The position numbers were made by a program, and so were the translations under genes. Shown here piece after piece: positions 1 to 64,000 of a stretch of 64,000 bases of DNA. The stretch is from contig QPMI01000525.1 in NCBI GenBank assembly GCA_004431415.1, positions 38,187 to 102,186 of the forward strand, read 5' to 3'. The notes below the pieces were generated by a model. The model saw nothing but the letters and a program-made list of their open reading frames with translations, made no database searches and was not told the DNA's origin. The DNA comes from Cyanophora paradoxa CCMP329 (taxonomy: Eukaryota > Plantae > Glaucophyta). Every line of letters begins with the position of its first letter. Within the stretch, counting starts at the first letter, position 1.

Positions 1-2286
1 GAGGAGGCCCCGTATGGCCTCCAGCCGCTTTTCCCAGCTGCAGGCCCCCGGGTCCCCCGGGTCCTCAAGCTCGTACCCCCCCTCCTCTTCCTCCTCCCCC
101 TCGCCCCGCCGCCGCCGCCCCCGCCTCTTCGGCTTCGGCTTGAAGTACTTGGCGAACAAGCGCGCGACCTCGTCCGGGCGGTGCACGAGCCGCAGGTCCA
201 GGGCCACATGGGGGGCGAGGGCCCTCAAAACCTGGCGGCCGCGCGCGGGCAGTGTGAGCAGGGGGCCGCGGCCCGGGGCGAGAGGCTTCGCTAAGAGTAG
301 TGTAGATATGAAGTAGCTGCGCTTCTATTGATGCTAAGCTTCGAGCGCGCTTAGTATTAAGATTCAATTGCAATAGATCTAGACCACTCTAATTATAAGC
401 CCGAGCTTCGCTAATCATGAGCTTCGAATTCCTAGGCTCGCTCAACTCATGCAGGATCGCACCTCGAAGGGGCGGAGGGGTGGGAGCCAGTGGGAGGCGT
501 ACGAGAAGGCGAGCCGCTCGAGGGACCCCAGCGCCAGAATCGCGCGCGCCTCTGCCGCGGAGAGCGGCCAAGCGGCGTCCAGGCTCAGGGACACGAGGCA
601 GCGCTGCACGCCGGGGCTCCGAAGGAACTCCGCGAGTCGCCCGGGGCCGAAACCGCTGCTACGGAGGTACATGCGGAGCCTTGCCGAGTCAGGCAGGCGG
701 GAGGCGAGGTCTGCCAGGGCCACAAGAGCCTCGTCGGAGTCTGTGCCGCTAGCTATAGAGGCTTCGAAGTCCACTTGGCACGCGGCGCGGGCGAGGGCGA
801 GCAGGCACGCCGGCGGCGAGTCGGCGAGCTGCGGTCGTGCAGAAGTCACAGTCAGCGCAGGACAGGCCAGGGTTAGGTAAAAACACGAGGCGCCTGCAGG
901 GTTTTGAGGGACTCCAGCCTCGGCATGCGGCCCAGGGCCAGAAAGTCGGCTTCCGAGATTCGAAACCCGGCAGGTTGGCGTTCGGCATATGCATGGTCCT
1001 GCGTCCTCGGAAATTCTCCATGCCTGCATGCACCGCTCCCTCTTAGCGCGATAGAAGCCAAAGAGGAAATCGAGGGGCGCAGATTAAAGAGATCTAGAGC
1101 ACACACCTGTAAAGGCGAGTCTCGTCGCCGGCGAATTCAATGCTTCGCAGGCTCGCGCCCGCGGCGCCGCCCGCAAGCGCCGACACGACGCCGGCGACGT
1201 CTCTGTCCTCCCACTCACGATCGGGCAGCCCGACCAGCGCAATGTGCTCGAGATGCGCCAGGGGCGCGAGGGCCGCCAGCGCCGCCGGCATCGACGAGCT
1301 CGAGCTCGAGTCTCGTGGATGTATGCTGAGGGAGCGGAGGAGGGGGCAGGCGGCGGCGACGGCCGCCGCGGCGTCCGGACCCAGCCCCCCGTCGATCGGA
1401 CCGAAGAAGATGTGGAGCGAGCGGAGCCGGCCGAAGGGGGCGAGAGCGGCCTGCAGCTTGGCGGCCCGGGGCCAGTTGAACCGATCTCCGCAGCTGCTGT
1501 ACTTTGCCATGGTGAACCCGATGCTGAGGCTCTCCAGACTGCTGGGCGCGCCGTCCGCCGCCGGCCGCAGCGCCCCAAGCACGCCGAGCAGGGACGCGCG
1601 CAGCATATTTAGAGGCGTCCGCCGGGAAGGGGAGTGGAAGCCAGTCCCGCCCATGAGCTCGACGATGACCCCCCGCAACTGCGCCGGGCCGCTGTGGCTT
1701 CGCGCGATCGCTCTAAGGATCCGGCACGCTGCGTCTACTGCCGCGCCCGCCGCGGGCGAATCCCCAGCGTACGCTGGGAGCTCCACCCGCAGCGAGACGC
1801 TGCCGCCGCGGCCGAGACGCAGCTTTCGATGCTCGAAGAGCGCCGACAGAAGCCTGGACAGCTGGCGGTCCCGCGGTCTCGAACTCGCGCTAGTGGTGCT
1901 TGAACTCGCTGCAGCTGCTGCTGCATCGCTATCGCTACCGCTGTCGCTTGTCCACGTCAATCTCCACCTTTCCCTGATCATGATCCACAGCTCTACGCTC
2001 GCCCACTCCATCTCCTCGACCACCTGCCGCCACCGCCTGCGGTTCGCTGCGTTCTTAGCCATGGCATATGCATGTGCATGCACTCGTTCAGCGCTCGACA
2101 TTGCAACGCGCACCTGCAGACGCCGCGCAGGGGCCAGCTCGCCTGCAAGCCGAGCGCCTTGAAGACATCGCTCATGACCGCGTCTGGCAGCGCATCGAAC
2201 GTCCGCGGCCGTGGTGGAGGCGCTGCTGCAGGGTCGTCGACGCGGGCCCGCTTCCTCGCGCGCCCAGCCGATTTCCGACCAGACAT
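1..2286 (-). CDS. F-box domain protein with C-terminal Leu-rich region (multi-exon; 3' end runs off the left edge)
   Basis: Removing intron 2037-2113 gives FDALPDAVMSDVFKALGLQASWPLRGVCRRWRQVVEEMEW, a typical F-box. Further exons 2036-1107, 1023-894, 828-~460 and ~290-1 are Leu-rich/LRR-like. Confidence 0.75.
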
Positions 2287-4347
2287 CGATATCGTAGGAC
2301 GCTCCGACTCGGCCCCTGGTGCCGGCAGATGTGGATCTCTGGATCACTTGGGATGCGATCCCATGCACTAGCCTGCAGCTCCCGCGGTCAGCAAGCGTCA
2401 AACCCGCCGCGCAGCCTCTCGAACCTTCTGCGGCAGCACTCCCGGAGTCCTGGTGCTCGATCCGCGGCCAACAACGCACTGGCGTTAACGTACCCCGGCT
2501 TAAACGCAGGGCCGTCGCAGGCCGGCCCGTCGCAGGGCCGTCGCCGGCCGCGGTTTTTGCGCAGGCCTGGCGGTCCTAATATGAATACGCTAAATGCGTG
2601 GGAGCGGATTTCTCATTCAGCCGGTGTTCTCACCAGCGCCGCGCGCGTCGCACCGCCCGCCGGTCAGCCAAGTCAGCGGCTTCGATAATTTCGCCCAGCT
2701 CTCGACGCGGCGAGACTCCGCCGCCACCTCCGTGCTTAGTGTGTGAGTACGGTGCGAGCTTCGCTCGCCTGCCTGGCCATACGGTTATATGGGGGCTGAC
2801 TGGAGCCGCAGGACCCGTTCCCGAGCGCGCGGCGCACGCGCGACTGCATCGATATCTGGTCGCGCCGCGCGCGTGCGCGTGCGGTCGGGCGCGGACGCGC
2901 CGCGGCGCACGCGCCTCTCTCGGGCGCTGCTGAGCTCGAGGGCGCCTCTGTCGTGCCGATCGCCGCTCTCTCTCGCGATCGCAGGAGCCGTACGTGTGCC
3001 CGGCCGCAGCGCGTTCGCGCTCGCCGAGTCGCCCGTGCACGTGGCGTAACCTTGCGAGCTTCTGACAGCTGCAGGCTCTCGCGGTCTTTAAGACTTTCAT
3101 GATCAAGTGTGCGCACCGACCGCGGACCCGCCTCACCCGGTGCCTCTCTGTGCAGGCGTCCTGTGTGGGCCCTTCGCGCCTCTGACCAGGCCCCAACCCA
3201 CACAGGTCAACCGCGGGCCGGGCCCCAGCCCCACACATCCGACCGCGGGCCAACCGCGCCTCGTCGCGCCCGTTCGAATGATGTGCAGCATGCCGCGGGA
3301 CGGGTGTGCGCGCACCCCCCTCCCCCCCTTCGAATTTTCCGCCCTATACCCCCCCCCCCAGGTCCTTCCCCCTGTAATACAGGACCGCAGCCCCAAGCGA
3401 TGCCTCCGCGCGAATCTCACGCCCCCGCAGCGCTGTGCAGATGCAACCTTCCGCCCCCTCTTTGGCATCGTATCCCGCCCCCCCCCCCCCCCCCTCCCCC
3501 CGCTTCTCTGGCATCTCCCGCCTTTCGGGTACGCGTCGCCTGCTCGCCCAGCGCCCCGCTCCATTCTCCCCTCCCCCGCCGGGGCCGCTTCCTGCCTCCG
3601 GCGAGCTTCACTATACAGAGTGCCGTGCACCGGGCTGGGTGGCGGAGAGGGACGGGGGTACGATGCGCGTTGCGGGCCCCGGTACCCCTCTGCGGCTCTG
3701 AGCCCCTGCCCCCCCTGCAGCGGAGCAGCCAAAGGCGTCGCTCGGGGCAGCGACGGCTCCGGCGCGGGGCAGGTCGCGTACCCCCCCCCCCACCCCAGCC
3801 CCCCCCCCCCTCCGGATCCCCCCCCTCCCCGAACCGAGCGAGCCTGCTGCGCGCTCCTAACCTCCTCGTATCGATATCCTTCTTGAGTCTTGACCCCTCC
3901 CCCAAATTCGAAGTTCCTCCCATCCCTTCGACTCTCGAGCTCCTCGCCCTCGACCCCCTACGCGTACCCCCGGCCGGTGCCCTCGCGATCGCTCCCACCC
4001 CGCCCTCCCTTTAGCTTCCGAGGGTAACGTTCAGGCACTGCGGCTTAAGTAGCTTCGCCGCCTGCAGCTGCCGCCCGCCCCCCATATATGCATCGCCGAG
4101 TCGATATCCCGCCGCTTATATAACACGAGTGCATCCTCCCCAGCGCTAGCCTGCAGCTGGCAGCCTCGGGCCTATAGCTATAGCTAGGCCTAGCTAGGCG
4201 CCGATCGCGAGGCCCGAGGCTACGATCGCGCGCGCGCGCGCAAGGCGCGTGCTATACTGAGGCTTTACTATGATAGCGTTTATACATGTAGCTATAGGCT
4301 CGCGCGCGCCGCGGCCGCGGCGCCGGGCGCCAGCGCTAGCTGCGCAT

Positions 4348-4373
4348 GCGCGCGCGCGCGCGCGCGCGCGCGC
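4348..4373. repeat. (GC)n dinucleotide tract, potential Z-DNA, ~150 bp upstream of the GBP-like gene
   Basis: Uninterrupted alternating GC run, with a shorter run at ~4227-4241. Confidence 0.8.
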
Positions 4374-4518
4374 ATATGCATGCACTGCGGCAGCTCAGCG
4401 GCTACCGCGCGCTGTGCAGGGCGGATCGCGCGCTTAACTCGAGGTAATTGGAAGGCGTCTAATGAAACTAGCGCTAGCTATAGCGCCGCGCATGCGAATC
4501 CCGGCGCCGTACGCGTAT

Positions 4519-7500
4519 ATGGCGGCGCGCGCTCAAACGGCGGTATGCGCCTGTGCAGCTGCGCGGTGTACATGAATGCGGATTCGAATGCAAAGCGAGC
4601 CTCGTATCGATATCGGTCTGCCTGCAGAACCCTCGTGTAGTCACCGTTGCGGATCTCGTGTACCCCATAAAGTCTCCGAAGTCTCCGCGCGCGAGAAGGA
4701 TGCCGGTAGCGGCACCTGTGCGGGGCGGCACAGCCGCCCCGCTGCTTGTGATCGATGGGGACAAGCTCGTGGTCCACGAAGAGGGCGTTACTCTGCTGTC
4801 GAAGGTAACGCTATGGCGCCCGGCGCTAGGCGGGGCCGCCTGTCCGGTACAAACGGCTCTGATTGTCCTACCGCACAGCTCGACACCGAGATTGCCGTGC
4901 TCAGCATCATCGGTTCGAAGGCCTCCGGCAAGTCGCTCCTGGCCAACTCGTTCTTCGAGACGTTTGACGGCAACCACTACGTGAGCGGCTCGTCCGGCAA
5001 ACCCCCGACCTACAAGGGCTTGTACGCGTCAGGTCGGCACGCCGCCGCCGCCGCCGCACTGCCGCCACCGGCCGGCACGGCGTTGACCCACGTGTGCGGC
5101 AGTCCACCGCATGGAGCCGAAAGCGGGGCAGCGGCCGATGAACGTGGTGCTTCTGGATGCTCAGGGAGTGGGCCAGGGCAAGGACCACAGCTCGCTCGAG
5201 GCGAAGCTCTTTACCATCGCGGCCCTCGTCAGTTCGTCGATCGTGTACAACGTGGCCGGCGAGTTGACGCTCGCGTCGCTCCAGCTGCTCATGTGCGCTC
5301 CCGCTTCCCGTCGGTCCCGCCTGACCGCCCGCCCGCCCGCCCGCCCGCGCCGCCGCCGCTAACCGCCGTGCCCAGCGACCGCCTACTGCCGCAGGGGCAC
5401 CTCGTCTCCTACCCGGACCGCGTGTCGACGCCGGTGAAGAGCGGGTCGCCGCAGGCGCGCGAGGCGGAGACGGAATCGGCGGACAGCGCCGCGCCGTTCT
5501 TCTTCTGGGCCGCCCGCGACAACCACGGCTCGTTCAAGGACAAGTCGGGCAAGCCCGTCGACGCGACGTGCGCCCATCGCTGCTTTCTTTCTCTTTCTTT
5601 CGCCCACGCCCGACCGCGCAGGCGCTACCTCGAAGACCTCCTCATCGGCGCCCAGAACAGCGCGCTCCTCGACGAGCTATTCTCGGTCCGCCCCTCCCCG
5701 CTCCCTTCGTCCTAGTCATATCAGCATTAGTTAGGTAGTATTGCTATGCTTAGTCGAAGTCTCGGTCCGCCCCGCCCCGCCCCGCTCCGCTCTTCTCTTC
5801 CCCGCCGCCCCGCCCCACCCGCTCTTCTCTTCCCCGCCGCCCCGCCCCGCCCCGCCCCGCTCTTCTCTTCCCCGCCGCCCCGCCCCGCCCCGCTCCTCTC
5901 TTCTCCGCCTCACTCTCCGCTCGGGCCCCGCTTGCCCCCTCCGTCTAGCTTACCTCTATCTTCCCCGCCCCGCTCCTCCTCTTTCTCTTCTCCGCCGTCC
6001 TAGAAGGTGGCACCAGCTCGCTCGCGCCCTGCGTGCCGCCTAGGCCAGCCTCCGCTGGCGCGCCAGCAGGCGGCGCCCCGCCCCGCTCGGCTCAGCCAAC
6101 ACTCCGCCGCGCCCCGCGCAGCGCGTCGAGTGCGTCTGCATCCCGCCGCCCGCGGCAACCTCCACCGAGGCACTGTCCCTCTCTTCCAAGCCGTACCCCT
6201 CCCTCCCCGCCTCCTTCCGCGCCCAGGTACCCCATCCTCCCTCCTCCTCCCCCTCTTCCTCTTCCTGAGGGGTACGGCGCAGATCGACATGCTCCGCCAG
6301 CGTACCCTCGCCTCGCTCCTCCCCAAGACCATCTGCGGCGGCCTCCTAAACGGACCCCGTCCGTTCCCACTTCCTTCCCCGTGTTTCGTCCTCCCCCGCT
6401 CAAGCATACCGTACCCCCCACCGCAGTGTTCGTGCGGCTGCTCCGGCACTACGCGGCGAGGGCCTCGACGGCCGCTTCCTCCTCCTCGTCCGACGGCGGC
6501 GCCGCCGGCAACGGGCGCGCCTCGGGATCCCAGGTGGGCCGCCGCCCTAAATCTAAGCGCTTCGTTCCTTCTGTCTCCCTTCCTCTCTGAGATCGGACAG
6601 GGCCTCCCGCCCCTCCCGGCCGCGTGGCGCGCGGCCGTCGACGCCGAGTTTGAGGACGCGGCGGCGGACTGCGCGGCGGCCTACCGGCAGCAGCTCACCG
6701 CCGAGCTCCAGGAGAAGCTCCCCGTCGAAGCTGGCGCGCCCCTCCTTTCCGTTCTTTCCTTTCCTATCCTCTTTTGATCCTCTTCTCCTCAGCCGAGATG
6801 AAGGAGATCCACCAGCGCTGCCGGGACGCGGCCCTCTCGGCGTTCGCGGCGAAGCCCGTGCCCGCCGGCGGCGACCGCACCGTCCACACCACGCGCCTCC
6901 GGGTGCGCTCGGCTCAGATTCCGCCCGATCTGAGCTAGCTTTCTGAGCGGGCCTCGCCTTGTCCCCCGGCAGGCCGAGCTCAAGCGGGCGTACCGCGAGA
7001 TCTGCGCCGCCTACGAGGAGGTTCGTTCGACCCCGTACCCTTCTTTCGAGTAGCCCTTTACCCCCGTACAAACGCCGCCGTACCCCCGCAGGTCTGCTAC
7101 GCGGAGTGCGTCGATTGCCTCAACGAGCTGTACGCCCCCATCGACGAGAAGGTTCGCGCACCCCCTCCTCCACTCGTGCCCGTCCTCGCAAATGACGCCG
7201 TACCCTTCCTTCCTCCCCCGCAGGTGGGCCAGGAGGCCTACACGACGCTGGAGGAGTACGACGTGGACCGCCGGGTGCGCCGCCGCGCGCAGGGACGCCT
7301 AGACCTGCCGGGTTCGAATCCCCGCGGCGCAGGTTGTTCTGGAGGAGTACATGCGCATCGCGCGGCGGCCCAAGCGCGAGGCGGTCGTCCTCGAGGCACT
7401 CCTCCCCAAGGTGCGGGGGGTACGGGTTCGGGGAGGGTACAGAGGAGGGAGGCCGACCGGGGGTACGCAGATCTACGAGTCGGTGGCGAAAGTGACGGAG

Positions 7501-8749
7501 AAGCAGCGGCGGGAGTGGGAGTCGGAGCGGACGGCGCTCCTCGAGCGCATCGACGAGCTCGAGCAGCTCCTCGTCGCCGTGCGTTGTACCCCCCCCCCGG
7601 CCCCCGGTCGTCGCCTCGTACCCCCCGCCCGACCCGCGCCTTCGTTCGCAGAAGAACCTCGGGGGTGAGGTGCCGCGCTCGACGCAGGTCTCGGGCCGCA
7701 TCTCGGAGCTGGTGAACCGCGAGAAGGAGCTCGCCGGGCGCGTCCGCGAGCTCTCCGAGGAGATCGCCCGCATGCAGGAGGCGCGCCGCCGTACCCCTCC
7801 CGAACTCCCCCCCCCTCCCCCCCCGCTCACGATCCGGGTGCAGGCGCACAGGGACGTGGTGGAGGGCATGGAGATCAAGTCGCGGGAGCGCGAGCGGTCC
7901 CTTCAGGCTCAGGTTCAGATGAGCGTCGAGCGCCTCATGGACGTCGAGCGCGAGTCCCTCCGGTACCCCCCTCCCCCTTCCCCCCCCCCTCTGTTCTGAG
8001 GCTCCCCGCAGGTCGCGGCTGCAGCACGAGGAGGAGCGGGCGCGGGCGGAGGAGGCGCTGGCGTCGGCGACGGCGGCGGCGGAGGAGGCGCAGAAGCAGC
8101 TCGCGACGGCGCAGCAGCGGGCGCTGGCCGCGTACACGGCCGACCTGCAGGCCGTCGAGAAGCGGCACAGGGACGAGCGGGAGGCGGCGGAGCGCGAGGG
8201 CGCCGCCAAGGTCGAGGGCCTCGTCAAGGAGCTCGGGGAGGAGCGGGCCGGGCGCCGCAAGGCCATCGAGACCGCCCGCCGGGAGGCCTTCGAGGACGCG
8301 CAGCGCCAGCTCGAGCAGGCGCGCGCGCGCGCCCGCCTTCTCCTTCCCTCTCCTCTCCTCTCTAACTCGCGGTCGCGCAGCTCTACGGGCGGCTCATCGA
8401 GGGCCTCACGAGCACGTGCGAGTCGGCGCGCGAGAAGGCGAACGCGGCATCGCTGCGGAGCATCCGGCCCTCGATGAGCACGAGCTCGGTGCCGGGGACG
8501 CCCTCGCTGTACCGGTCGCCCAGCACGTCGCAGCCGATCACGCCGCGCGAGGGCCCCAGCGTGCCGCCCCTCCCCCTCGCCGCCCTCGTCGCCCAGCAGC
8601 TCGCCGGCGTCGCCTCCCCCACCGCCCCCGCCTCCGCCCGCGGCTCGGGCCCCGGCCCGACCCCCCGCACCACCACCTCCGCCGCCGGCGGCGGCGCGCC
8701 CCCGGTCCTCGTTCCCCCTACCCCCCACTCGAGCGCCATCGTCTCGTGA
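4519..8749 (+). CDS. Guanylate-binding protein/atlastin-family large GTPase with C-terminal coiled coil (many short exons)
   Basis: Spliced motifs: IAVLSIIGSKASGKSLLAN (P-loop), PTYKGLY, VVLLDAQG (G3, usually DTEG), KLFTIAALVSSSIVYN, FFFWAARD, RQRTLASLLPKTICGGLLNG. A long Glu/Arg/Ala coiled coil follows. Start inferred as MAARAQTA at 4519; stop at 8749. Confidence 0.8.
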
Positions 8750-9077
8750 TCGACGGAGGCCGCGCCCGCCTCCCCCTCTACCCCCACGCCGCGCCCTCCC
8801 CAGTGCTTTCCGCTAGAGAATGAACGAAATGGAAGCTTGGTCCGCAGTCGACTCCACGCGGCATCGAGTCGATCAGGGACCCAGGGACGGGCCCGCGGCC
8901 GGAGACGAACCGATCCGCTTCTGCATATGCACAGCACAGGCCGCACAGCCCCGTCGTGGCCGGGAAGGACATCAACCACTTCTAGCTCGGTCGTGCAAAC
9001 GAAATCCATAATAACAGGCAAAAGTAACACGTACGGGCCTGCCTACAAGTCGGCCTATGCGAAAGCGGAATCGATCT

Positions 9078-11691
9078 CTAGCGGTGCAGAGGAGTGTGGT
9101 ACTGGTGCGCGCCATGCGCGGCGGCCGGGGCGAGCGGCTGCCCTATCGACGCAAGCAACTCCAGCATGTCCGCATCCACGCGCAGCTCGTTCACGGTACC
9201 CCCCTCCTCCGGGATGGGGTACGGGTCTTCGAGGGGGGGCGGCCCCTCCAGATGTTGAGGCGCCGGCGTCGCCTGCACCGAGGAGGAGGACGAGGCGGCC
9301 GCCGGCCCCGCCGGCTGGGGCCTGGGGTACGCCAGCTGGGAGGGCGTCGGTACCCCCCGCGGCGTGCTCGACGCGCTCTGCGTCTGCGACGGCTGCGCCC
9401 CCTCAGAAAAAGAAAGGGGAAAGGAAGGAACGGACGGGGGAGGACCTGGCGGCGGGGGGAGAGCTGGCCGCCGGAGGCCGCGGCGCGCTTCTCGAGGCCC
9501 ATGATGTACAGCCGCTCGTGGATCGGGGCGCTGTCCGCGCGCTGCAGGTTCTTCGAGTGCTCGTTGATCTCGGGCGTGAAGCGCTCTGCGGCGGGGGCGA
9601 GGAGCCGTCGTCATTGGGAGCGGCGGGGGCGGCGGCGGGGCCAAAGAGCTGGGAGCGCGTACCCCTCGCCTTCTGCTCCTCGAGCCTCTGCTGCCGCTTC
9701 TGCTGCTTGATGTGGTAGCTGGGAGGGGGAATGAGAAGGTCAGGGGGTACAGGGATTCCGTGCGGAGGGGGTACGTCGCGGCGCACTCGGCGAGCAGGCG
9801 GTCCTCCACCGGCAGTTCCTGGATCTCCTGCCCCCGGCTGGCGATCTAAAAAAGGCACCACGGGGTCGGCCCGTGGGGTACGGTGCGAGAAGGAAGGGGG
9901 TAGAAGCGCACCAGGCGCGACCGGTAGTTCAGGGAGGGCTTGAAGACGAGCGGCGCGGCCTCCTTTGCCTCCTTCTCGGCGCGCGCGCGCTCGATCTTTT
10001 GCTTGCGCTCCTCGTCCCACCGCTGCCAGTCCTTAGCTGTGCGCGCCATCTGCTTCGAGCGCGCCGAGATCATCTGCGAAGGCGCCGGCGCCGTGAGCGG
10101 AGAGCTGGGAGATTGATGCGCCCGCCGGTCGCACCGGCGCCGGCCGCAGCTCGCAGAGCTCCCGCTCCTCGCGCTCCCTCCTGAGCCGGTCCATGCGCTC
10201 GGCCGTCGAGCGGACGATCTCCTCGCGGAGAGAGTTGTGGTGCTCTGCCATCCGCCGGGACCGCGGGTTGATGCTCGGCGTCGGCTTCAGCTCCTTGACC
10301 TGCACGCCGCGTGAGAAGAAGGAGAAGAAGAGAGAGGGAGCCGGAGCGGGCGGAGCGGAGAGGGGCGGAGCGGGGCAGGCGGGGCGGGCGGGGAGGGCGG
10401 GGCGCGCGGCACCTCCTCCTCGTCCCGCTGCTTCCGCTGCTTCTCGAGGTGCGACTCCTTGCTCCGGGCGCTCCCGAGAAGCCTCGACGTGAGCTGCGTC
10501 ATCTGCACCTCCCCCAGCGTCTTGCTGTTCTTCGGGTTCAGCTTTTCTCTGAGGATCTCCACCTTGGCGCGGCTGCGCGCGCGCGCGGGAGTTCTCAGCG
10601 GGCGGGGCGCGCGGAAGCGGGGGCCGGGCCGCGGGCGGCGCTCACTAGCGCTCGCCCTCGGCGATGAGGCGATCGGCGACGTCGTTGCCGGCCTGGTGCG
10701 AGGAGCCGGAGTGGCTCCGCGCGGACGACGTGGGGCTCCTCGCCGTCGGCGGCGGCGAGCGCCACGCGCGGGACGGCGAGCCCATCGACTGACCGAGCAT
10801 CGCGCGCTGCGCCGTGAGGCTGCCTTTCCTGAGATTCGGGCTCCGCTTCGGAAGCTCGTCGACGCTCACGCGGATCCCGTTAACCTGCGCGCCGGGGTCG
10901 AGGGCGCTCGGAGAGACTGAACAGGGCGGGCGGCGTACATCGACGTGCTCGCGGTCGTCCCCGTCGTCGTCGTCGAAGCGATCCTCCTCCTTATCGTCGG
11001 GAAGGCCGTGGCTGATGCCGCGCATCTCGGGGACTGACTGGGCCACCGAGCTGCCCCGGGACCGCCGAAGAGATGCGCGTGGGCTGGGCGTTACCGCCGC
11101 TTCTACGGAGCTGCCGCTGGACGCCAGCGGCTTGCCGGGAGATGGCATTGCTAGCACCGAAAAGTCGATCGGCTTCGTAGGGGACTCCGCGCGGATCGGC
11201 GCTGGCGCGCTGGCTAGCGGAGGCGGAACGGCCGAAGTGAAGGGCGCAGGGCCCGGCTTGGAGGAGGGAAAGGAAGAAGAGGAAGACGTTGGCCGCAACT
11301 CAGAAGCCTCGTCGGGCGACCGCGGCCTTGGCCTCGCGCCCGGAAGGTCTTTCCCGATGAGTGGGCGGACGGCTTCCGGCGAAGACTGGCCGATTTCCGC
11401 CGAGATGCGAAGATCCCGTCCAGAAGTTGGACCAGAACTGATATCGCCGTCCGACATGTTGTGCTCCTTCATCATGCGGCTAATCTGCGAGGCGAAGTTC
11501 ATCGATAAGCGCGGCCTCTCTTCGAGCATCCAGCAATCAAGGCCCAACAGCCCAAACCTGCTTAGAGAGCTTCTCGATAATGCCGAAAGTGCTCGTAAGC
11601 GAAGAGGCCTGCTCGGTGGCGTCGAGCAGGCCCTGCTCCGTCTCGCCTGGGGCCCGCTGAGTGACCGGGAGCTCTTCTGCGTGCTCGCCAT
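9078..11691 (-). CDS. Low-complexity/coiled-coil protein with repeated F/TxPxI/LN motifs (putatively cytoskeleton-associated); function unknown
   Basis: Long first exon MASTQKSSRS..., then exons with KPTPSINPRSRRM, ISARSKQM, FKPSLNYRSR and FTPEINEHSK...IHERLY, separated by GT/GC-AG introns. Confidence 0.6.
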
Positions 11692-11895
11692 GCGGCTGGT
11701 ATCTCGCTGGACCTCGGCCGTTCGCGTGCAGGGCTCGGTCGGAGTCGGGGTGAGGAAACGACGAACGCGAGCGCATCGCTGCCGGGGAACGCAGCCGACT
11801 GCTTTCCCGCGCCCGCGTCGAAGGATTCGCAGCCGATCGGAGCCCGCCCGCGATGTTCGCAAACTGTTGCCCGGGTACACGATCGCCGTCAAGGG

Positions 11896-14800
11896 ATGCG
11901 GACGGCGCTTGTGAGGCTGGCCCGGGGTGCGTGGCAGCCGCGCGCGGCGTTCATTGTCTGCTATCTGATCGTGTGGTCGCTCCCCTCGGCAGCGGCCGAG
12001 CCGAGATCAGTCGCTGGCTCGACGCGGCGACCCCGGGCGCGCGCGAATGCGGCCGGTGGAAAGAGGCCGTCTCCGAGGCGGCCTGCGCCCCCGCCGGATG
12101 CCGTGATCGTCGACGCCATTCGAGAGATCGCACCAGTGCGCACCGCCGCCTTCCCTCCTGCCGCAAGACCGAGCGGCGCGCAGAGCCAGAGCGATCGGCT
12201 GGAGTCCAAGCAGAAGGCTCACATCCGAGCGGCCCTGCAGGCCGAGCGGGCGCAGCTGAAAGCGCGCCCGGCCGACGCCGATGCGGTGCTCATCCGGGCG
12301 CGCCGGAGGCGGGGCGCGCGCGAGCCGGAGGAGATCCCGGAGCTCACGGGCAGGGAAGAACCGCTGGAGCCGCCGCCCGCCTCTGCGTCCCTCGACGACG
12401 TGCTCCTGTGGATGTTCAACCGCGGGCTGCCGCTCCCCCGCGGCCTCGCGCAGCGGCCCGAGCGCTCGGCGGTGCAGCACAGGTACCTCCACCAGCGCAA
12501 CGCGGCGGCCGCGGCGGCGATTGCGCGGCTGGCCGGCCTGGGCCGCGTCGACCTCGCGGAGCGCACGCTCGTCCTCCACATCGAGTGGCGGCTCCGGCCG
12601 CTCTTCCGCGTGCGGGGCGACCGGGAGCCGGCGCTCACCGCCGCGCCGTTCCACGCGTCTATGGAGGCTCACATGCGCGCGGGCGCGCCCGACAAGGCGC
12701 TGGAGGTGCACCGCCTCATGGTGCAGTACGGCGTTGCAGACCGGCCTCGGACGGTCGAGCTGGTGGCGCTTGCGCACGTGGAGGCGGGGGACGCGGAGGC
12801 AGCGATCCGGTTCGCGCGGCGCGCGGCAGACGCCGGCGTCCGACTGTCGCGCAACGGGCTGGCGAGGCTCGTGCGCGCGTGCGCGCGCTCGGGCGGCGGC
12901 CCCGAGCTCGTCGAGGCGGCCCTGGCGCTGGGCGGGGAGCCGGCGGCGCGGCACGCGCCGACGCTGATCGAGCGGATCGCGGCGGCTCGCTCCTCGGGCG
13001 AAATCGCGGACCTGGTCTCCGGCGTCCCCGGCGCCGACCGGCCCTCGGAGAACCTCGGCCGCGCCGTCGTCCGCGCCTACGGCCGCGCCGGCGACGTGGC
13101 GGCCGCCGCGCGCTACGCGCACCGCGCGGCGACGGACGCGGAGCGGGCGGGGCGGCCGCTGCCGCTGGGGGCCCACGCCGCACTCTACGACGAGTTCCTC
13201 CGCCTCTGCGCCGCCCGCTGCCTCCCCGCCGCCGCCGCCGGTGCCCTTGTAGAGCTCCGCAAACGCCACCTCCACCCCTCCAAGGAATCCTTCCGGTACC
13301 CCTCCCCCTCCCTCCCGCTTCGCCCCTCTCTTTCCCTGTACCCCCTTGCGCCGACCTCTTCCCCCAGGGCGCTCTTCCACATGGCCTCGGTGCTGTCGTC
13401 CCCCTCCGCCTCCTCCCCCTCCACCACCGCGGTGCCGTACCCCCCCCCCGCCCCCCCGCCCCCCCCCCCCCCCCCCCGAAACGTCTCCCGCCCGGATTCG
13501 AACCCCCTTTCCCGCGCAGTTCGCTGCGGGTCCCATCACCATCGAGTCCCTTTGGGTCGGGGCCGTCGCCGGTGAGTTCCAAGTCGGCCGTCCGGGGTAC
13601 GGGAATGGTTCTCTTGTCTGACTCCCGCCTTCCAGCCGGCGTCGCCCGCCGGCCCGACGTGTACCGGGCTGCCGTCCACGCCGCCAGCGCCGCGCGCGAC
13701 GTACCCGCCCTCCAGGTTCGCCCTACCCCCCCCCCCCCTCTTTCGTTTCTCTTTCGTCGGACTCGTGTTTCACGCTGGGCCGTTTCGCCGCAGCGGTTCC
13801 TTCGGGACCTCTCGCTCGACCCGGCGGGCCCGACGACGGGGGCGCACCCCTCGTCGCGCTGGGCCAGCGAGGGGGCCTCGATCTCGGCGGCGGGGCCCTC
13901 TGTGGCCTGGGAGGAGGGCGACCGGGCGCGCATCGTGGGCCGCATCGCCGCCGCCATGTGCCGGGCCCGGGACTTTAGGGCCGCCAAGCGTGCCATCGTC
14001 GGCGCCGGCCTCCAGGGCAACGAGCAGGTGATCCGTCTACCCCAGCTACTTTAACTTGAACTTTTAACCTAGCTACTTGAACTTCAACTTAACTTTTAAC
14101 CTAGCTACTTTAACTTGAACTTTTAACTAATTTTTAACCTAGCTACTTTAACTTTCACTTAACTTTTAAATCTAGCTACTTCCCGCTCGCTCTGAGCTTT
14201 GACTCTGCCAGGTGCTCGTGAGCCTGGTGAGGGGCCTGAACCGCGCCGAGGAGCTGGGCCTGGCCACCGAGGCCGTCGCGTACATGGCCGCCAACGGCGT
14301 AGCCCCCTCCAAGTCCGTCCCGCGTACCCCCCCCTCCACCAGTTCGAATTTGATCCGATTCGGAGCGCAGGTGCACGGCGGACGAGCTGCTGAGGCTCTG
14401 CGCACGGGCGCGCGAGGCGCGGCGGGACGGGCGGCGGGCCGACCACGTGCACCCCTCGAGCGAGCTGCGGCGGGCCGGGGTACAGGTCCCGAACGAGCCG
14501 GCGGACAAGCCGGCCGCCGGCTCGGACCCCGTCGGGCACGCGCTGTACACGCTGGAGGCGGCGGCGCGGCTGGGGGGCGACAGGGGCCGCCGCACGGCGG
14601 GGGACACTATCTCCTCGGCGGTCGTCGGCGCGGCGCTGAGGCGCGTGGGCGAGCTCATGGGCCTCGCCGACGACGCGGAGGCCGTCCGACGTCTGTTCGG
14701 CGGATCGGGGGGCGAGGCGGAGGAGGAGGGGGGGAAGGAGACGGGGGAAGGCGATGAGGGGAAGGGCCAGGGCGGAGGGGATGGCAAGGCGGCCTCGTAG
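11896..14800 (+). CDS. Pentatricopeptide-repeat (PPR)-like protein, probably organelle-targeted
   Basis: Arg/Ala-rich N-terminus; ~35-aa helical repeats such as PFHASMEAHMRAGAPDKALEVHRLMVQYGV, RTVELVALAHVEAGDAEAAIRFARRAADAGV and VLVSLVRGLNRAEELGLATEAVAYMAANGVAP. Confidence 0.65.
14044..14178. repeat. AT-rich intronic tandem repeat (unit ~CTACTTTAACTTGAACTTTTAACCTAG, about 4-5 degenerate copies)
   Basis: Directly visible in an intron of the PPR-like gene. Confidence 0.85.
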
Positions 14801-15022
14801 GCGCTGAGGTGCTGCATACCTGTGTGGTTCTCTAGATCCGGTCCGTAGGTGATAGCTAGAGCAAGTAGCGGCACCTTGATTTCATTCTCTTCATTCGGTT
14901 AGCCTTGGCAAGGAAAAGCCTGTGGCTGGCATGGGGGAGGGGGGGGGGGGGGGGGGGGGGGGAGGAGGGGGCTGCGAGCGGGTGTCAATTCGCGTATCCC
15001 CCGGCCACGGCTCACCAAGCGG

Positions 15023-15113
15023 TCGGCAGTTGCGGCAGTTCCGGCGGTTGCGGCAGTTGCGCATGCGGCGGTTGCGGCAGCTGCGGCAGTTGCGGCAGTT
15101 GCGGCAGTTGCGC
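15023..15113. repeat. 9-bp tandem repeat (GCGGCAGTT)n, intergenic
   Basis: About 9-10 imperfect copies. Confidence 0.85.
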
Positions 15114-15656
15114 AGCTTGCAATTGGGCCGGTAGCTTCGCGACGAGCGACATCGAACGCGCGGCGGACCGACGGCGGCTTCGCGATCCAGCTTCCGACCG
15201 CGTGCGGGCCACGGTGAGGCTTCGAATTCTCGTCCTGCCGCGCCGCAGAACCAGCGCTTACATCTGCGCTAAATCGCCCGGGTGGGACGCCGACCTACGG
15301 CGCCGCGGATGCATATGCATATGGATGACAGCTATATAGCTAGCTATAGCAGCGCACTTGCATATGCATGCGCGCATGCAAGTCATCTCCCGCTACGTTG
15401 ACACGCTTCGCAGATCGCCGCGCAGCGATCGTCGCCTGCAGCTGCGGCCTTCGCATGCGCACCGGCGCGCGCCCCGCACCGGCCGCGGCAGCTGCAGCGT
15501 AGCTGCAGTCGCAGATCAGCAGAAAGCTTCCCGACGTTAAGGTGCATCCGCGCGCTGCCGGCCCCGCCCGCGGGGCGCCGCGCGCGCCGCCGCAATAGCC
15601 TGTTGGCGCTGGTTGACTTCCCGACAGCTGCAGGCGCCGGCGTTCCACAGCGACAC

Positions 15657-18600
15657 ATGGCCAGCTCAAGCGGAGGCTCGGAATTCGCGATCGGCTCCTC
15701 GAGCAGTTCTCAATGCAATGCTCGAGCTCCGATCGATATCGATATCGCGACCCATGCAGCAGATCTCGACAACGCAGCAGCTGCAGCTGCATCGCTCGTT
15801 CCCCCACCAGCTGCAGCTGCAGCTGCGCATGCATGCGCAGCTCCAGCCCATGTCGTCATCGAGCTGTCATCGGACGAAGAAACGGCAGGCCATATGCATG
15901 GCCCGCCTAGGCCTGCCGCGCTCTCCAAAACGCTGGCACGTGCACCTACGTCGAGCGACAGGGAACAGCTGCAGCTAAAAGGTGTACGGCATTGCACTAA
16001 ACGCGGCGACTTTGGCTTTGAGTTCCGGTGGCGCGGACAGTTCTCTGCCGCAGAATTCTTTTTCCCCCAGGTGTGTTCACAATCTTTCGCTCTTCATGAT
16101 CAATGCGCCCGACGGTCATTCACAATCAACTCATAATCATTATTGCGTGCAGGCTGCGGCACGGTTTCGGGACCGCTGCATTCTCGTTGCGCAGTGGCTT
16201 GACCGGCGCGACAGGCGCACTGACGGGCCCTCGGACGCCGACCTCAGCTATGACCGGCGCGAGTACGAGGGCGACCCGCTCTTCGCGAGGCTGGAGGAAG
16301 GAGCGCTGGACGGGATCGATGTTGCGGACAGCCGGCAGCTCAAGCAGGCGGTGAGGGTTTTGGTGCAGCGCTGGACGGAGCCAGTCCAGCCAGAGTCAGA
16401 GGGTGCGTCGGAGAGAGCTCGAGGGGTGGCAGACAACGTAAAAGATATTGAGCCCGTGGCGGCAGCAGGCAGCGCAAATCCGCAGCAGGAAGGGCCGCTC
16501 CCGAAGGGTTTGAGATGGACAAACGACCAAGGGCGCTATCGACTGTACATTTCATTCCCTTGGCGTGGCCGTGCGTTCATTGCTTCCGGATTTGGCTTGG
16601 AAAGATTTGCAGCTGTGGTATGAACCCCTCCACACCTAGCCTGACTTGCAGTGTTGGGTTTAAATTTAAATTGGGGCGGGCGCAGGAGACAGCTGTGCGG
16701 TTTCGGGACCGCTGCATCCTCGTTGCGCAGTGGCTCGACCGGCGCGACGGGCGCACCGACGGGCCCTCCGATGCCGATCTCAACCGCGAGCGGAGCGAGT
16801 ACGAGGGCGACCCGTTCTTCATCAAGCTCGAGGAAGGAGCGCTGGACGGGATCGATACGGGGGACATTCTACGGTTGTTTCCCGCGGTCAGGACTCTGGC
16901 ATGGCGATCGACTGCGGCGGTCGATGGCAAGACGAGAGGTGGCAAGAAGTCTGTCAAGAAGCGCTGGGGCTCCAAGATGGTTAAGGCAAAGTCAAGGCCC
17001 ACTGCGGAAGAAGTTCTGCGTGCGCGCTGCACCGCACCGCATCGCCCGTGAACCGCTCTCTAAGTCTGAAGGCCGTGCACAGATTTCATGCAGACAAGGT
17101 GGCGAGACTTGGTAAAAGTTCCGGTGACTTTTCAACACTTTGTTTTCTAAACACAGAGCAGAAATCTGAAAATCGCTCAGGTGAATCGCAAGCTCCTCCA
17201 GATGGCGTTTTGCATTGTCAGAATCCGAAAGGTAAACTCTACCCCGTGGGTCTACGTGCGTGCTAGTATCCTTTCATTTATCTCTCAAATCAGGAAGCGC
17301 CTCTTGTGTACAGCATCTTCCCAGGATACTATGTGACCGCCTTCTATCTGGATGAGAAGAAGGTGTCCTTTCTTGAAAATATTTTATTCCTGTCTTTTGC
17401 CTTGAATTGATTTCACCTGTTCAAGCATTTGCGCGCGCTGCTGCGGGTCGTCTCGCCCCTCCTTCCATCGGTCGAGGAAGCTTGGCGCTTCCGGGACCGC
17501 TGCCGGATTGCATGGTGCGGACCTTGAGTTTGCACTGCTTAGAACTCGCCTCGCTTTCTCTAGCTTGTGCCAGGCGCACTGAGGAGACCAACAGGTCTGG
17601 CCCGGAGGGCCCCGCAAGCCCGGGCGACGCACTCAACTTCCCGTTGAAAGGCGCGTGCTCGTTATAACTAATTTACGGATTCACTCTGCTAACTATCGCC
17701 TTTAAATTACTCAGAATACAAGAACGAGTCGTTCTACAGGAAGCTGTTCACTGGCCCGGAAGCGAAACGGCCCCCTATCGGAGGCAACGATCCCGCGTAC
17801 GTGTCCGCCCTATAAATATGTGCCCCGGCCCCTCAGCAATATTCGATCAACCTCGGGGCTTGTCTGTAGGCGGCAGTCGAACCATTTGAGGGTTATGGGG
17901 GCTGTGGCGCGGGTGGTCACGTTCGTGGCGGAAGAATCAGGTGTCGTGGAGGTGCCCGACTTGCACTGCAGCCGATCTCGCCCCACACATAGCGTTATCG
18001 ATGCACGCTGATGTCGACTTTGTTCAGGAGGGCGCGCCAGATGGCATGGACGAAGAAGAGGACGAGGACCTCGACGAGAAAGACGAGGAAGATATAGGCG
18101 AGGAGGAGGAAGAGGAGGAGGATGAGGAGGATGAGGAGGAGGAGGGCGAGGAGGAGGGCGAAGAAGAGGACGAGGAGGAGGCGGAGCTCGAGCCGGGCCC
18201 GGCACCGGAGGCGGCGCGAAAGAAACAGCGCCGCTGCAGCACCTGCACGTGCAACGACTCGGTGGGAAATTCAAACAGCGGAGGCATGTCGTCGAGCTCG
18301 ATTTTGCGTGCGCATTTTACCGCTTTCGATTGCACTGTTATTCGCGCAATTCTATCATCGAACTAATTCGGTTCAGGTGCAGCCATTCCAGCGCCCGTGC
18401 ATGCGCCGGCGCCACTGGAGCTGGCTGCCCCAGCACGCTCTAGATTTAGCACGCTGCCTCCGGCGACCTCTGAGTCGAGTTCGAACGTTTCTGGATCAGG
18501 TGCAGCCGTTCCAGCGTCAGCACAGGTTCCGCTGGAGCCGGCTGCAGCCGTCCCCGCAGGCCCCATGGCCATGGCCAGCTCGAGCTTGCCGCCCCCGGCT

Positions 18601-19345
18601 GCCTCTTCAAGCTCGAGCTCGAGCTCGGTCCCCGCGCCCGACCCGGCGAGAGTGCTCGAGTGGCCCTTTCCAGTGGCTCTGGAGTGGCTGCGCCGAACGT
18701 TCTTCCTCTCGGAGGCATCCCCCGAGTGCGCACTCTGGATTCTAATCTGTTTGGTTTTAATTCGTGATGGCACAGTGTGCTGCCTCCTGAAATAATTATT
18801 ACCCGTACAGGCTGCAGTGCCTGCGGCGGCTGGCGCTGACGGGGCGGGCGCTCCTGATGCGGCCGGCGGAGGCGCTGCGGGGCCGGCTGCTGGAGAAGCG
18901 GCGGGAGCTGTACCCCGACGCCGGCCTCGACCTCGTCGACGCCCTCGACGCGGTCCTTGACGCCCTTGACGGCGAGGTGCGCGCGAAATTAAAGCTTTCC
19001 GCAAAAACCGACTCGCAATAACTGACTTACCGCAAGCATCATGACTAGCGATCGCGATTGCCCATGCAAACCGTGACCGGTTGGACTCTCGCAGGTTGGG
19101 CTCTTGGTCCAGAATGCGACACAGCGGTGCGAAATCGTGACCTCATTTTGATCTTCCCATTTGTCCCTGGGGCGCCTTCTGAATTTCGCTTTCTGAATTT
19201 CGCCCTCAGGTGCGGGGACCCTGCGGTCGCTGCCGAGATTCACAAGCTCCACGCGCTGAGCCAGCGCTCCGCCGCCGGCCGCGAATCCGGAGCTCGCGGC
19301 CCTCAAGATCGCACGGAGCCCATTGCAGTTTCGCATTATGTCTGA
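15657..19345 (+). CDS. Putative DNA-binding protein with two duplicated AP2-like domains and a long acidic tract (3' end uncertain)
   Basis: Two near-identical blocks (A.RFRDRCILVAQWLDRRD.RTDGPSDADL...R.EYEGDP.F..LEEGALDGID), each preceded by a beta-strand-like segment (GVRHCTKRGDFGFEFRWRG; GLRWTNDQGRYRLYISFPWRG). Poly-Glu/Asp tract at 18045-18185. Confidence 0.55.
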
Positions 19346-19937
19346 AAAGCGTGCCGGTTTCAGGGTCCCGCGGTTGCACACGCCATGTGAGTCATCTAGG
19401 GCGTGTGACATTATGAATATATATATTGTGCATTCGAACCATCATGAGCTATTCGAAACAAAATTGTGAGCAACAGGTTTCCACTTTAAGCGCTAATTAC
19501 ATCAGATATCCCTCGAAAACCCCGCTTTCAACGCCGGATCCGGAGGCCCAGTATGTCTGAGAAAGCTTGCAGGCTTCGTATGCCCTATGGACTATATATA
19601 GAGCGGTGGCGCAGCTGCAACTACTAGGTACACGGGCTATAGGCTAGATCTGAAGGCCCTCGAGCTCACGCATTGCTCAGTCATGATCACTGAGTGCACA
19701 ATAGCTGCGTCTCAAATTAAATATTTTATTTCCTTGCGCGTGCATGTGTGTCCGAACAAATCGTTCGAATTCGAATTATACAGCTATCCTCCAGCTATCG
19801 ATATCCTGTTCGAATTGAAGATTATGCGAGTACATGCACGCCCATCTAGATCCCCGCGGCCCATGGCCAGCGCCATTATTCATGATCAGGATTATTAACA
19901 TTTACCGTTGCAATTGCGCAAATCGCGATATGCATGA

Positions 19938-22900
19938 TCAAGTGCCGGTGCCGACAGGGTGTGATTGGAGGAGTGAAGGCGCATGCTCTTCGATCGTTGC
20001 CAGGAGGACGTTCTTCCGGAGTGGCCTAGAAAATGAGTGAAGGGCGATGAGAAAAGGGGCGCTGCAAGATTGAATATTTAAATTGTATTTGAAAAGTACG
20101 GAGCGCACTTCAAGAGGACTCCGTTCATGCCCACCTCCGTGCAGCGTCCCACGCCCTCTCCGACGGCGTTCGCCGTCTACACGTGCAATGCGTAAGTTGC
20201 AGTGAGATTTCGAATTCTGGACGTCGACTGCGGCCGGCAGCACGCACGAGGGCGAGGATGGCAGAGGGCGGACCGTTCGTAAGCCCACCCGCCTCCTGCA
20301 GCATTCTTTGATCAGTGATCTGGAGTGCATGTGCGCTGTATATATAACTTTTGCAAGCGTCAGCACGTCGCAGTTTCTCACTACACACAATCAAAATATT
20401 ATGTAAGCTTACGATCCGACGATGGAGGCATCGACTCTAGATTTTCGAGTCCTATATGTACAAGGTCTCATTTGCCGCACCAGCTCTCGGATCTCCCGTG
20501 TGGCATCGATCCCTCCCAGGACCGGCATCTGCGGGCCCGCGGCGAGGGACGGTCGTTGAAATTTAAAAAGCGGATCGATATCCGGATTATAATCAGTGCA
20601 GACATTGAATTTAGAGTTAACGGCGCCTGTAGCCGAATCGAGCTTAAATGTCCATGGGAGCTTAAGCTTCAGCCAAGCGTAAAAGCTCTGAGATTCGCAG
20701 ATCTAGACCTAAAGCGTAAAAGCGTAAAAGGTATCTGCGATCTGCTCTAGGCCTAGAAGTGAAAGTTCACATCGCGATCGATATTGCCTACGGCAGGATA
20801 CTAGTGCGGAGACTCCGCCTAGATAATTTTTCTCTGTTCTTCTTGCAATTGTTCCACGACTTCCCCGATATCGATTCCCGGATTTCCGGAGCCAAATTCA
20901 AGGGCCGGCGCCCTCTCGAGGGCGGAGCGGACCTCGAGGTCCATGAGGATGAATGCAGACAGGGAGATTAATATTATATATAAGGAACTTGTAGCCGAAT
21001 CTCTTTGTTATCTATAAGGAATTTCTTATAGTTCTAGTGAACTTGACAGCGCGGGCCTCGAGGTCCATGAGGATGAGGGCGAAGGGCGGGGCCCCCGCCG
21101 CCGCCCGCCCCCGCACCGCCTCCACCGCCTGCGCGCGCGATTTATTCCCGGAGTCGCGTCAACGTTCCCAGCGCGAATTGATATCGTTCCCACGGCCAGG
21201 CGGGCTTGAGCTTTGGATGCAAAGCAGTGCTGGCCCGGTGGAGGCGCGCAGCTGGACAGCCGCTGCTCCGTTCCAGAAGCGCTAGCTTTGGCGCCCCTAG
21301 ATAGATAGATATTTTTTCCATGATCTTCTTAGATTTTTATACAGGCCATAGGTATATATATAAATATATATTCTTCGTTAGATAGATGGGAACGTTAGCT
21401 GCCGCATGCGCACCGCGCGACCGTGGATGGCCGTCGCGGAGGGGAAGCCGGCCTTGGCAAGCATAGAAGAGACCACTTTGCGGCTGCAGGGGGCGCGGGG
21501 AGCGCAAACGGGGGCGCACGCGCGCCTCCGTCAGCGGATCGGAGGGGGAGGCGGGCCGGAAACTCAAGGGCGGGTGACCCTCACTTCATATCCACGTCAT
21601 CAACAACGCTGCCGTGCCGAATATTAATCGAAGGTGATTCAGAGAGAGGGGTGAGAGTAAGAGATCTAGAATGCGCATATCTCGTTGTTAACGTTTCTGT
21701 AATGATATAAGAGCTATAGATGGACGGCACATGCACGCACAGCACTCCAGGAGCGGCGGGCGCCGCCGCAGAGGGCGGCGCGGGCGGCTCCGGAGGAATT
21801 GAAGCCCCCGTATCCGTCGCGGATTTCGGAGCGGCGGCCGCATTCTGCGGTGCGAGCGCGTCGGATGGCGCCGGTGCGCCCCAACGCACTTTCGGTTTGG
21901 GGGCTTTGCATACGTCAGCTGCAGCCGGAGCCTCCGGCGGCAGCGGCGGCGGTGGTGGCGGCTGCGCCGGCTGCGCAGTAACCGCTGCAGCTCGTCCTGC
22001 GCGTGCACGAGGATCAAATCGTTGGGTCCGGAGCCCGGATCCGCTGCGCATGCCAAGCGCCGCCCTCGCGGCAGCGTGGGTCATTAGTATTAAATATTGC
22101 CACATGCGCACCGCCTTCGACCGGCGCCTCTCGGTCCGATGCCGAGTTTTCAGCTGCAGCTGGCTGGCCGGAAGTTCCTGCAGCTGCAATTTGTTCCGGG
22201 CTTTCCGGGATTTCCTGCAGCTGGCCATGGGGCCCTGGCCATGGGATCGGGGCCGAGGGGCCGGCGCCGGCGCCCTCGCGATCGGTCCCGGGAGCGCTGC
22301 AGCTGCCCGCAGCCATCGCGCTTCCCTCCGCTTCTTTCTCTGTCGGACGGCGCACGAGCTCGACCTCGCGCACGCGTGCCATCTGGAGCGTCCATTGGTC
22401 GGAAATGTGGAAATTAAATGTGGTAGGGTCGACGACGGGGCGCACCGCCCGACGAACGGCGGCCGCGGTGGCGCAGAGGGCGGCCCCCAGCCTGTGGAGG
22501 CGGACCGGCTTCGCGAGGCGGACGACGTGGAGGGCCGCGCGCTCGGCCTCCGACGTCGACGAGGCCGCGGACGGCGCCGCCGCCGGCGCCGCCGCCGAAG
22601 GACGCCGACCCTCGCGATCGTCGCTTTGCCGGCGGCTCTCCCGCCTCGCACGCGGCACAGGTGCCGTCAGCCGCAGGAGCCCGAAAGGGCGACTGCGCGC
22701 GCGAGCAGGACCGTCGGCATTGCAAGCTTAAATTTACGCGCGATTTCGAATTCGAGATCGAAACTCAAGCGTCGAATGAAGTCGACCGCGCACTTTTCTG
22801 CGGCACGCAGTAGATCGTCGTCCGGTGTCGAGGCGTCCGCGAGCAACACGGCAGCCGCTGCTCCCGTCGAGACGGCGAACGCGTTGGGGTCCGCCTCGCA

Positions 22901-25900
22901 CGGCCAGCCCAGGCCCCGCACGCATGACCGAAGGATCGCGGCGACGGCGGCGTCGGGGTGCAGAACGAGTACCTGACAACATCGCGATCGAAGATTAATA
23001 TTATTGTAACTGCGACGTATGTCCACGTTGGCGGAAGGATCTCTAGATCTGCAGACACAGCCAGTGGTGATCTAGTGGTAAACGGACCGTCGGCGTCTGG
23101 GAGACAGCGGGGAGAGCTCCCGCCGGGATGCGACCGGTACCGGCCCGGCCGCCTATGCACGTGGAGAGCGGCCCGAGCGAAGGGATCTCTTCCAGCCTCG
23201 CGAGCGCTTGCTCGGGCTCGGGCTCGGCCTGGATCAGTGCTATGGTGAGCACTCAAGCGGCAGAGGCGCCCGCGAGCGCGAGACGCGGGGGGCCGTAATT
23301 GTGAATGTCGACGTCGACGGAAACCTCAAGCGTGAGGCTAGCCTATACCTAGATCGTCCACTAGTGTTTTGAATTGCGCGAAATCTATAAGTAGATATTT
23401 AGATTCCTCGTTCGCATAATATTCTCACGCGACTACCGTTAGTACTCACTTGCTCGCCCCAGGCTGGCTGTGCTTGCGGAGATCCAGAGTCCGATTCCAG
23501 CTGCGGAAGGGATACCTAGACACATGTACAGTGACGTCGACACATTGGCAATCAATACATGAAAAATGCTGGAAACGTTGTCACAAGCCGAACGCGCCTC
23601 GAAGAAAAAGGTGCTGCCATGGCCCGGGCTCGAAATCACGTCGATCACACCGTCCATCTGTTCGACGAGCCTCTTCGACACGGCGAGTCCCTGGGATCGA
23701 ATCCCGCGTATTAGTATTCGAAGAGAGAATCGGCGCCAAGAAATAAAGAAGAGAATAAATAAAGACAGAAGCGAGCACCATCCCCGTTCCTCCGAAGAGG
23801 CGAGTGATGCTCTGGTCAGCCTGCCTTACGTCTTCATGATTAGAAAGGCCTGCAAGGCCACATGCAAAAAGGGAAGTGCGCCTGGACGTAATCCTAGGCC
23901 TGCAAGCTTTAGAGAACATGCGACATTTAATTATAAACGTGCCTGGTTTAAACAAGTCTTGAAGGACATGCGAAATTTAAAAGGAAGCTTTAAAGAACAT
24001 GCGAAATTCAAAAGGAAGTGCGCCTGGACGTAATCCTTGAAGATGCGGTGCTGTCCCTCCCTGTCGCGAGGTAGCTTTTGTTAGATTCCGAACAAGCAGC
24101 TTCAGCTTGCGATTTGATCTCACTTCGCGATTCCCAGGCCGGTGTCCGTCACTGAAACGCGGAAGTTGACCTGAACAAGGCGGCACTGAATAGGTTTAAG
24201 GCTACGCATAGTGGAGCGCAATCGCACCCGTCCTTGCCCAACGGACAGAATGGAGACAGAGACAATGACGTGCCCCCGGTGCGTAAACTGCGAGTTCAAA
24301 ACGAGGAAATATACGCGATGCCTGGGAATGCCCCATGGACTTCAAATTTAAGCGAGAAATTAAAGCGATCTGACCTTCACTCCGTTGAAAGTCAGGTTCG
24401 TCACTATCTGCTTTAGTCTGCGCGCGCGCGCGCGCGTGCGCGTGCGCCCCGCCCACTCAAACGGTCGCCTGATCTAGAGACGTAGACCTAGGCCTAGACC
24501 TCCAGCTGTACGCGATCGGCATCGGCGTCGCTCGCCTGCACGGGTCGCCGACGAGCTGAAGGGGCCCGGGGGCGCAGGCCTCGCGCTGCACGGCGGGCTC
24601 CGGATCGTCCTCGCGCCAGTTCCAGCGCGGCGGGGCGTACACCGCCAGCTCGACGCCCTTCGAGAACGCCGCGGGCGCCACGGCCTGCATTAATATTCAC
24701 GGAATTAATTGAAGCTTAAGTTCAAGCAGAACAAAGTTAAGTTCAAGCAGAACAAAAGCTGAGATTGATGATGAGTTATGTATGTATGAAGACTGTGATT
24801 CGAATTCGATCCGATTAAAAGCGCGAGGTCATATGATCACCTCCACGACCTCTTCGACCACGCATCGAAGATCGAACGGGATAGACTCCAGATCCAGCTT
24901 CCCCGCCTGCCGCATATATACATAAGTGAAGCTCGTAACTTTGACGTCACATTAAAAATATTAAGATCGCGTCGAACGCAGTAGGTAACTAGGGGCCCGG
25001 CCGCGTTTGGCGCGCCGGGGGTGCAAGGGGGGAATCGGGATCTAATGAAAGAGGCCCGGTCGGCGTGCTCGGCCGGCACACGCGGTTCTGCAATATAAGC
25101 TCGATATAAGCTCGATATAAGCGCAGCAAGAGAGTACGGTCTAGATCTGGCCGGCCGGGCGTGCTCGGCTGCGATCAGCTGCAGCGGCGCAGGCAGCAAC
25201 GCAAGCAGTTTCTAGGCGGAAATCTAGAGGAGACGTTGACAGGTAGAGAGAAGTGGTTCCATGCAGAACCGCGCAACGAAGAGCAAGGCGTACGCGACGC
25301 ACTGCGTGGAAGCCGAAATCTAGAGGAGACAGCTAGGGAGAACTGGTTCCATGCAGAACCGCGCAAGGAATTCGAAGACCGGAGTTAGAGAGAAGTTAGT
25401 TTTCCCCTCGAAAACCACTTTTTCCCCTCGAATTCGACGCTCGAAAGTCGAGAGCTGACCGGTCCACCGAGCCAATCGGAAGGCGAATAACCAACATTTT
25501 CGTTGCAGACTGGCCCTCGAAAACGGCCTCATAGAAAAATTTTGGCTGAAGCGAGGGAACGGGAAGCAAGGGGGCCCCCTTCCCCCCTTGCAATTATATA
25601 ATCGCACCTCCATCTTGTGAAGCTGCGAAAGGTGACGTTTACAAGATTGGTTACAGTAAAATAGGTAGACGCGACTAGAAGGCCACAAAGACATCTAGAT
25701 TTGATTTCCATTCTTCGCACGTCGAGCAGGTCGTTCACAATGACGAGCATCTGTGAACGATATAAACAGCTTAAGCACACAGGAGGTCACTAAAAGCCTA
25801 TGCGCTCTTGTAGAAAATAGTGCGCACTTGATCCGAGGAACTTCGCATCGAATCGAGAAGGTCGCGCTGCGGAGAAATCTTAAACTCCAGGATGCACGCA

Positions 25901-28900
25901 CGTGACCAGCGCGCGATCCCCCTCACTTGCATAGCTAATTATATAAATTTAATGCGTATGAACACCGACCTGCTCGTCGTTCAGAGGAGTGTCCTCGAGC
26001 AGCTCCCCCATCCCGAGCACGCCGTTCAGCGGGCTGCACATGTGCACGCGGGTCAACGTAAACGTTAAAACGTTTGATTCGCGCATGCGTGCGACGTTTG
26101 CACGAGAAAAGTCATATATAGCCTCGGATGCGGGTCAGCGTTTGCGCATGCGCGCGAATGTTGCAGCGCATGTATCGCACGTACGTTCGCAGCTCGTGAA
26201 CAGTGTAGGCGAGGAACCGGTTCTTCGTCTGCAACGTCGCCCCGCGCGCGCGCGATTCGCGATCGGGTGCACGTGAAAGAAATGCATCGCATTCGGAATT
26301 CAGTACCCACCTCGTTGACTGCCTCGGCCTCGATGCGCCTTCGCTGCTCGGTCACGTCCTGCAGGCGGTTTATTGTTCCGCAGTGCTCTAGATCTTGAAA
26401 ACGCGCAGTTTCGACGGGAGCCGCACCTGAGCGACGATGATTGCGCCGGTCGCGTTGCCGCACGCGTCGCGCCGCGCCGTGGCGCTGATGAGCAAACGCA
26501 GAGGTCGGGTTCCATCCGAATTCAGGCTGTTGGGCGAATCCGAACGCCGAGCGGGCTGCGCTCGTGTGCGGGCCAGGGGCGAATTGCATGCAAGTCTTTA
26601 AAGTTGCGAATTCGAAGGAGTATGTTAATAGTCAGGCTTGCTGCACCTGGACATTAATATTGCAATTGAGAACGATTTCCATCGGCTCGTCGTGTGGCCA
26701 CGTGCACGCGCACTCGATCATATTGCTATTGCTCATCGCCTGCGCGTTCATTTCTTTGCGGTTGGCGCATATATCGCACGGCGATACTCGGCGCAACGTT
26801 AACTATCTTAAGCTTATGCGATACGTTTTATACGCGCAGATTCAGAGGATCCCGGTTTATGCATGAGCACCTCGGCAATGAGGGAGCGCGTGGCACTCTG
26901 ATCGGCATCGGCTACAAGGCTCAGAAAGGGCTTCCCCACGACAGAAGCCTGCGCGCGTGCATCGTAATTGATTGGCGGACGCGCTTCAGTGCTCAGAACG
27001 CCACGCGGGCAGCAATCGAACGACACCTCAGGCAGGCCAGTGACGCGTGCGGCGGCGCGATTCCAGCCCGTGACGAGGAGCTCCGTGTTGACGGACACGA
27101 AGGGGCACGCGGCGTTGTCGACGACCCGTTGGAGCTCGTCACGCGTGATTCGCGCCCGGAGCTGCGACGCGTATTATTATTCAATAACTGATCAAAGGAG
27201 GACTTAAGCTTTCTGCTCAAGATCAAGTACTAGCTATAGCGCAAGCTCGGATTCGCACCTCGCTCTGCGTCAGAGCCGCTTCCATAGCCTTCGAAGACAA
27301 CGCAGGCGTTAACGTTAATTTTATTTACGGGCCTGCGTGCGCGTTTTCGCGCCACTGACCTTCCGCCGCGAGATATCGCGAACAATGAGGACGCGCAGGG
27401 TCTGGTCTCCGTGCACCATCCAGCCGACCGAGAGTTCCACGTGCACGTGCATCAACTGCATAGATCTGGAGTCCCGAGAGGCCCCGAGGCCCTGCGCGCG
27501 CGCCCGCAGCCGGTCATGATTATAGCGTTCCACCGCCTCGTTAATTATAAGCCTCCGGATCCGGCGTCCACGTGCGCTCACCGCCGGCGTCAGATGTCGC
27601 GCCAGGCCACGGCACTCCATGGTGACGCCCTCCGATTGCTACGCGAGCGCATCGATATCGGATATCCGGATCCCGTCGTTTAGCTCTGTCTTCGAAAATT
27701 AATGTGTGCTTTCTAGAACCTACAGCTAAGATCTAGAGTACTCTCCGTGGCTCTAGATCTGTGCACCGGAACGGCAAGGAACGATGCCAAGGCTGTTCTC
27801 TCTTCCTCAGCAATGTAGTCCATGACCGACGGCCGCGAACCGAGCTCCGCCTCCACTTCCGCTGCGAAAGATCGATCACAAAATTGAGATTGAGACCTTG
27901 AGCAGTATAATGACTCCCACCGCTCGACGATGATGGGTAGAAGAGCCGCCGGGCTTTAATTTGCAAAACAGCAATATCAAAGCGACGAACGACGGGACAT
28001 TTCGGGCATTTCTGCGCATGCACCCGCGGCGTTCATGTGTAGGATCGAGCCGAGCTCGCCGAGTACGATGAGGGAGTCCGATATCGAGCTGGTGACCTCG
28101 ATGCCCTGCTGAAGCTTCTCCAAGGCTTCTCCGACCTACGTACACTGACGCGTCGGTTGCGCGTGCGAGATATTAATCGCGCCTCAGGTGTAGAAGGACG
28201 GATTCTCGCACGCGGTCAAGCTCAGAGATGAACGAGTGCACGCGATCCGAGTGCTCCGCCTCGGTTGTTGTCGATATCGCTGCTGCTTGCTGCTCCTGAT
28301 CATGTGTGGAGAGCAGGGTCGAACCGAGCGCCTCGACGTCGATGGCCCCGGAAGAGCTCAACCGTCGGTGGCGTAACGCGGGTCCGGGGCCAGCTGCAGG
28401 CACGGCGAGAGCAGGAAGCCTCGAGCTGCTCCGTGTACCTCCGGATCTCACTAGTGGCTGAGAGCTCGAGCTCGAGGAGAACGAGACCGGGAGTGGCGTC
28501 GCGATTGCGATGTCCCGATCGGCACCCAGTGAGAAGAAGGACAACTTGTCCAACTTCCTCCGGAGCGCGCGCATTGTTCTTCCCACCTGCGCATGCCCAT
28601 GGTCAGCGCTAGCCCTTACGTATATATGCGCGGTCGCCGTCCGGATCCGTGCACATGTACGTACACATGCGCGACGTACCTCGACGACAATGAAACCGCC
28701 AAGGAGCAGAACGACGGCGCCGCACACGCTTGCGACGACGATGAGAACGATGTTCAGCTTCTCCACATGCCCAGCTAAATCTATTCGATGTATTAATGTA
28801 CAGCTGATCATTGTAGTTATATAATAATTGGGATTGATATTGCGAGGTACCCGTATGGGGGACGGCGACCCCAAGGAGCAGCTGGAGGGATTCTTCTGGG

Positions 28901-31616
28901 GAGGCGCCGGGCTGGCCGACGAGTTTCCTCCAGCGCACGTCGAAGCGCTTGCCGTCGAGCTTGAAGCTCGCGGGGTCCATAAAGCCGCTGTCCGCGTCGA
29001 ATTCGAATCTGGCGTCTGCTGCGCCGGACTGATTCGCTCTCGAAGAACCTATCTTAGAGATGTCTGCTGGCAAGGTCGCCATGAGCGCCTGCGAAAACAA
29101 AGCGTTAATAACTGTGATCCGAAAATGGCAACGCGGCTGTCGCTTATAAAAATAGGACCAGATCTGAATAGCGCGCGCCTTTAGCTCGGGATCTGACAGC
29201 TCATCCGTCGGGACGAAATCGAACACGTTGCCTTGTTTGGAAACCAACGGCACGGGTCGCATAAGCACCTCCGGGCGCTGCGGTCGGCAGTGAGGGGCGA
29301 ATATCGCAGTGCGCTGCGGTTTTGAATCATGGAGCTCGAGGCTCTTGGAGATTTCAATATATATGCATTATTTCGAGAACTGCGCGCGCACCCTCCAGGA
29401 AACCGCGCGTGCGGCGCCGGTGTGGTCGTTCGCAACAAGCACGGCGAATCCTGCTTGATTATAAGCGACGTCGACGCCACATCAAAGAATTTGCCGGAAG
29501 CGACGTTAATACAGATAAGGACACAAAGCTGTTGTTTCCGCAATGCCCATGCGCACCGTGTTTTGCAATTCGAAGCCTATTGACATAGCTATGAAGCCCC
29601 GGGTGGCTCACAGACACCTACGAATTCGCCGCAGAGATTCGGTCAGCGACTCAGTGCTTGGCGCGCAGGCGCATACGCAAGGAACGGTGTATACGCATAA
29701 GTCGATATCGATTTGTCTCGCAGAAATGCAAACAACATAGGAAAATATAGGTACGGGTATTCGCGCACCACGGCGCGAAGAGCGCGTGGCAATGCTCGCG
29801 GGTCGTCTCCCGGCCAATCAATCTTATAGACGAGGTCGGGTTCAGGTCGAGCTCCAAATCAGGTGAGATTTGCAATTAATATTGGCGGTATAGAGCGCGC
29901 GCGAGGTATCTAGTCAAGCCGTCGCGTCTAGATCTAAATCTCTGCCTGCGGACAGCTAGAGAAAACGCTCCGGTCCACGTGCACGTGCGCCCTAGGGCTC
30001 TCTTCCGCAGCTGCAGAACCTCACCTGGACCTCCGAGGGCGGCTGGGTTGCGTTCAGGATGCCGCCGAGGCGGAAAATTGCCGCCGCTGAGCCCGCGTAG
30101 AGGGGCGTCACGTATGGAAGGGTCGTGACGCCCACTTTGACCTCTTCTGCAGCCGGGAACGTAGGGGACCAAACCTGAGGCACAGAAGTACACTCAGACG
30201 TGGCGCGCGTACCGACTCTGATTTTCTATTCGACTCCGGTACGCACAGGCCTCCGGGCTTTCCGAGCGGCGACGAAGAAAGGTTTTGCCCGGGGATCCGT
30301 TGTCACATTGTAAGCGATTGCGAACGTCACGAAATTGCCTTTTCTGTCAATGTACGATGCGTGCTGATCCACTATCTGCAGAGCATGCGCAGTCTATCGG
30401 GAAGCGTGTTGTGGCGTACGCGTGCGAATTCGGATCATAGGCATCGGATTTAGGCCAGACGATTAATATTGAGATGCGCGCGCCTGTTCCCGATCGCGAT
30501 CGCGAGCGTGCGAGGTATTCAGGCGCCACTCTAAAAGAGTGAACGGCGCAGAGGCTTCCGGATGTCTGTCGACAATTTAGAGGTCGCGAACTGGACGCAG
30601 GTTTATATATATATCCGAGTTGTTCCGCACTTTGTCTTGAAAGAGGGATCGAGCTCCCGCTTCATGACCACGTTCTCCCTGTTAGGAAGGGCTGCCGACA
30701 AAATTAAAGTTTATTATTCTCGCAACCGAATCGCTAAAATTATTAAATCCCCGCGGCGACAGCGATCGCGACCGTACCGAACTGCAGCACAATTGATTAG
30801 ATCTTTCCTCTGATTTGCGGGCGGCGGTCGAGAATTCCTATATATGTTTGCGCACCCCGATTAATTGTATCTCGTTGCCCCCGCTTCCCGCGAGGGCCGT
30901 CAAGGCGTTTCTGGCCAGCACTGGAAAGTCCGCTGACGTGTACACCCTGGCTCCGGCCGTGGAGGACAAGCGTGAGCGCGAGCTTCTGCTGAAATATCTA
31001 GATCTCATCATAAAGCCCAGATCGCACCGATCTCCCAGGTCGCGGAACGTGCTCGCGGCGAGGCGGACGGATGCGCGCTCCGAGATATTCCGAATGCTCC
31101 CAAAGTACTGCGCGAGGAGCTGGAAGTCAGAGCTTTGCATGGCAATTGCGATGTATATGAAATGTCTGTGCGAGCGATCGCGCGCGTCTGCGTCTGAGAT
31201 CTAGAAATGACCTGGTCTACGCGATGGCCGATTTGCTCCAAATAGTAGAATGACAGCTGCTCCTCGGTCCTGTTTGCGTATACAGTGGACACAACGGCAA
31301 TTATCTGCGTGGCATTTGATTGCGAGCTCCGCGCGCGATCGCCGCTGCAGGCGCAAGCGGCCCCAGCGCGGGGCCCGCCACGGCCGCGCACCACTACAGA
31401 CGACACCAAGACGAAGATCATGGCGGGAAAGATGCACGTGAAGAGTCTGCGAGCGGCAGGCAAGCATGCTTTGCGGTGAGTTTCGCAAAGACAGCATCGC
31501 AATCGGGGTGACAATTGAACGCGCCCGAGGTGGACGCGTGGGCGTCTGAAAGCCTGAGCGACGCCACGCCGCCGCGCGCCGCGCGAAGAGTCGCGCGGGG
31601 TGTCCATGTTGCGCAT
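19938..31616 (-). CDS. Membrane-bound hybrid sensor histidine kinase: TM-extracytoplasmic sensor-TM-PAS-PAS-HisKA-HATPase-degenerate REC-REC
   Basis: Spliced motifs: H-box [26 protein letters not shown] (26230-25985), VIVNDLLD, GKLDLESIPFDL, GDPCRLKQIVTNLTFNGVKFTHRG, VTDTGLGI, IFKDYVQAD, GGTGMGLAVSKRLVEQMDG..GHGSTFFF. Receiver VVDDVDMNRKV..LILMDLEMPVLGG..RPLRK. PAS VTGWNRAAARVTG..VVGKPF. Hydrophobic helices at ~31445-31260 and ~28760-28680. Confidence 0.88.
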
Positions 31617-31954
31617 GAAATTTTGCCGGTGGCGCCTCCTCTAGTGCTCGAGCGCTTGCGCGCGCAATAATAGTTGCTATAGTAATAGCTAGAGTAAAAT
31701 AATTAATTTTAAGAGTAGCTAGGGGAGGGGGGGGGGATCCGGAAGCACAGGATCGAGGTTAAAGGAGGGTGGAGGGGGGGAGAGAGATCTAGAGGGCAGA
31801 AGTGGGAGGAGAAGGGCTGGAGGAGGGGGATCGCTAGCTAGCTGTTCTATCGCGAAAATTCGAGGGGAGATCTAGATCTACAAGTGCAAGATCTAGATCG
31901 AGAGCTCGAGGAGCCCGATCGACCCTTGAGCTTTCGCTGCGGCACGCGATATCG

Positions 31955-34900
31955 ATGGAGCGGCGCCGCGCCACCGTAGAGGGCGAGAACGCAGTGCGCT
32001 TGGATGAGGCGCGGCTGGCGGCGCTTCGGGAGCGCGCCGAGGAGGAGGTTCGAATTTGCGCGAAGACATCGCGTGCCATTTTTGAGCCGCGCGCCGAGCT
32101 CACGCCAGGCCGCGCGCAGCCGCTGGAGTACGTGAACGCGGTGCAGGGCTTCGCGGCGCTCGTGGCGGTCGACGCCGAATTCCGCGTCGTCCACGCGAGC
32201 GGGAACTGCGCGTCGTTCTTCGGGCTTGGCAGCGACTTCGGCAGCGTCGTGGGGCGCACGCTCGACGTTATATTTGATCGAGAAACGGCCATGGAGCTTC
32301 AGGAAACCGCCGAGGAATGCCGAAAATTGCAGTCGACGTCGGAAGGAGCGGAAGGCACGAGCGAATCATCAAGCAAGGTGGAAATGAAGGTAAGTCGTTT
32401 CGATTCGACTCTCATGATCACTTGCCACTCTCACTTTTCCTATGGCGGCATCTGACCCTGGGGCCGGGCTTATCGTTTCGCGTCCGCAGATCGAATTGAA
32501 AGGACGCGTGATGATCTGCGTTCTGCACGCTATGCGCGAAGAGGACCTCACCTGCATCGAGATCCAGCCCTGCACATGCGGTCCGCCGCTGCCTGGCCCA
32601 TCTTATGTTGAAAGCTGTACTACGTATACGCGGAGCGAATTCAAACTTGAATCGAAGCTTATTGCGATCGGCTCTGCGCTTGTACAGTGACAGATCGTCG
32701 ATTCAAGCGCCGGGTTGCTCTTTCGCAAGTTCACAAAGCAGTCGGTGCGGTTGCGTTCGTCGTGATTTATCAATGGGCATTGCCACGTGCACCCTTGCCC
32801 GTGTCACTCGATTGTGCAGAACGCTTCAGCTCGTGCCCTGACCTGCAGTCTATCTGCAAAGAGGCGGTGGTGCAGGCGCGCTGCGCGTTGTATTTGCGAT
32901 TTCTTGCAATTTCCCCCAGCTTTCGTTTCCCTGCTGATCGGCACGTCACGCCGGCAGCTCATCGGCATGCTTCACTTCGATAGATGCCTTTTTTATCGGG
33001 TACGAATGAGAAGGCCTTCACAGTGCTGGAGCAGACTAGAGGCTCGGCAATTCTTGAAAAACAACCTAAACGAAGTTTTTAGAGAATGTGGCCGGTGATT
33101 CACCATACAACTGCAAAAACTGAATTGGAAAACAGCGCTTTTTATGATCGATGCTTATAATTAAATAATTGGTTCTTCATTTCAATACACGATTCTGTCT
33201 TGACCTTCTCCCAAGTTCGATCGGAACGGGGAGGGTTGCGTCGTCGCCGAGGTCCGTGAGATCTTGATCATGAGCTGACATTGCATCAATATCTGGAACT
33301 CGTGCTCAATCGCTTTAATTTCGCATCGGCTAACACAAGAGCTTTGAACAGGAGATCGCGGACGACGCCCCACCCCAGATCGAACGCTATCTCGGTTCGA
33401 TTCCCGACACGCGCAATTACAAGTCCTGCCTGGCTATTACCTGACGTCGACTGCGGCCGGTCGGCAGGGCTGCGGTTCCCCGCGTGGGATATCCCTCTGG
33501 CGGCGCGCCGTTTCTTCCTCCGCAACCGCCAGCGCCTCATCCAGGACGCTTCTGCGCGTGCGAACCCGAATTCAAGACTGAAGGGTTTCCTCTTGCGCGC
33601 TCACAAATCTTCTTGGGGCAGCGCCCGTTGCCATCGAGCCGCCTCTAAACAGTCGGACCGGCCGCCCCATCGACTTGACTTACGTCGATTCCCGCCGGGC
33701 GTCTCCCTGCCACCATATCCTTGCAACCTCTCGGATTCGCGCTCTGCTTGAATTCGCACTACCGGCCCTCGACTCCTGCTCACTGCAGTACATGCTCAAC
33801 ATGGGTACTAGCACGTCCCTCGTCAACGCCGTCGTTGTCCACGGGCGGCTTTTCGGTGCGTAGACGCAGACAATGGATGCAGTGGCTCCCGATGATATCG
33901 GGCCGCGCCCTTGCAAATGTACTCGCTCGCAATCGAGCGCAATCGAATGTCTTGCAGGCCTCCTGGTCTTGCACAACGTCCAGCCAGTGTTCATCTGCCG
34001 CGACGTGCGGCGGGGCAAGGCGATTTTCACAGAGGTTCCTTCCATTGCTATTTTAGATCTCACTTATCTCCTCACGTATCTGTCCATGAATTCTCTGAAC
34101 TGTTCACAGAGCGTCGGCTTGGCGCTCGAGAAGCGGCTCGAAGTACTCAAGCACGCATCCGAGGCCCGCGGCCGCGAACTCCACTTCAAGGTCGTCCGCG
34201 TTTAATGAGTATTATTATACGCGGTGATACAATATTAAGTATCTGAAGTTCGCGGCGGCTAATAATTGAGAATCCTGTTTGCGGATTGGGATGCTGATTA
34301 ATATTCGCACGCACCGGTACCTTTCTTCGCGTCAGGTCTTGAGTCGCGTGACCCAGGTGTGCATGCGCACCCAAGCTTGCGTGCATTTTAAAAATAAACA
34401 ATTTTTTGGGGCATTTCATATATATCGGCCGGAATTCGACTTCGAATCACTTTCGCAGACGCACGAGAAAGACGTGCTCGACGAGCTCTGCGCGCCTGGG
34501 GGGATACTGGACGCGATCCCCGCCAGCGACGCCGCCGCCTTCGTCCTGTTCCCTGAGCCGGCGGAGGCTGCGGACTCGCCCATTGCGGCGGCGGCGCGCG
34601 TGCCGCGGGTGCGCGTCGGGTGCTGCAGCGGGGCCACTGCCGCCGCCCTTGAGGCACACGTCTCCGTGGTACGCCTGCGCTCGCGCTTCGAATCCAATTA
34701 TTCATACGTGCGGCAATTTCCCTTCAGCTCTGCCGTGACGCCGTGCCTGCTCGATGGGTGGCCGAGAGGCGCGCGGGGAGGATGGAAAAGGAGGTGCGCA
34801 TCCGTTTCGACGGAATATTAATAGAGGAAATGCATACACACAGATCGCTATCCCCGCCATTATCTAATTATACGCCCCACTCTCTTACAAGTACTCCGTT

Positions 34901-37900
34901 GATATACGCCCATCCTTCCCTGCAATACTGATGTAATTACGACCGCACCGCCCACCCGCACCAGCCGGCCGCGGATCCGTTCGTCTGGTGCACGGACAAC
35001 GTCGCGGGAGAGCTCCGCGTGCTCGCCCGCGCCCCGTGGCTGTCGGATGAGGTTCTGAAATTCTTATCATTTTATCTACTTTGTTCGTTTGCTCGTGTAT
35101 ATGCGTTTGCTCATCGAAAATACGGCAGCGGCGGGAGGCGCTCGTTCGGCTCGCCGAGCGGTGGCCCGTCGAGAAGGCAGCGGGCTGCATCGTCGTCGAG
35201 TTCATTCACGGTCGCGGGTAATTGCGCAATTGCCGCGGCGCATGCCTGCGCACGTGGCGGCCTAATCCCATCTCGAATCTTTCAGGTATCTTGTGTTTCT
35301 GCGAAAGGCGTCCACCAACCGGGAGACGCTGTGGGGCGGTGATTTGCAGGAACAATCGCAAGGTTCTCTCAAGACGGAAAAGTTGTCCCCCCGGTCCGTC
35401 TTTGAAAGTCCGATTGCATTTTTCCACAATAGTATGATCTTTAAATTGATCATGAACACGTACCCTTCTGCAGAAAATCATTTGCCACCTGGAAGGTTTC
35501 GTCCTTTGCGATCATCAAAATTGGCCTAGTCGACCTCCCGCCTTTTTGTATTGATCGTCTTTGCGCTTTCAGGAGCTTCATGAAGACAAGTCTATGCCTT
35601 ATTCGGAAGAGGACGGCTTCTTCGCCGGTGACTCGCCATACTTGCGCAGACGATAATTAACGAAGGCGATGTTTGACGCACGTAATTTGCGATTAATATT
35701 TTCGCTAACGCGTCCTCACGGTAGCCGCGGTGGGACGGGGCCTGGCCGACGCGATCCAGCTCGCTGAGAGCCTTTACTCCCGCGGCCGCTCTTTGATTGA
35801 GGTGATGATCCTAAATTATAATTCATTGCAAGGTCATATATAAACGCTTTGATCGCCTGTGGTTCGAGCAGTTAAGCGAGCGCCTTCGGCTGCGTGAAGC
35901 GAACCTGACGGACCCCATTGCAACGGAGGATCTCGAGCGGAACCGGGTGTTCGACATCGTTCCGGCAAGTCGTCGAAAATGCGCGAACGACATTGCGAAT
36001 TCTTGAGAGACCCGTGTTTTCTCCGTAGGTACCCGTTGCAAGGGTGGACGCATCGATGTGCATTGAAGGTCCGTCTATGTCATGATAAGCTGCACGTTTT
36101 GAATTCTCAGCGATGTCGCTGATTGTGAGCGCGCTTCTCCGCAGATTGGAATGCCGCCTGTGAAGACTTTTTCGGGTCGGCACGCTGCACGTATAACGGC
36201 GCCGGCCTGCGCATAGCCATGGCTCCCCATGGCCATAGGCTTTCAGCTGCGAGGTTTGCATATTCGTGAACTCAAAATCGAGCTGCGGCGCAGGCGCTCG
36301 CGCGAGGAGGTGCTCGGCAAGCCCTTCGCGGAGACGTGCTTCGCTTCCACCGGCCCCCAGTTCGCCACCGGTTCGAATTCGCCGCGCGGGCGGGCGCGTT
36401 GCAGATCTAGAGCAAACGTACATTATTGTCGACGTCGCCCCCGGTCCAGACTCATCATCGCTCTGCTTGCAGTTCGATCGCTGCTAGCCTGTGCCCTGTC
36501 TGGCATGCATTGCCGCGACGATGCCGTGAGCCGATTTCGCACATCGATATCGATTCCGACAAGAGCCTAGGCCTCTCATGACCACCTCGGCCGCTCCTTA
36601 TTAAGATTGCTATCATATTTAATTCAGATTCGAGATCCCGCCATCGGACAGTGTCCAGGCCAAGGCTGCCCCGTCTCAACCAAGCTTCGAGCCGAGGTAC
36701 GCCTCTTGGAATTAGCTATATAGGGGTCTAGTGCAATTCGACGTTTATACGTTTTATATTCATTCGACGATGGCAGATTCCGATGCGGCGGCCAGGCGCC
36801 GATCGCGATACCGTAGTATGCATCTATGCCGTCCCGGTCAGATTTCTCGCCGTCTGTTGAAGGGCCGAACGGCACTGACACACGCATTAATATTCGTCGA
36901 CAGCGCTTCAGTCCGGCGCTCAGCGGCATCTGTGGGGCAACGGTCGTTTGCGAGGGCGAGCGCGCTGCTTGCGTCGACGCCGAATCGTGCGCTTGCTCCC
37001 GTTTATGCAAGCCGCAGACGTCGACGCGCGCGTGCTGGAGCAGGACCGCCGCGTGCGTTGAATTTGCGTTAGAGGGCGCTTAAGCTTGTAGATTAGCGCT
37101 CTCATTTCCCGCCATCATGACCTGATCTGATTTGCGTGTAACCATCGATATCGATACTGCGTACGCAGTCGACTTCCAAGGCAGCGAGCGCAGCCGCCTC
37201 GATCTCTTTGGCGACGGTCTCCCACGGTCCGTTGGCCCGCTCGCTTTTGCTCAAGCTCGTTCGCTCGCGGTTGTGTGTGTGCGCGCGCGCGCCTCGTTTA
37301 CTAATGACGAGACCGATCATGCGCCGGAACATCGATATCTGCAGAAGTCCGGACGGTTAGCTATACATGTTCATGATCGCTACGCTATCTCTACAGAATC
37401 TGACCGGTATTCATTCGCTCGTCCTCAATTCAGCCTCTCAGCGGTTCGGATTCGAGTTTGATTCTTCGTTTTTAAGCTTTCCCGTCCGCATCCGCGAGCT
37501 CTGCCTGACGTGCCCGACATGCGCAGGGCTTCTCGGCATGCTCCAGCTCTGCATGTCGGCGTTCAAGATGCTCTTCGCATTCGGTTCTTTCCTCCAGCCT
37601 CACGCACTCGCGTGCGCCGCATGCGCAGGGACACGCCTCTGCCACAGGACGCCGCTAATTTTCTGAAGAAAGCCTACAATTCAGGTGTGAACGCGCGCTC
37701 TAGAAATGGACGAATTCGAACGTCTTGAGCTCGGCAAACATTCATCTCATGCCAATGCTTCAGCGGAGTACCTGCAGATTCTGATGTCCGACCTGTTTGA
37801 CGTTTCTCTCATCGGAGCCCGCAAGCTCGCGTGCGCCGCTTTCCTCCGCCCGCGGCCAGCATAGGCTCTGATATATTCAAATCGTATCGAATTGCAGGCT

Positions 37901-40900
37901 TCACCAAACCTCGTTTGTCGTGCGAGATCTGCTCCAATCCTGTGCTGCGCTGCTCGCCTCGAAGGTGCGTACGTCGATCGTACGAAGTAAAAACCATCAA
38001 CCGCTATACCTGCCGCACTGCTTTTAATTTAGTTAATGTCATACTTAAGGCTTTTGATGGTACTCTCACGAAATAACAGTGCTGCAAAAAGCAAAAGCGA
38101 CACCCTGGGCATTCAAGTTCGAGCTCTAATATTAATTCTTTACAAAGTTCCGGGCAAGCCTGCGAGTCTCTTTTGTATATAATAAAGTACGCGTGCAGGT
38201 TGAAGAAGAAGGGCTCGCGCTGACGATCGATGTTGACGAGAACGTGCCGCGTGAAATGGAGGGCGACGCGAACCGGCTGCGGCAGGCGCGCGGGAGCCCT
38301 AGACACACACACACACACACATTCACATTAAATATATATTGCGACGCCTCTCATTGCGGATGATTTGACGCGCGCAGGTCATCCTGAATTTTCTCTCCAA
38401 CGGAACCAAGTACTCAAAGGTAGCTTTTGCCCACGCCCACACGAATTTCAAATTTTAGTGCCTGTCTTCTGTCCGCCTGTCGAAATTTATCACAAGTGCT
38501 CGTGTTCGCAGCACGGGACTCTCCGGTTGCGCGCGCTCCGCATTCCGCCGGGCGCAACGGTACCCGGCCCTTCGAATTCGAATGCTAGCTATAGCTTCTT
38601 TCTTTCTTTAATGCTCGAAGTTCAACATTCGCAATACGAAATATTCCTCTTTTCCTTCACATTGCGCTACGATTCCTTCATTATCGACGCAAAGGCGCAG
38701 GCGCCGGCGCGGCTGGGCGAACTCGGCGCTGCGACGCCGCGGGTGGAGCACGCGGCGCCGGAGCGCGACATAGAGCACGACCAGCTCTTCCTCGAGGCGC
38801 GCGGGACCGTAATTATAACTGGGTTCTTCTTTGAAATGCATATGCGGTCATTAAATTAATTATTGGAGTCTTGTTCTTGTTATTGGATTTTAACTCCAGG
38901 TGGCTAGCTTTATATAGCGGCTGCAGCTATTATCCCATCCGCCTCTATTATTATATAGCGGCTGCATCTTCCTCGAGGCGCGCGGGGCCAGCCGTAATGG
39001 GTTCTTGTTTAAGATGCATATGCGATTATTGGATTTAAACTTCAGGTGGCTAGCTATGTATATATTGCGGCTGCATCTATTATCGAATTCGCCCCTAAAA
39101 GCAAATGTATAGCTCTTCTTTGAGGCGCGCGGGGCTGTACCTGCGTTCTCGTTACAAAAACCAATAAATTAAATGATTCGCGCAGGTTCGGGACGAGGGC
39201 ATCGGCATCGCCGAGGCGGACTTGGGCCGGCTTTTCCGTCCGTTCAGGCGAGTGCCGGCTGTGATCGCAACTTGCGACGCCGCGCCTGGCGGTCGCCTAG
39301 TTCTTTGCTTGAGCCTTCTTATTATCGAATATTATTATCTCGATTTGCGATCGGAGTACTCCAGTTTCACGCGCGATCGCCCGTGGAGATCGGAGCTGAC
39401 GGAGAAATCGAACACAGCCGTGTCTTTACAGCGCGAGCCGGCCGCCGGAGTTCGAAATCGACGGAGAGGGCCGGCGAGAGTCCGAGCAGCACAAGCGACG
39501 CCGAAGGCCTGGGCCACTACCTCGAGAGCGACCCGGGGGGCACGGGCCTCGGCCTCGCAGTCAGCCGCGTGCGCTTCGAAATTCGCTTTCACTTCCCATC
39601 CGCGCTGCTTCCTTCTCCTCCATATGCATTCATCGTACCCGCTTGTACGACGCTCATCCTTATGCTCATCGTGCGCGTGCAGGAGCTCGTCATGCTTATG
39701 CACGGCGTGATCGGCTGCACGTCGGTGCGCCGCACGGCCATGGGGTCGATCATGAGCCGGGATCTTCCCAGCGCTAGCGCCTTATTCTCTTCCGCGTCCG
39801 CAGGTGCCTGGCGTCGGCAGCGCCTTCTACGCTTGCGTACCCATCCTCCCCTCCTCCGCCCCGCCACACGAGGTCCGCGCGCCTTCACCTGCTTCTGACC
39901 ACTCAATTAAGAACTGCACATGAATTTCTCGTGCCGCAGAATGCACCTCGGGGCCATGGCCATGGCCATGGGGATTGGAGCCCCCGGATGCGGTCGCCGA
40001 GCTCGGGCTCGGCATCGAGCGCCGGCTCGAGCCCGTCGCCGGGGGCTTCTTCCGCCGTCTCCATCGCCTTCGTGCGTGAGCGTCGACATTATATTATATT
40101 TCTCTGATTTCTCTGATATTCTCTCTCTCTCTCTCTCTCCCCGCCCTCCTCTGATTTCTCTGACATTTTTCTGCAATTGCGCGAGCACAGAAGACGCCCC
40201 CGTCCGTGCTGCTCGTCGACGGTCCGCCCTTCACACTTGCGCCGCTGCCGCAAAATAATCTCCCAAATATATAGTCTCGCACAATTCGCGTGTCGCAAAA
40301 CCACAACGCGCCTTCGAATGCTTTTTGGGCTTGCACCGCTGCAGCCAGCTAATTTAGAATCTCCCGGATCGTTTCGCCAACTAATTTCCCGGATCCGGAA
40401 CCCCCGCATGCACTATTTTATTGCAGACAACTCCTTCAACCGGGAGGTAGCCACGCTTATGCTCCGGAAGAGCGGCTGCGTTGTCGAGACGGTGCGCGCG
40501 AGCGCTCTGCAAGAACGGCTTATGCCGTGGAAATCGAAATATGCATGCTCAATCGCTGTTTTCGCAGGCGGAGGACGGGCGGCAGGCGGTCGACGTGTTC
40601 GCGGCGCGGCAGGAGACGGGCGGCCCGCCCTACGACTGCATCCTCATGGACTGCGAGGCGCGCGAGAGCCCTGCAATACTATCAGTTCGGCGTTGCCGAA
40701 TTGATAAATCTAGATGTGCATCGCCGTCGCCATCGCCGTGCTCCATTTACTCAATAAGGCTCCCGCGATTCTAGATTTCTGCGGCGTCGATTGATGTGCA
40801 TTATCATCGCTGGGCTCTAGGTTCCCATCATTCCTGGCGACTTGGCAGAGCTTGCAACCCGCGCACGCGCGTTTTCCGCGATCGCTCTCTGTAGCTGACG

Positions 40901-41396
40901 AAGCTCGAACAGATGCCGGTGCTGGACGGGCTGGGGGCGGCGCGCGAGATCCGCCGCCTCGAGGCCGGCGCCGCCCCGCCCCGCCCCGTCCCCATCGTCG
41001 CCCTGGTCCGCTGGGGCCCCTATAGCTAGGCCTCCCCACCTTGTAGTTGACATCGCCGCTCTGATTCGTTTGCGCGCACACAGACCGCGCACGGTGCCTC
41101 CGGCCGCCTGCCCTTCGATACATATGGCCGCGCCTCGGATTTTCGCCCCTCTTTTCCTGAGGCTTAGGCTTTATCGGCGCATGCAGAGCTGGAGGAGAAG
41201 CGGGCGGCGTGCCTCGACGCCGGCATGACCGACTTCGCGCGCCCTCTTCTCTTCTCTCTAATTTCGCTCTGTTTTGTGCCCTCAGACTCTAATTTCGCGG
41301 CAGGTGACGAAGCCCATGACGAAGGCGAAGCTGCTGGCCGCCGTCCTCCACGCCGTCGAGCCTGAGCCCGAGGACGAGGAGTACGCCGCCGTCTAA
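31955..41396 (+). CDS. Phytochrome: PAS-GAF-PHY-PAS-HisKA-HATPase-REC hybrid kinase with GAF-Cys bilin attachment
   Basis: Spliced motifs: EEEPLEYVNAVQGFAALVAVD (PAS), FDRCLFYRFDRNGEGCVVAE, YLGLRFPAWDIPLAARRFFLRN, DLTYVDSRRASPCHLQYMLNMG, LFGLLVLHN, WGG..LSPRKSFATWK (PHY tongue), DWNAACEDFFG..EEVLGK (PAS), TVSHEVRTPLSGLLGML, GDANRLRQVILNFLSN, VRDEGIGI, GGTGLGLAVSR, DNSFN..ILMDCEMPVLDG..GMTDFVTKP. Stop TAA at 41394-41396. Confidence 0.95.
33715..33783 (+). other. U12-type (minor spliceosome) AT-AC intron in the phytochrome gene
   Basis: Begins ATATCCTT (U12 5' consensus), has CCCTCGAC 10 nt before the end, and ends CAC. Removal gives TGC CAC C/TG CAG TAC = C-H-L-Q-Y, restoring the conserved phytochrome spacing exactly. 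Confidence 0.88.
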
Positions 41397-42146
41397 TTCG
41401 ATTCGATGTCGATCCGGCCGCGCGCCGATCCGCTAGGCGAGCTTGGTATATATATATTAATATTCGGGTCACGTATGCATATGCGTAACTAATCACGAAT
41501 AATTTCTTCTGCTTCTAGTACAACTAGCTTTTCTTCTGCTTCTAGTACTAGTTAGATCCCTGTAAACTCCTCGTGATCAGCTTACATTTGTTAGTAGGAC
41601 ACTCGTGGACACTCGCTAGTACTAGTATTAATTCGAATGTTTCTCCTGTGCCTTGCGCCTCGAATATCGTTGCCGTCAGTCTAACGCTTTTGCCTGGACT
41701 CTTCGTCCCGAGTACTAGTCCCCCAGATGCAGGATTATATATAATTAATGTTCCTGTGCCTCCTGCATCTGTAGCTGTGCTCTTTTTCTGCCGTTGATGT
41801 TGCTCGGAGCTTGTACATGTGCGGCACTGATTCACGGGAGGGCCCGGGGGAGGGGGGGGGAAGGGGAGAGGGGGGAAGGGGAGAGGGAGGAAAGGGGGGG
41901 GAAGGGGGGGGGGGGTGCGCAGGTGTCGGAGCAAGGCTCTGCGGTTGAGCGCGCGCTCGGGGCCGGCTTAAGTTGCGAGCGGGGTCCCAAGCCCCAGCGT
42001 CGCAGGCTCTATATGTTACAAGCCTCCTCGCCGAAGAGCAGCGGAAGATCTAATTTGTATCATTCTTCTGGCGCTATAAGCAGCGGAATATTTAATTCAA
42101 ATCACTTTATTGAATTTAAGAAGAGCAGCGGAATATTTAATTCAGA

Positions 42147-45100
42147 TCACTCTTCTGGCGCTGCAGCCGCTGGCCCCGCGGCTGAGCGCGCGCTCGGGGC
42201 CGGGGGGCAGGCGGGCGCAGAGAGGGGGCCGAGCTCCGGCTCCGGCTCCCGCGCCCTTCGCCTCCCCACGAGGTACGCCTGCGCAGGACAGGCGCCGCGC
42301 GTCCCGTGAGCCCCGCGCCGCGCTGCCTCCGCCTCCGCGGGCGCGCGCGCCTGGATTCTCCCTTTGCCCTTGGCCTCCACTTGGCGCGGCTCCATTTCGT
42401 ACATGTCCCGCACCCGCTCTGCGCGGACCACCTTTGGTTTGAATTCGAGGACGTGCTGGGCGGGGATGATAGCTATAGGTGGCGGAGGCGACCAAAAGGG
42501 AGTCGAACCACGTCGAATTAATCTCATTAATGGCTTATTAGCTGTTCTTAGTTATAGAAATCTTAAAACGGGGATAAATATACAGCGGCGGACCGTAGGT
42601 GGCGGACGAGACCTGGATGCGGCCGGGCACCCCCGTGCTCTCCATCCTGCGCGGCGGGCCGGGGCGTGGGCCGAGGGGCGGGCGCGCGCGAGGGGCGAGC
42701 GTCCGGCCTATCCCATGGACTCGAGCGTTTAGAAAAGAACTAATGCCTTTTGAAAGCCCCCGCTTAGCTTCGAATTCGTTGATTTCTTATATGGCGGGCG
42801 CCGGGGGCACCGGGAGGCGAGGTTGACGCTGTCGCCGTAGACGTCCCACGCGATCTTCCTCGTCGCGATCACCCCTGCGGCCCCGCGCGAAGGGCGGAAC
42901 GTCAAATAATCAAATAAAAGGGGCGGCGAGGGGCCCCCGAGCCGCCCCGGCTCCGAGCCGCAAGCCTGCGCGCCTGCAACCACCGAGCTGCGGGGCGGCG
43001 GCGGCGGCTGTCAGACGGTGGGCGCCGGAGGGAGCCGGGGGCGCGAATGGGCGCGCGGACCCCGTGTTGAGTCCGGCGCTGCGAGCGAGAGCGAGAGCGA
43101 GCGCAGGGGCGTCAGAGCGCGATCCGCGAGCTCGAGGGCGGGGGCAGAGCCCGAGCGGGCGTGGCGCGGCCCGTGCGGGGCGGACCGGAGCTTGAGATCG
43201 ACGCCCGCCACCGAGGAGACCTCCTGCGCATGCCGGGCCGGATCGGATGCCGTGAGCGCAACGCGAACTTAATTAATTAAGAGTCTCCTATCCAATGATA
43301 AAACCCACTTCTAGTACGAGCTAATGAGCTAATGTATATACAACGGACCCGCATGGCGGCGAAGACGGCGAGGCAGAACTCGACCATGTGCCCCGGCGGC
43401 TCCCGCGTGATGTAGAATGCCTGCGGGCCGGGCCGGAAGCGTCGGGGTGCGCCCCGGCGGGCCCTTGGCCAACGCAGCCGGCCGGCCGCGCGTGGGGACT
43501 TGCGAGTAATTATAAAATTGCGTACCGTGTCCCCGATGAGCTTCACCTGCTCGCGATCGGGGGCGACTTTAATTTCAGCGAGGCACTCGGTGGGCAATGG
43601 CGGCGGCCCGGCGGCCCGGCGGCGCGGCGCGGCCCGGAGGCTAGGGGCCAGCGCGCGCCTTCTCAACGCGGAAGCGGTCGTTGACGGCGTCGAAGGCGCG
43701 GAAGATTGACTGCGCATGCGTGCACGCACGCCGCCCCGCCCCCAACGCCTTAGCGGGCCGGCGGCCCGGGGGCAGGGGCGGGGGCGGGGGCGGGGCGGGG
43801 CGGGGGTGGGGGCGGGGCGGGGCGGGTCGGGGGCGGGGCGGGGCGGGGCGGGGGCGGGGCGGGGGCGGGGCGGGGGCGGGGGCGGGGGCGGGGGCGGGGG
43901 CGGGGGCGGGGGCGGGGCGGCGGTGGGGGCGGGGGCGGGGGCGGGGCGGGCCTGGAGGAGGGCGACCGTCTGCGCGGGCGGCTTCTCCGCCGAGAGCGCA
44001 GCGAAGCCCTGCGGCCGCGGGCAGGCCAGAAAAGAATTCGAATGGTCAGAAGAGAAGCCAGTCAGAAGAAAGAAGCAAGGAAGAGCGCGGAGGCGCCGGC
44101 GTGCGTGCCGGGATGTCGAAGAAGGCGAGCGTGGCGTCGTCCAGCAGCTGCGCACGCGTCGTTGGAGAAAGCTTCGTCGCTTGCGTTCGTTCTTTGAGAG
44201 AGATAGCTCAACGCGGCTTATGTATAATTAGGTGCGGCGGCAGAGTTGCAAGTTTTTAAGGGTCTGCCCTGTCGGGCAACCCTGGCACGCGTGCCTTGCT
44301 TGCACTCGGTGTTCTATATCAACTCTAACCGTCCCGTGCGGCCGGCGCCGGCGCACGTCGGCGATGCGCTGCTCGCCGGCGATGAGGCGGCGGGCGATGT
44401 CGGCGGGCACCATCGTCCGCAGCAGCGCGTCCGCCCGCTCCTGCAGGTCAGAGAGCGTCAAAGCTGGCGGAGCGGGGCGGAGCGAGGGCCTGGGGCGGCG
44501 CGGCGCACGACGGCGGCGCGGAGGGCGCGCTGCTCGGCGACGAGCGCCGAGACGTCCCTCGCCACCACCACGAAGAACGGCTCCTCCCCTGCCGCCGCCG
44601 AGCTCAGGCGGGGCGGGGCGGGGCGAATTCGCGCACGGTCGCGGTCGGTGCTCTCGGTGAGGCCCCCGCCGAGGGAGACCTGCGCGGGGAAGCGTTCGCC
44701 GCCCCGCCGCACCCCTTCGATCGAGTCCTCCTGCCGGGCGCTTGAACTAATTGCAAACAAACATGCAGCTGCAGAGACGGGGAAGGGCGCGGGCGAGCCT
44801 CGGGGTTGCCACCGATGACTCCGCTGCGGATCGGGACGCTGTGCGGGGTTTCTAAATCTTGAATCGACTGCGCGCTGCGAGGGGCGGCCTCAGCTGCGGG
44901 AGCTCGAGACGGAAAGCTGCGGCGGGCCCTCGCGTTGGCCGGCGCATGCGCGCCTGAGGCGGCGGTCGCGAGGCGCGAGCCGCAGGGAGGGGAAGAACTC
45001 CTCGAGGCGGGACCCCGCGAGGTCCTCGGGGGCGCCGCAGTTGAGGATCGCAGCCGCCGCCCCGTTCGCTTTCTGCGGCGCGTCCAAATTAAAGGCCCCC

Positions 45101-45928
45101 GAAGCAGGAGCGGCGGGACAGCGGGGCGGGCCTGAATGACGCCCCCAGCGTCGACGATAAACGTTGGGTCTGCACATGCGAGCTCTTCGGTTGGGTCTGC
45201 ACACGATTAGGAGAGTCGTGCACGACCCTCAATTCGAATCTAAAGCGGCCCTCACCGATGGTCCCCGGGAGCCTCAGGACGGACCCGCCGAAGAGGATCG
45301 CATTGGTGCCCTGCACGCGGCGTCGGCGCCGGTGGGCGGCGGGGGGGGGGGGGGGGGGGGGGGGGGTGCGGGGGGGGGTGCGGGGGGGGGGGGGAGACAT
45401 CGCAGCAGTGGCGCTGCGGCGCACGTTTGCAAGGAATGTCTGCGCGATCCGCCCCATCTCCATCTGGACCTGCCGGAAGCCCCCGCGCCAGAAGGGCGCG
45501 CCGATAGGCGTCTGGGCGACGGCGAGCTCGACCGACAGCGCCGCGAGTGCCGCGGTGCCGTACTGCGTCACTAGAATCTGCGGGACATGTCACAGTGTGA
45601 GTGAGCGCCCGCGGCCAAGGCGGCGGGCGAGGGAAGGGGCGTTGGGGTGCGGGGCCGGACAGCGATGGAGAGGAGGCCCCGGCGCTGCTGGGCGCGGGTG
45701 GCCGCCACGACGACGGCGAAGGACGCGGCGACGAGGCCTAGGGCCAAGACGGCTACGATGCAGAAGCGGAGGAAGAGGCCCGCCAGAGGGCCTGCGCATG
45801 CGGGCGGGCGGCGCAGCTGAGGCGCGGCGCGGAGCGGCGCCGGCACCGGCGCCGGCGGCGGGCTCGCGTGAGCGCGGCGGACCGAGGAAAGGGGCCCTCC
45901 TGCCCTCCATCTGCGCCCCACGAGCCAT
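42147..45928 (-). CDS. Membrane-anchored PAS-domain class III nucleotide cyclase, predicted adenylate cyclase
   Basis: [101 protein letters not shown]. PAS segments ANGAAAAIL and GVRRGGERFPAQVSL; N-terminal TM helix. The Lys (VKLIGD) plus Asp (WDVYG) pair indicates ATP specificity. Confidence 0.88.
43770..43950. repeat. (GGGGC)n tandem array, potential G-quadruplex, intronic in the cyclase gene
   Basis: About 180 bp of near-perfect GGGGC/GGGGGC units. Confidence 0.9.
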
Positions 45929-46263
45929 CACGAGGCGAAAAGTAACCGTATGCCGAGCGAGGAGCTAAAATCGTTTTTTCAGAGAAAAGAGGCGCGCCTC
46001 GAAGCGGGCGTAGTCGGCGATCGCCGCCTCCGCCTCCTCGGCCTGCGTGGGGCGCCAATCAAAAATTATATATAGTGTCTTATAAGACTTTTGATTTATA
46101 TAAATCTTTCTCGTTATATATATTGTGACTGTTAAGACTATGTGGGGCGCAGAGGGGAGTGAGGTGCGCGCGGCGGCACGTGCGGAAGCCGTGCAGAGGC
46201 GAGCTCGAGCAGCGAGCAGACTTTATCGGCGAGCTTCGAAATTCCACCGCAATCCCGAAATTT

Positions 46264-48450
46264 TCAGACGGCGCGGCGCACCTCGTCCTCGCGATCGCCG
46301 CTCGGCGCCTCGGACCCGAGGGCGGGGGCCTCCCCCTCCTCCTCCCCCTCCCCCTCGACCCCGCCCCCCCGCTCCGACGGTGACGACGCCGCCGCTTCGT
46401 CCGACTGCAGGTTGGGCGTGTCCGCCCCGTACGCCTGCGCCTCTCCGCCCGTGGCATCAGGTGCCGCCTCCTCGCGCTTGGGGAAGAGGGGGCCGAGGAT
46501 TTCCGCTCGGATTTCGCGCGCAGTGCTCCGCGGGATCTGAGTCGGGTCTTCAATTTTAATTCGAGGCGGCAGGGGCGGGCGGGGAAGGGCCGAGCGGGCC
46601 TGCAGGAAGACGCGGAGAAGGCGATCGCGGGTCCACCTCACATACCAGAGCACGGGCAGCATCACCCCGAATCTGGGCGCCCGGTGAGGCGGGGCGAGCG
46701 CCGGCCCGATTGCGGGGCGGGCGTGCATGAGGAAGACAGCAAGGCCAGCGGCGGCGCAGAAGAGGGCAAGGGAGGAGCGGCGCATGGCGCCCAGTCGGTG
46801 GATCTGCAGGCGGCCGAGCTCGTAATTTGGAGGCACGCGGGGACCGGGCCGTGGCAGATTCAGAGAGCGGCGCGGACTGAGCTGGTGACGAAACTAAACG
46901 CCACGGCCAAGTTGCCGCCGGGGAGCGCCACGTGTCTGGCCATGGGGCGCTTATAATTAGGCTTCAGAGGAACCGAAGGAGGGAGGAGGAGGGGAGCAGA
47001 AATTAATTGAAGGCCTAGATCTAGAGGGTTCGCACGAGTTGGCGAGGAGGAAGAAGAGGCCAGGGGTCATCCGGCCGGCCGCGATCGCGCGGAGCGCGGA
47101 CGCAGACGCAGATGCGTTGGCGGCAGCCGCCGCGGGCGGCCCCGCGGCCGCGGCTGCCGCCGGAAGCAGGGCTGCCGCCGCCAGAACGTCCTCGGCCGAG
47201 CGGAGCGCCGTCAAGAGGCCGTCCAGGAGAGTCACTGTGCGGTTCCTTTGGCTGACGGCCGCGGCGGCAGCCGCGGCGGCCGCGGCGGGGCCGGACGTCG
47301 ACGGCGGGCGCCCGGCGCCGGCGTGGCCGGGGCGTTTGGAAGCAGTACCAGCTCCCGCACAGTGACGTTGGACGACCAGAGCTGCTCGCGCGTCAAGAGA
47401 GGCGGCGCCCGGACCGCGGTCCAGGGCTGGGAGAGCAGAAGCGCACGTCTGCAACGGGAACGGATTTCCCGAATTCTCCCTCGGGCACGTTGAAGAACAG
47501 TTCCTGCAAGGGCGATCAGGAAGCTGCCGCAGCGGGCCCGCCTGAACCCCTCTCTCCGATACGGCACGCCTGAAGAGCGCGTCGCAGGTCCTCAGTGCAC
47601 TCGCGGAGCTGCGCTGCGGCGGCGGCGGCGGCCGCCGGCCCGCGGAGGGCGGGCGGCACAAGGGGCGGGGGCGAGGCGAGTACCGCCAGCTGGAACGCCC
47701 GCGCTTTCTGTGGGCCGAGCTTCACTTCGAATTCGAGGGCGGCCGGCAGCGGCCCTCGCGATCGCAGGAAAGGGGCGCGCGCGCCTCGCCCATGCAGGGG
47801 ACGTACGAGCGCGTCCGCATCGCGCTCAGCGCTCGGCTGCGGCGGGGCCGGGCCGGGCCGGGGGGCAGTCACTGAGTCAGCCTCGAATCGACGCGCCATC
47901 GGGCGCGGCGCGAAATTTGAATCTGCGCACTTGTGCACGCGGAAGCTGGAGCGAACCACATGAAAGTTCGCGAGGAGCGCCGCCAGCAGCGCCAGCACCT
48001 GCCCGCCCACGGTCACGCTCCACTTGCTATTGGGGAGTGCGCGGTACGGAGAGGCACGCACGGAGAGGAGGAAGGCGACGTGGAGGACGGCGAAGGCGCG
48101 GTGGTAGCGGGCCCGCACGTCGGTGGCCACTTCGCGGCGCTGCGCGGCCGACCCGTGCGCCCACTGCCGCTTCAGCGTCGACGCGGCGGAGGACGTCCCG
48201 CCCCCTGTGTCCTCGCTCGGCTCCGACGCCGATGCATCCAGCAGCGCCGTTGTTGCGTCCTGCGCGGTCGGCCGCCGTCGGTCGGTCCTCGAGCTCGCGC
48301 CGAAGCGTAGCGGGGCGGGCAGCGCGCGCGCGCCTCCAGATCGTTGTCGAGGCGACGCTCACGCAAGCCGCCCATGCGTATCGATATCGCGCGCACGCCC
48401 GAAGGGGGCGCCCGCGCCTCCCGCTCCGCCTGCGCCCGCTGCGGGAGCAT
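46264..48450 (-). CDS. Hypothetical multi-pass membrane protein (multi-exon)
   Basis: Hydrophobic segments AFAVLHVAFLLSV, VLALLAALLANF, SLALFCAAAGLAVFLM and FGVMLPVLWY joined by plausible introns; likely ATG at 48450. No family recognised. Confidence 0.5.
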
Positions 48451-48465
48451 GCGCAGGCCGTTAAG

Positions 48466-48748
48466 ACACATAGTAAAATGCGGAGTTTTAACCCTCGGCT
48501 TATCTTAATTGATTTTGTTGATATATCTCGTATATTCTATTTCAATCAATCGATAATCTGTGTATATCTTATCGAATATTCAATTATTTCGATTATTTTG
48601 TATTCTTTTCGATATTTTATCTTAAATTTCTCTTATTTTCCGATTAGTCTTACTGAGTCTATCGATAATCTGTATATATTTCCGAATAATATAACTGAAT
48701 CTCAATTAGATCTTGCCTCTGGTTAAAACTCCGCATTTTACTATGTGT
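48466..48748. repeat. 28-bp perfect inverted repeat at the element terminus (arms 48466-48493 and 48721-48748)
   Basis: ACACATAGTAAAATGCGGAGTTTTAACC ... GGTTAAAACTCCGCATTTTACTATGTGT, extending imperfectly inward; internal direct repeat ATCGATAATCTGT. Confidence 0.95.
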
Positions 48749-49000
48749 GATTGGTCTAAAAGTTAATTGATTTAATCGATATTATATTCATGTACTTTCT
48801 CGATTAAATTTAATTAAATTTAATTCATTTAATCGGAAATATATCGCTAAACTCGATTAAGATCCATAAAAGATTCATTTGTTAAATAAAACAAATCGAT
48901 CTCTTATTGAATTCAATCGTAATTATACATGAAATTGATATGTTATTATCATGTTTTAATGATTCTAAGGGGGGACCCTTAGGATTTTTGAAATAATTGG

Positions 49001-49461
49001 GTGTGACAGGTGTGACAGGTCTATCCCAAACTTTTGATAGTTCATTTTTATGTTATAGAAAAGTTTGGGATAGACCTGTCACACCTGTCACACAAACCAT
49101 ATTCAGTAAGGATCTCTTTTAATGTTAAAATTTCAGTGTTAGTTGGTGTAGTTGATTCACAAAATGCATCCTGTCACACCTGTCACACAAACCATATTCA
49201 GTAAGGATCTCTTTTATAATGAAAAACTCAGTAACAATAAGTAAGAAGTTTATCTATGTAATTCTACTTGAATAAACAAATGAAATAATCGAGTGTGACA
49301 GGTGTGACAGGTCCATCCCAAACTTTTGAGAGTTCATTTTTATGCTATAGAAAAGTTTGGGATAGACCTGTCACACCTGTCACACAAACCATATTCAGTA
49401 AGGACCTCATATATTGTGAAAATCTCAGTGTTAGTTGGTGTAGTTGATTCAAAAAATGCAT
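49001..49461. repeat. Two 35-bp-stem hairpins within ~292-bp direct repeats, built from GTGTGACAG iterons
   Basis: Arms 49001-49035/49059-49093 (perfect) and 49293-49327/49351-49385 (one mismatch), both with 23-nt loops; extra half copy at ~49170-49188. Confidence 0.95.
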
Positions 49462-49552
49462 TTATACTCTGATTCATTGTTATTTCCTGTGAAATTTGAG
49501 TCAACTCAACCCACTTAGTCAACCCTCCCATTGAATTCGTAACAAAATCCAT
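49340..49552 (-). CDS. Small hypothetical viral protein (70 aa) ending inside the hairpin
   Basis: ATG preceded by the element's TAGTAAAAG motif; the C-terminus CDRCDRSIPNF is encoded by the hairpin arm. Confidence 0.4.
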   Translation of the reverse strand: MDFVTNSMGGLTKWVELTQISQEITMNQSINAFFESTTPTNTEIFTIYEVLTEYGLCDRCDRSIPNFSIA

Positions 49553-49871
49553 ATACTTTTACTACTTTTACGATTAATATGAGTCAACCTTGAGTCCACT
49601 TAAATAATAGGGTAATAGGGGGAATCTAGGGCAGATGCTGAGTGTTATTGTAAGGAAATCGAATAGTATTCGAAATACTTGACATTGCTTAATGTAGGGT
49701 GCATTCATATTTCGGCTACATCATACAGTAGAATTCTATTGTAACAAAAGCTACTGTAGAAAGAAAATCATTGTAGAAAGCTATTGTAGGAAAGGATATA
49801 TTATATCCTTTTTTAACGATTGCCATTGTAATAAAAAGGTAAATTACCCTGTTTATCATTATAGAAACCCA

Positions 49872-50270
49872 TCAAAACGGGAATCTATCATGTTTATGTC
49901 TCTCAGTCTTCTCAAATGTTAAGAAATTCATTGTTTTATCGATCTCATCTGCTACTGATTGTGTTTTATGCTGAGCTTCTTTACCACAACTGAATATATC
50001 AATTGCTAACATGCCTTCATTGGAATAACAATGAGCTGTGCAATGGCTTTCATCTAATAGCAGAACCAATGCAAAACCAGGAGGTGATAGTTTGCCATCA
50101 AATATCTCACAATGCTTATGAACAATCCTAATACCTTGTCTCAATACTGCTTGTTCAAGGGTTCCCATAATCCAATTACCTAGGAAGCTAACATGCTCAT
50201 AACCTGTTGCTATAGCTGATTTAGCCTTGTAATCAAGCATAACATGAAAGCCTCTGTATTTAGTCTCCAT
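49872..50270 (-). CDS. speD: S-adenosylmethionine decarboxylase proenzyme homolog (short, prokaryotic-type, pyruvoyl-dependent)
   Basis: 132-aa intact ORF: PPGFALVLLLDESHCTAHCYSNEGMLAIDIFSCG, with the E-S-H autocleavage site and the D.F.CG motif. Confidence 0.88.
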   Translation of the reverse strand: METKYRGFHVMLDYKAKSAIATGYEHVSFLGNWIMGTLEQAVLRQGIRIVHKHCEIFDGKLSPPGFALVLLLDESHCTAHCYSNEGMLAIDIFSCGKEAQHKTQSVADEIDKTMNFLTFEKTERHKHDRFPF

Positions 50271-50325
50271 TAAGAATACCTTAGAAAAATTAACTAGTCA
50301 AACCTAATGCAAATATCCCTATACT

Positions 50326-50564
50326 CTACTCTGATTGATGAAGTAGCTCTTTTCCTGTGTGCTTGACTCTTTCTTTTGTTACAGTCCCTGCAACCTGATC
50401 CTTCACATGATTAAAGGGATAGGTAAGGATCACCTTATTACACTGCAAACATCTCACAGATACTTTCTCTTGAGCTTTGATGTAATGTGTCTCACTGTAA
50501 TCGAATTTATCTTTACCATGAACTGTCATAGCAGCATCAATAAACTTTTTTGTTTACTATCCAT
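50326..50564 (-). pseudogene. Fragment of a DUF723/homing-endonuclease-associated repeat protein (frameshift in an A-run)
   Basis: KKFIDAAMTVHGKDKFDYSETHYIKAQEKVSVRCLQC..PFNH resembles the F...A..HG..YDYS..Y.....V.I.C repeat of viral endonucleases. No nuclease domain is visible. Confidence 0.6.
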
Positions 50565-50586
50565 ACTCTATATATAACCAATATTC

Positions 50587-51420
50587 TTATGGAGCAGTAT
50601 CCTGTCCAAAAATGGGGAAATATCGATTTGTGCCATAATACTCAGCATAGGTATTCTGCCTTGCAATAAAATCGGTTCTCTCAGCATATAATACACACTT
50701 GTAGATACCAAACTTGGTGGCTCTCACCAGAAACTGATAGTCTTCCAAACCGAAATTGACTCCATGATAAGCAATACCAAAATTATCATATGGGGTGATC
50801 ACAACTGCAAAATTAGGAGTTCCACCCTCTACTTGACATACAGCATATACATCTGGTGGATATCCACAACTACCTTGTAGTGGTCACCAATTTCAACAAG
50901 AGAGTCTACTACTGCTGTTTGTTCATTTACAACAATGGGGAATATCTTTATAATGTATGGGGCATTCATGCTGGGGACATAGGTTCGAATTCTTGTGTTA
51001 GGATCAATGGGATTGGGTTGATCATTCACAAATAGAGGCGCTCCAACAGCCCCACCAACCCTAAGACCATCACCAATATAAGCTCCCCCGATTTGCAGTT
51101 AATAGCTCCAGACCTAGATTCAAAAGAATAAGTAGACAGAGGATCTCCATAGCTATCTGGGTCTCCATAATGAGCAGAAAAGTTTGCATTGGTAACAAGT
51201 AGCTTAGTTGTCTTAACTAATCCATTATTTTATCACATCTGAGTTCCTGCAATCTCAGTTTGTGGGTGGAACCAAAGGTGTTCATTGTAGGTTGGACCTC
51301 TGTGGATGGGAGACCCTCTACATCATCAAATGTAGCATGCTGCAGAACATGGTTTGCTGGGGCAGCTAATGATAGCTGTGGTGTTATAATTCGCTCTATT
51401 GGTGTGGGTGCCTCTGCCAT
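50587..51420 (-). CDS. Hypothetical viral protein A (frameshifted, ~275 aa), paralog of the neighbouring gene
   Basis: ORF pieces 51420-51217, 51029-50829 and 50802-50587 are collinear; N-terminal LQELRCDK..VKTTKLLVTNANF. Confidence 0.6.
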
Positions 51421-51443
51421 TTTACATTAAAGGGATATATCTT

Positions 51444-52288
51444 TTATGGGGTTGGGTCATCAATAATATCTGGCTCCATGTAAAACCCTGTAACTGAAAG
51501 AGTATCAGGAGTTACACCTCTAAGAGCTGATACAGCGGCTATATCTGTTCTCAAACCGATAAGAGTTATAGTATATAACCCAATATCTGTAACAAACAAG
51601 TCAAAGGTGAAATTATTATTATAAACACAGTAGCCATAACCGAAATGATTATATCCCTGAACATTGAAATAGTATTTATGACCTACTTGATTGTTGTTGG
51701 CTCTACAAAGGGAAAGCATTGCAGATGGAATCGCAAGACCTCTCAGTACTCTTTTGGTTCCTTCAATTAATTCCGAGTTTTCAAGAGTAACAGTATATCC
51801 AATGTAAAATTGAATTAATGGCTGCTGTGCGACAGGAGTATATAATCGAATTCGTTGGGGGTCTTCCACATTTTGCTCTAGAGTATCTGGGACATCATTA
51901 TACGAAATGGAGGATGAGAGTTGACCTGACACTCTGCAACCACCCCAATAAATGCTCCTCCTGATCTCACAGTAACAGCAGCAGTATTCTTGTCGAAATC
52001 TAGGGCTTTCAGGGCAACACTGTAAGCATCAGGACCTCCATTTGTAGGCTGGAAGAAGTTAGCATTGGTGACAAGAAGTCGAGTTGTTTTAACCACACCA
52101 GAATTCTTATCAGCTCTCAGCTCTTTAACTCGAATAATCGAATTCTTATCAAAGGAGTTACCATTGGAATTGGGTCTCTCTGTGGATTCTAAACCACGAA
52201 CCTCATCATTAACTTCATGCTGGCGAAAATGCATTGCAGGGGATCCAAGGGAATATATTGGAAGTTGAACTCGATTATATTCACCCAT
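51444..52288 (-). CDS. Hypothetical viral protein B (one frameshift near 51930, ~280 aa)
   Basis: Overlapping ORFs 52288-51878 and 51932-51444; VKELRADK..VKTTRLLVTNANF; upstream TAGTAAAAG motif. Confidence 0.65.
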
Positions 52289-52327
52289 GGCTTCTTTTAC
52301 TAAGAAGGAAAGAAAAATAAACTACCA

Positions 52328-52633
52328 TCAAGCCAAAGTGATTAAATTCGATCCAAGGGATTGGTAAACAGTTGAAAGAACTTGCAGGTTGGATGTCATT
52401 GCTTTAATGTTGTTATCACACTCATTGTATTTAGCAACAGGGTCACCATATGCAGCTTGAGCAAGGACATTAACCAAGAGGTTTTTATACTCATTTACAA
52501 CTGGTGAGAGCTTGTTAGTTTGCTGAATCGTTTTTTCAACTGTTTGTAATGCGTTTACAAGGGTGATTGTATCAAAAGAAAGTGCAACAGGCTCAGTAGA
52601 ATAGGTGGTTCCACCAAGAGGATAGGTCGCCAT
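52328..52633 (-). CDS. Hypothetical viral protein (101 aa, helical), abutting the fibre gene
   Basis: Intact ORF starting immediately after the fibre stop codon. Confidence 0.65.
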   Translation of the reverse strand: MATYPLGGTTYSTEPVALSFDTITLVNALQTVEKTIQQTNKLSPVVNEYKNLLVNVLAQAAYGDPVAKYNECDNNIKAMTSNLQVLSTVYQSLGSNLITLA

Positions 52634-55600
52634 TTATAATACTGTGATATTTTTAATTTGGTCTATTTGACTTTGGAGATTCTCACAGGTTTGTGTTAAA
52701 TCTTTGCATTTTTGGGATAACTCCTTCACTGCTTCAATGAGAACCGGAATTAAACCTGTGTATGCAAGGGTCAAATAATTTTCGTGATTTTTACCTACTA
52801 CTTCTGGTATGACTTTTTCGACATCTTGCGCAATCAAACCTAAGTTTACTTTCTGTTTTCCATCACCAATCTTTTTGTAACTCACACCCTGTAATTTCTC
52901 AATTGCTGAAAGGGCGCCGGTTATATTTTTAATGTCGGTTTTGTATCTTCTATCACTTCCTTGTGTAAGCCATCCCCAAAAGTAAACGTCACCATTATTA
53001 TAAAAAGCTTGCATTGTTATATCATTTCCTGCTCTAAAATGGATCATTTCGTAACCATAACCTTTAATGTATGTAGTTGATGATGAACCGAAATAAACTC
53101 TCCCATTACCTTCATCTGATGTTATCCAAGTTCCGGTTGCCCAAGTTGTGCGAGCATCTTTACTATATACATTATCCCAGCTGATCATACCATTTGCTGG
53201 TGAGGTTCTCCCTTTTTCTTTCGTCCATCCAACCATACCAATATAACATCTCCCTTTTCTTGCAACAAATCTAACATGTGAGAAATAATCACAAGCAAAA
53301 GAAGCCCACGCCAAACCATCGTGATAATCTGTGGTTCCATAATTTGAGACAGTCTGATAAGTATTAACTCGCATAATGTGGAACCATCTACCCGATCGAT
53401 AACCTCCAATATCGAAATATCGACAATTCGACCAACACAAATATTGGACATGACATGTTTGCATATTTGCTGGGACTTCAATTTGCGCCCAATCACCACT
53501 TGTCGAATCACCTTCAACAATACTATAAAATCCATCGACGGGATTAGAATAAGAAGCTGTCCAACCTGACACCCAAGATCCACTAAATGATAGACCACCA
53601 CTACCTGTTCCACTCCAAGTATCAAAACCTGTAATATTTCCAACTAAATTCGTTGTTAGTAGATTTGGCTTACTATAAATGTTATCCCAAGAAACATAAC
53701 CTGTGTGACCACCATAACTACTTCCTGTCCAAGTGCGAGTAAATCCAATGCCCATTATGTAAACTCTTCCTACCTTTGGAATAATACGAAGGCGAATAAA
53801 GCGATTTCCCAACATAATAGGGACATTTTGTAAACCATTGTGGTTTCCATCTGGTGCGCTTTCATATTGATGATAACTATTCACTCTTGCAATGAAAACC
53901 GCATTTCCTTGTCTATTAATTCCCCAAATCTCAAAGTAACGACAATTTACCCAAGGGAGATATAATAAGTGGGCTGTTCCCGTATATAAATCAGTGGGTA
54001 TTGTGTAATCAACCCATGAGCCGTTTACAACTGTGTCGCCACTCTCATTATTGTAAGCATACCCACCGTAATTGTAATAGGGTTCCCATGCTGTTCCACC
54101 TTCAAAACCCCAACCTCCTGCATAACCATGTGGCGAATTTCCTGCAACTGATGCATCATATTCTACACATCGAGGCATTGTTTTGTCGCCAAATTTATAG
54201 TTTGTAGTTGCATTTATTGAACCCCCATTAATAATTGTTCCACTTATAGTCGGAGCGGATACAGTATTATTCACCCAAAGGTTGCCGTTTTCATAAGATT
54301 TTAATAATGCTGCATCCCCTGAGTTTCTGAATTCGATGCAAACGCTGTCACTATTGGGTCTACCTCGAATATATGTAGTGCTGGCGTTTCCAAAATAAAA
54401 CCGCTCATAGTTGTCAGTTGATTTAAGCCATGTCTGGACAGCCCATGTTGCTGTTTGTGGGAGGTCTGCGGCTGTAAATAAAGCGGGACGACTGTAAATA
54501 TTATCCCAACTAATCAAACCATTCGCTGGTGCTGTTCTTCCTACTTCTTTTGTCCATCCAAGCATTCCAATGTGAATTCGTCCTTTCTTTGCAAAAATTC
54601 CAATATGAGAGAAATTCCCACAAAATACGGAAGTCCATAATAAACTCGAATGCCAATTTGTGTCGGCTGTGTTTTGAACATTTTGATACGTATTCACTCT
54701 CATAATATAATTCCAACGACCATTGCGGTATCCATAAATATCAAAATATCTTGAATTCGTCCAACATAAGTATTGTATGTGACAGGTTTCATTCCTGCTG
54801 GAACAACACACTGCATGTAGCCACTGCCACTTTCATCATCTGTCTGGTTGCAATAAAAACCCTCTACTGGGTTATCTGTTGTGGGTTTCCATGCTGTTGT
54901 CCAAGCCCAGCTGGGAATGCTACACCTGTGCTATTCCAACCACTTACAACATCAAACTCGGAATATTTGCCAACAGGATTGAAAGCAATATTATCGTAAT
55001 GCAATAATCCTGCATCATTATCAGTTGCTCTTTGTCGACTCCAACCAAAGACACCTGTAAGATAAATGCGACCTTTTCGCCCTTGAACATATATTTTACT
55101 GTAAAATTCGCAGTTTACTGAAGTAAATATTATAGCTGGGTATGTTCCATCTTGAACTGCAACATCCTGAAGTCCTTGATAGTTATTTATTCGTCTTAGG
55201 AAATGTTGATGTCCATTTACAGTTTGCCCGTAAATATCGAAATATCGACAAGTATGCCACAGTAAAAGTTGAATATAAAACGATTTCATACCTTCTGGAA
55301 CTGTCCAACGCATAAAACAACCATTACAATCTTCATCATTTTGTGGTATTGTATAACATCCTGTTTGTCCTGTTCTTTGTCCTGTCCAATTGACTGTCCA
55401 ATTATTTGCGCTTCTATCTGTTGATACTACATCTAACTGATCAAAATCATAACCTTTTGGAATTGTGGTTCCACCAATTTGTAGAGTGGTAGCATTCACA
55501 GTTCCATTGACAGTCCCACCTGTAAGAGGCAAATAGTTTGCAAGAGCTGTTGTTAACTCTGCATCTGTTGCATAACTGCTTAAATCTGCAGAGGTAAGAT

Positions 55601-58600
55601 AACCTTTATTGGTAAGGTAATCATCTGTGACCACTCCTGAAAGGGTTGTATTGTGTAAGTTTTTTGCTGCCATCCTCTGATTGACTTCTAAGGCGCCACC
55701 TGATGTTGTTTTAATCCAGGACATCTCACATTTACCATGATCATCTGTGGGTTGTCCTGCAACTGGAAGGTAGTTTACAACTTTCTCCCTTGTAAACACG
55801 ATTTTAGGTCTTGCTCCATCATATGGGTCTTGATCTGTTACATTAACTTGAATTGCTGCTGAAAAATTGGCTACTTGTCCTGTTTCTCCTGGGTGATAAT
55901 TCGTTACATAGATACTTGGGAAAGTATCATTAACTCCCACATTAAAATCGCCATCATAAACTCCATTAACAATTGGATCCCTGGGTAATCTTACTGCAAG
56001 AGTTCCCACCATTGGGGTTCCTGTTTGACCTGTAAAAGTCCCATTGAGACTAACATAATGATCATTCAAAAATAGCCTTTCAGGTGTATTACTGGATTGG
56101 TAAAGTGTAACTCCATTGAAAACATTTCCAATCGCATTCAACAGTGCAAATACTGGTTGTTGATCGATTTCACTCCAAGGGTGTCTGTGATTGCAGTTGG
56201 TGATCTGGGAATAATCATGACTGTGTGGATCAGGTGGAAAAGTTAATGGTGGATTTACGATTTGCTCCCATAAATGCCCATGGGAACTGGGAGGGAATGT
56301 TAATGGTGGATTTGTTATATGCTCCCATAAATGCTCATGTGCAAAATCTGTTATTTCATCTTTTGTGTGGGTGTGGTTGTCGATCCAACCTAAAACTACA
56401 TTGGATGTAGGATGATTTGGTAGATTTGCTGCAATATTCACAGTCAAATAGTCGACTTCTAGATTACTTCCGTAAATATTGCTTGCCCATAGATTACTGG
56501 TGTAAATGTTACTTGTATAAAGGTTACTGGTGAAAATGTTACTTGTGACTGTAAGGTTTGTGTCATTTTTGATCACAAAAAGAGAAAGAATGTTTGTTAA
56601 TTCACCTTCATCAATATATCCTTGCTCTTCTAAATAATCCTCTGTGACCACTCTCGAAATAGTCTCATTGTGAATATTCTTTGCAGCCATCCTCTGATTG
56701 GCTTCCAGAACCCACCATAGTTTGTTTTAATCCATGCAAGCTCTGCCCTTCCATAGTTATCATTTGCAGTTCCCACTATGGGAATATAGGAATATTTATC
56801 TCGACTGAAACTATCATTGGTCTTGATCCATCTAGACTGCTTACATCTGCTACATGAACCTGTATAGCAGAGTTGTAATTTTGGTAGGTTGCTGGGTCTG
56901 TTGGGACTCTGAATGTATCTGTGGGAATGTCAGCCTCCATGTAGCTTGACACAAAGATATTTGGTATGGTTGCTCCTGGTTCAGGTGGTGGATTATAAGA
57001 GCCTGGTAATGTCCTAATATGAAGTGGTCCTCTCATAGCTGAATTCGCAAGTGTCCCATTCACATGAACATAGTGGTGATTCAAAAAGATCCTTTCAGGG
57101 ACATTGCAAGTCTGGTAAAGAGAAACTCCCAGAGTAGCAAGAGGCTCAACTTTTGCAAATTCTGGTTGGTCATTGATCTCATCCCAGGTGTGTTCATGGT
57201 TGCTTGCTGCAAACTTATCTGGAATCCCATCAATATCACCCCAATCATGCCTGTGGTCTTCTGGTGGGTATTTCTGTGGTTTGCCTAAGATCTCATCCCA
57301 GTCATGATTGTGGTCCTCTGGAGGATATCTCGCTGGTTTATTGTTTATTTGCTCCCAGTCAGGGAAGATCTCGAAAACCTCAGGTTGCAAACCATCTGGT
57401 AACAGTTCCTCATGGGGGTCATGGGGTTGCTCATAGTCAACAGCTGGGGGATCATGACCATCTGCTAAATACTCCTCATGTGGTTCATAATTCTGCTCAT
57501 ACTCATACTCTTGTGGATCATGTCCATCTGCTAAATACTCCTCATGGGGTTCATAGTTCTGCTCATACTCATACTCTTGTGGGTCTAAGCCATCTGGTAA
57601 TATTTCCTCCTCATTGGGGTCATATTGATCATATTCATACTCTTGTGGGTCGAAACCATCTGGTAAATACTCTTCCTCATCTGGAACGAATTGATATTCA
57701 TCAAGCTCTAATATATCGACTTCAGGAGGTAAATACTGCTCATCTATTTGCTTTCTGGGTTCAATTATAGGTTTATTGCGAACTTGCTCCCAACTCACAA
57801 TATGCTGCCCAAAGGCTACATCTTCAGTTGCTGTGTATTCTCTTCCAGGCTGCTTCTTTGGTGTTAGATCGGGTGGTCCATTGGGAATGGAATAGGGAAT
57901 GGGACAGTAGGTCCATTGGGACCATAATGCTCAATGATTTCCCTTAGAGTTTTCTCACTAACAAGCTTCTCTCCATTTGCATACACATTGCTGCATGGAT
58001 ATTTCGCCATTGCCTGGTTCGAATTCCAAGGTCTTTCACATTGCTATACAAAGGCAAAGGTGCCTATCCATTTCGACTAAATCAGGATGCAAATGGATTG
58101 CTACTGGTTGACTGGGGCTACTGTTGATTGTAATTGATGGCTTTTTTGATGGACATCTTTTGGAGTAAAGAACCCAAAAGGCTCATTTCTTGCAAAGTCA
58201 TATGTAATATCCTTGGGGTAGACATCATTTGTGTAGGAGACCTGATTTGTATTGGCAATGGGACCCACTTGCAATACTTGGGGACCTCAGCTTTTGCAGT
58301 GCTGCCCTCATTGTAAATTCGCAAAGCTGTGTTCTGTTTGCCCTGCTCATCTTGAACATTGAAAATCAATCGACCACTATCGAACCTGGAAGGTATATCT
58401 GGGTGAGTGCCACTGGTTTTCAGTTTCCTAGGTCTCCTTCTGGTGGCTTTGATCTCTGCCACTTGGTTTGCTTTCACATTACCCAAACTAAAAGCAACAC
58501 TGACATCCTCTTTATCTGGATCGGTTTGATTCACAGATAAAGCATGCTCCCTTGATTGAGTCTTTGATGAATTATCAGAGCTGTGGTCAATTGAAACTGA

Positions 58601-58696
58601 ACCCTTTACTTTAATATTATCAAAGTTCACATGCTTGGTGCTGCTTGCATTATCATCTTGAATGGTTTCTAGATTGGGTGGGTAATTGAAGCTCAT
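52634..58696 (-). CDS. Giant modular fibre/spike protein with C-terminal peptidase S74 intramolecular chaperone (probably one ~2000-aa gene broken by frameshifts)
   Basis: C-terminus SDRRYKTDIKNI..GLIAQDVEKVIPEVV..LAYTGLIPVLIEAVKEL; HxHxWxxIxxxP repeats; four copies of a W..(C)RYF(D/E)I.G..R.N.Y module. The duplicated block WIKT..GG.LE.NQRMAAKN spans the 56776/56690 break, linking the ORFs. Confidence 0.8.
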
Positions 58697-58739
58697 GGCT
58701 TTTACTATATGGATTTATAAAATTCCTGATAAGTAAAAG
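58697..58739. promoter_or_regulatory. 43-bp divergent intergenic region with back-to-back (T/A)AGTAAAAG motifs
   Basis: TAGTAAAAG-CC-ATG on - and AAGTAAAAG-ATG on +; the same motif precedes the ATGs at 52288 and 49552. Confidence 0.7.
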
Positions 58740-60290
58740 ATGCCTCTCAAAGTAGTTCTCAGTTTGTCAGGGGAGGTGCAAGGGGCATTATCATAACCAG
58801 GCTGCTCAAAGAAATCGAAAATCGAACTGGCAGGAGAATAATCGATCTTGTGGATCTTGTGAGTGGAACTTCCACTGGTGGGATCATTGCTATTGGGTTA
58901 AACATCAGGCATCCTGATAAACCAGGTGAACCTAAACTGACAGCAAACGATTTACACAATATTTACCTAACTCAACTGCCCTTGATTTCGCAAATCCTCG
59001 AAATATCATTGAAAATGCCCTATTTAACACAAAGTATGATGTGGGACCCTTGGAGACTGCAATCAATTCAGTTACTGGTGAATCACTAATACAGGATTCC
59101 CTTAAGGACATTGTGATCACATCCTTTGATACTCAGAATATGAAACCAATATTTATCACAAATGACAACAATTACAACTTTATGCCTTGTAAGATTGCTG
59201 CTAGGGCTACTTCTGCTGCTCCTACATATTTCTCTCCTGTAAGCATTGTTGATTTCAATCGGGGAGTATATGTCTGTCTTATTGATGGTGCCATTTCGGG
59301 AAACAATAATCCCAGTGTGTGTGGTTACAGCCATGCAAAGAAGATTTACAGTGATGATGATGATATTATAGTAATAAGCATCTCTTGTGGTGAGGTAGAC
59401 CCACATTTAGAGTCTGATTATGTGGGTTATGCTTATGAGACTGTAAACAGCTGGGGTATTCTCTCATGGATTGCCTCAACAGATGGAAGCCCATTGATTA
59501 ACATGCTCATGGCTGCAAGTGAGCTTTCTGCCCTTGATAAAATGGAGGAGCTTTTACCCTACAACTATGATCAGGATTATGGGAGATACTATAGGTTATC
59601 AGTCCCTCTTCCAAATCATATAGTAAGCTCCCTGGATGACACATCTAAGATCCCAGACATGCTTGCATTCACTGAAACATACATTGCAGCAAACAATGAT
59701 ATGATCAATAAGCTTTGCAGCCTTCTAGTAGCAAACTATGAACTAAAGAACCCTTCAAAGGCTTACATTTCATCCACTCTCACTACATCACCTCCTTTGG
59801 ATGCCAATTGGTATCAGCTTGCAGATGATGCCTTTACTGCCTCATCCTCTGTGACAGGTAAAGAGCCTTTCATGGCTAGACTTCAGCATTTGGCTGGGAA
59901 GCTGGAGCCTATGCTCCTGAACAGATATGGGAAACCCCACTGAATACCTTCAAGTTGCTTTTCCATATACTTTTGAACTCTCCTCTGTGATTGCCTATGG
60001 ATCAGGGGACACCAATGCTTTATTAAGACTTTCAATGTGGCAACATCCACTGATGGGATCAACTGGTCTTTTATTCGATCAGATGGGCAAAACAAAATAT
60101 ATGTCTGTGAGAACATTAACAATGCTCACAACTCTGGTGATGTGGCTCTATTGAGTGGGTTCCTCTCAGCATCAAGGATGCTTTTTACATAGGTTATTCT
60201 CTGAGAATAAGATATATTCGCATTTATCCCCTTGTGTATGTGAATGCTCCCACAATGAGAGTTGACTTTACAGGTGCCTTTATTCGATAA
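58740..60290 (+). CDS. Patatin-like phospholipase fused to a C-terminal F5/8 type C (discoidin) domain (frameshifted)
   Basis: VLSLSGGGARGII (after restoring one G), SGTSTGG nucleophile elbow, ARATSAAPTYF, LIDGA. C-terminal FTASSS..EYLQV.F..STDGINW..RYIRIYP..TMRVDFTG. Confidence 0.88.
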
Positions 60291-61201
60291 ACTCCAACTG
60301 AAAAGAATTATCGATTCCATTCATATCAATCAGTTCACCAAAGTAATCTTTAAACTCCACAGTGAGTTCCCTTATCACCAGGTTTCTGTCATTGATTTGA
60401 ATAAATTCTGCATGTTCACCACTATGGTAAACATAGCCCCCTATATCTTTACTCAATTGCAATCTAAGGATAGCTCCCTGGTTTTGTGGTTGCGATTTTG
60501 GAATTATATTGTGTCTGCTGGCAAAGGGGGACAGCTCTTTAATATGCATGTACAGATACTGCTCAGCATTCATATCAGACATCTTCCTGCTGTCAAAATA
60601 ATATTGCAAGGGCTTAGAGGAGAGTCTGGGTCCTGAGAAGGTGATTCCCCATGCTGGGTGATCAGGTGTAATAGGTTTGCCATCATACTTTAAAAGGTTC
60701 TCAGGTCGATAGGGAGATCCACCAACAGGAGGAGTGCTATAATACCCAGTGGTGTATTCAGTAGAACTTACACCCAAAAGCTTTCCTATTCTCTGGTTGC
60801 TTGCAATAAACGAAACTCATGGTTACTGTAAAACTCCACTTTATAGGTTGTTGGTTGTAGAATATCTTGAACTCAAAAGCTACTGTTTGCCTGCAATAGT
60901 TTGGAAGCTTGAATAGTTCAGCCCATAATTATAAGGTGTGTGACCCAAAATGACCCTGATTGATGTAGCCACTGGGAAGGGATACACTTGTTGTGTGATC
61001 ACTTGGTTATATGAACCATCTTGGTAATTAAACTGAACTGTTAGATGATCAGTTCCACACTGTTATAGATACTGTTTGGAATCTCTGCATAGAGAACCCT
61101 ACATTCCTTGGTCTCTCTACTGGAGTGTGAGGGTGACCCTGTAAGAGTTTTCATTTGTCCTTGCTTCTATCCCTGCTATCAATATTAACGAGCCGGTTCA
61201 T
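60280..61201 (-). CDS. Minor capsid (penton) protein 1, single jelly-roll (frameshifted)
   Basis: MNRLVNIDSRDR...NSYRVTL at the N-terminus; YLYMHIKEL and IRELTVEFKDYFGELIDMNGIDNSFQLEF at the C-terminus, the PLV/NCLDV penton pattern. Confidence 0.8.
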
Positions 61202-61230
61202 TTTAATATATAAATATAGATAAAAGAAGA

Positions 61231-62223
61231 ATGCCTGTGGATTACATCGAGGTTAGCTCATTTAATACAATCTCTGGTGATGGTCCCACATCAAGCTTTG
61301 TGGCTAGACTCCCAGTAGTTATGAGAATGTGAGGGCTGTGAGACTGGTCTCAGCCGAATTTATAACAGTATCCCTATGGTGAGTGGTGAAACCAAAGCAG
61401 GAGATGTGACAGTTGACAATGCATTAGCATTTATTATTCTGAACAAACTCCTGGAGCTGGAAGCTCAGGAATTCCAACAGTTCGCCCAGCTGCTGACTAT
61501 GAACAATGGAAACAATTCATTATAAGTCGAACACCCCATCCAAAGCCACCAGCAACTGTGAATGTAATTAACTCTAAATCGAAGGCAGAAATCCCAACCA
61601 TCCATTCGCTGCAAATGGGATGAATCACTGAAACGAATTATATTCCACTCAGCAGTACCATTGTACTTGGCTTTCTCAGTAGCTGTGAACCCAAGCCAAC
61701 AAACAATCCAAAAGCTGTTGAGTTCGCTAGACTGCTGGGTCTTGATCCTGGAAGATATGGTAACTCCCAATCCAATCACAGGTCTATGATGCTCTCACTG
61801 ATGGAATCTTTACTGGTGGTCGCGTGAATGGCATTATATCTTCTTTTGAGCCTGAGAAGACCAGGGACAGTGTTTGTTTGTGAGAGTAAAGGAGCTGGGT
61901 GATCTGGTGCAATGTGGGGATGGTCTTCTGACTGGTTACTTCACAAAAAGTGGTCCCTGAAAAGACTATGGTGAGCATGTTGTTTACAATTCAACAGAAG
62001 CTCACCCACTTACAAATACTATAAAAAAGGTTGGATATCCACTTTCTCGGTTGATATGTAATGCTATAATGAACCAATTGATTTTGAGGGTCAACCTGTT
62101 CATCTTACCTTTGAAATTCGCTATGGTGATGAGCCAGCTGGGACCCAGTTTATGAATACTTCAAGATGCGAATGTCACAGCTTCACCTTCCTATCCAGTT
62201 ATTACAAACTTCGCATAAATTAA
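61231..62223 (+). CDS. Minor capsid (penton) protein 2 (heavily frameshifted)
   Basis: MPVDYIEVSS....GPTSSFVARLP..YENVRAVRLVSAE; C-terminal YNEPIDFEGQPVHLTFEI. Confidence 0.7.
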
Positions 62224-62266
62224 GGACATTGGAGATTTTTATGTTGCAGTATATAAAAGAGAATAA

Positions 62267-63605
62267 ATGGATATCACTTCCACTCTTCAAAGACTTCGCT
62301 GAAAGAAGCCTAACAACCCAGAAGAGGCGAAAGCCTTTTCCTGGATAACTCCTTATGCTTGGTCTCGAATCCAAATCTAAGCCAGTTCTAGTTGTTGTGA
62401 ATCCAGCAATACTTTTGAGAATAATGTTGGAAATCGCATTTCCTTCAAGCTACCTCGCTACAATTTCTGTGGAAAACTCGAACTTGCTTTCGACCTCCAG
62501 CCATCACGTTTGCTGGTGATACTGACCTAGTTCGCAATGGATACACTCGCCAGTTGGTGCTTTAGTTCAGCGACTTGAAATTACCTATGGATCTTACACC
62601 TACCATATTCCATCTGATTCCTTGCTCATTCCCCTGGTCTATTATTCGGAGGATCAACTAGCTAAAAGAAGCGATCAATGGGCATGGTTCATGGCATTCC
62701 TGCTCATGGAACCAACCGCTTGGTGGCTCATTCTTTGTTGAAATCCCTGTGCTTGGCTAAATCACTACTTCCCCTTGGTGCTTTACTGGTGAAATGGTGT
62801 TACTGTTTGGTTTAAGGATGCTGGAAGGGTTATGTTGAAACTTCCTATGTGGTCGCTCTCTCCCTGTTGTGTGGGACAGTTGCTGATAAGAAGAAGATGA
62901 TGGTCTTGTGATACTGCTAAGCTACACTTGCCCATGTTGGTCAAACATCACAACTTTCAGTCTTGGTGCACAACCCTGTCATTTCTATTACTTCTCCTCG
63001 CCTTTACATGCATGCTATTAATGTTTCTGATGAGCTTTTCGCTACTGTAATTGAAAAGTAAGACTACTGGCATGGCTATTCCCTCCCTTGATATTGGATT
63101 TGTAGATGCTAGTGCTTTCCCTGCCAAGGGCAATGCCCAACCCAATCGAATTAACCTCTCTCAAATCTCAGGTCTTGTATATGCTCTGCTTGTTTCAGTT
63201 CGTGATCATGAAACTGTTGACAAATCCAATGGCTCCCACAGTGTTCTTAAGACCTATGCCAACTCCAAAGACATCACATTCACAACTGAAATAAATGGTC
63301 AGCGACTTTTGCCACTGAGCCAATTTCCTACTCAAAGTGCTGAGCTAATTGCTGATGCCTTCAAATGCTCTAACATGGATAAGGTTGCTGATCGCTATGT
63401 CCTTTCAGGACTCCCATTCTGCCTTGATGGAGAAAAGGCAATTCGAAATATTGCCCAGTCTGGTTTTGTCGATTTAACAAATTCCTCCTCTTCATTCCTC
63501 ACCCTCTACATGCCTTCAGATAAGGTAATCGATGTTAATGTTCGCGCTCTCATGCATTCGTTTATAATTTTGGACAAGGATGGATTACGTCGTATAAATC
63601 TTTAG
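62267..63605 (+). CDS. Major capsid protein, double jelly-roll, PLV-type (frameshifted, ~445 aa)
   Basis: GNRISFKLPR...LELAFDL, VQRLEITYG, LLPLGA.TGEM.VTVWF, NRINLSQISGLVYALLVSVR, FTTEING, and DVNVRALMHSFIIL. Size and position between penton and ATPase genes fit. Confidence 0.72.
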
Positions 63606-63669
63606 ATCTTACCATATTCAGTCACCCTGCATTATTTTTATCTGTATTTATTTAGAAAGATATACAACA

Positions 63670-64000
63670 ATGACTGATTTGGATGAATTTGTGGCTGGTG
63701 AAATGATAGAACCACCATTTCGTGTATTAGCAATAGGCAAAATCAGCACTGGTAAATCAGAAGCTGTAAGTATTGGTTGAAGCAAACTGCATGATGCCAA
63801 AAAGATTGATGTTGTATTAGTTGTGAGTGGAACCAGCTTCAATCATTTCTGGGATAAAGTGGCAACACTGCAACTGGGAAAATGGGATGCCCCTTACATT
63901 CTAAATTGCTAGATGAGAGGCAAGAGAAAATAGAAAAGGCGAACCTGTTAAACAGCTATGTGTGGTTTTAGATGATTTAATCGATAATGAAATAGTCGAT
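63670..64000 (+). CDS. A32/FtsK-HerA-family genome-packaging ATPase (truncated by the window; frameshifted)
   Basis: PPFRVLAIGKISTGKS (Walker A), VVLVVSGT, LCVVLDDL (Walker B). Confidence 0.85.

Follow-up and report, generated by a model that had tools for sequence, protein, structure and literature searches.

The phytochrome gene and its surroundings

The window analyzed here, a 64,000-nucleotide stretch of the Cyanophora paradoxa CCMP329 genome, contains a many-exon gene that by its domains and motifs is a glaucophyte phytochrome (Table 1); bilin binding and photoconversion are predicted from the gene model. The model was obtained by profile-guided spliced alignment followed by hand curation, using an aligner that prefers open frames, and is uncertain in exons 12-18 and 40-47 (the middle of the PHY domain and far C-terminal exons). 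Its 52 introns comprise 42 with GT-AG ends, nine with GC-AG ends and a single one with AT-AC ends. For database searches, single stop-free stretches of the gene served as queries. Pfam PAS_2 was matched on exons 1-2, and PDB and plasmid sequences matched the phytochrome PAS-GAF-PHY core. The model retains the DIP motif, the GAF Cys-His pair, the equivalents of Tyr263 and His290, and the WGG and PRxSF motifs, while its C-terminal half carries one further PAS-like segment, the kinase His (SHEVRTPL), the N and G boxes, and the receiver Asp. Loss of the kinase His was considered and dropped, as the fuller model has SHEVRTPL.

Table 1. Coordinates, in the window, of the phytochrome gene, its AT-AC intron, and an intron used for comparison
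Feature	Position	Strand	Remarks
Host gene, glaucophyte-type phytochrome (modelled)	31955..41396	+	53 exons, 1184 aa; PAS-GAF-PHY-PAS-HisKA-HATPase-receiver
Comparator GT-AG intron 1, 72 nt	32048..32119	+	In frame, stop-free; excised in public model
Exon 10, GAF segment to S-P-C-H plus first base of Leu codon	33622..33714	+	
Predicted U12-type AT-AC intron, 69 nt, phase 1	33715..33783	+	Intron 10 of 52 of the gene model
U12-type donor ATATCCTT	33715..33722	+	8/8 to consensus (PMC2831892)
Candidate branch site CCCTCGAC	33766..33773	+	6/8 match with TCCTTRAC; A33772 at -12 relative to the 3' end
AC acceptor of AT-AC intron	33782..33783	+	
Exon 11, (L)QYMLNMG helix with Tyr263 equivalent	33784..33855	+	

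Public annotation breaks the phytochromes of this alga into pieces. When the exon 1-2 stretch was searched against EukProt, three models were retrieved, all from Cyanophora paradoxa. The public phytochrome models tig00020999_g16975, tig00021070_g17885, and g17878 are fragments (142, 137, and 308 aa, respectively) that do not reach the chromophore Cys; as all three are truncated, the subfamily is under-annotated. Model tig00020999_g16975 consists of window exons 1 and 2 plus a read-through into intron 2; being identical to these exons, it shows that the public model of the host gene ends far before the AT-AC intron. The paralogue g17878 is 54% identical along modelled exons 1-9, and its model stops one exon before the Cys. 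A homologue search with g17878 returned a bacterial protein only, and a homologue search with the GAF read-through returned no match.

Kinase, phytochrome, and cyclase genes adjoin each other at this locus. The first, a many-exon hybrid histidine kinase on the minus strand (about 20000-27600), has a PAS domain, an H box (HELRTP), G boxes, and a receiver, and is transcribed away from the phytochrome. Between the two genes, the receiver exons (21050-21132 in the kinase and 40582-40664 in the phytochrome) are 75% similar. Convergent with the phytochrome, a many-exon gene on the minus strand (about 42800-48300) contains PAS-like pieces and others resembling class III nucleotide cyclases (GVIATRKIAWDVYGDSVNLASR). 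Kinase and phytochrome both lie in a block of lower GC content (about 0.55; 17000-42000) between flanks at 0.65-0.75. Farther away, a many-exon gene on the plus strand (about 4700-8750) encodes a P-loop (IIGSKASGKS) and a coiled-coil tail and resembles, by eye, a guanylate-binding protein/atlastin GTPase; a direct duplication of 180 nt (16151-16330 and 16687-16866) shows 84% identity. The end of the window, from 48466 to 64000, is an AT-rich insert (GC about 0.39) that opens with a 47-nt inverted repeat (48466-48512 and 48702-48748) and contains 181-nt direct repeats. Its open reading frames give matches to S-adenosylmethionine decarboxylase, to patatin, and to a fibre-like protein bearing a peptidase S74 chaperone, and several of its genes seem to be split by frameshifts. 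The insert is probably an endogenous algal virus.

An AT-AC intron within the bilin-binding motif

The bilin-binding Cys codon (TGC, 33708-33710; residue 289 of the model) is followed by the His codon (CAC, 33711-33713), a single C at 33714, and then ATATCCTTG from 33715. At its 3' side the intron reads CCCTCGAC (33766-33773), 7 nt, and CAC up to 33783. The preliminary description of this DNA had placed here a 69-nt segment starting 4 nt past the Cys codon, whose excision yields C-H-L-Q-Y-M and whose retention adds 23 aa without a stop codon; on re-reading, the coordinates and both outcomes proved exact. Excision generates SPCH-LQYMLNMG.

Why read this segment as a minor intron? Among the 52 modelled introns, it alone has no mismatch to RTATCCTT at its donor, all others having at least two, and its phase agrees with the known under-representation of phase 0 among minor introns. 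The branch candidate matches the TCCTTAAC-like expectation at six of eight positions and lies near the 3' end; six major introns of the gene also reach 6/8, so this match fits the assignment and has no discriminating power. A U2-type intron with AT-AC ends was considered and rejected, since ATATCCTT is unlike the major consensus past its first two bases; the major donors of the phytochrome gene are mostly GTGCG-, GTCCG-, GTTCG-, or GCGCG-like. In the whole window, the intron motif by itself is matched four times against 0.78 expected, a modest excess, three of the matches being situated in the AT-rich viral insert. Two further RTATCCTT sites on the plus strand of the host part of the window, at 3874 and 17266, were linked to no gene model and are probably due to chance. 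Counting against the AT-AC reading are the off-consensus branch site, the report of U11 alone from this genome (PMC10639083), and the finding of no RNA contig across the 33714/33784 junction.

Comparison with homologues fixes the boundaries. In a phmmer search of the PDB, query residues 1-30 and 54-78 align to the contiguous stretches 221-250 and 251-275 of a bacteriophytochrome. As the two flanks are contiguous there, the segment coincides with an exact gap in the homologue and is not a product of chance. Using a Deinococcus phytochrome as a tblastn query, we obtained a single gap of exactly 23 residues at the intron site, and an insertion between the His and the next residue is absent from all 12 bacterial phytochromes compared. 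The probability of finding the ten terminal intron bases at the register fixed by homology is about 1e-6.

Could the segment instead be coding, or be removed by the major spliceosome at nearby GC/GT-AG sites such as 33723-33788 or 33699-33788? GC donors are in use elsewhere in the model (nine of 52 introns), in-frame GC-AG choices are present at the site, and a parse without AT-AC ends reads straight through. Against this, we scored GT-AG, GC-AG, AT-AC, and retention parses with a profile of 12 bacterial phytochromes, and AT-AC excision came first among the 31 in-frame, stop-free parses at 278.6 bits, followed by 268.1 bits for the next and 257.7 bits for the retained form. Every GC/GT-AG or read-through parse falls at least 10 bits below AT-AC excision and damages the C-H-x-x-Y motif, and each would make the perfect U12 donor at the exact homology gap a coincidence of the order given above. 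We consider removal by other sites, or coding of the segment, scarcely credible. The donor identity, the AC end, and the exact 23-residue gap relative to homologues instead bear out the preliminary description in its assignment of a U12-type AT-AC intron to the phytochrome chromophore motif, and the reading of 33715-33783 as such an intron is supported at the level of sequence.

Taken together, we think it likely that this is a real U12-type AT-AC intron in one of the many phytochrome paralogues of Cyanophora paradoxa, most probably spliced constitutively to yield a normal glaucophyte phytochrome. By analogy with the known pathway, U11 would pair with ATATCCTT and U12 with the branch sequence surrounding A33772; joining of C33714 to T33784 by the minor spliceosome would then complete the Leu codon and restore C-H-L-Q-Y-M and a normal photosensor. 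Any intron-retaining RNA would represent leakage, and the in-frame, stop-free state of the intron would be incidental.

Expression of the gene

Is the gene expressed? The stretch of the phytochrome gene is in none of 17 probable RNA runs. In contigs from four probable RNA runs, neither spliced nor intron-retaining transcripts of the gene turned up; the matches spanned only 40-44 nt, had about 85% identity, and included no joints, and no RNA contigs were found for the 31900-37800 part of the lower-GC block. Four runs that do contain the gene stretch, all from 2012, also contain intron words and are therefore probably DNA. The absence of RNA matches suggests low or conditional expression of the phytochrome gene, without proving silence.

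These same searches are what would be expected if the intron were real and the gene copy silent or decaying, so that neither isoform mattered in the cell. On this contig, a kinase-type model that may or may not be the present gene, evm.model.tig00020999.11, is listed as unexpressed in 36 diurnal samples (PMC6374488 supplement), and the gene region is lower in GC than its flanks. The model, however, is open over 1184 codons and keeps the pocket residues, the H, N, and G boxes, and the receiver Asp; its exons have a GC3 of 80% compared to an intron GC content of 51%, and the identity to paralogue g17878 extends along the modelled exons. Moreover, rare transcripts drop out of contigs, and the runs were classed as RNA by guess only. 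Since a spliced aligner can route around lesions, the intactness of the model is partly there by construction. On balance, we find a silent or decaying copy unlikely; under the constitutive splicing that we favour, the gene would seemingly be expressed weakly or conditionally.

Retention as a light-sensing switch

The preliminary description went further and proposed that retention of the intron acts as a switch on light sensing. Spelled out, such a switch would mean that the minor spliceosome skips the intron in some light or stress state, producing a full-length, NMD-immune protein with 23 additional residues after Cys-His that serves as a light-insensitive kinase or as a dominant-negative dimer partner. 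The retained intron is indeed in frame, stop-free, and placed in the chromophore pocket, and both the kinase His and the receiver Asp are preserved in the model. In animals, minor introns can be rate-limiting (PMC3728624). It is also reasonable to expect the retained form to be light-blind, with the Cys and His staying in place and Tyr263 and the helix behind it displaced; loss of photochemistry upon retention is plausible because Cys259, His260, and Tyr263 are pocket-lining residues in Cph1 (PMC11924222).

The switch fares poorly against the properties of the intron itself. Of the 52 modelled introns, 18 have a length divisible by three, and eight of these 18, the AT-AC intron included, are stop-free; among introns of at most 85 nt, five of the seven in-frame ones are stop-free, and intron 1 (Table 1) offers a GT-AG example. 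Upon shuffling of the interior of the AT-AC intron, read-through remains stop-free in 67% of cases, so that an in-frame and stop-free intron is expected by chance at about 0.22. Read-through of the intron is not coding-like, with a GC3 of 52% versus 80% in exons, and the 12 bacterial phytochromes have no homologous insertion. HMMER comparison of the read-through peptide with cluster representatives gave three repeat-rich chance matches only. The intron has no stable fold (z = -0.02), the contigs of the four probable RNA runs contain neither isoform, and a 23-residue insert at the start of the pocket helix may simply misfold. Furthermore, the pan-eukaryotic survey of minor introns yielded little evidence that they act in regulation outside animals (PMC10639083). 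We therefore regard the proposed switch as highly improbable. A wider version of the idea holds that a minor intron entered the pigment pocket of an ancestral phytochrome in glaucophytes and was kept in frame family-wide, with minor-spliceosome activity deciding how much of the kinase senses light and how much is light-blind; it likewise has a very slim chance of being correct. If true, a retention switch would couple minor splicing to photoreception, a link for which our literature search found no paper; the evidence does not favour it.

Origin and significance of the intron

Minor splicing in Cyanophora paradoxa, which the preliminary description had deduced from this intron, does exist and is no new finding, as 77 minor introns have been published for this species (Larue and Roy 2023, PMC10639083). 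In that survey only U11 was found in the genome, and the machinery was described as possibly transformed; the window itself gave no Rfam match and contains no snRNA. The AT-AC intron is missing from the public gene model and is thus probably not among the 77. When AT-AC ends are ignored, gene prediction reads through the chromophore motif. Given such read-through and the fragmented public models, a correct cDNA must include the 33714/33784 junction, and 77 is probably an undercount.

How did a minor intron come to lie in a phytochrome? Eukaryotic phytochromes descend from prokaryotic ones. The published phytochrome tree is rooted on this descent (PMC4525182). In a gene with this ancestry, the minor intron is probably younger than the last eukaryotic common ancestor, having been either inserted or converted from a major intron. 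This event would probably have taken place once phytochrome had entered this eukaryotic lineage, and the intron would then have been copied along with duplications of the phytochrome gene. Gain within the glaucophyte lineage is plausible. The PHY genes of land plants are not known to carry an intron here. A metagenome pattern scan for a like intron in other phytochromes, of low power as it covered only a TGC Cys codon and lengths of 54-84 nt, yielded 14 matches, none of them a phytochrome, and no phytochrome was found in the viral contigs searched.

Minor-intron gains, of which this is probably one that postdates the last eukaryotic common ancestor, are rarely documented. Large minor-intron gains have been termed extremely rare (PMC10639083), and one clear gain was reported among the animal genomes compared (PMC2831892). 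Cyanophora paradoxa may be another lineage of minor-intron gain, in which bacterially derived genes acquired many AT-AC introns that annotation has missed. We give this proposal even chances and find it likelier than a switch on light sensing.

Comparison with known systems

The modelled host gene shares the layout of the glaucophyte phytochrome sensors (GPS), which are described as PAS-GAF-PHY with a GAF Cys, a single C-terminal PAS, a kinase His, and a receiver (Rockwell et al. 2014 via PMC4525182, PMC12558739). The gene, an uncharacterised paralogue, may be CparGPS1 or another copy. The intron also invites comparison with exitrons. Exitrons have a length divisible by three, lack a stop codon, and lie within a coding domain, all of which is true of the AT-AC intron too; unlike exitrons, it has an intron-like composition, its retained peptide has no homologue, and no retained transcript was seen.

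Like the present intron, the minor-intron gain in Physarum polycephalum (10.1101/2020.10.12.336362) involves positions that are hardly ancestral and minor snRNAs that are possibly altered, whereas here we describe a single intron. With published U12-type AT-AC introns, the present one has in common the ATATCCTT donor, the AC acceptor, a candidate branch-like site near the 3' end, and a non-zero phase. As with the 77 minor introns of the same species, it is one minor intron among many major ones. It departs from typical minor introns in the two mismatches of its branch site and in residing in a gene of bacterial descent rather than in an old housekeeping gene.

Follow-up and report, generated by a model that had tools for sequence, protein, structure and literature searches.

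A Probable Integrated Polinton-Like Virus in the Genome of Cyanophora paradoxa: Its Capsid, Fibre and Accessory Genes

The analyzed window, 64,000 nucleotides of the Cyanophora paradoxa CCMP329 contig QPMI01000525.1, very probably holds one arm, with the capsid and fibre genes, of an integrated Polinton-like virus (PLV) with many near-identical copies, most likely hosted by C. paradoxa and likely intact in the cell, its reading-frame breaks likely coming from the assembly. The element lies in high-GC host DNA, and GC content falls from 0.67 over positions 40000–48463 of the window to 0.39 from 48464 to the window end. The portion inside the window is the left 15.5 kb, so the total length is at least 15.5 kb; PLV genomes measure 14–40 kb between their terminal inverted repeats. 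A first-pass annotation of this DNA had read it as an endogenous PLV in an algal, perhaps glaucophyte, genome. The GC step, the identity to a named C. paradoxa capsid protein and the capsid fold support that reading. That the element is an endogenous PLV is much more certain than how it lives, and both the virus family and most of its unusual genes are already present in published surveys.

Capsid Module

The gene for the major capsid protein (MCP; 62267..63605, plus strand) was recognized through a named C. paradoxa protein, herein referred to as P0001, identical in 253 of 423 aligned codons (60%). Table S2 of an earlier survey lists P0001 among its MCPs (HHpred 98.5%; PMC10120064), and the protein agrees with its row there over the 400 letters displayed. 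A second MCP shown in that table, from tig00021571, seems by eye closer still to the window MCP. The double jelly-roll fold on which the first-pass annotation had made its reading depend was borne out by structure prediction for P0001, a relative of the window's own MCP. The model (mean pLDDT 58 from 7 rows; 34 from the single sequence) matched PBCV-1 and iridovirus capsids (Foldseek E 1e-16) and aligned to double jelly-roll capsids with Z 22.5 (rmsd 3.9, 341 aligned residues). P0001 also scored 0.98 to Capsid_N clusters in the Atlas. As modelled through P0001, the MCP is thus of the double jelly-roll type of PLVs (Polisuviricotina). For the mavirus and Sputnik MCPs, Z was 12.5–12.8, versus 22.5 for PBCV-1, with the same model of pLDDT 58; so modelled, the MCP is not of the virophage type (Virophaviricetes: Sputnik, mavirus).

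Relatives of this capsid are rare. Homologue searches with the MCP returned P0001 alone, the MCP profile matched no PDB sequences, and 4 further plausible matches of the capsid type were found among 1.84 billion representatives. P0003, a bacterial repeat protein, was discarded as a chance match. Scans suited to close relatives gave none: viral contigs searched with a piece of the MCP, P0008, the decarboxylase, the patatin and penton 1, and metagenome contigs searched with the MCP piece and P0008. The capsid type seems to lie outside any named group.

A likely minor capsid protein (penton 1; 60280..61201, minus strand, broken) was suggested by a motif seen by eye and an Atlas score of 0.93, of low recognition value, to a cluster with Sputnik V18/19 in 52% of its members. 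A possible second penton (61231..62223, plus strand), heavily broken, is placed by position and a motif seen by eye; it had no Pfam matches, and its similarity to penton 1 was not significant (10 of 30 shuffles as good). The window ends inside a likely packaging ATPase of the A32 type, whose first 110 codons (63670..64000, plus strand) are broken and show Walker A- and B-like motifs by eye. It had no significant family match in profile searches, and 15 of 100 shuffles did as well against one A32 ATPase.

Fibre Gene

A giant fibre gene (52634..58696, minus strand), as ordered by frames and profile searches, is likely one continuous frame that spans about 2,020 codons and is interrupted by nine inferred one-base breaks; at least seven of these were seen in the indel table. 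Its parts are 66-nt repeats, a shaft module present twice, an unnamed domain of about 145 aa present four times and a C-terminal S74 chaperone (Pfam E 1e-16). The four-copy domain, which is new here, had no match in Pfam, PHROG/phages or PDB. Three viral contigs, two of which are giant-virus-like, also carry it, and a repeat scan recovered these three again. NECAP1, a candidate relative (E 0.01 with 7 rows), was rejected. The fibre part with this domain looks different among copies of the element.

Lipase, Decarboxylase and Smaller Genes

A broken patatin phospholipase (58740..60290, plus strand) was found in two pieces (Pfam E 2e-7 and 1e-6) with its glycine-rich, GxSxG and DGA motifs. It likely ends in a discoidin domain (E 0.027; 15 bits against a cut-off of 28.2).

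An unbroken gene of 132 aa (49872..50270, minus strand) encodes a class 1b AdoMetDC-like pyruvoyl decarboxylase (Pfam E 5e-11). Alignment to the PDB shows the ESH self-cleavage site and the Cys, that is, the Glu-Ser/His/Cys set of class 1b. It scored 44 bits against TIGR03330 (cut-off 76), and tblastn against phages gave none at 1e-5. Several viral AdoMetDC homologues can decarboxylate ornithine or arginine (PMC9992855), so the substrate of the predicted enzyme may be AdoMet, ornithine or arginine. Like these homologues, it is a pyruvoyl proenzyme of the small prokaryotic type carried by a eukaryotic virus; those tested in that work come from phages and giant algal viruses. Literature searches for AdoMetDC together with Polinton found no papers.

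Two paralogs of about 280 codons each, A (51444..52288, one break) and B (50587..51423, three breaks; frame order), lie on the minus strand and share 47% identity over 49 aa and 42% over 57 aa (E about 5e-11). Paralog A had no homologues among 223 candidates, and B had no family matches in Pfam or PHROG; both are likely virion proteins. A helical ORF of 101 aa (52328..52633, minus strand) had PHROG matches at E 0.02–0.03 only. Missing from the first-pass gene list was a small, broken zinc-ribbon-like ORF (approximately 50300..50564, minus strand, left bound approximate), which resembles repeats of HNH/homing endonucleases (PHROG E 0.002–0.006) and which may be DUF723-like. From the gene kit listed there, the S74 fibre, the patatin, the AdoMetDC homolog and the paralog pair were confirmed, whereas the discoidin domain, pentons and ATPase are read from weak scores or motifs.

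Terminus and Terminal Repeats

The left terminal non-coding region (48464..49800), delimited by the GC step and the joint table, is likely one terminal inverted repeat. In all three DNA-type runs, a contig with a different flank joins the element at 48464 (21 letters on the short side). The element end likely begins with AG at this position, two bases to the left of the 48466 given previously. A terminal cassette of 283 bp (48466..48748) is closed by inverted arms that match perfectly over 28 bp and at 81% over 47 bp (hairpin z -8.9, with none of 200 shuffles as good). It is also carried by other copies, since one contig of run X20 spans 48473–48988. Next come two direct repeats (48989..49461) of 181 nt each (93%), with a 35-bp hairpin in each (49001–49093, 49293–49385; z -12.8, again 0 of 200 shuffles). 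One X20 contig has this repeat as a single unit. In the scanned contigs, the terminal 20-mer had no exact match, the scan detecting close relatives only. The terminal repeats reported earlier thus stand for the left end; a pair of terminal inverted repeats cannot be claimed because only one end is inside the window.

Upstream Motif and Life Cycle

The TAAAAG motif precedes six of the 11 starts, which were picked by the analyst (paralogs A and B, fibre, patatin, penton 2 and MCP; 51420..62270). This was reached in 4 of 2000 shuffles, in agreement with the shared upstream motif of the first-pass annotation. In five of the six genes, TAAAAG stands 0–7 nt ahead of the ATG, and the usual polymerase II TATA box stands farther away. 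A canonical TATA-like octamer is located ahead of the MCP gene. The mimivirus-type early promoter occurs once in the element, within a gene; no giant-virus early promoter was found ahead of genes in the portion within the window.

Gezel-14T (PgVV-14T), a PLV virophage of Phaeocystis globosa, likewise has an MCP, a phage-like long fibre and a lipase, together with a minor capsid protein and an ATPase, of which the element has likely counterparts. Its fibre and lipase were detected in its particles, which argues for a virion role of both here. Its lipase is an alpha/beta-hydrolase rather than a patatin, and its early promoter, AAAATTGA, is absent upstream of the genes in the window. It also has a tyrosine recombinase, found in 0 of 156 glaucophyte elements in Table S6 of PMC12220804.

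A helper-dependent, virophage-like life cycle is about an even call. It is favoured because Gezel-14T needs a giant virus, because giant-virus inserts are reported in C. paradoxa (PMC12344493), and because TAAAAG is too near the ATG for a TATA box. Somewhat less probable, though still the best of the alternatives, is an autonomous member of the same family that relies on host polymerase II for replication in the nucleus and needs no giant virus, like TsV-N1, described as a nuclear-replicating PLV. The octamer before the MCP gene and the lack of giant-virus early promoters before genes agree with autonomy, and an own fibre and lipase would permit independent entry, as the text of PMC12220804 argues; however, Gezel-14T is helper-dependent despite having both, and the TAAAAG spacing also speaks against polymerase II promoters.

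CpG observed/expected is 0.37 in the element and 1.21 in the host, with 53 CpG at codon joints against 126 expected. Giant-virus contigs are likewise CpG-poor (0.65–0.69), so part of the loss may predate integration. In C. paradoxa, 32% CpG methylation with methylated viral genes is reported (PMC12344493), and the provirus is likely silenced in this way. In an active phase, the MCP and penton(s) would form an icosahedral particle into which the ATPase would pack DNA. The S74-folded trimeric fibre would attach to the cell surface, the packaged, lectin-anchored patatin may serve membrane crossing, and the predicted decarboxylase may raise polyamines for replication or DNA packing. The window portion contains no replication or integration gene; the right arm would hold an rve integrase with a protein-primed polymerase or a primase-helicase, going by the family counts in PMC12220804 (85, 49 and about 40 of 156).

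Copies and Frameshifts

The element is one of many near-identical copies. The first-pass annotation had suggested a count of copies; when copy number was gauged by depth, single contigs inside the element were roughly 50–270 times as deep as flank contigs (4528 and 8444 versus 79–90 in run X2, 2326 versus 9–27 in X5, about 2100 versus 8–22 in X1). The element is integrated, GC-distinct and multi-copy. Two runs guessed to be RNA left most of it uncovered, which is neutral as to expression.

The many frameshifts are likely long-read assembly errors, and artefacts of this kind are reported in PMC10120064. Several observations argue for errors rather than decay. The MCP gene has 16 one-base deletions, 2 insertions and no in-frame stops over the 423 codons aligned to P0001, a one-sided deletion bias. 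All 24 indels in the listed part of the table (83 further rows lie outside it) are one extra base in short-read contigs; 23 of the 24 touch a same-base run and 19 a run of at least 2, against random expectations of 0.45 and 0.18. An alternative genetic code was dropped, as the apparent stops disappear when frameshifts are allowed. A decayed provirus, with real frameshifts and a dead copy, or a family mobile only within the genome, is therefore improbable. It would fit the roughly 30 breaks counted by eye in 15 kb and the CpG loss, which suggests long residence. Short-read contigs also merge all copies and lose rare variants, so the extra bases cannot be attributed to this one copy; against decay, deep contigs agree with the element over stretches of 350–390 letters with 0–1 differences.

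Relation to Catalogued Viruses

In the parts of two surveys available to us, the same MCP type is recorded in endogenous C. paradoxa PLVs (QPMI01; PMC10120064, PMC12220804). The first counts 366 MCP loci in this species, including this capsid type (Bellas 2023, PMC10120064); in its Table S4, two C. paradoxa clusters (272 and 94) apparently belong to an unnamed "Iterative HMM searches" block. Table S6 of the second lists 156 glaucophyte elements (Bulzu 2025, PMC12220804), with lipase in 89, AdoMetDC in 66, S74 in 37, ATPase in 139, minor capsid protein in 97, rve in 85, pPolB in 49 and primase-helicase in about 40. No maturation (Ulp1) protease, tyrosine recombinase or virophage MCP profile is listed there, and the survey's own MCP profile matched only 2 of the 156. 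The element shares with this table the S74 fibre, lipase and AdoMetDC, and its likely ATPase, likely minor capsid and HNH-like genes also have counterparts there. According to the survey text, S74 fibres are ubiquitous in PLVs, and fusions of patatin with discoidin occur in both Rhizaria and glaucophytes. Both MCP type and accessory set (lipase, S74 fibre, AdoMetDC) are thus those of the catalogued family. The earlier suggestion that this might be an undescribed lineage with a kit of its own mostly falls, because as far as these tables go the element belongs largely to a described clade with the same gene set. The parts of the two surveys at hand make no mention of the paralog pair, the four-copy fibre domain, the terminal hairpins or the upstream motif; PMC11244446 does not mention Cyanophora.

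In the PMC12220804 tables, cryptophyte PLVs likewise have modular fibres ending in S74, with AdoMetDC in 10/177, 17/57 and 45/706 elements of three species; they differ in carrying SLATT genes, being almost without lipases and having MCPs that match the survey profile. Polintons/Mavericks (Polintoviricetes) have in common the double jelly-roll MCP and likely the penton, the ATPase and the AG terminus, as well as the rve and pPolB genes tabulated for part of the glaucophyte family; they differ in the maturation protease, tabulated for 0 of 156 family members, and neither pPolB nor rve lies within the window.

That the element is instead part of an endogenous giant virus (NCLDV), or a dwarf virus resembling NCLDVs, is very unlikely. 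In favour of this, NCLDV capsids head the fold and Atlas matches, giant-virus-like contigs share the fibre domain, and the host has giant-virus inserts. However, the layout from terminus to ATPase is compact, P0001, P0002, P0004 and P0008 had no Capsid_NCLDV or Capsid_N Pfam matches, the PDB matches listed include no PLV capsid for comparison, and both surveys, in their available parts, treat the loci as PLV-sized elements. An assembly chimera or contaminant is scarcely credible: the assembly is error-rich and the junction contig of run X5 (1070 letters, 47423 to 48492) reaches only 29 letters into the element, under the 31 of the bridging rule in the read-contig comparison, but this independent short-read contig at flank depth equals the junction with zero differences, and 38–46% of words were found in 18 runs under one organism label. 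The flank holds a PAS_2 phytochrome-type piece, which, like the identity to a named C. paradoxa protein, speaks for the proposed host.

Implications

As a record, the element is one more locus in a family already counted in hundreds. The integrated PLV nevertheless bears on wider questions. A bolder reading, which we consider doubtful, takes the elements of C. paradoxa for a capsid lineage of their own, unclassified and nearly restricted to this host, whose intact proviruses act as inducible virophages against an unknown glaucophyte giant virus; the copies would keep a conserved core and a working polyamine decarboxylase and would exchange the fibre tip, made of an unnamed receptor-binding domain that giant viruses use as well. 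The first-pass annotation knew of no characterised virus from glaucophytes, and literature searches found no paper on a cultured one. Since C. paradoxa is a culturable model, likely intact proviruses make the question testable. Elsewhere, the capsid type has hardly any relatives, and current taxonomy seems to have no place for it. The fibre domain in four copies, shared with giant-virus-like contigs, gives a concrete lead on host recognition by such viruses.

Membership in a Catalogued Family of Elements

The Polinton-like virus (PLV) element found from 48464 to the window end (64000) is a member of a catalogued Cyanophora paradoxa family, its class placement being putative. In this alga, 366 loci for the major capsid protein (MCP) were reported, forming two clusters of 272 and 94, and the elements were estimated in the same paper to make up ~7% of the assembly (PMC10120064). 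Among 156 glaucophyte elements, genes for ATPase were found in 139, minor capsid protein in 97, lipase in 89, and rve in 85 (PMC12220804, Table S6). AdoMetDC is given for 66 of the same elements, pPolB for 49, and S74 for 37, with protease and tyrosine recombinase at 0 (PMC12220804). The MCP profile of that study matched only 2 of the 156 elements. S74 fibres are termed ubiquitous there. For glaucophytes and Rhizaria, the paper names fusions of discoidin to patatin and puts forward the same hypothesis on entry; AdoMetDC appears in its table without discussion (PMC12220804). Such proteins in C. paradoxa were noted earlier still (PMC8502044). Thus, the gene set for which the first-pass annotation proposed a possibly undescribed lineage was already in print (PMC12220804, PMC10120064). 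The source of the Polinton gene set is PMC11161782; the passages covered of a 2026 classification preprint contain no mention of glaucophytes.

Gene Content and Layout

The GC content drops at ~48464 from 0.67 in the host to 0.39 in a block extending to the window end. Six-frame reading of this block revealed eleven closely packed gene starts with short spacers between them. The leftmost 1.3 kb consist of non-coding repeats. Next on the minus strand, from left to right, come AdoMetDC and a small zinc-ribbon-like ORF, then the two paralogs, followed by a 101-aa ORF and finally the 6-kb fibre gene. To the right of the fibre gene lie patatin on the plus strand, a candidate penton 1 on the minus strand, and then, on the plus strand and in this order, a possible penton 2 and MCP, after which the ATPase gene begins.

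Curated Pfam cut-offs were passed by 4 of 42 ORF pieces (AdoMet_dc, Peptidase_S74, and two patatin pieces), which confirms the S74 fibre, patatin, and AdoMetDC of the first-pass annotation. In its patatin-discoidin lipase, the discoidin part is likely, with a score below the family cut-off. The two proteins described as paralogous are indeed alike in their first halves (E about 5e-11) and only weakly alike in their second halves. Viral AdoMetDC homologues may use other substrates (PMC9992855).

The common upstream motif also held: TAAAAG precedes 6 of the 11 starts, a count reached in 4 of 2000 shuffles, and longer upstream words are weaker (39/2000 and 67/2000). CpG is depleted to 0.37 in the element, which fits the reported host CpG methylation of viral genes (PMC12344493).

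Capsid Proteins

A homologue search with the last 177 MCP codons gave one match, the named C. paradoxa protein P0001 (456 aa, 60% identical). In a frameshift-aware alignment of the whole gene to P0001, 253 of 423 codons are identical. This protein was printed as an MCP (HHpred 98.5%) together with five other C. paradoxa MCPs (PMC10120064). Among 1.84 billion representatives, six matches were found. Besides P0001, four of them are plausible as distant relatives; the sixth, a bacterial repeat protein, was set aside as a chance match. A distant capsid group from environmental assemblies (P0004-P0008, contigs up to 11.9 kb) is ~25% identical to P0001.

The fold of P0001 was predicted from a 7-row alignment (pLDDT 58). 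With this model, the capsids of iridovirus and PBCV-1 were found at E 1e-16, and viral models at 1e-19. Structural comparison gave Z 22.5 for PBCV-1 (rmsd 3.9, 341 residues) and Z 12.5-12.8 for mavirus and Sputnik capsids. As modelled, the capsid fold is the double jelly-roll previously proposed. The Atlas lead for the capsid is to Capsid_N clusters (score 0.98; recognition value low). The remainder of the proposed capsid module, two pentons and an A32 ATPase, fared less well: for penton 1 the Atlas gave the sole lead, and in shuffle tests 10 of 30 shuffles scored as well as penton 2 and 15 of 100 as well as the ATPase. Position and motifs seen by eye make the latter two assignments possible.

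Breaks in the Reading Frames

Relative to P0001, the MCP gene contains 16 one-base deletions, 2 insertions, and 0 stops under two of three penalty settings, and 21 deletions and 1 insertion under the third. Short-read contigs from three DNA-type runs have one base more than the window at all 24 indels listed (24 of 107). A run of the same base is touched by 23 of these 24 (random expectation 0.45), and a run of two or more same bases by 19 (random expectation 0.18). The pieces of the fibre gene (~2,020 codons) all shift frame in one direction, as from nine one-base losses. Deletion bias, same-base runs, the extra bases of the contigs, and the frame order of the fibre are together the signature of long-read error, artefacts of which have been described for such elements (PMC10120064). 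The contigs pool all copies, so the extra bases speak for the family as a whole, and the window copy itself is putatively intact; copies in C. paradoxa are likely intact.

Fibre and Its Unnamed Domain

The fibre contains S74, tail-repeat matches, and 66-nt repeats. Within its last 900 codons, a ~145-aa domain occurs four times, at 29-59% mutual identity; no match to it was found in Pfam, phage, or PDB searches. A pattern scan detected this domain in 3 of 36 candidate viral-contig stretches at 30-40% identity, with one copy in each. In L003 (7907-11086) it belongs to an S74-ended protein, on a contig where two NCLDV capsid genes are also found, along with a cap methyltransferase; in L002 (8861-10582) it lies behind collagen repeats, on a contig with Xrn1, RNase III, and SWIB; in L001 (8429-10645) it is located in a fibre-gene cluster. 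Two of the three contigs (L002 and L003) thus carry giant-virus marker genes. Other pieces of the element had no match in these three loci. The place of the domain and its aromatic residues suggest that it could bind sugars or the host surface.

Contig depth over 53.7-55.3 kb is below that of paralog A (112-620 vs. 2326 in run X5; 730-1373 vs. 4528 in run X2), as expected if this part of the fibre differs among copies, and suggests that the fibre-tip region is variable. Over 52660-55487, contigs of three runs are shallower and show more differences than in the adjoining genes.

Terminus, Integration, and Flank

One X5 contig equals 47423-48492 without any difference, at flank depth, with 29 letters inside the element vs. 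31 required by the tool for a bridge. Another flank joins the element at 48464 in all three DNA-type runs, placing the probable element end at 48464, likely with AG as its first bases. Polinton ends begin with AG. Element-internal single contigs are ~50-270x deeper than flank contigs, depth being a rough guide rather than an exact copy number.

The terminal repeats noted earlier were borne out by a 283-bp cassette with inverted arms (48466-48748) and by a pair of 35-bp hairpins; in each case none of 200 shuffles scored as well. These structures might serve as origin or integrase sites. The word AGTAAAA occurs in each arm and also before three genes, which may be chance in AT-rich DNA. Contigs of X20, a guessed RNA run, span the terminal region and the entire AdoMetDC gene (48473-50291) with 3-23 differences; contigs cannot show expression. 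Short shallow contigs of X19, a run with a second organism label, cover 58700-63476 and diverge from the element by up to 6%; they may reflect a close relative in another strain or species, or carry-over.

In the host flank, a sensor gene, likely of phytochrome type, is represented by pieces at 31838-40700 (PAS_2 match at 31838-32449, E 5e-8), with kinase- and receiver-like pieces near 39200-40700 recognized by eye and having no Pfam match. The host stretch 17000-42000 has lower GC (0.51-0.63 in most bins vs. ~0.70 around) and normal CpG, and no viral genes were seen in its long ORFs.

Probable Mode of Action

The element probably works as other endogenous PLVs do. It would be inserted by an rve-type integrase and then silenced as a provirus; particles could form, attaching via the fibre and entering via the lipase. 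In Gezel-14T, fibre and lipase are packed, and a giant virus is needed (10.1101/2022.07.28.501842). In Tetraselmis and Chrysochromulina, PLVs that act against giant viruses are the subject of two papers. For the present element, a helper giant virus, put at about even odds, is chosen over an autonomous nuclear cycle without such a helper. The remaining interest lies in the apparently unplaced capsid type and in the unnamed fibre domain that also occurs in giant-virus-like contigs, with likely intact copies residing in a culturable alga.

Follow-up and report, generated by a model that had tools for sequence, protein, structure and literature searches.

The reading favoured here, at moderate confidence, is that a 2,023-aa gene of a likely endogenous Polinton-like virus (PLV) encodes a likely trimeric attachment fibre whose four repeated modules, predicted to have a CBM35/CBM6-like jelly-roll fold, likely bind cell-surface sugars. 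The architecture of the fibre is already known and in itself unsurprising; the part newly seen is a 165-aa module without a family name. Features of the window, as the whole 64,000-nt stretch analysed is called here, are collected in Table 1.

Table 1. Positions of the fibre gene, its parts and the surrounding element, numbered along the window.
Feature	Position	Strand	Remarks
Element left end	48466..48748	.	GC falls from 0.7 to 0.2; 47-nt inverted repeat
S-adenosylmethionine decarboxylase gene	49872..50270	-	PF02675, E 3.9e-11
Fibre gene	52634..58696	-	One ORF, 2,023 aa; nine single-base assembly gaps read as X
Fibre-gene breaks	near 58279, 58141, 58055, 57993, 57885, 56807, 56710, 54905, 54786
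N-terminal region	57733..58696	-	aa 1-323; without a family match; probable capsid anchor
Acidic repeats	57364..57732	-	22-aa (66-nt) period; 33% D+E over 145 aa
Block copy 1	56613..57363	-	Three HxHxW..I repeats and a ~170-aa region, no homologue found
SN(I/L)(Y/F) repeats	56457..56546	-	Five-residue
Block copy 2	55596..56378	-	Five HxH repeats and a ~170-aa region
Module 1	54975..55451	-
Module 2	54485..54965	-	Contains two assembly gaps
YFG unit 1	54275..54448	-
Module 3	53666..54163	-	Modelled as a jelly-roll beta-sandwich
Module 4	53159..53635	-	54% identical to module 2
YFG unit 2	52982..53146	-	Within stretch matched by phage tail-fibre PHROGs
Peptidase S74 chaperone and C-terminal tail	52637..52957	-	Ser1917, Lys1922
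Patatin-like phospholipase, then frameshifted F5/8 (discoidin)-like stretch	58733..60287	+	Patatin E 1.8e-7; F5/8 weak, E 0.027
Two genes presumed penton-like, convergent-facing	60283..62220	.	Minus 60283-61170; plus about 61330-62150
Major capsid protein-like gene, frameshifted	62250..63605	+	ESM feature scores
Presumed A32-like packaging ATPase, start	63670..64000	+	Walker A and B seen

The gene lies in an AT-rich element inserted at about position 48466 in GC-rich, eukaryote-like DNA; most likely this is an endogenous PLV, as suggested by the drop in GC and the terminal inverted repeat at its left end, by the capsid-like gene and by the many divergent copies. The initial annotation had given the fibre a large share of a small viral genome. 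A viral element remains the most likely setting, but it is not a free genome, being inserted in host-like DNA. Of its 15,535 nt or more, the fibre takes up 6,063 nt, a share of 39% that is an upper limit because the element extends past the window end. Its right end falls beyond the window, as would any integrase and polymerase. Two neighbouring genes, presumed to be penton-like from C-terminal motifs, and another that is presumably an A32-like packaging ATPase from its Walker A and B motifs, had no library match. The capsid-like gene had none in Pfam, PHROG or PDB sequences, and was assigned by ESM scores of 0.97–0.98 to Capsid_NCLDV, MCP_V20_C and Preplasmiviricota clusters, with a weak recognition value (1729). 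The capsid, penton and patatin pieces had no close relatives in the viral contigs searched, and 110 of 111 host-gene segments had no Pfam match, the other giving one weak match to PPR. Many divergent copies are present in the same organism, on 927 contigs (318 at 99+%, 244 at 95–99% and 365 at 90–95%). The endogenous PLV context had been overlooked at first, as had the commonness of S74 fibres in PLVs, where large fibres ending in S74 and carrying arrays of lectin-like domains are described as common (PMC12220804).

Within the gene, every feature that had been listed for a phage-like fibre was found, on the minus strand and in the order given. The C-terminus is an S74 domain (Pfam PF13884, E 1.3e-16, 61.1 bits against a curated cut-off of 22) with an intact Ser-x4-Lys catalytic pair. 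Both residues align with a phage gp37 chaperone of solved structure (6f45, E 1.1e-5), and also with the dyad positions of MYRF, for which a Ser-Lys dyad is described (PMC8326128). Outside the HxH repeats, no homologue was found for the first 1,040 residues, and there is no N-terminal hydrophobic segment. The eight HxH repeats, in groups of three and five, match 298 phage records as well as phage tail PHROGs (E down to 2.3e-9), and over 49 aa those of block copy 2 share about 60% of their residues with phage minor tail proteins, though no match to PF12789 (Phage tail repeat-like) was found at E 0.1. HxH metal sites are reported in trimeric fibres (PMC6116203). Internal repeats of the fibre were missed by self-BLAST, and pairwise alignment was used instead. 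By this means the duplicated block was recovered, though at about 260 aa including the HxH repeats rather than the ~150 aa originally proposed (identical columns 108/263, z 85), and the two YFG units were found to share 23 of 58 residues (z 17). The block had no relative in viral contigs or among 100 collected module proteins, nor, in a weak search, in proteins of 1,065–3,040 aa; an AlphaFold2 model from the two-row alignment reached a pLDDT of 29.

The four modules are 26–54% identical in pairwise comparisons (z 20–79 against 200 shuffles), and they arose when a unit of two modules was duplicated in tandem. Quick trees set module 3 apart from modules 1, 2 and 4; a separate origin for it was considered and set aside, as a single clade was not rejected by an AU test (p 0.315, 32 of 110 rows). 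The suggestion that the module is an unnamed domain held up in Pfam, NCBIfam and PHROG, none of which contains a matching family. A match of its profile to NECAP1 (E 0.006, 40 residues) is a short two-strand one, and was rejected because NECAP1 is absent among the fold matches listed. Word searches found no published description of the module, which is weak evidence of absence. The module is not confined to the fibre gene, as had been overlooked, but is a widespread mobile domain: 99 of 100 collected proteins, among them proteins of giant-virus contigs, phage-like proteins and secreted-type proteins, carry 118 copies. Of the 99, 91 have a single module, and the longest array has 11. S74 accompanies it in eight of 44 relatives scanned, and other partners are collagen, PAN, ricin-B, F5/8, C1q, FG-GAP, phage tail repeat and collar domains. 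A 9-residue pattern found no relatives in GTDB genomes, and single-sequence patterns found none in viral contigs. In short-read contigs of the same organism, four of four runs showed in-frame joints from which 164 or 443 codons are missing, and these point to sibling fibre copies with fewer modules. Summed contig depth is greater in the N-terminal half of the gene than across the modules, depth here not being a copy number.

The AlphaFold2 model of module 3 (pLDDT 80.9, pTM 0.81) predicts a jelly roll like that of galactose-binding domains, and Foldseek and VIA-align matched it to CBM35, CBM6, CBM29 and accessory domains of glycoside hydrolases, the best match having Z 11.7 and rmsd 2.1 with 114 residues aligned. 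With CBM35 and CBM6 it shares the predicted beta-sandwich (rmsd 2.1–4.5 Å over 113–144 residues) and conserved tryptophans; it differs from them in being some 30–40 residues longer, at 5–15% identity and with no Pfam match to a CBM over any module. ESM leads to CE2_N and CBM35_2 scored below 0.9, and a PDB sequence match to the CBM35 2vzp (E 0.09) was out of register and discounted. The glycan binding proposed in the initial annotation thus agrees with the predicted fold, but domains that share this fold and bind proteins match equally well: Eph ligand-binding domains tie with CBM35 and CBM6 at Z 10.5–11.7, with MAM, meprin and gingipain (cleaved) adhesin domains within about 1 Z of the CBMs, and because of this tie the fold does not by itself name the ligand. 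A virion fibre whose modules recognise a protein as receptor, or act as structural knobs of the shaft, would also be in keeping with the missing CBM sequence signature and with the W-D-N-I..P motif that ends each module, which resembles the shaft repeats and would suit a structural insert. This is the most serious of the alternatives, although it is judged unlikely. Trp20, Trp28 and Trp73 are near-invariant (106, 102 and 107 of 115 copies, respectively), the ten best VIA rows are mostly CBM35-bearing entries, and in its relatives the module adjoins known lectin domains and is arrayed in up to the 11 copies noted above. The modules are probably glycan-binding.

If the attachment fibre with sugar-binding modules works as known fibres do, S74 would join three chains and then release itself by cleavage before Ser1917, the shaft would contain six-histidine metal sites on its three-fold axis, made by the HxH repeats, and the N-terminal end would be anchored at the penton. 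Four modules on each of three chains could then offer up to twelve weak sites by which the virion is held at the host surface. The patatin-discoidin protein encoded alongside may help entry, and duplication or loss of modules among sibling copies might alter avidity or specificity. The surface bound could instead be the glycosylated one of a helper giant virus with which the PLV enters. The closest relatives of the module include giant-virus contigs (L001–L005, one labelled GVMAG), some PLVs are reported to depend on giant viruses (10.1101/2022.07.28.501842), and Sputnik is described as entering bound to giant-virus fibres (PMC12220804). Attachment to a helper is nonetheless improbable, since both of these sources infer independent host attachment for fibre-bearing PLVs, a module in giant viruses more simply serves on host cells, and this element has no known helper virus.

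Whether the gene is a single ORF, a question raised at the outset, was addressed with short-read contigs. As assembled in the window it is split into ten pieces, with four ORFs of 192–725 aa. At nine of nine breaks, all shifting the frame in one common direction, short-read contigs from the same organism have one additional base, and with N inserted at each the frame runs for 2,023 codons with no internal stop, a result that random placements of nine N gave in 0 of 2,000 trials. The gene is a single ORF of 2,023 aa. The contigs are a multi-copy family and none spans the gene, so the extra bases may partly derive from sibling copies, and the literature cautions against false consensus in multi-copy elements (PMC10120064). 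That the breaks are genuine, making this copy a decayed pseudogene or several separate genes, is still very improbable, given their common direction and the intact frame, the homopolymers of three or more touched by eight of the nine (against 37% in the background), the extra base seen near 54786 in four of four runs on contigs that otherwise match the window exactly for about 200 nt, their positions inside domains, and the frameshifts in adjoining genes as well.

Among known systems, the S74 fibres of PLVs are similarly large modular proteins with a lectin-like array, phage-tail-like repeats and a single terminal S74 (PMC12220804). The same account describes PLV fibres with S74 and laminin-G arrays as well as patatin-discoidin fusions, and the rhizarian and glaucophyte PLVs in it resemble this element in having a patatin-discoidin neighbour. 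In the present fibre the array is built of a domain other than laminin G_3, collagen, BppL_N, H-lectin or adenovirus fibre, and this domain has no Pfam match. Ltf of the PLV Gezel-14T / PgVV is likewise the longest ORF of its virus and has phage-fibre-like repeats (10.1101/2022.07.28.501842). It is present in virions, a fibre-like protein having been detected in purified PLV particles, and in the passages describing it Ltf has T4 gp36-like repeats with no mention of S74 or a jelly-roll array (10.1101/2022.07.28.501842). T4 gp37, the R-pyocin fibre and 6f45 share HxH repeats, S74 with Ser-x4-Lys, and sequence matches; unlike phage tail fibres, however, this one belongs to a eukaryotic virus, and no match to its module was found among 50,697 phage records. 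Relatives of the module also occur in surface proteins of giant viruses, of the kind described in PMC13620141, which combine collagen, S74 and lectin-like domains. These mostly have one module and often an N-terminal hydrophobic segment, in contrast to the four modules and absent segment here.

A broader proposal is that giant viruses, PLVs, phages and bacteria share in this module a new family of glycan-binding domains, and that a single host contains a library of endogenous PLV fibres whose modules vary in number and sequence, targeting different surface sugars of the host or of a helper giant virus on reactivation; this is speculative and rather unlikely to hold. For the question of how PLVs and giant viruses recognize protist cells, the module offers a compact, foldable domain of 165 aa, known in about 115 copies whose conserved residues stand out clearly. 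If it does bind glycans, it would define a new family of carbohydrate-binding domains and be a candidate receptor determinant that PLVs share with giant viruses.

As assembled, the fibre region reads as four main ORFs and some small pieces, with nine frame changes, all in the same direction, needed to join them. Short-read contigs, none of which spans the gene alone and to which sibling copies contribute, have one extra base at all nine breaks (seven among the listed rows of one comparison, two from another). With an N inserted at each, the frame runs for 2,023 codons with zero internal stops, a result that 0 of 2,000 random placements achieved. Eight of the nine breaks touch a run of at least three equal bases, vs. 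37% of all positions; near 54786, the extra base is found in all four runs, in contigs otherwise without difference over about 200 nt. The pattern fits deletion errors of the long-read assembly and bears out the single ORF proposed in the initial annotation. No transmembrane segment was seen in the 2,023-aa ORF.

The predicted protein begins with an N-terminal region of 320 aa and acidic 22-aa repeats, followed by a 260-aa block that is present twice (41% identity between the copies, z 85 by pairwise alignment), each copy opening with HxH repeats, three in the first and five in the second. A duplicated block had been noted here, at about 150 aa; the duplication stands, but the block is larger and includes the HxH repeats. 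Phage minor tail proteins in 298 records match these repeats, the best rows at ~60% over 49 aa, as do tail PHROGs. For the remainder of the block, no homologue was found among proteins of 1,065–3,040 aa, viral contigs, or the collected module proteins, and a two-row alignment gave no confident AlphaFold2 fold. The C-terminal half consists of a ~430-aa unit duplicated in tandem (z 100), each with a linker, two copies of a ~165-aa module, and a short YFG repeat; modules 2 and 4 share 54% identity, modules 1 and 3 only 26%. The gene ends, as first suggested, in a Peptidase S74 chaperone (Pfam). Its Ser1917 and Lys1922 line up both with the solved structure of a phage fibre chaperone and with the MYRF dyad; by these tests the fibre is an S74 protein.

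The module matched no Pfam, NCBIfam, or PHROG family in the window pieces, the 17 alignment members, or 44 of 94 relatives (75 members for NCBIfam), in keeping with the earlier suggestion of an unnamed domain, and word searches of the literature found no description of it. It is nonetheless a real family. Relatives gathered comprised 13 proteins, 87 cluster representatives, and seven loci. A profile run on 100 proteins (94 database proteins, five locus ORFs, and the fibre, some of them near-duplicates) found 118 copies in 99: one in 91 proteins, two in six, four in the fibre, and eleven in one of 5,217 aa. The last (P0014) has a signal-peptide-like start and modules in their own clade, and is bacterial-type by appearance. 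Trp20, Trp28, and Trp73 are conserved in ~90% of 115 copies. Partner domains among the 44 scanned include S74 (8 of 44), collagen, PAN, ricin-B, F5/8, C1q, FG-GAP, phage tail repeat, and collar. Five of the seven loci come from IMG/VR, one of these contigs carrying the label GVMAG, and have neighbours that read as giant-virus-like; judging from domains and sequence, other carriers look like phage tail or secreted bacterial proteins.

AlphaFold2 (17 sequences) gave an all-beta module model (pLDDT 80.9, pTM 0.81). The Foldseek comparison initially proposed lists CBM6, CBM29, MAM, Eph, gingipain adhesin, and Cry domain III (TM 0.45–0.60), with no close viral family. Among the best 50 VIA-align matches (Z 11.7 to 10.4), CBM35-bearing enzymes, free CBM35, CBM6, and Eph domains are tied. 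As far as a model allows, the fold class is thus secure; the family is a separate one, and the fold points to no single ligand. The module is like CBM35 and CBM6 in predicted fold, but not a member by sequence.

Module number appears to vary among copies. In all four runs, contigs join a module-1-type end straight to the sequence after module 2, a net shortening of 164 codons with two assembly gaps counted, and others lack a net 1,329 nt (443 codons), corresponding to one whole unit; neither joint breaks the frame. These joints point to sibling copies with fewer modules, although the 443-codon joint could be a diverged copy placed on the wrong paralogue. Trees did not show a separate origin of module 3 (AU p 0.315, 32 of 110 rows).

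Features of the window around the fibre gene.
Feature	Position	Strand	Remarks
Pentatricopeptide-repeat match, host-like flank	11896–13572	+	weak; PF17177, E 0.0027
Lower-GC stretch in host-like DNA	16000–42000		26 kb, GC ~0.56
Inverted repeat, start of GC drop	48466–48748		47 nt
Left-end repeats	48466–49461		
AdoMet decarboxylase	49872–50270	-	PF02675, E 3.9e-11; in AT-rich part
Two paralogous small genes, downstream of fibre	51029–51420, 51878–52288	-	alignment score 199 over ~115 aa
Fibre gene	52634–58696	-	
Patatin gene, then frameshifted F5/8-like stretch	58733–60287	+	F5/8-like match weak
Two penton-like genes	60283–62220	opposite strands	C-terminal motif only

The GC profile lies at 0.55–0.75 up to ~48465, then at ~0.40 to the window end. 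Within the host-like part, the 26-kb stretch has no long ORF and is possibly decayed repeats or another insertion. At the left end of the AT-rich element, the inverted repeat is followed by a direct repeat of 181 nt, its copies 93% identical and set 292 nt apart; perfect inverted arms of 35 nt lie within it, and the whole may be an origin or a terminal structure. The small paralogues have no family match. A capsid-like piece scores 0.97–0.98 against Capsid_NCLDV, MCP_V20_C, and Preplasmiviricota clusters, its recognition value marked low. We take the penton-like genes to be such from their C-terminal motif, and the partial gene at the in-window end, with Walker A and B motifs, to be the start of an ATPase. 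The patatin gene and F5/8-like stretch are probably one fusion, as in described Polinton-like viruses (PLVs); a patatin-discoidin-type fusion is reported for rhizarian and glaucophyte PLVs (PMC12220804). The available text of the PLV papers compared contains no mention of AdoMet decarboxylase, a polyamine-pathway gene. GC contrast, terminal repeats, and such a gene set are reported for endogenous protist PLVs (PMC10120064; PMC12220804; 10.1101/2025.10.09.676808), and the evidence that the element is one, and the fibre a PLV gene, is good but incomplete. At least half of the region's words are present in 19 of the 24 runs listed, all of one organism, and contigs placed on it spread over several identity bands, which makes the element one among many related copies. 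Over window 52300–59000, run X20, from a second organism (low depth, RNA status guessed), has contigs that match the fibre gene in its N-terminal half at 90–99%; that organism may hold a related element.

We infer every step of the fibre's working by analogy. As in phage fibres and MYRF, S74 would drive trimer assembly and then remove itself; HxH pairs of the three chains would bind metal on the trimer axis, as reported for trimeric fibres (PMC6116203); the N-terminal end would be anchored at the penton; and the distal half would carry up to 12 jelly-roll modules for high-avidity binding to surface sugars. In another PLV, both a fibre-like protein and a lipase were reportedly present in purified particles (10.1101/2022.07.28.501842). 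According to PMC12220804, long fibre-like proteins are encoded by most PLVs, as many as seven laminin-G domains can stand in an array, and S74 closes modular PLV proteins that reach 3.9 k residues; the terminal S74 and domain array are common to those and this fibre. S74, collagen, and F5/8 are also described as enriched in giant-virus islands (PMC13620141). Given these reports, the fibre would work as PLV fibres already described do, its novelty lying in the module.
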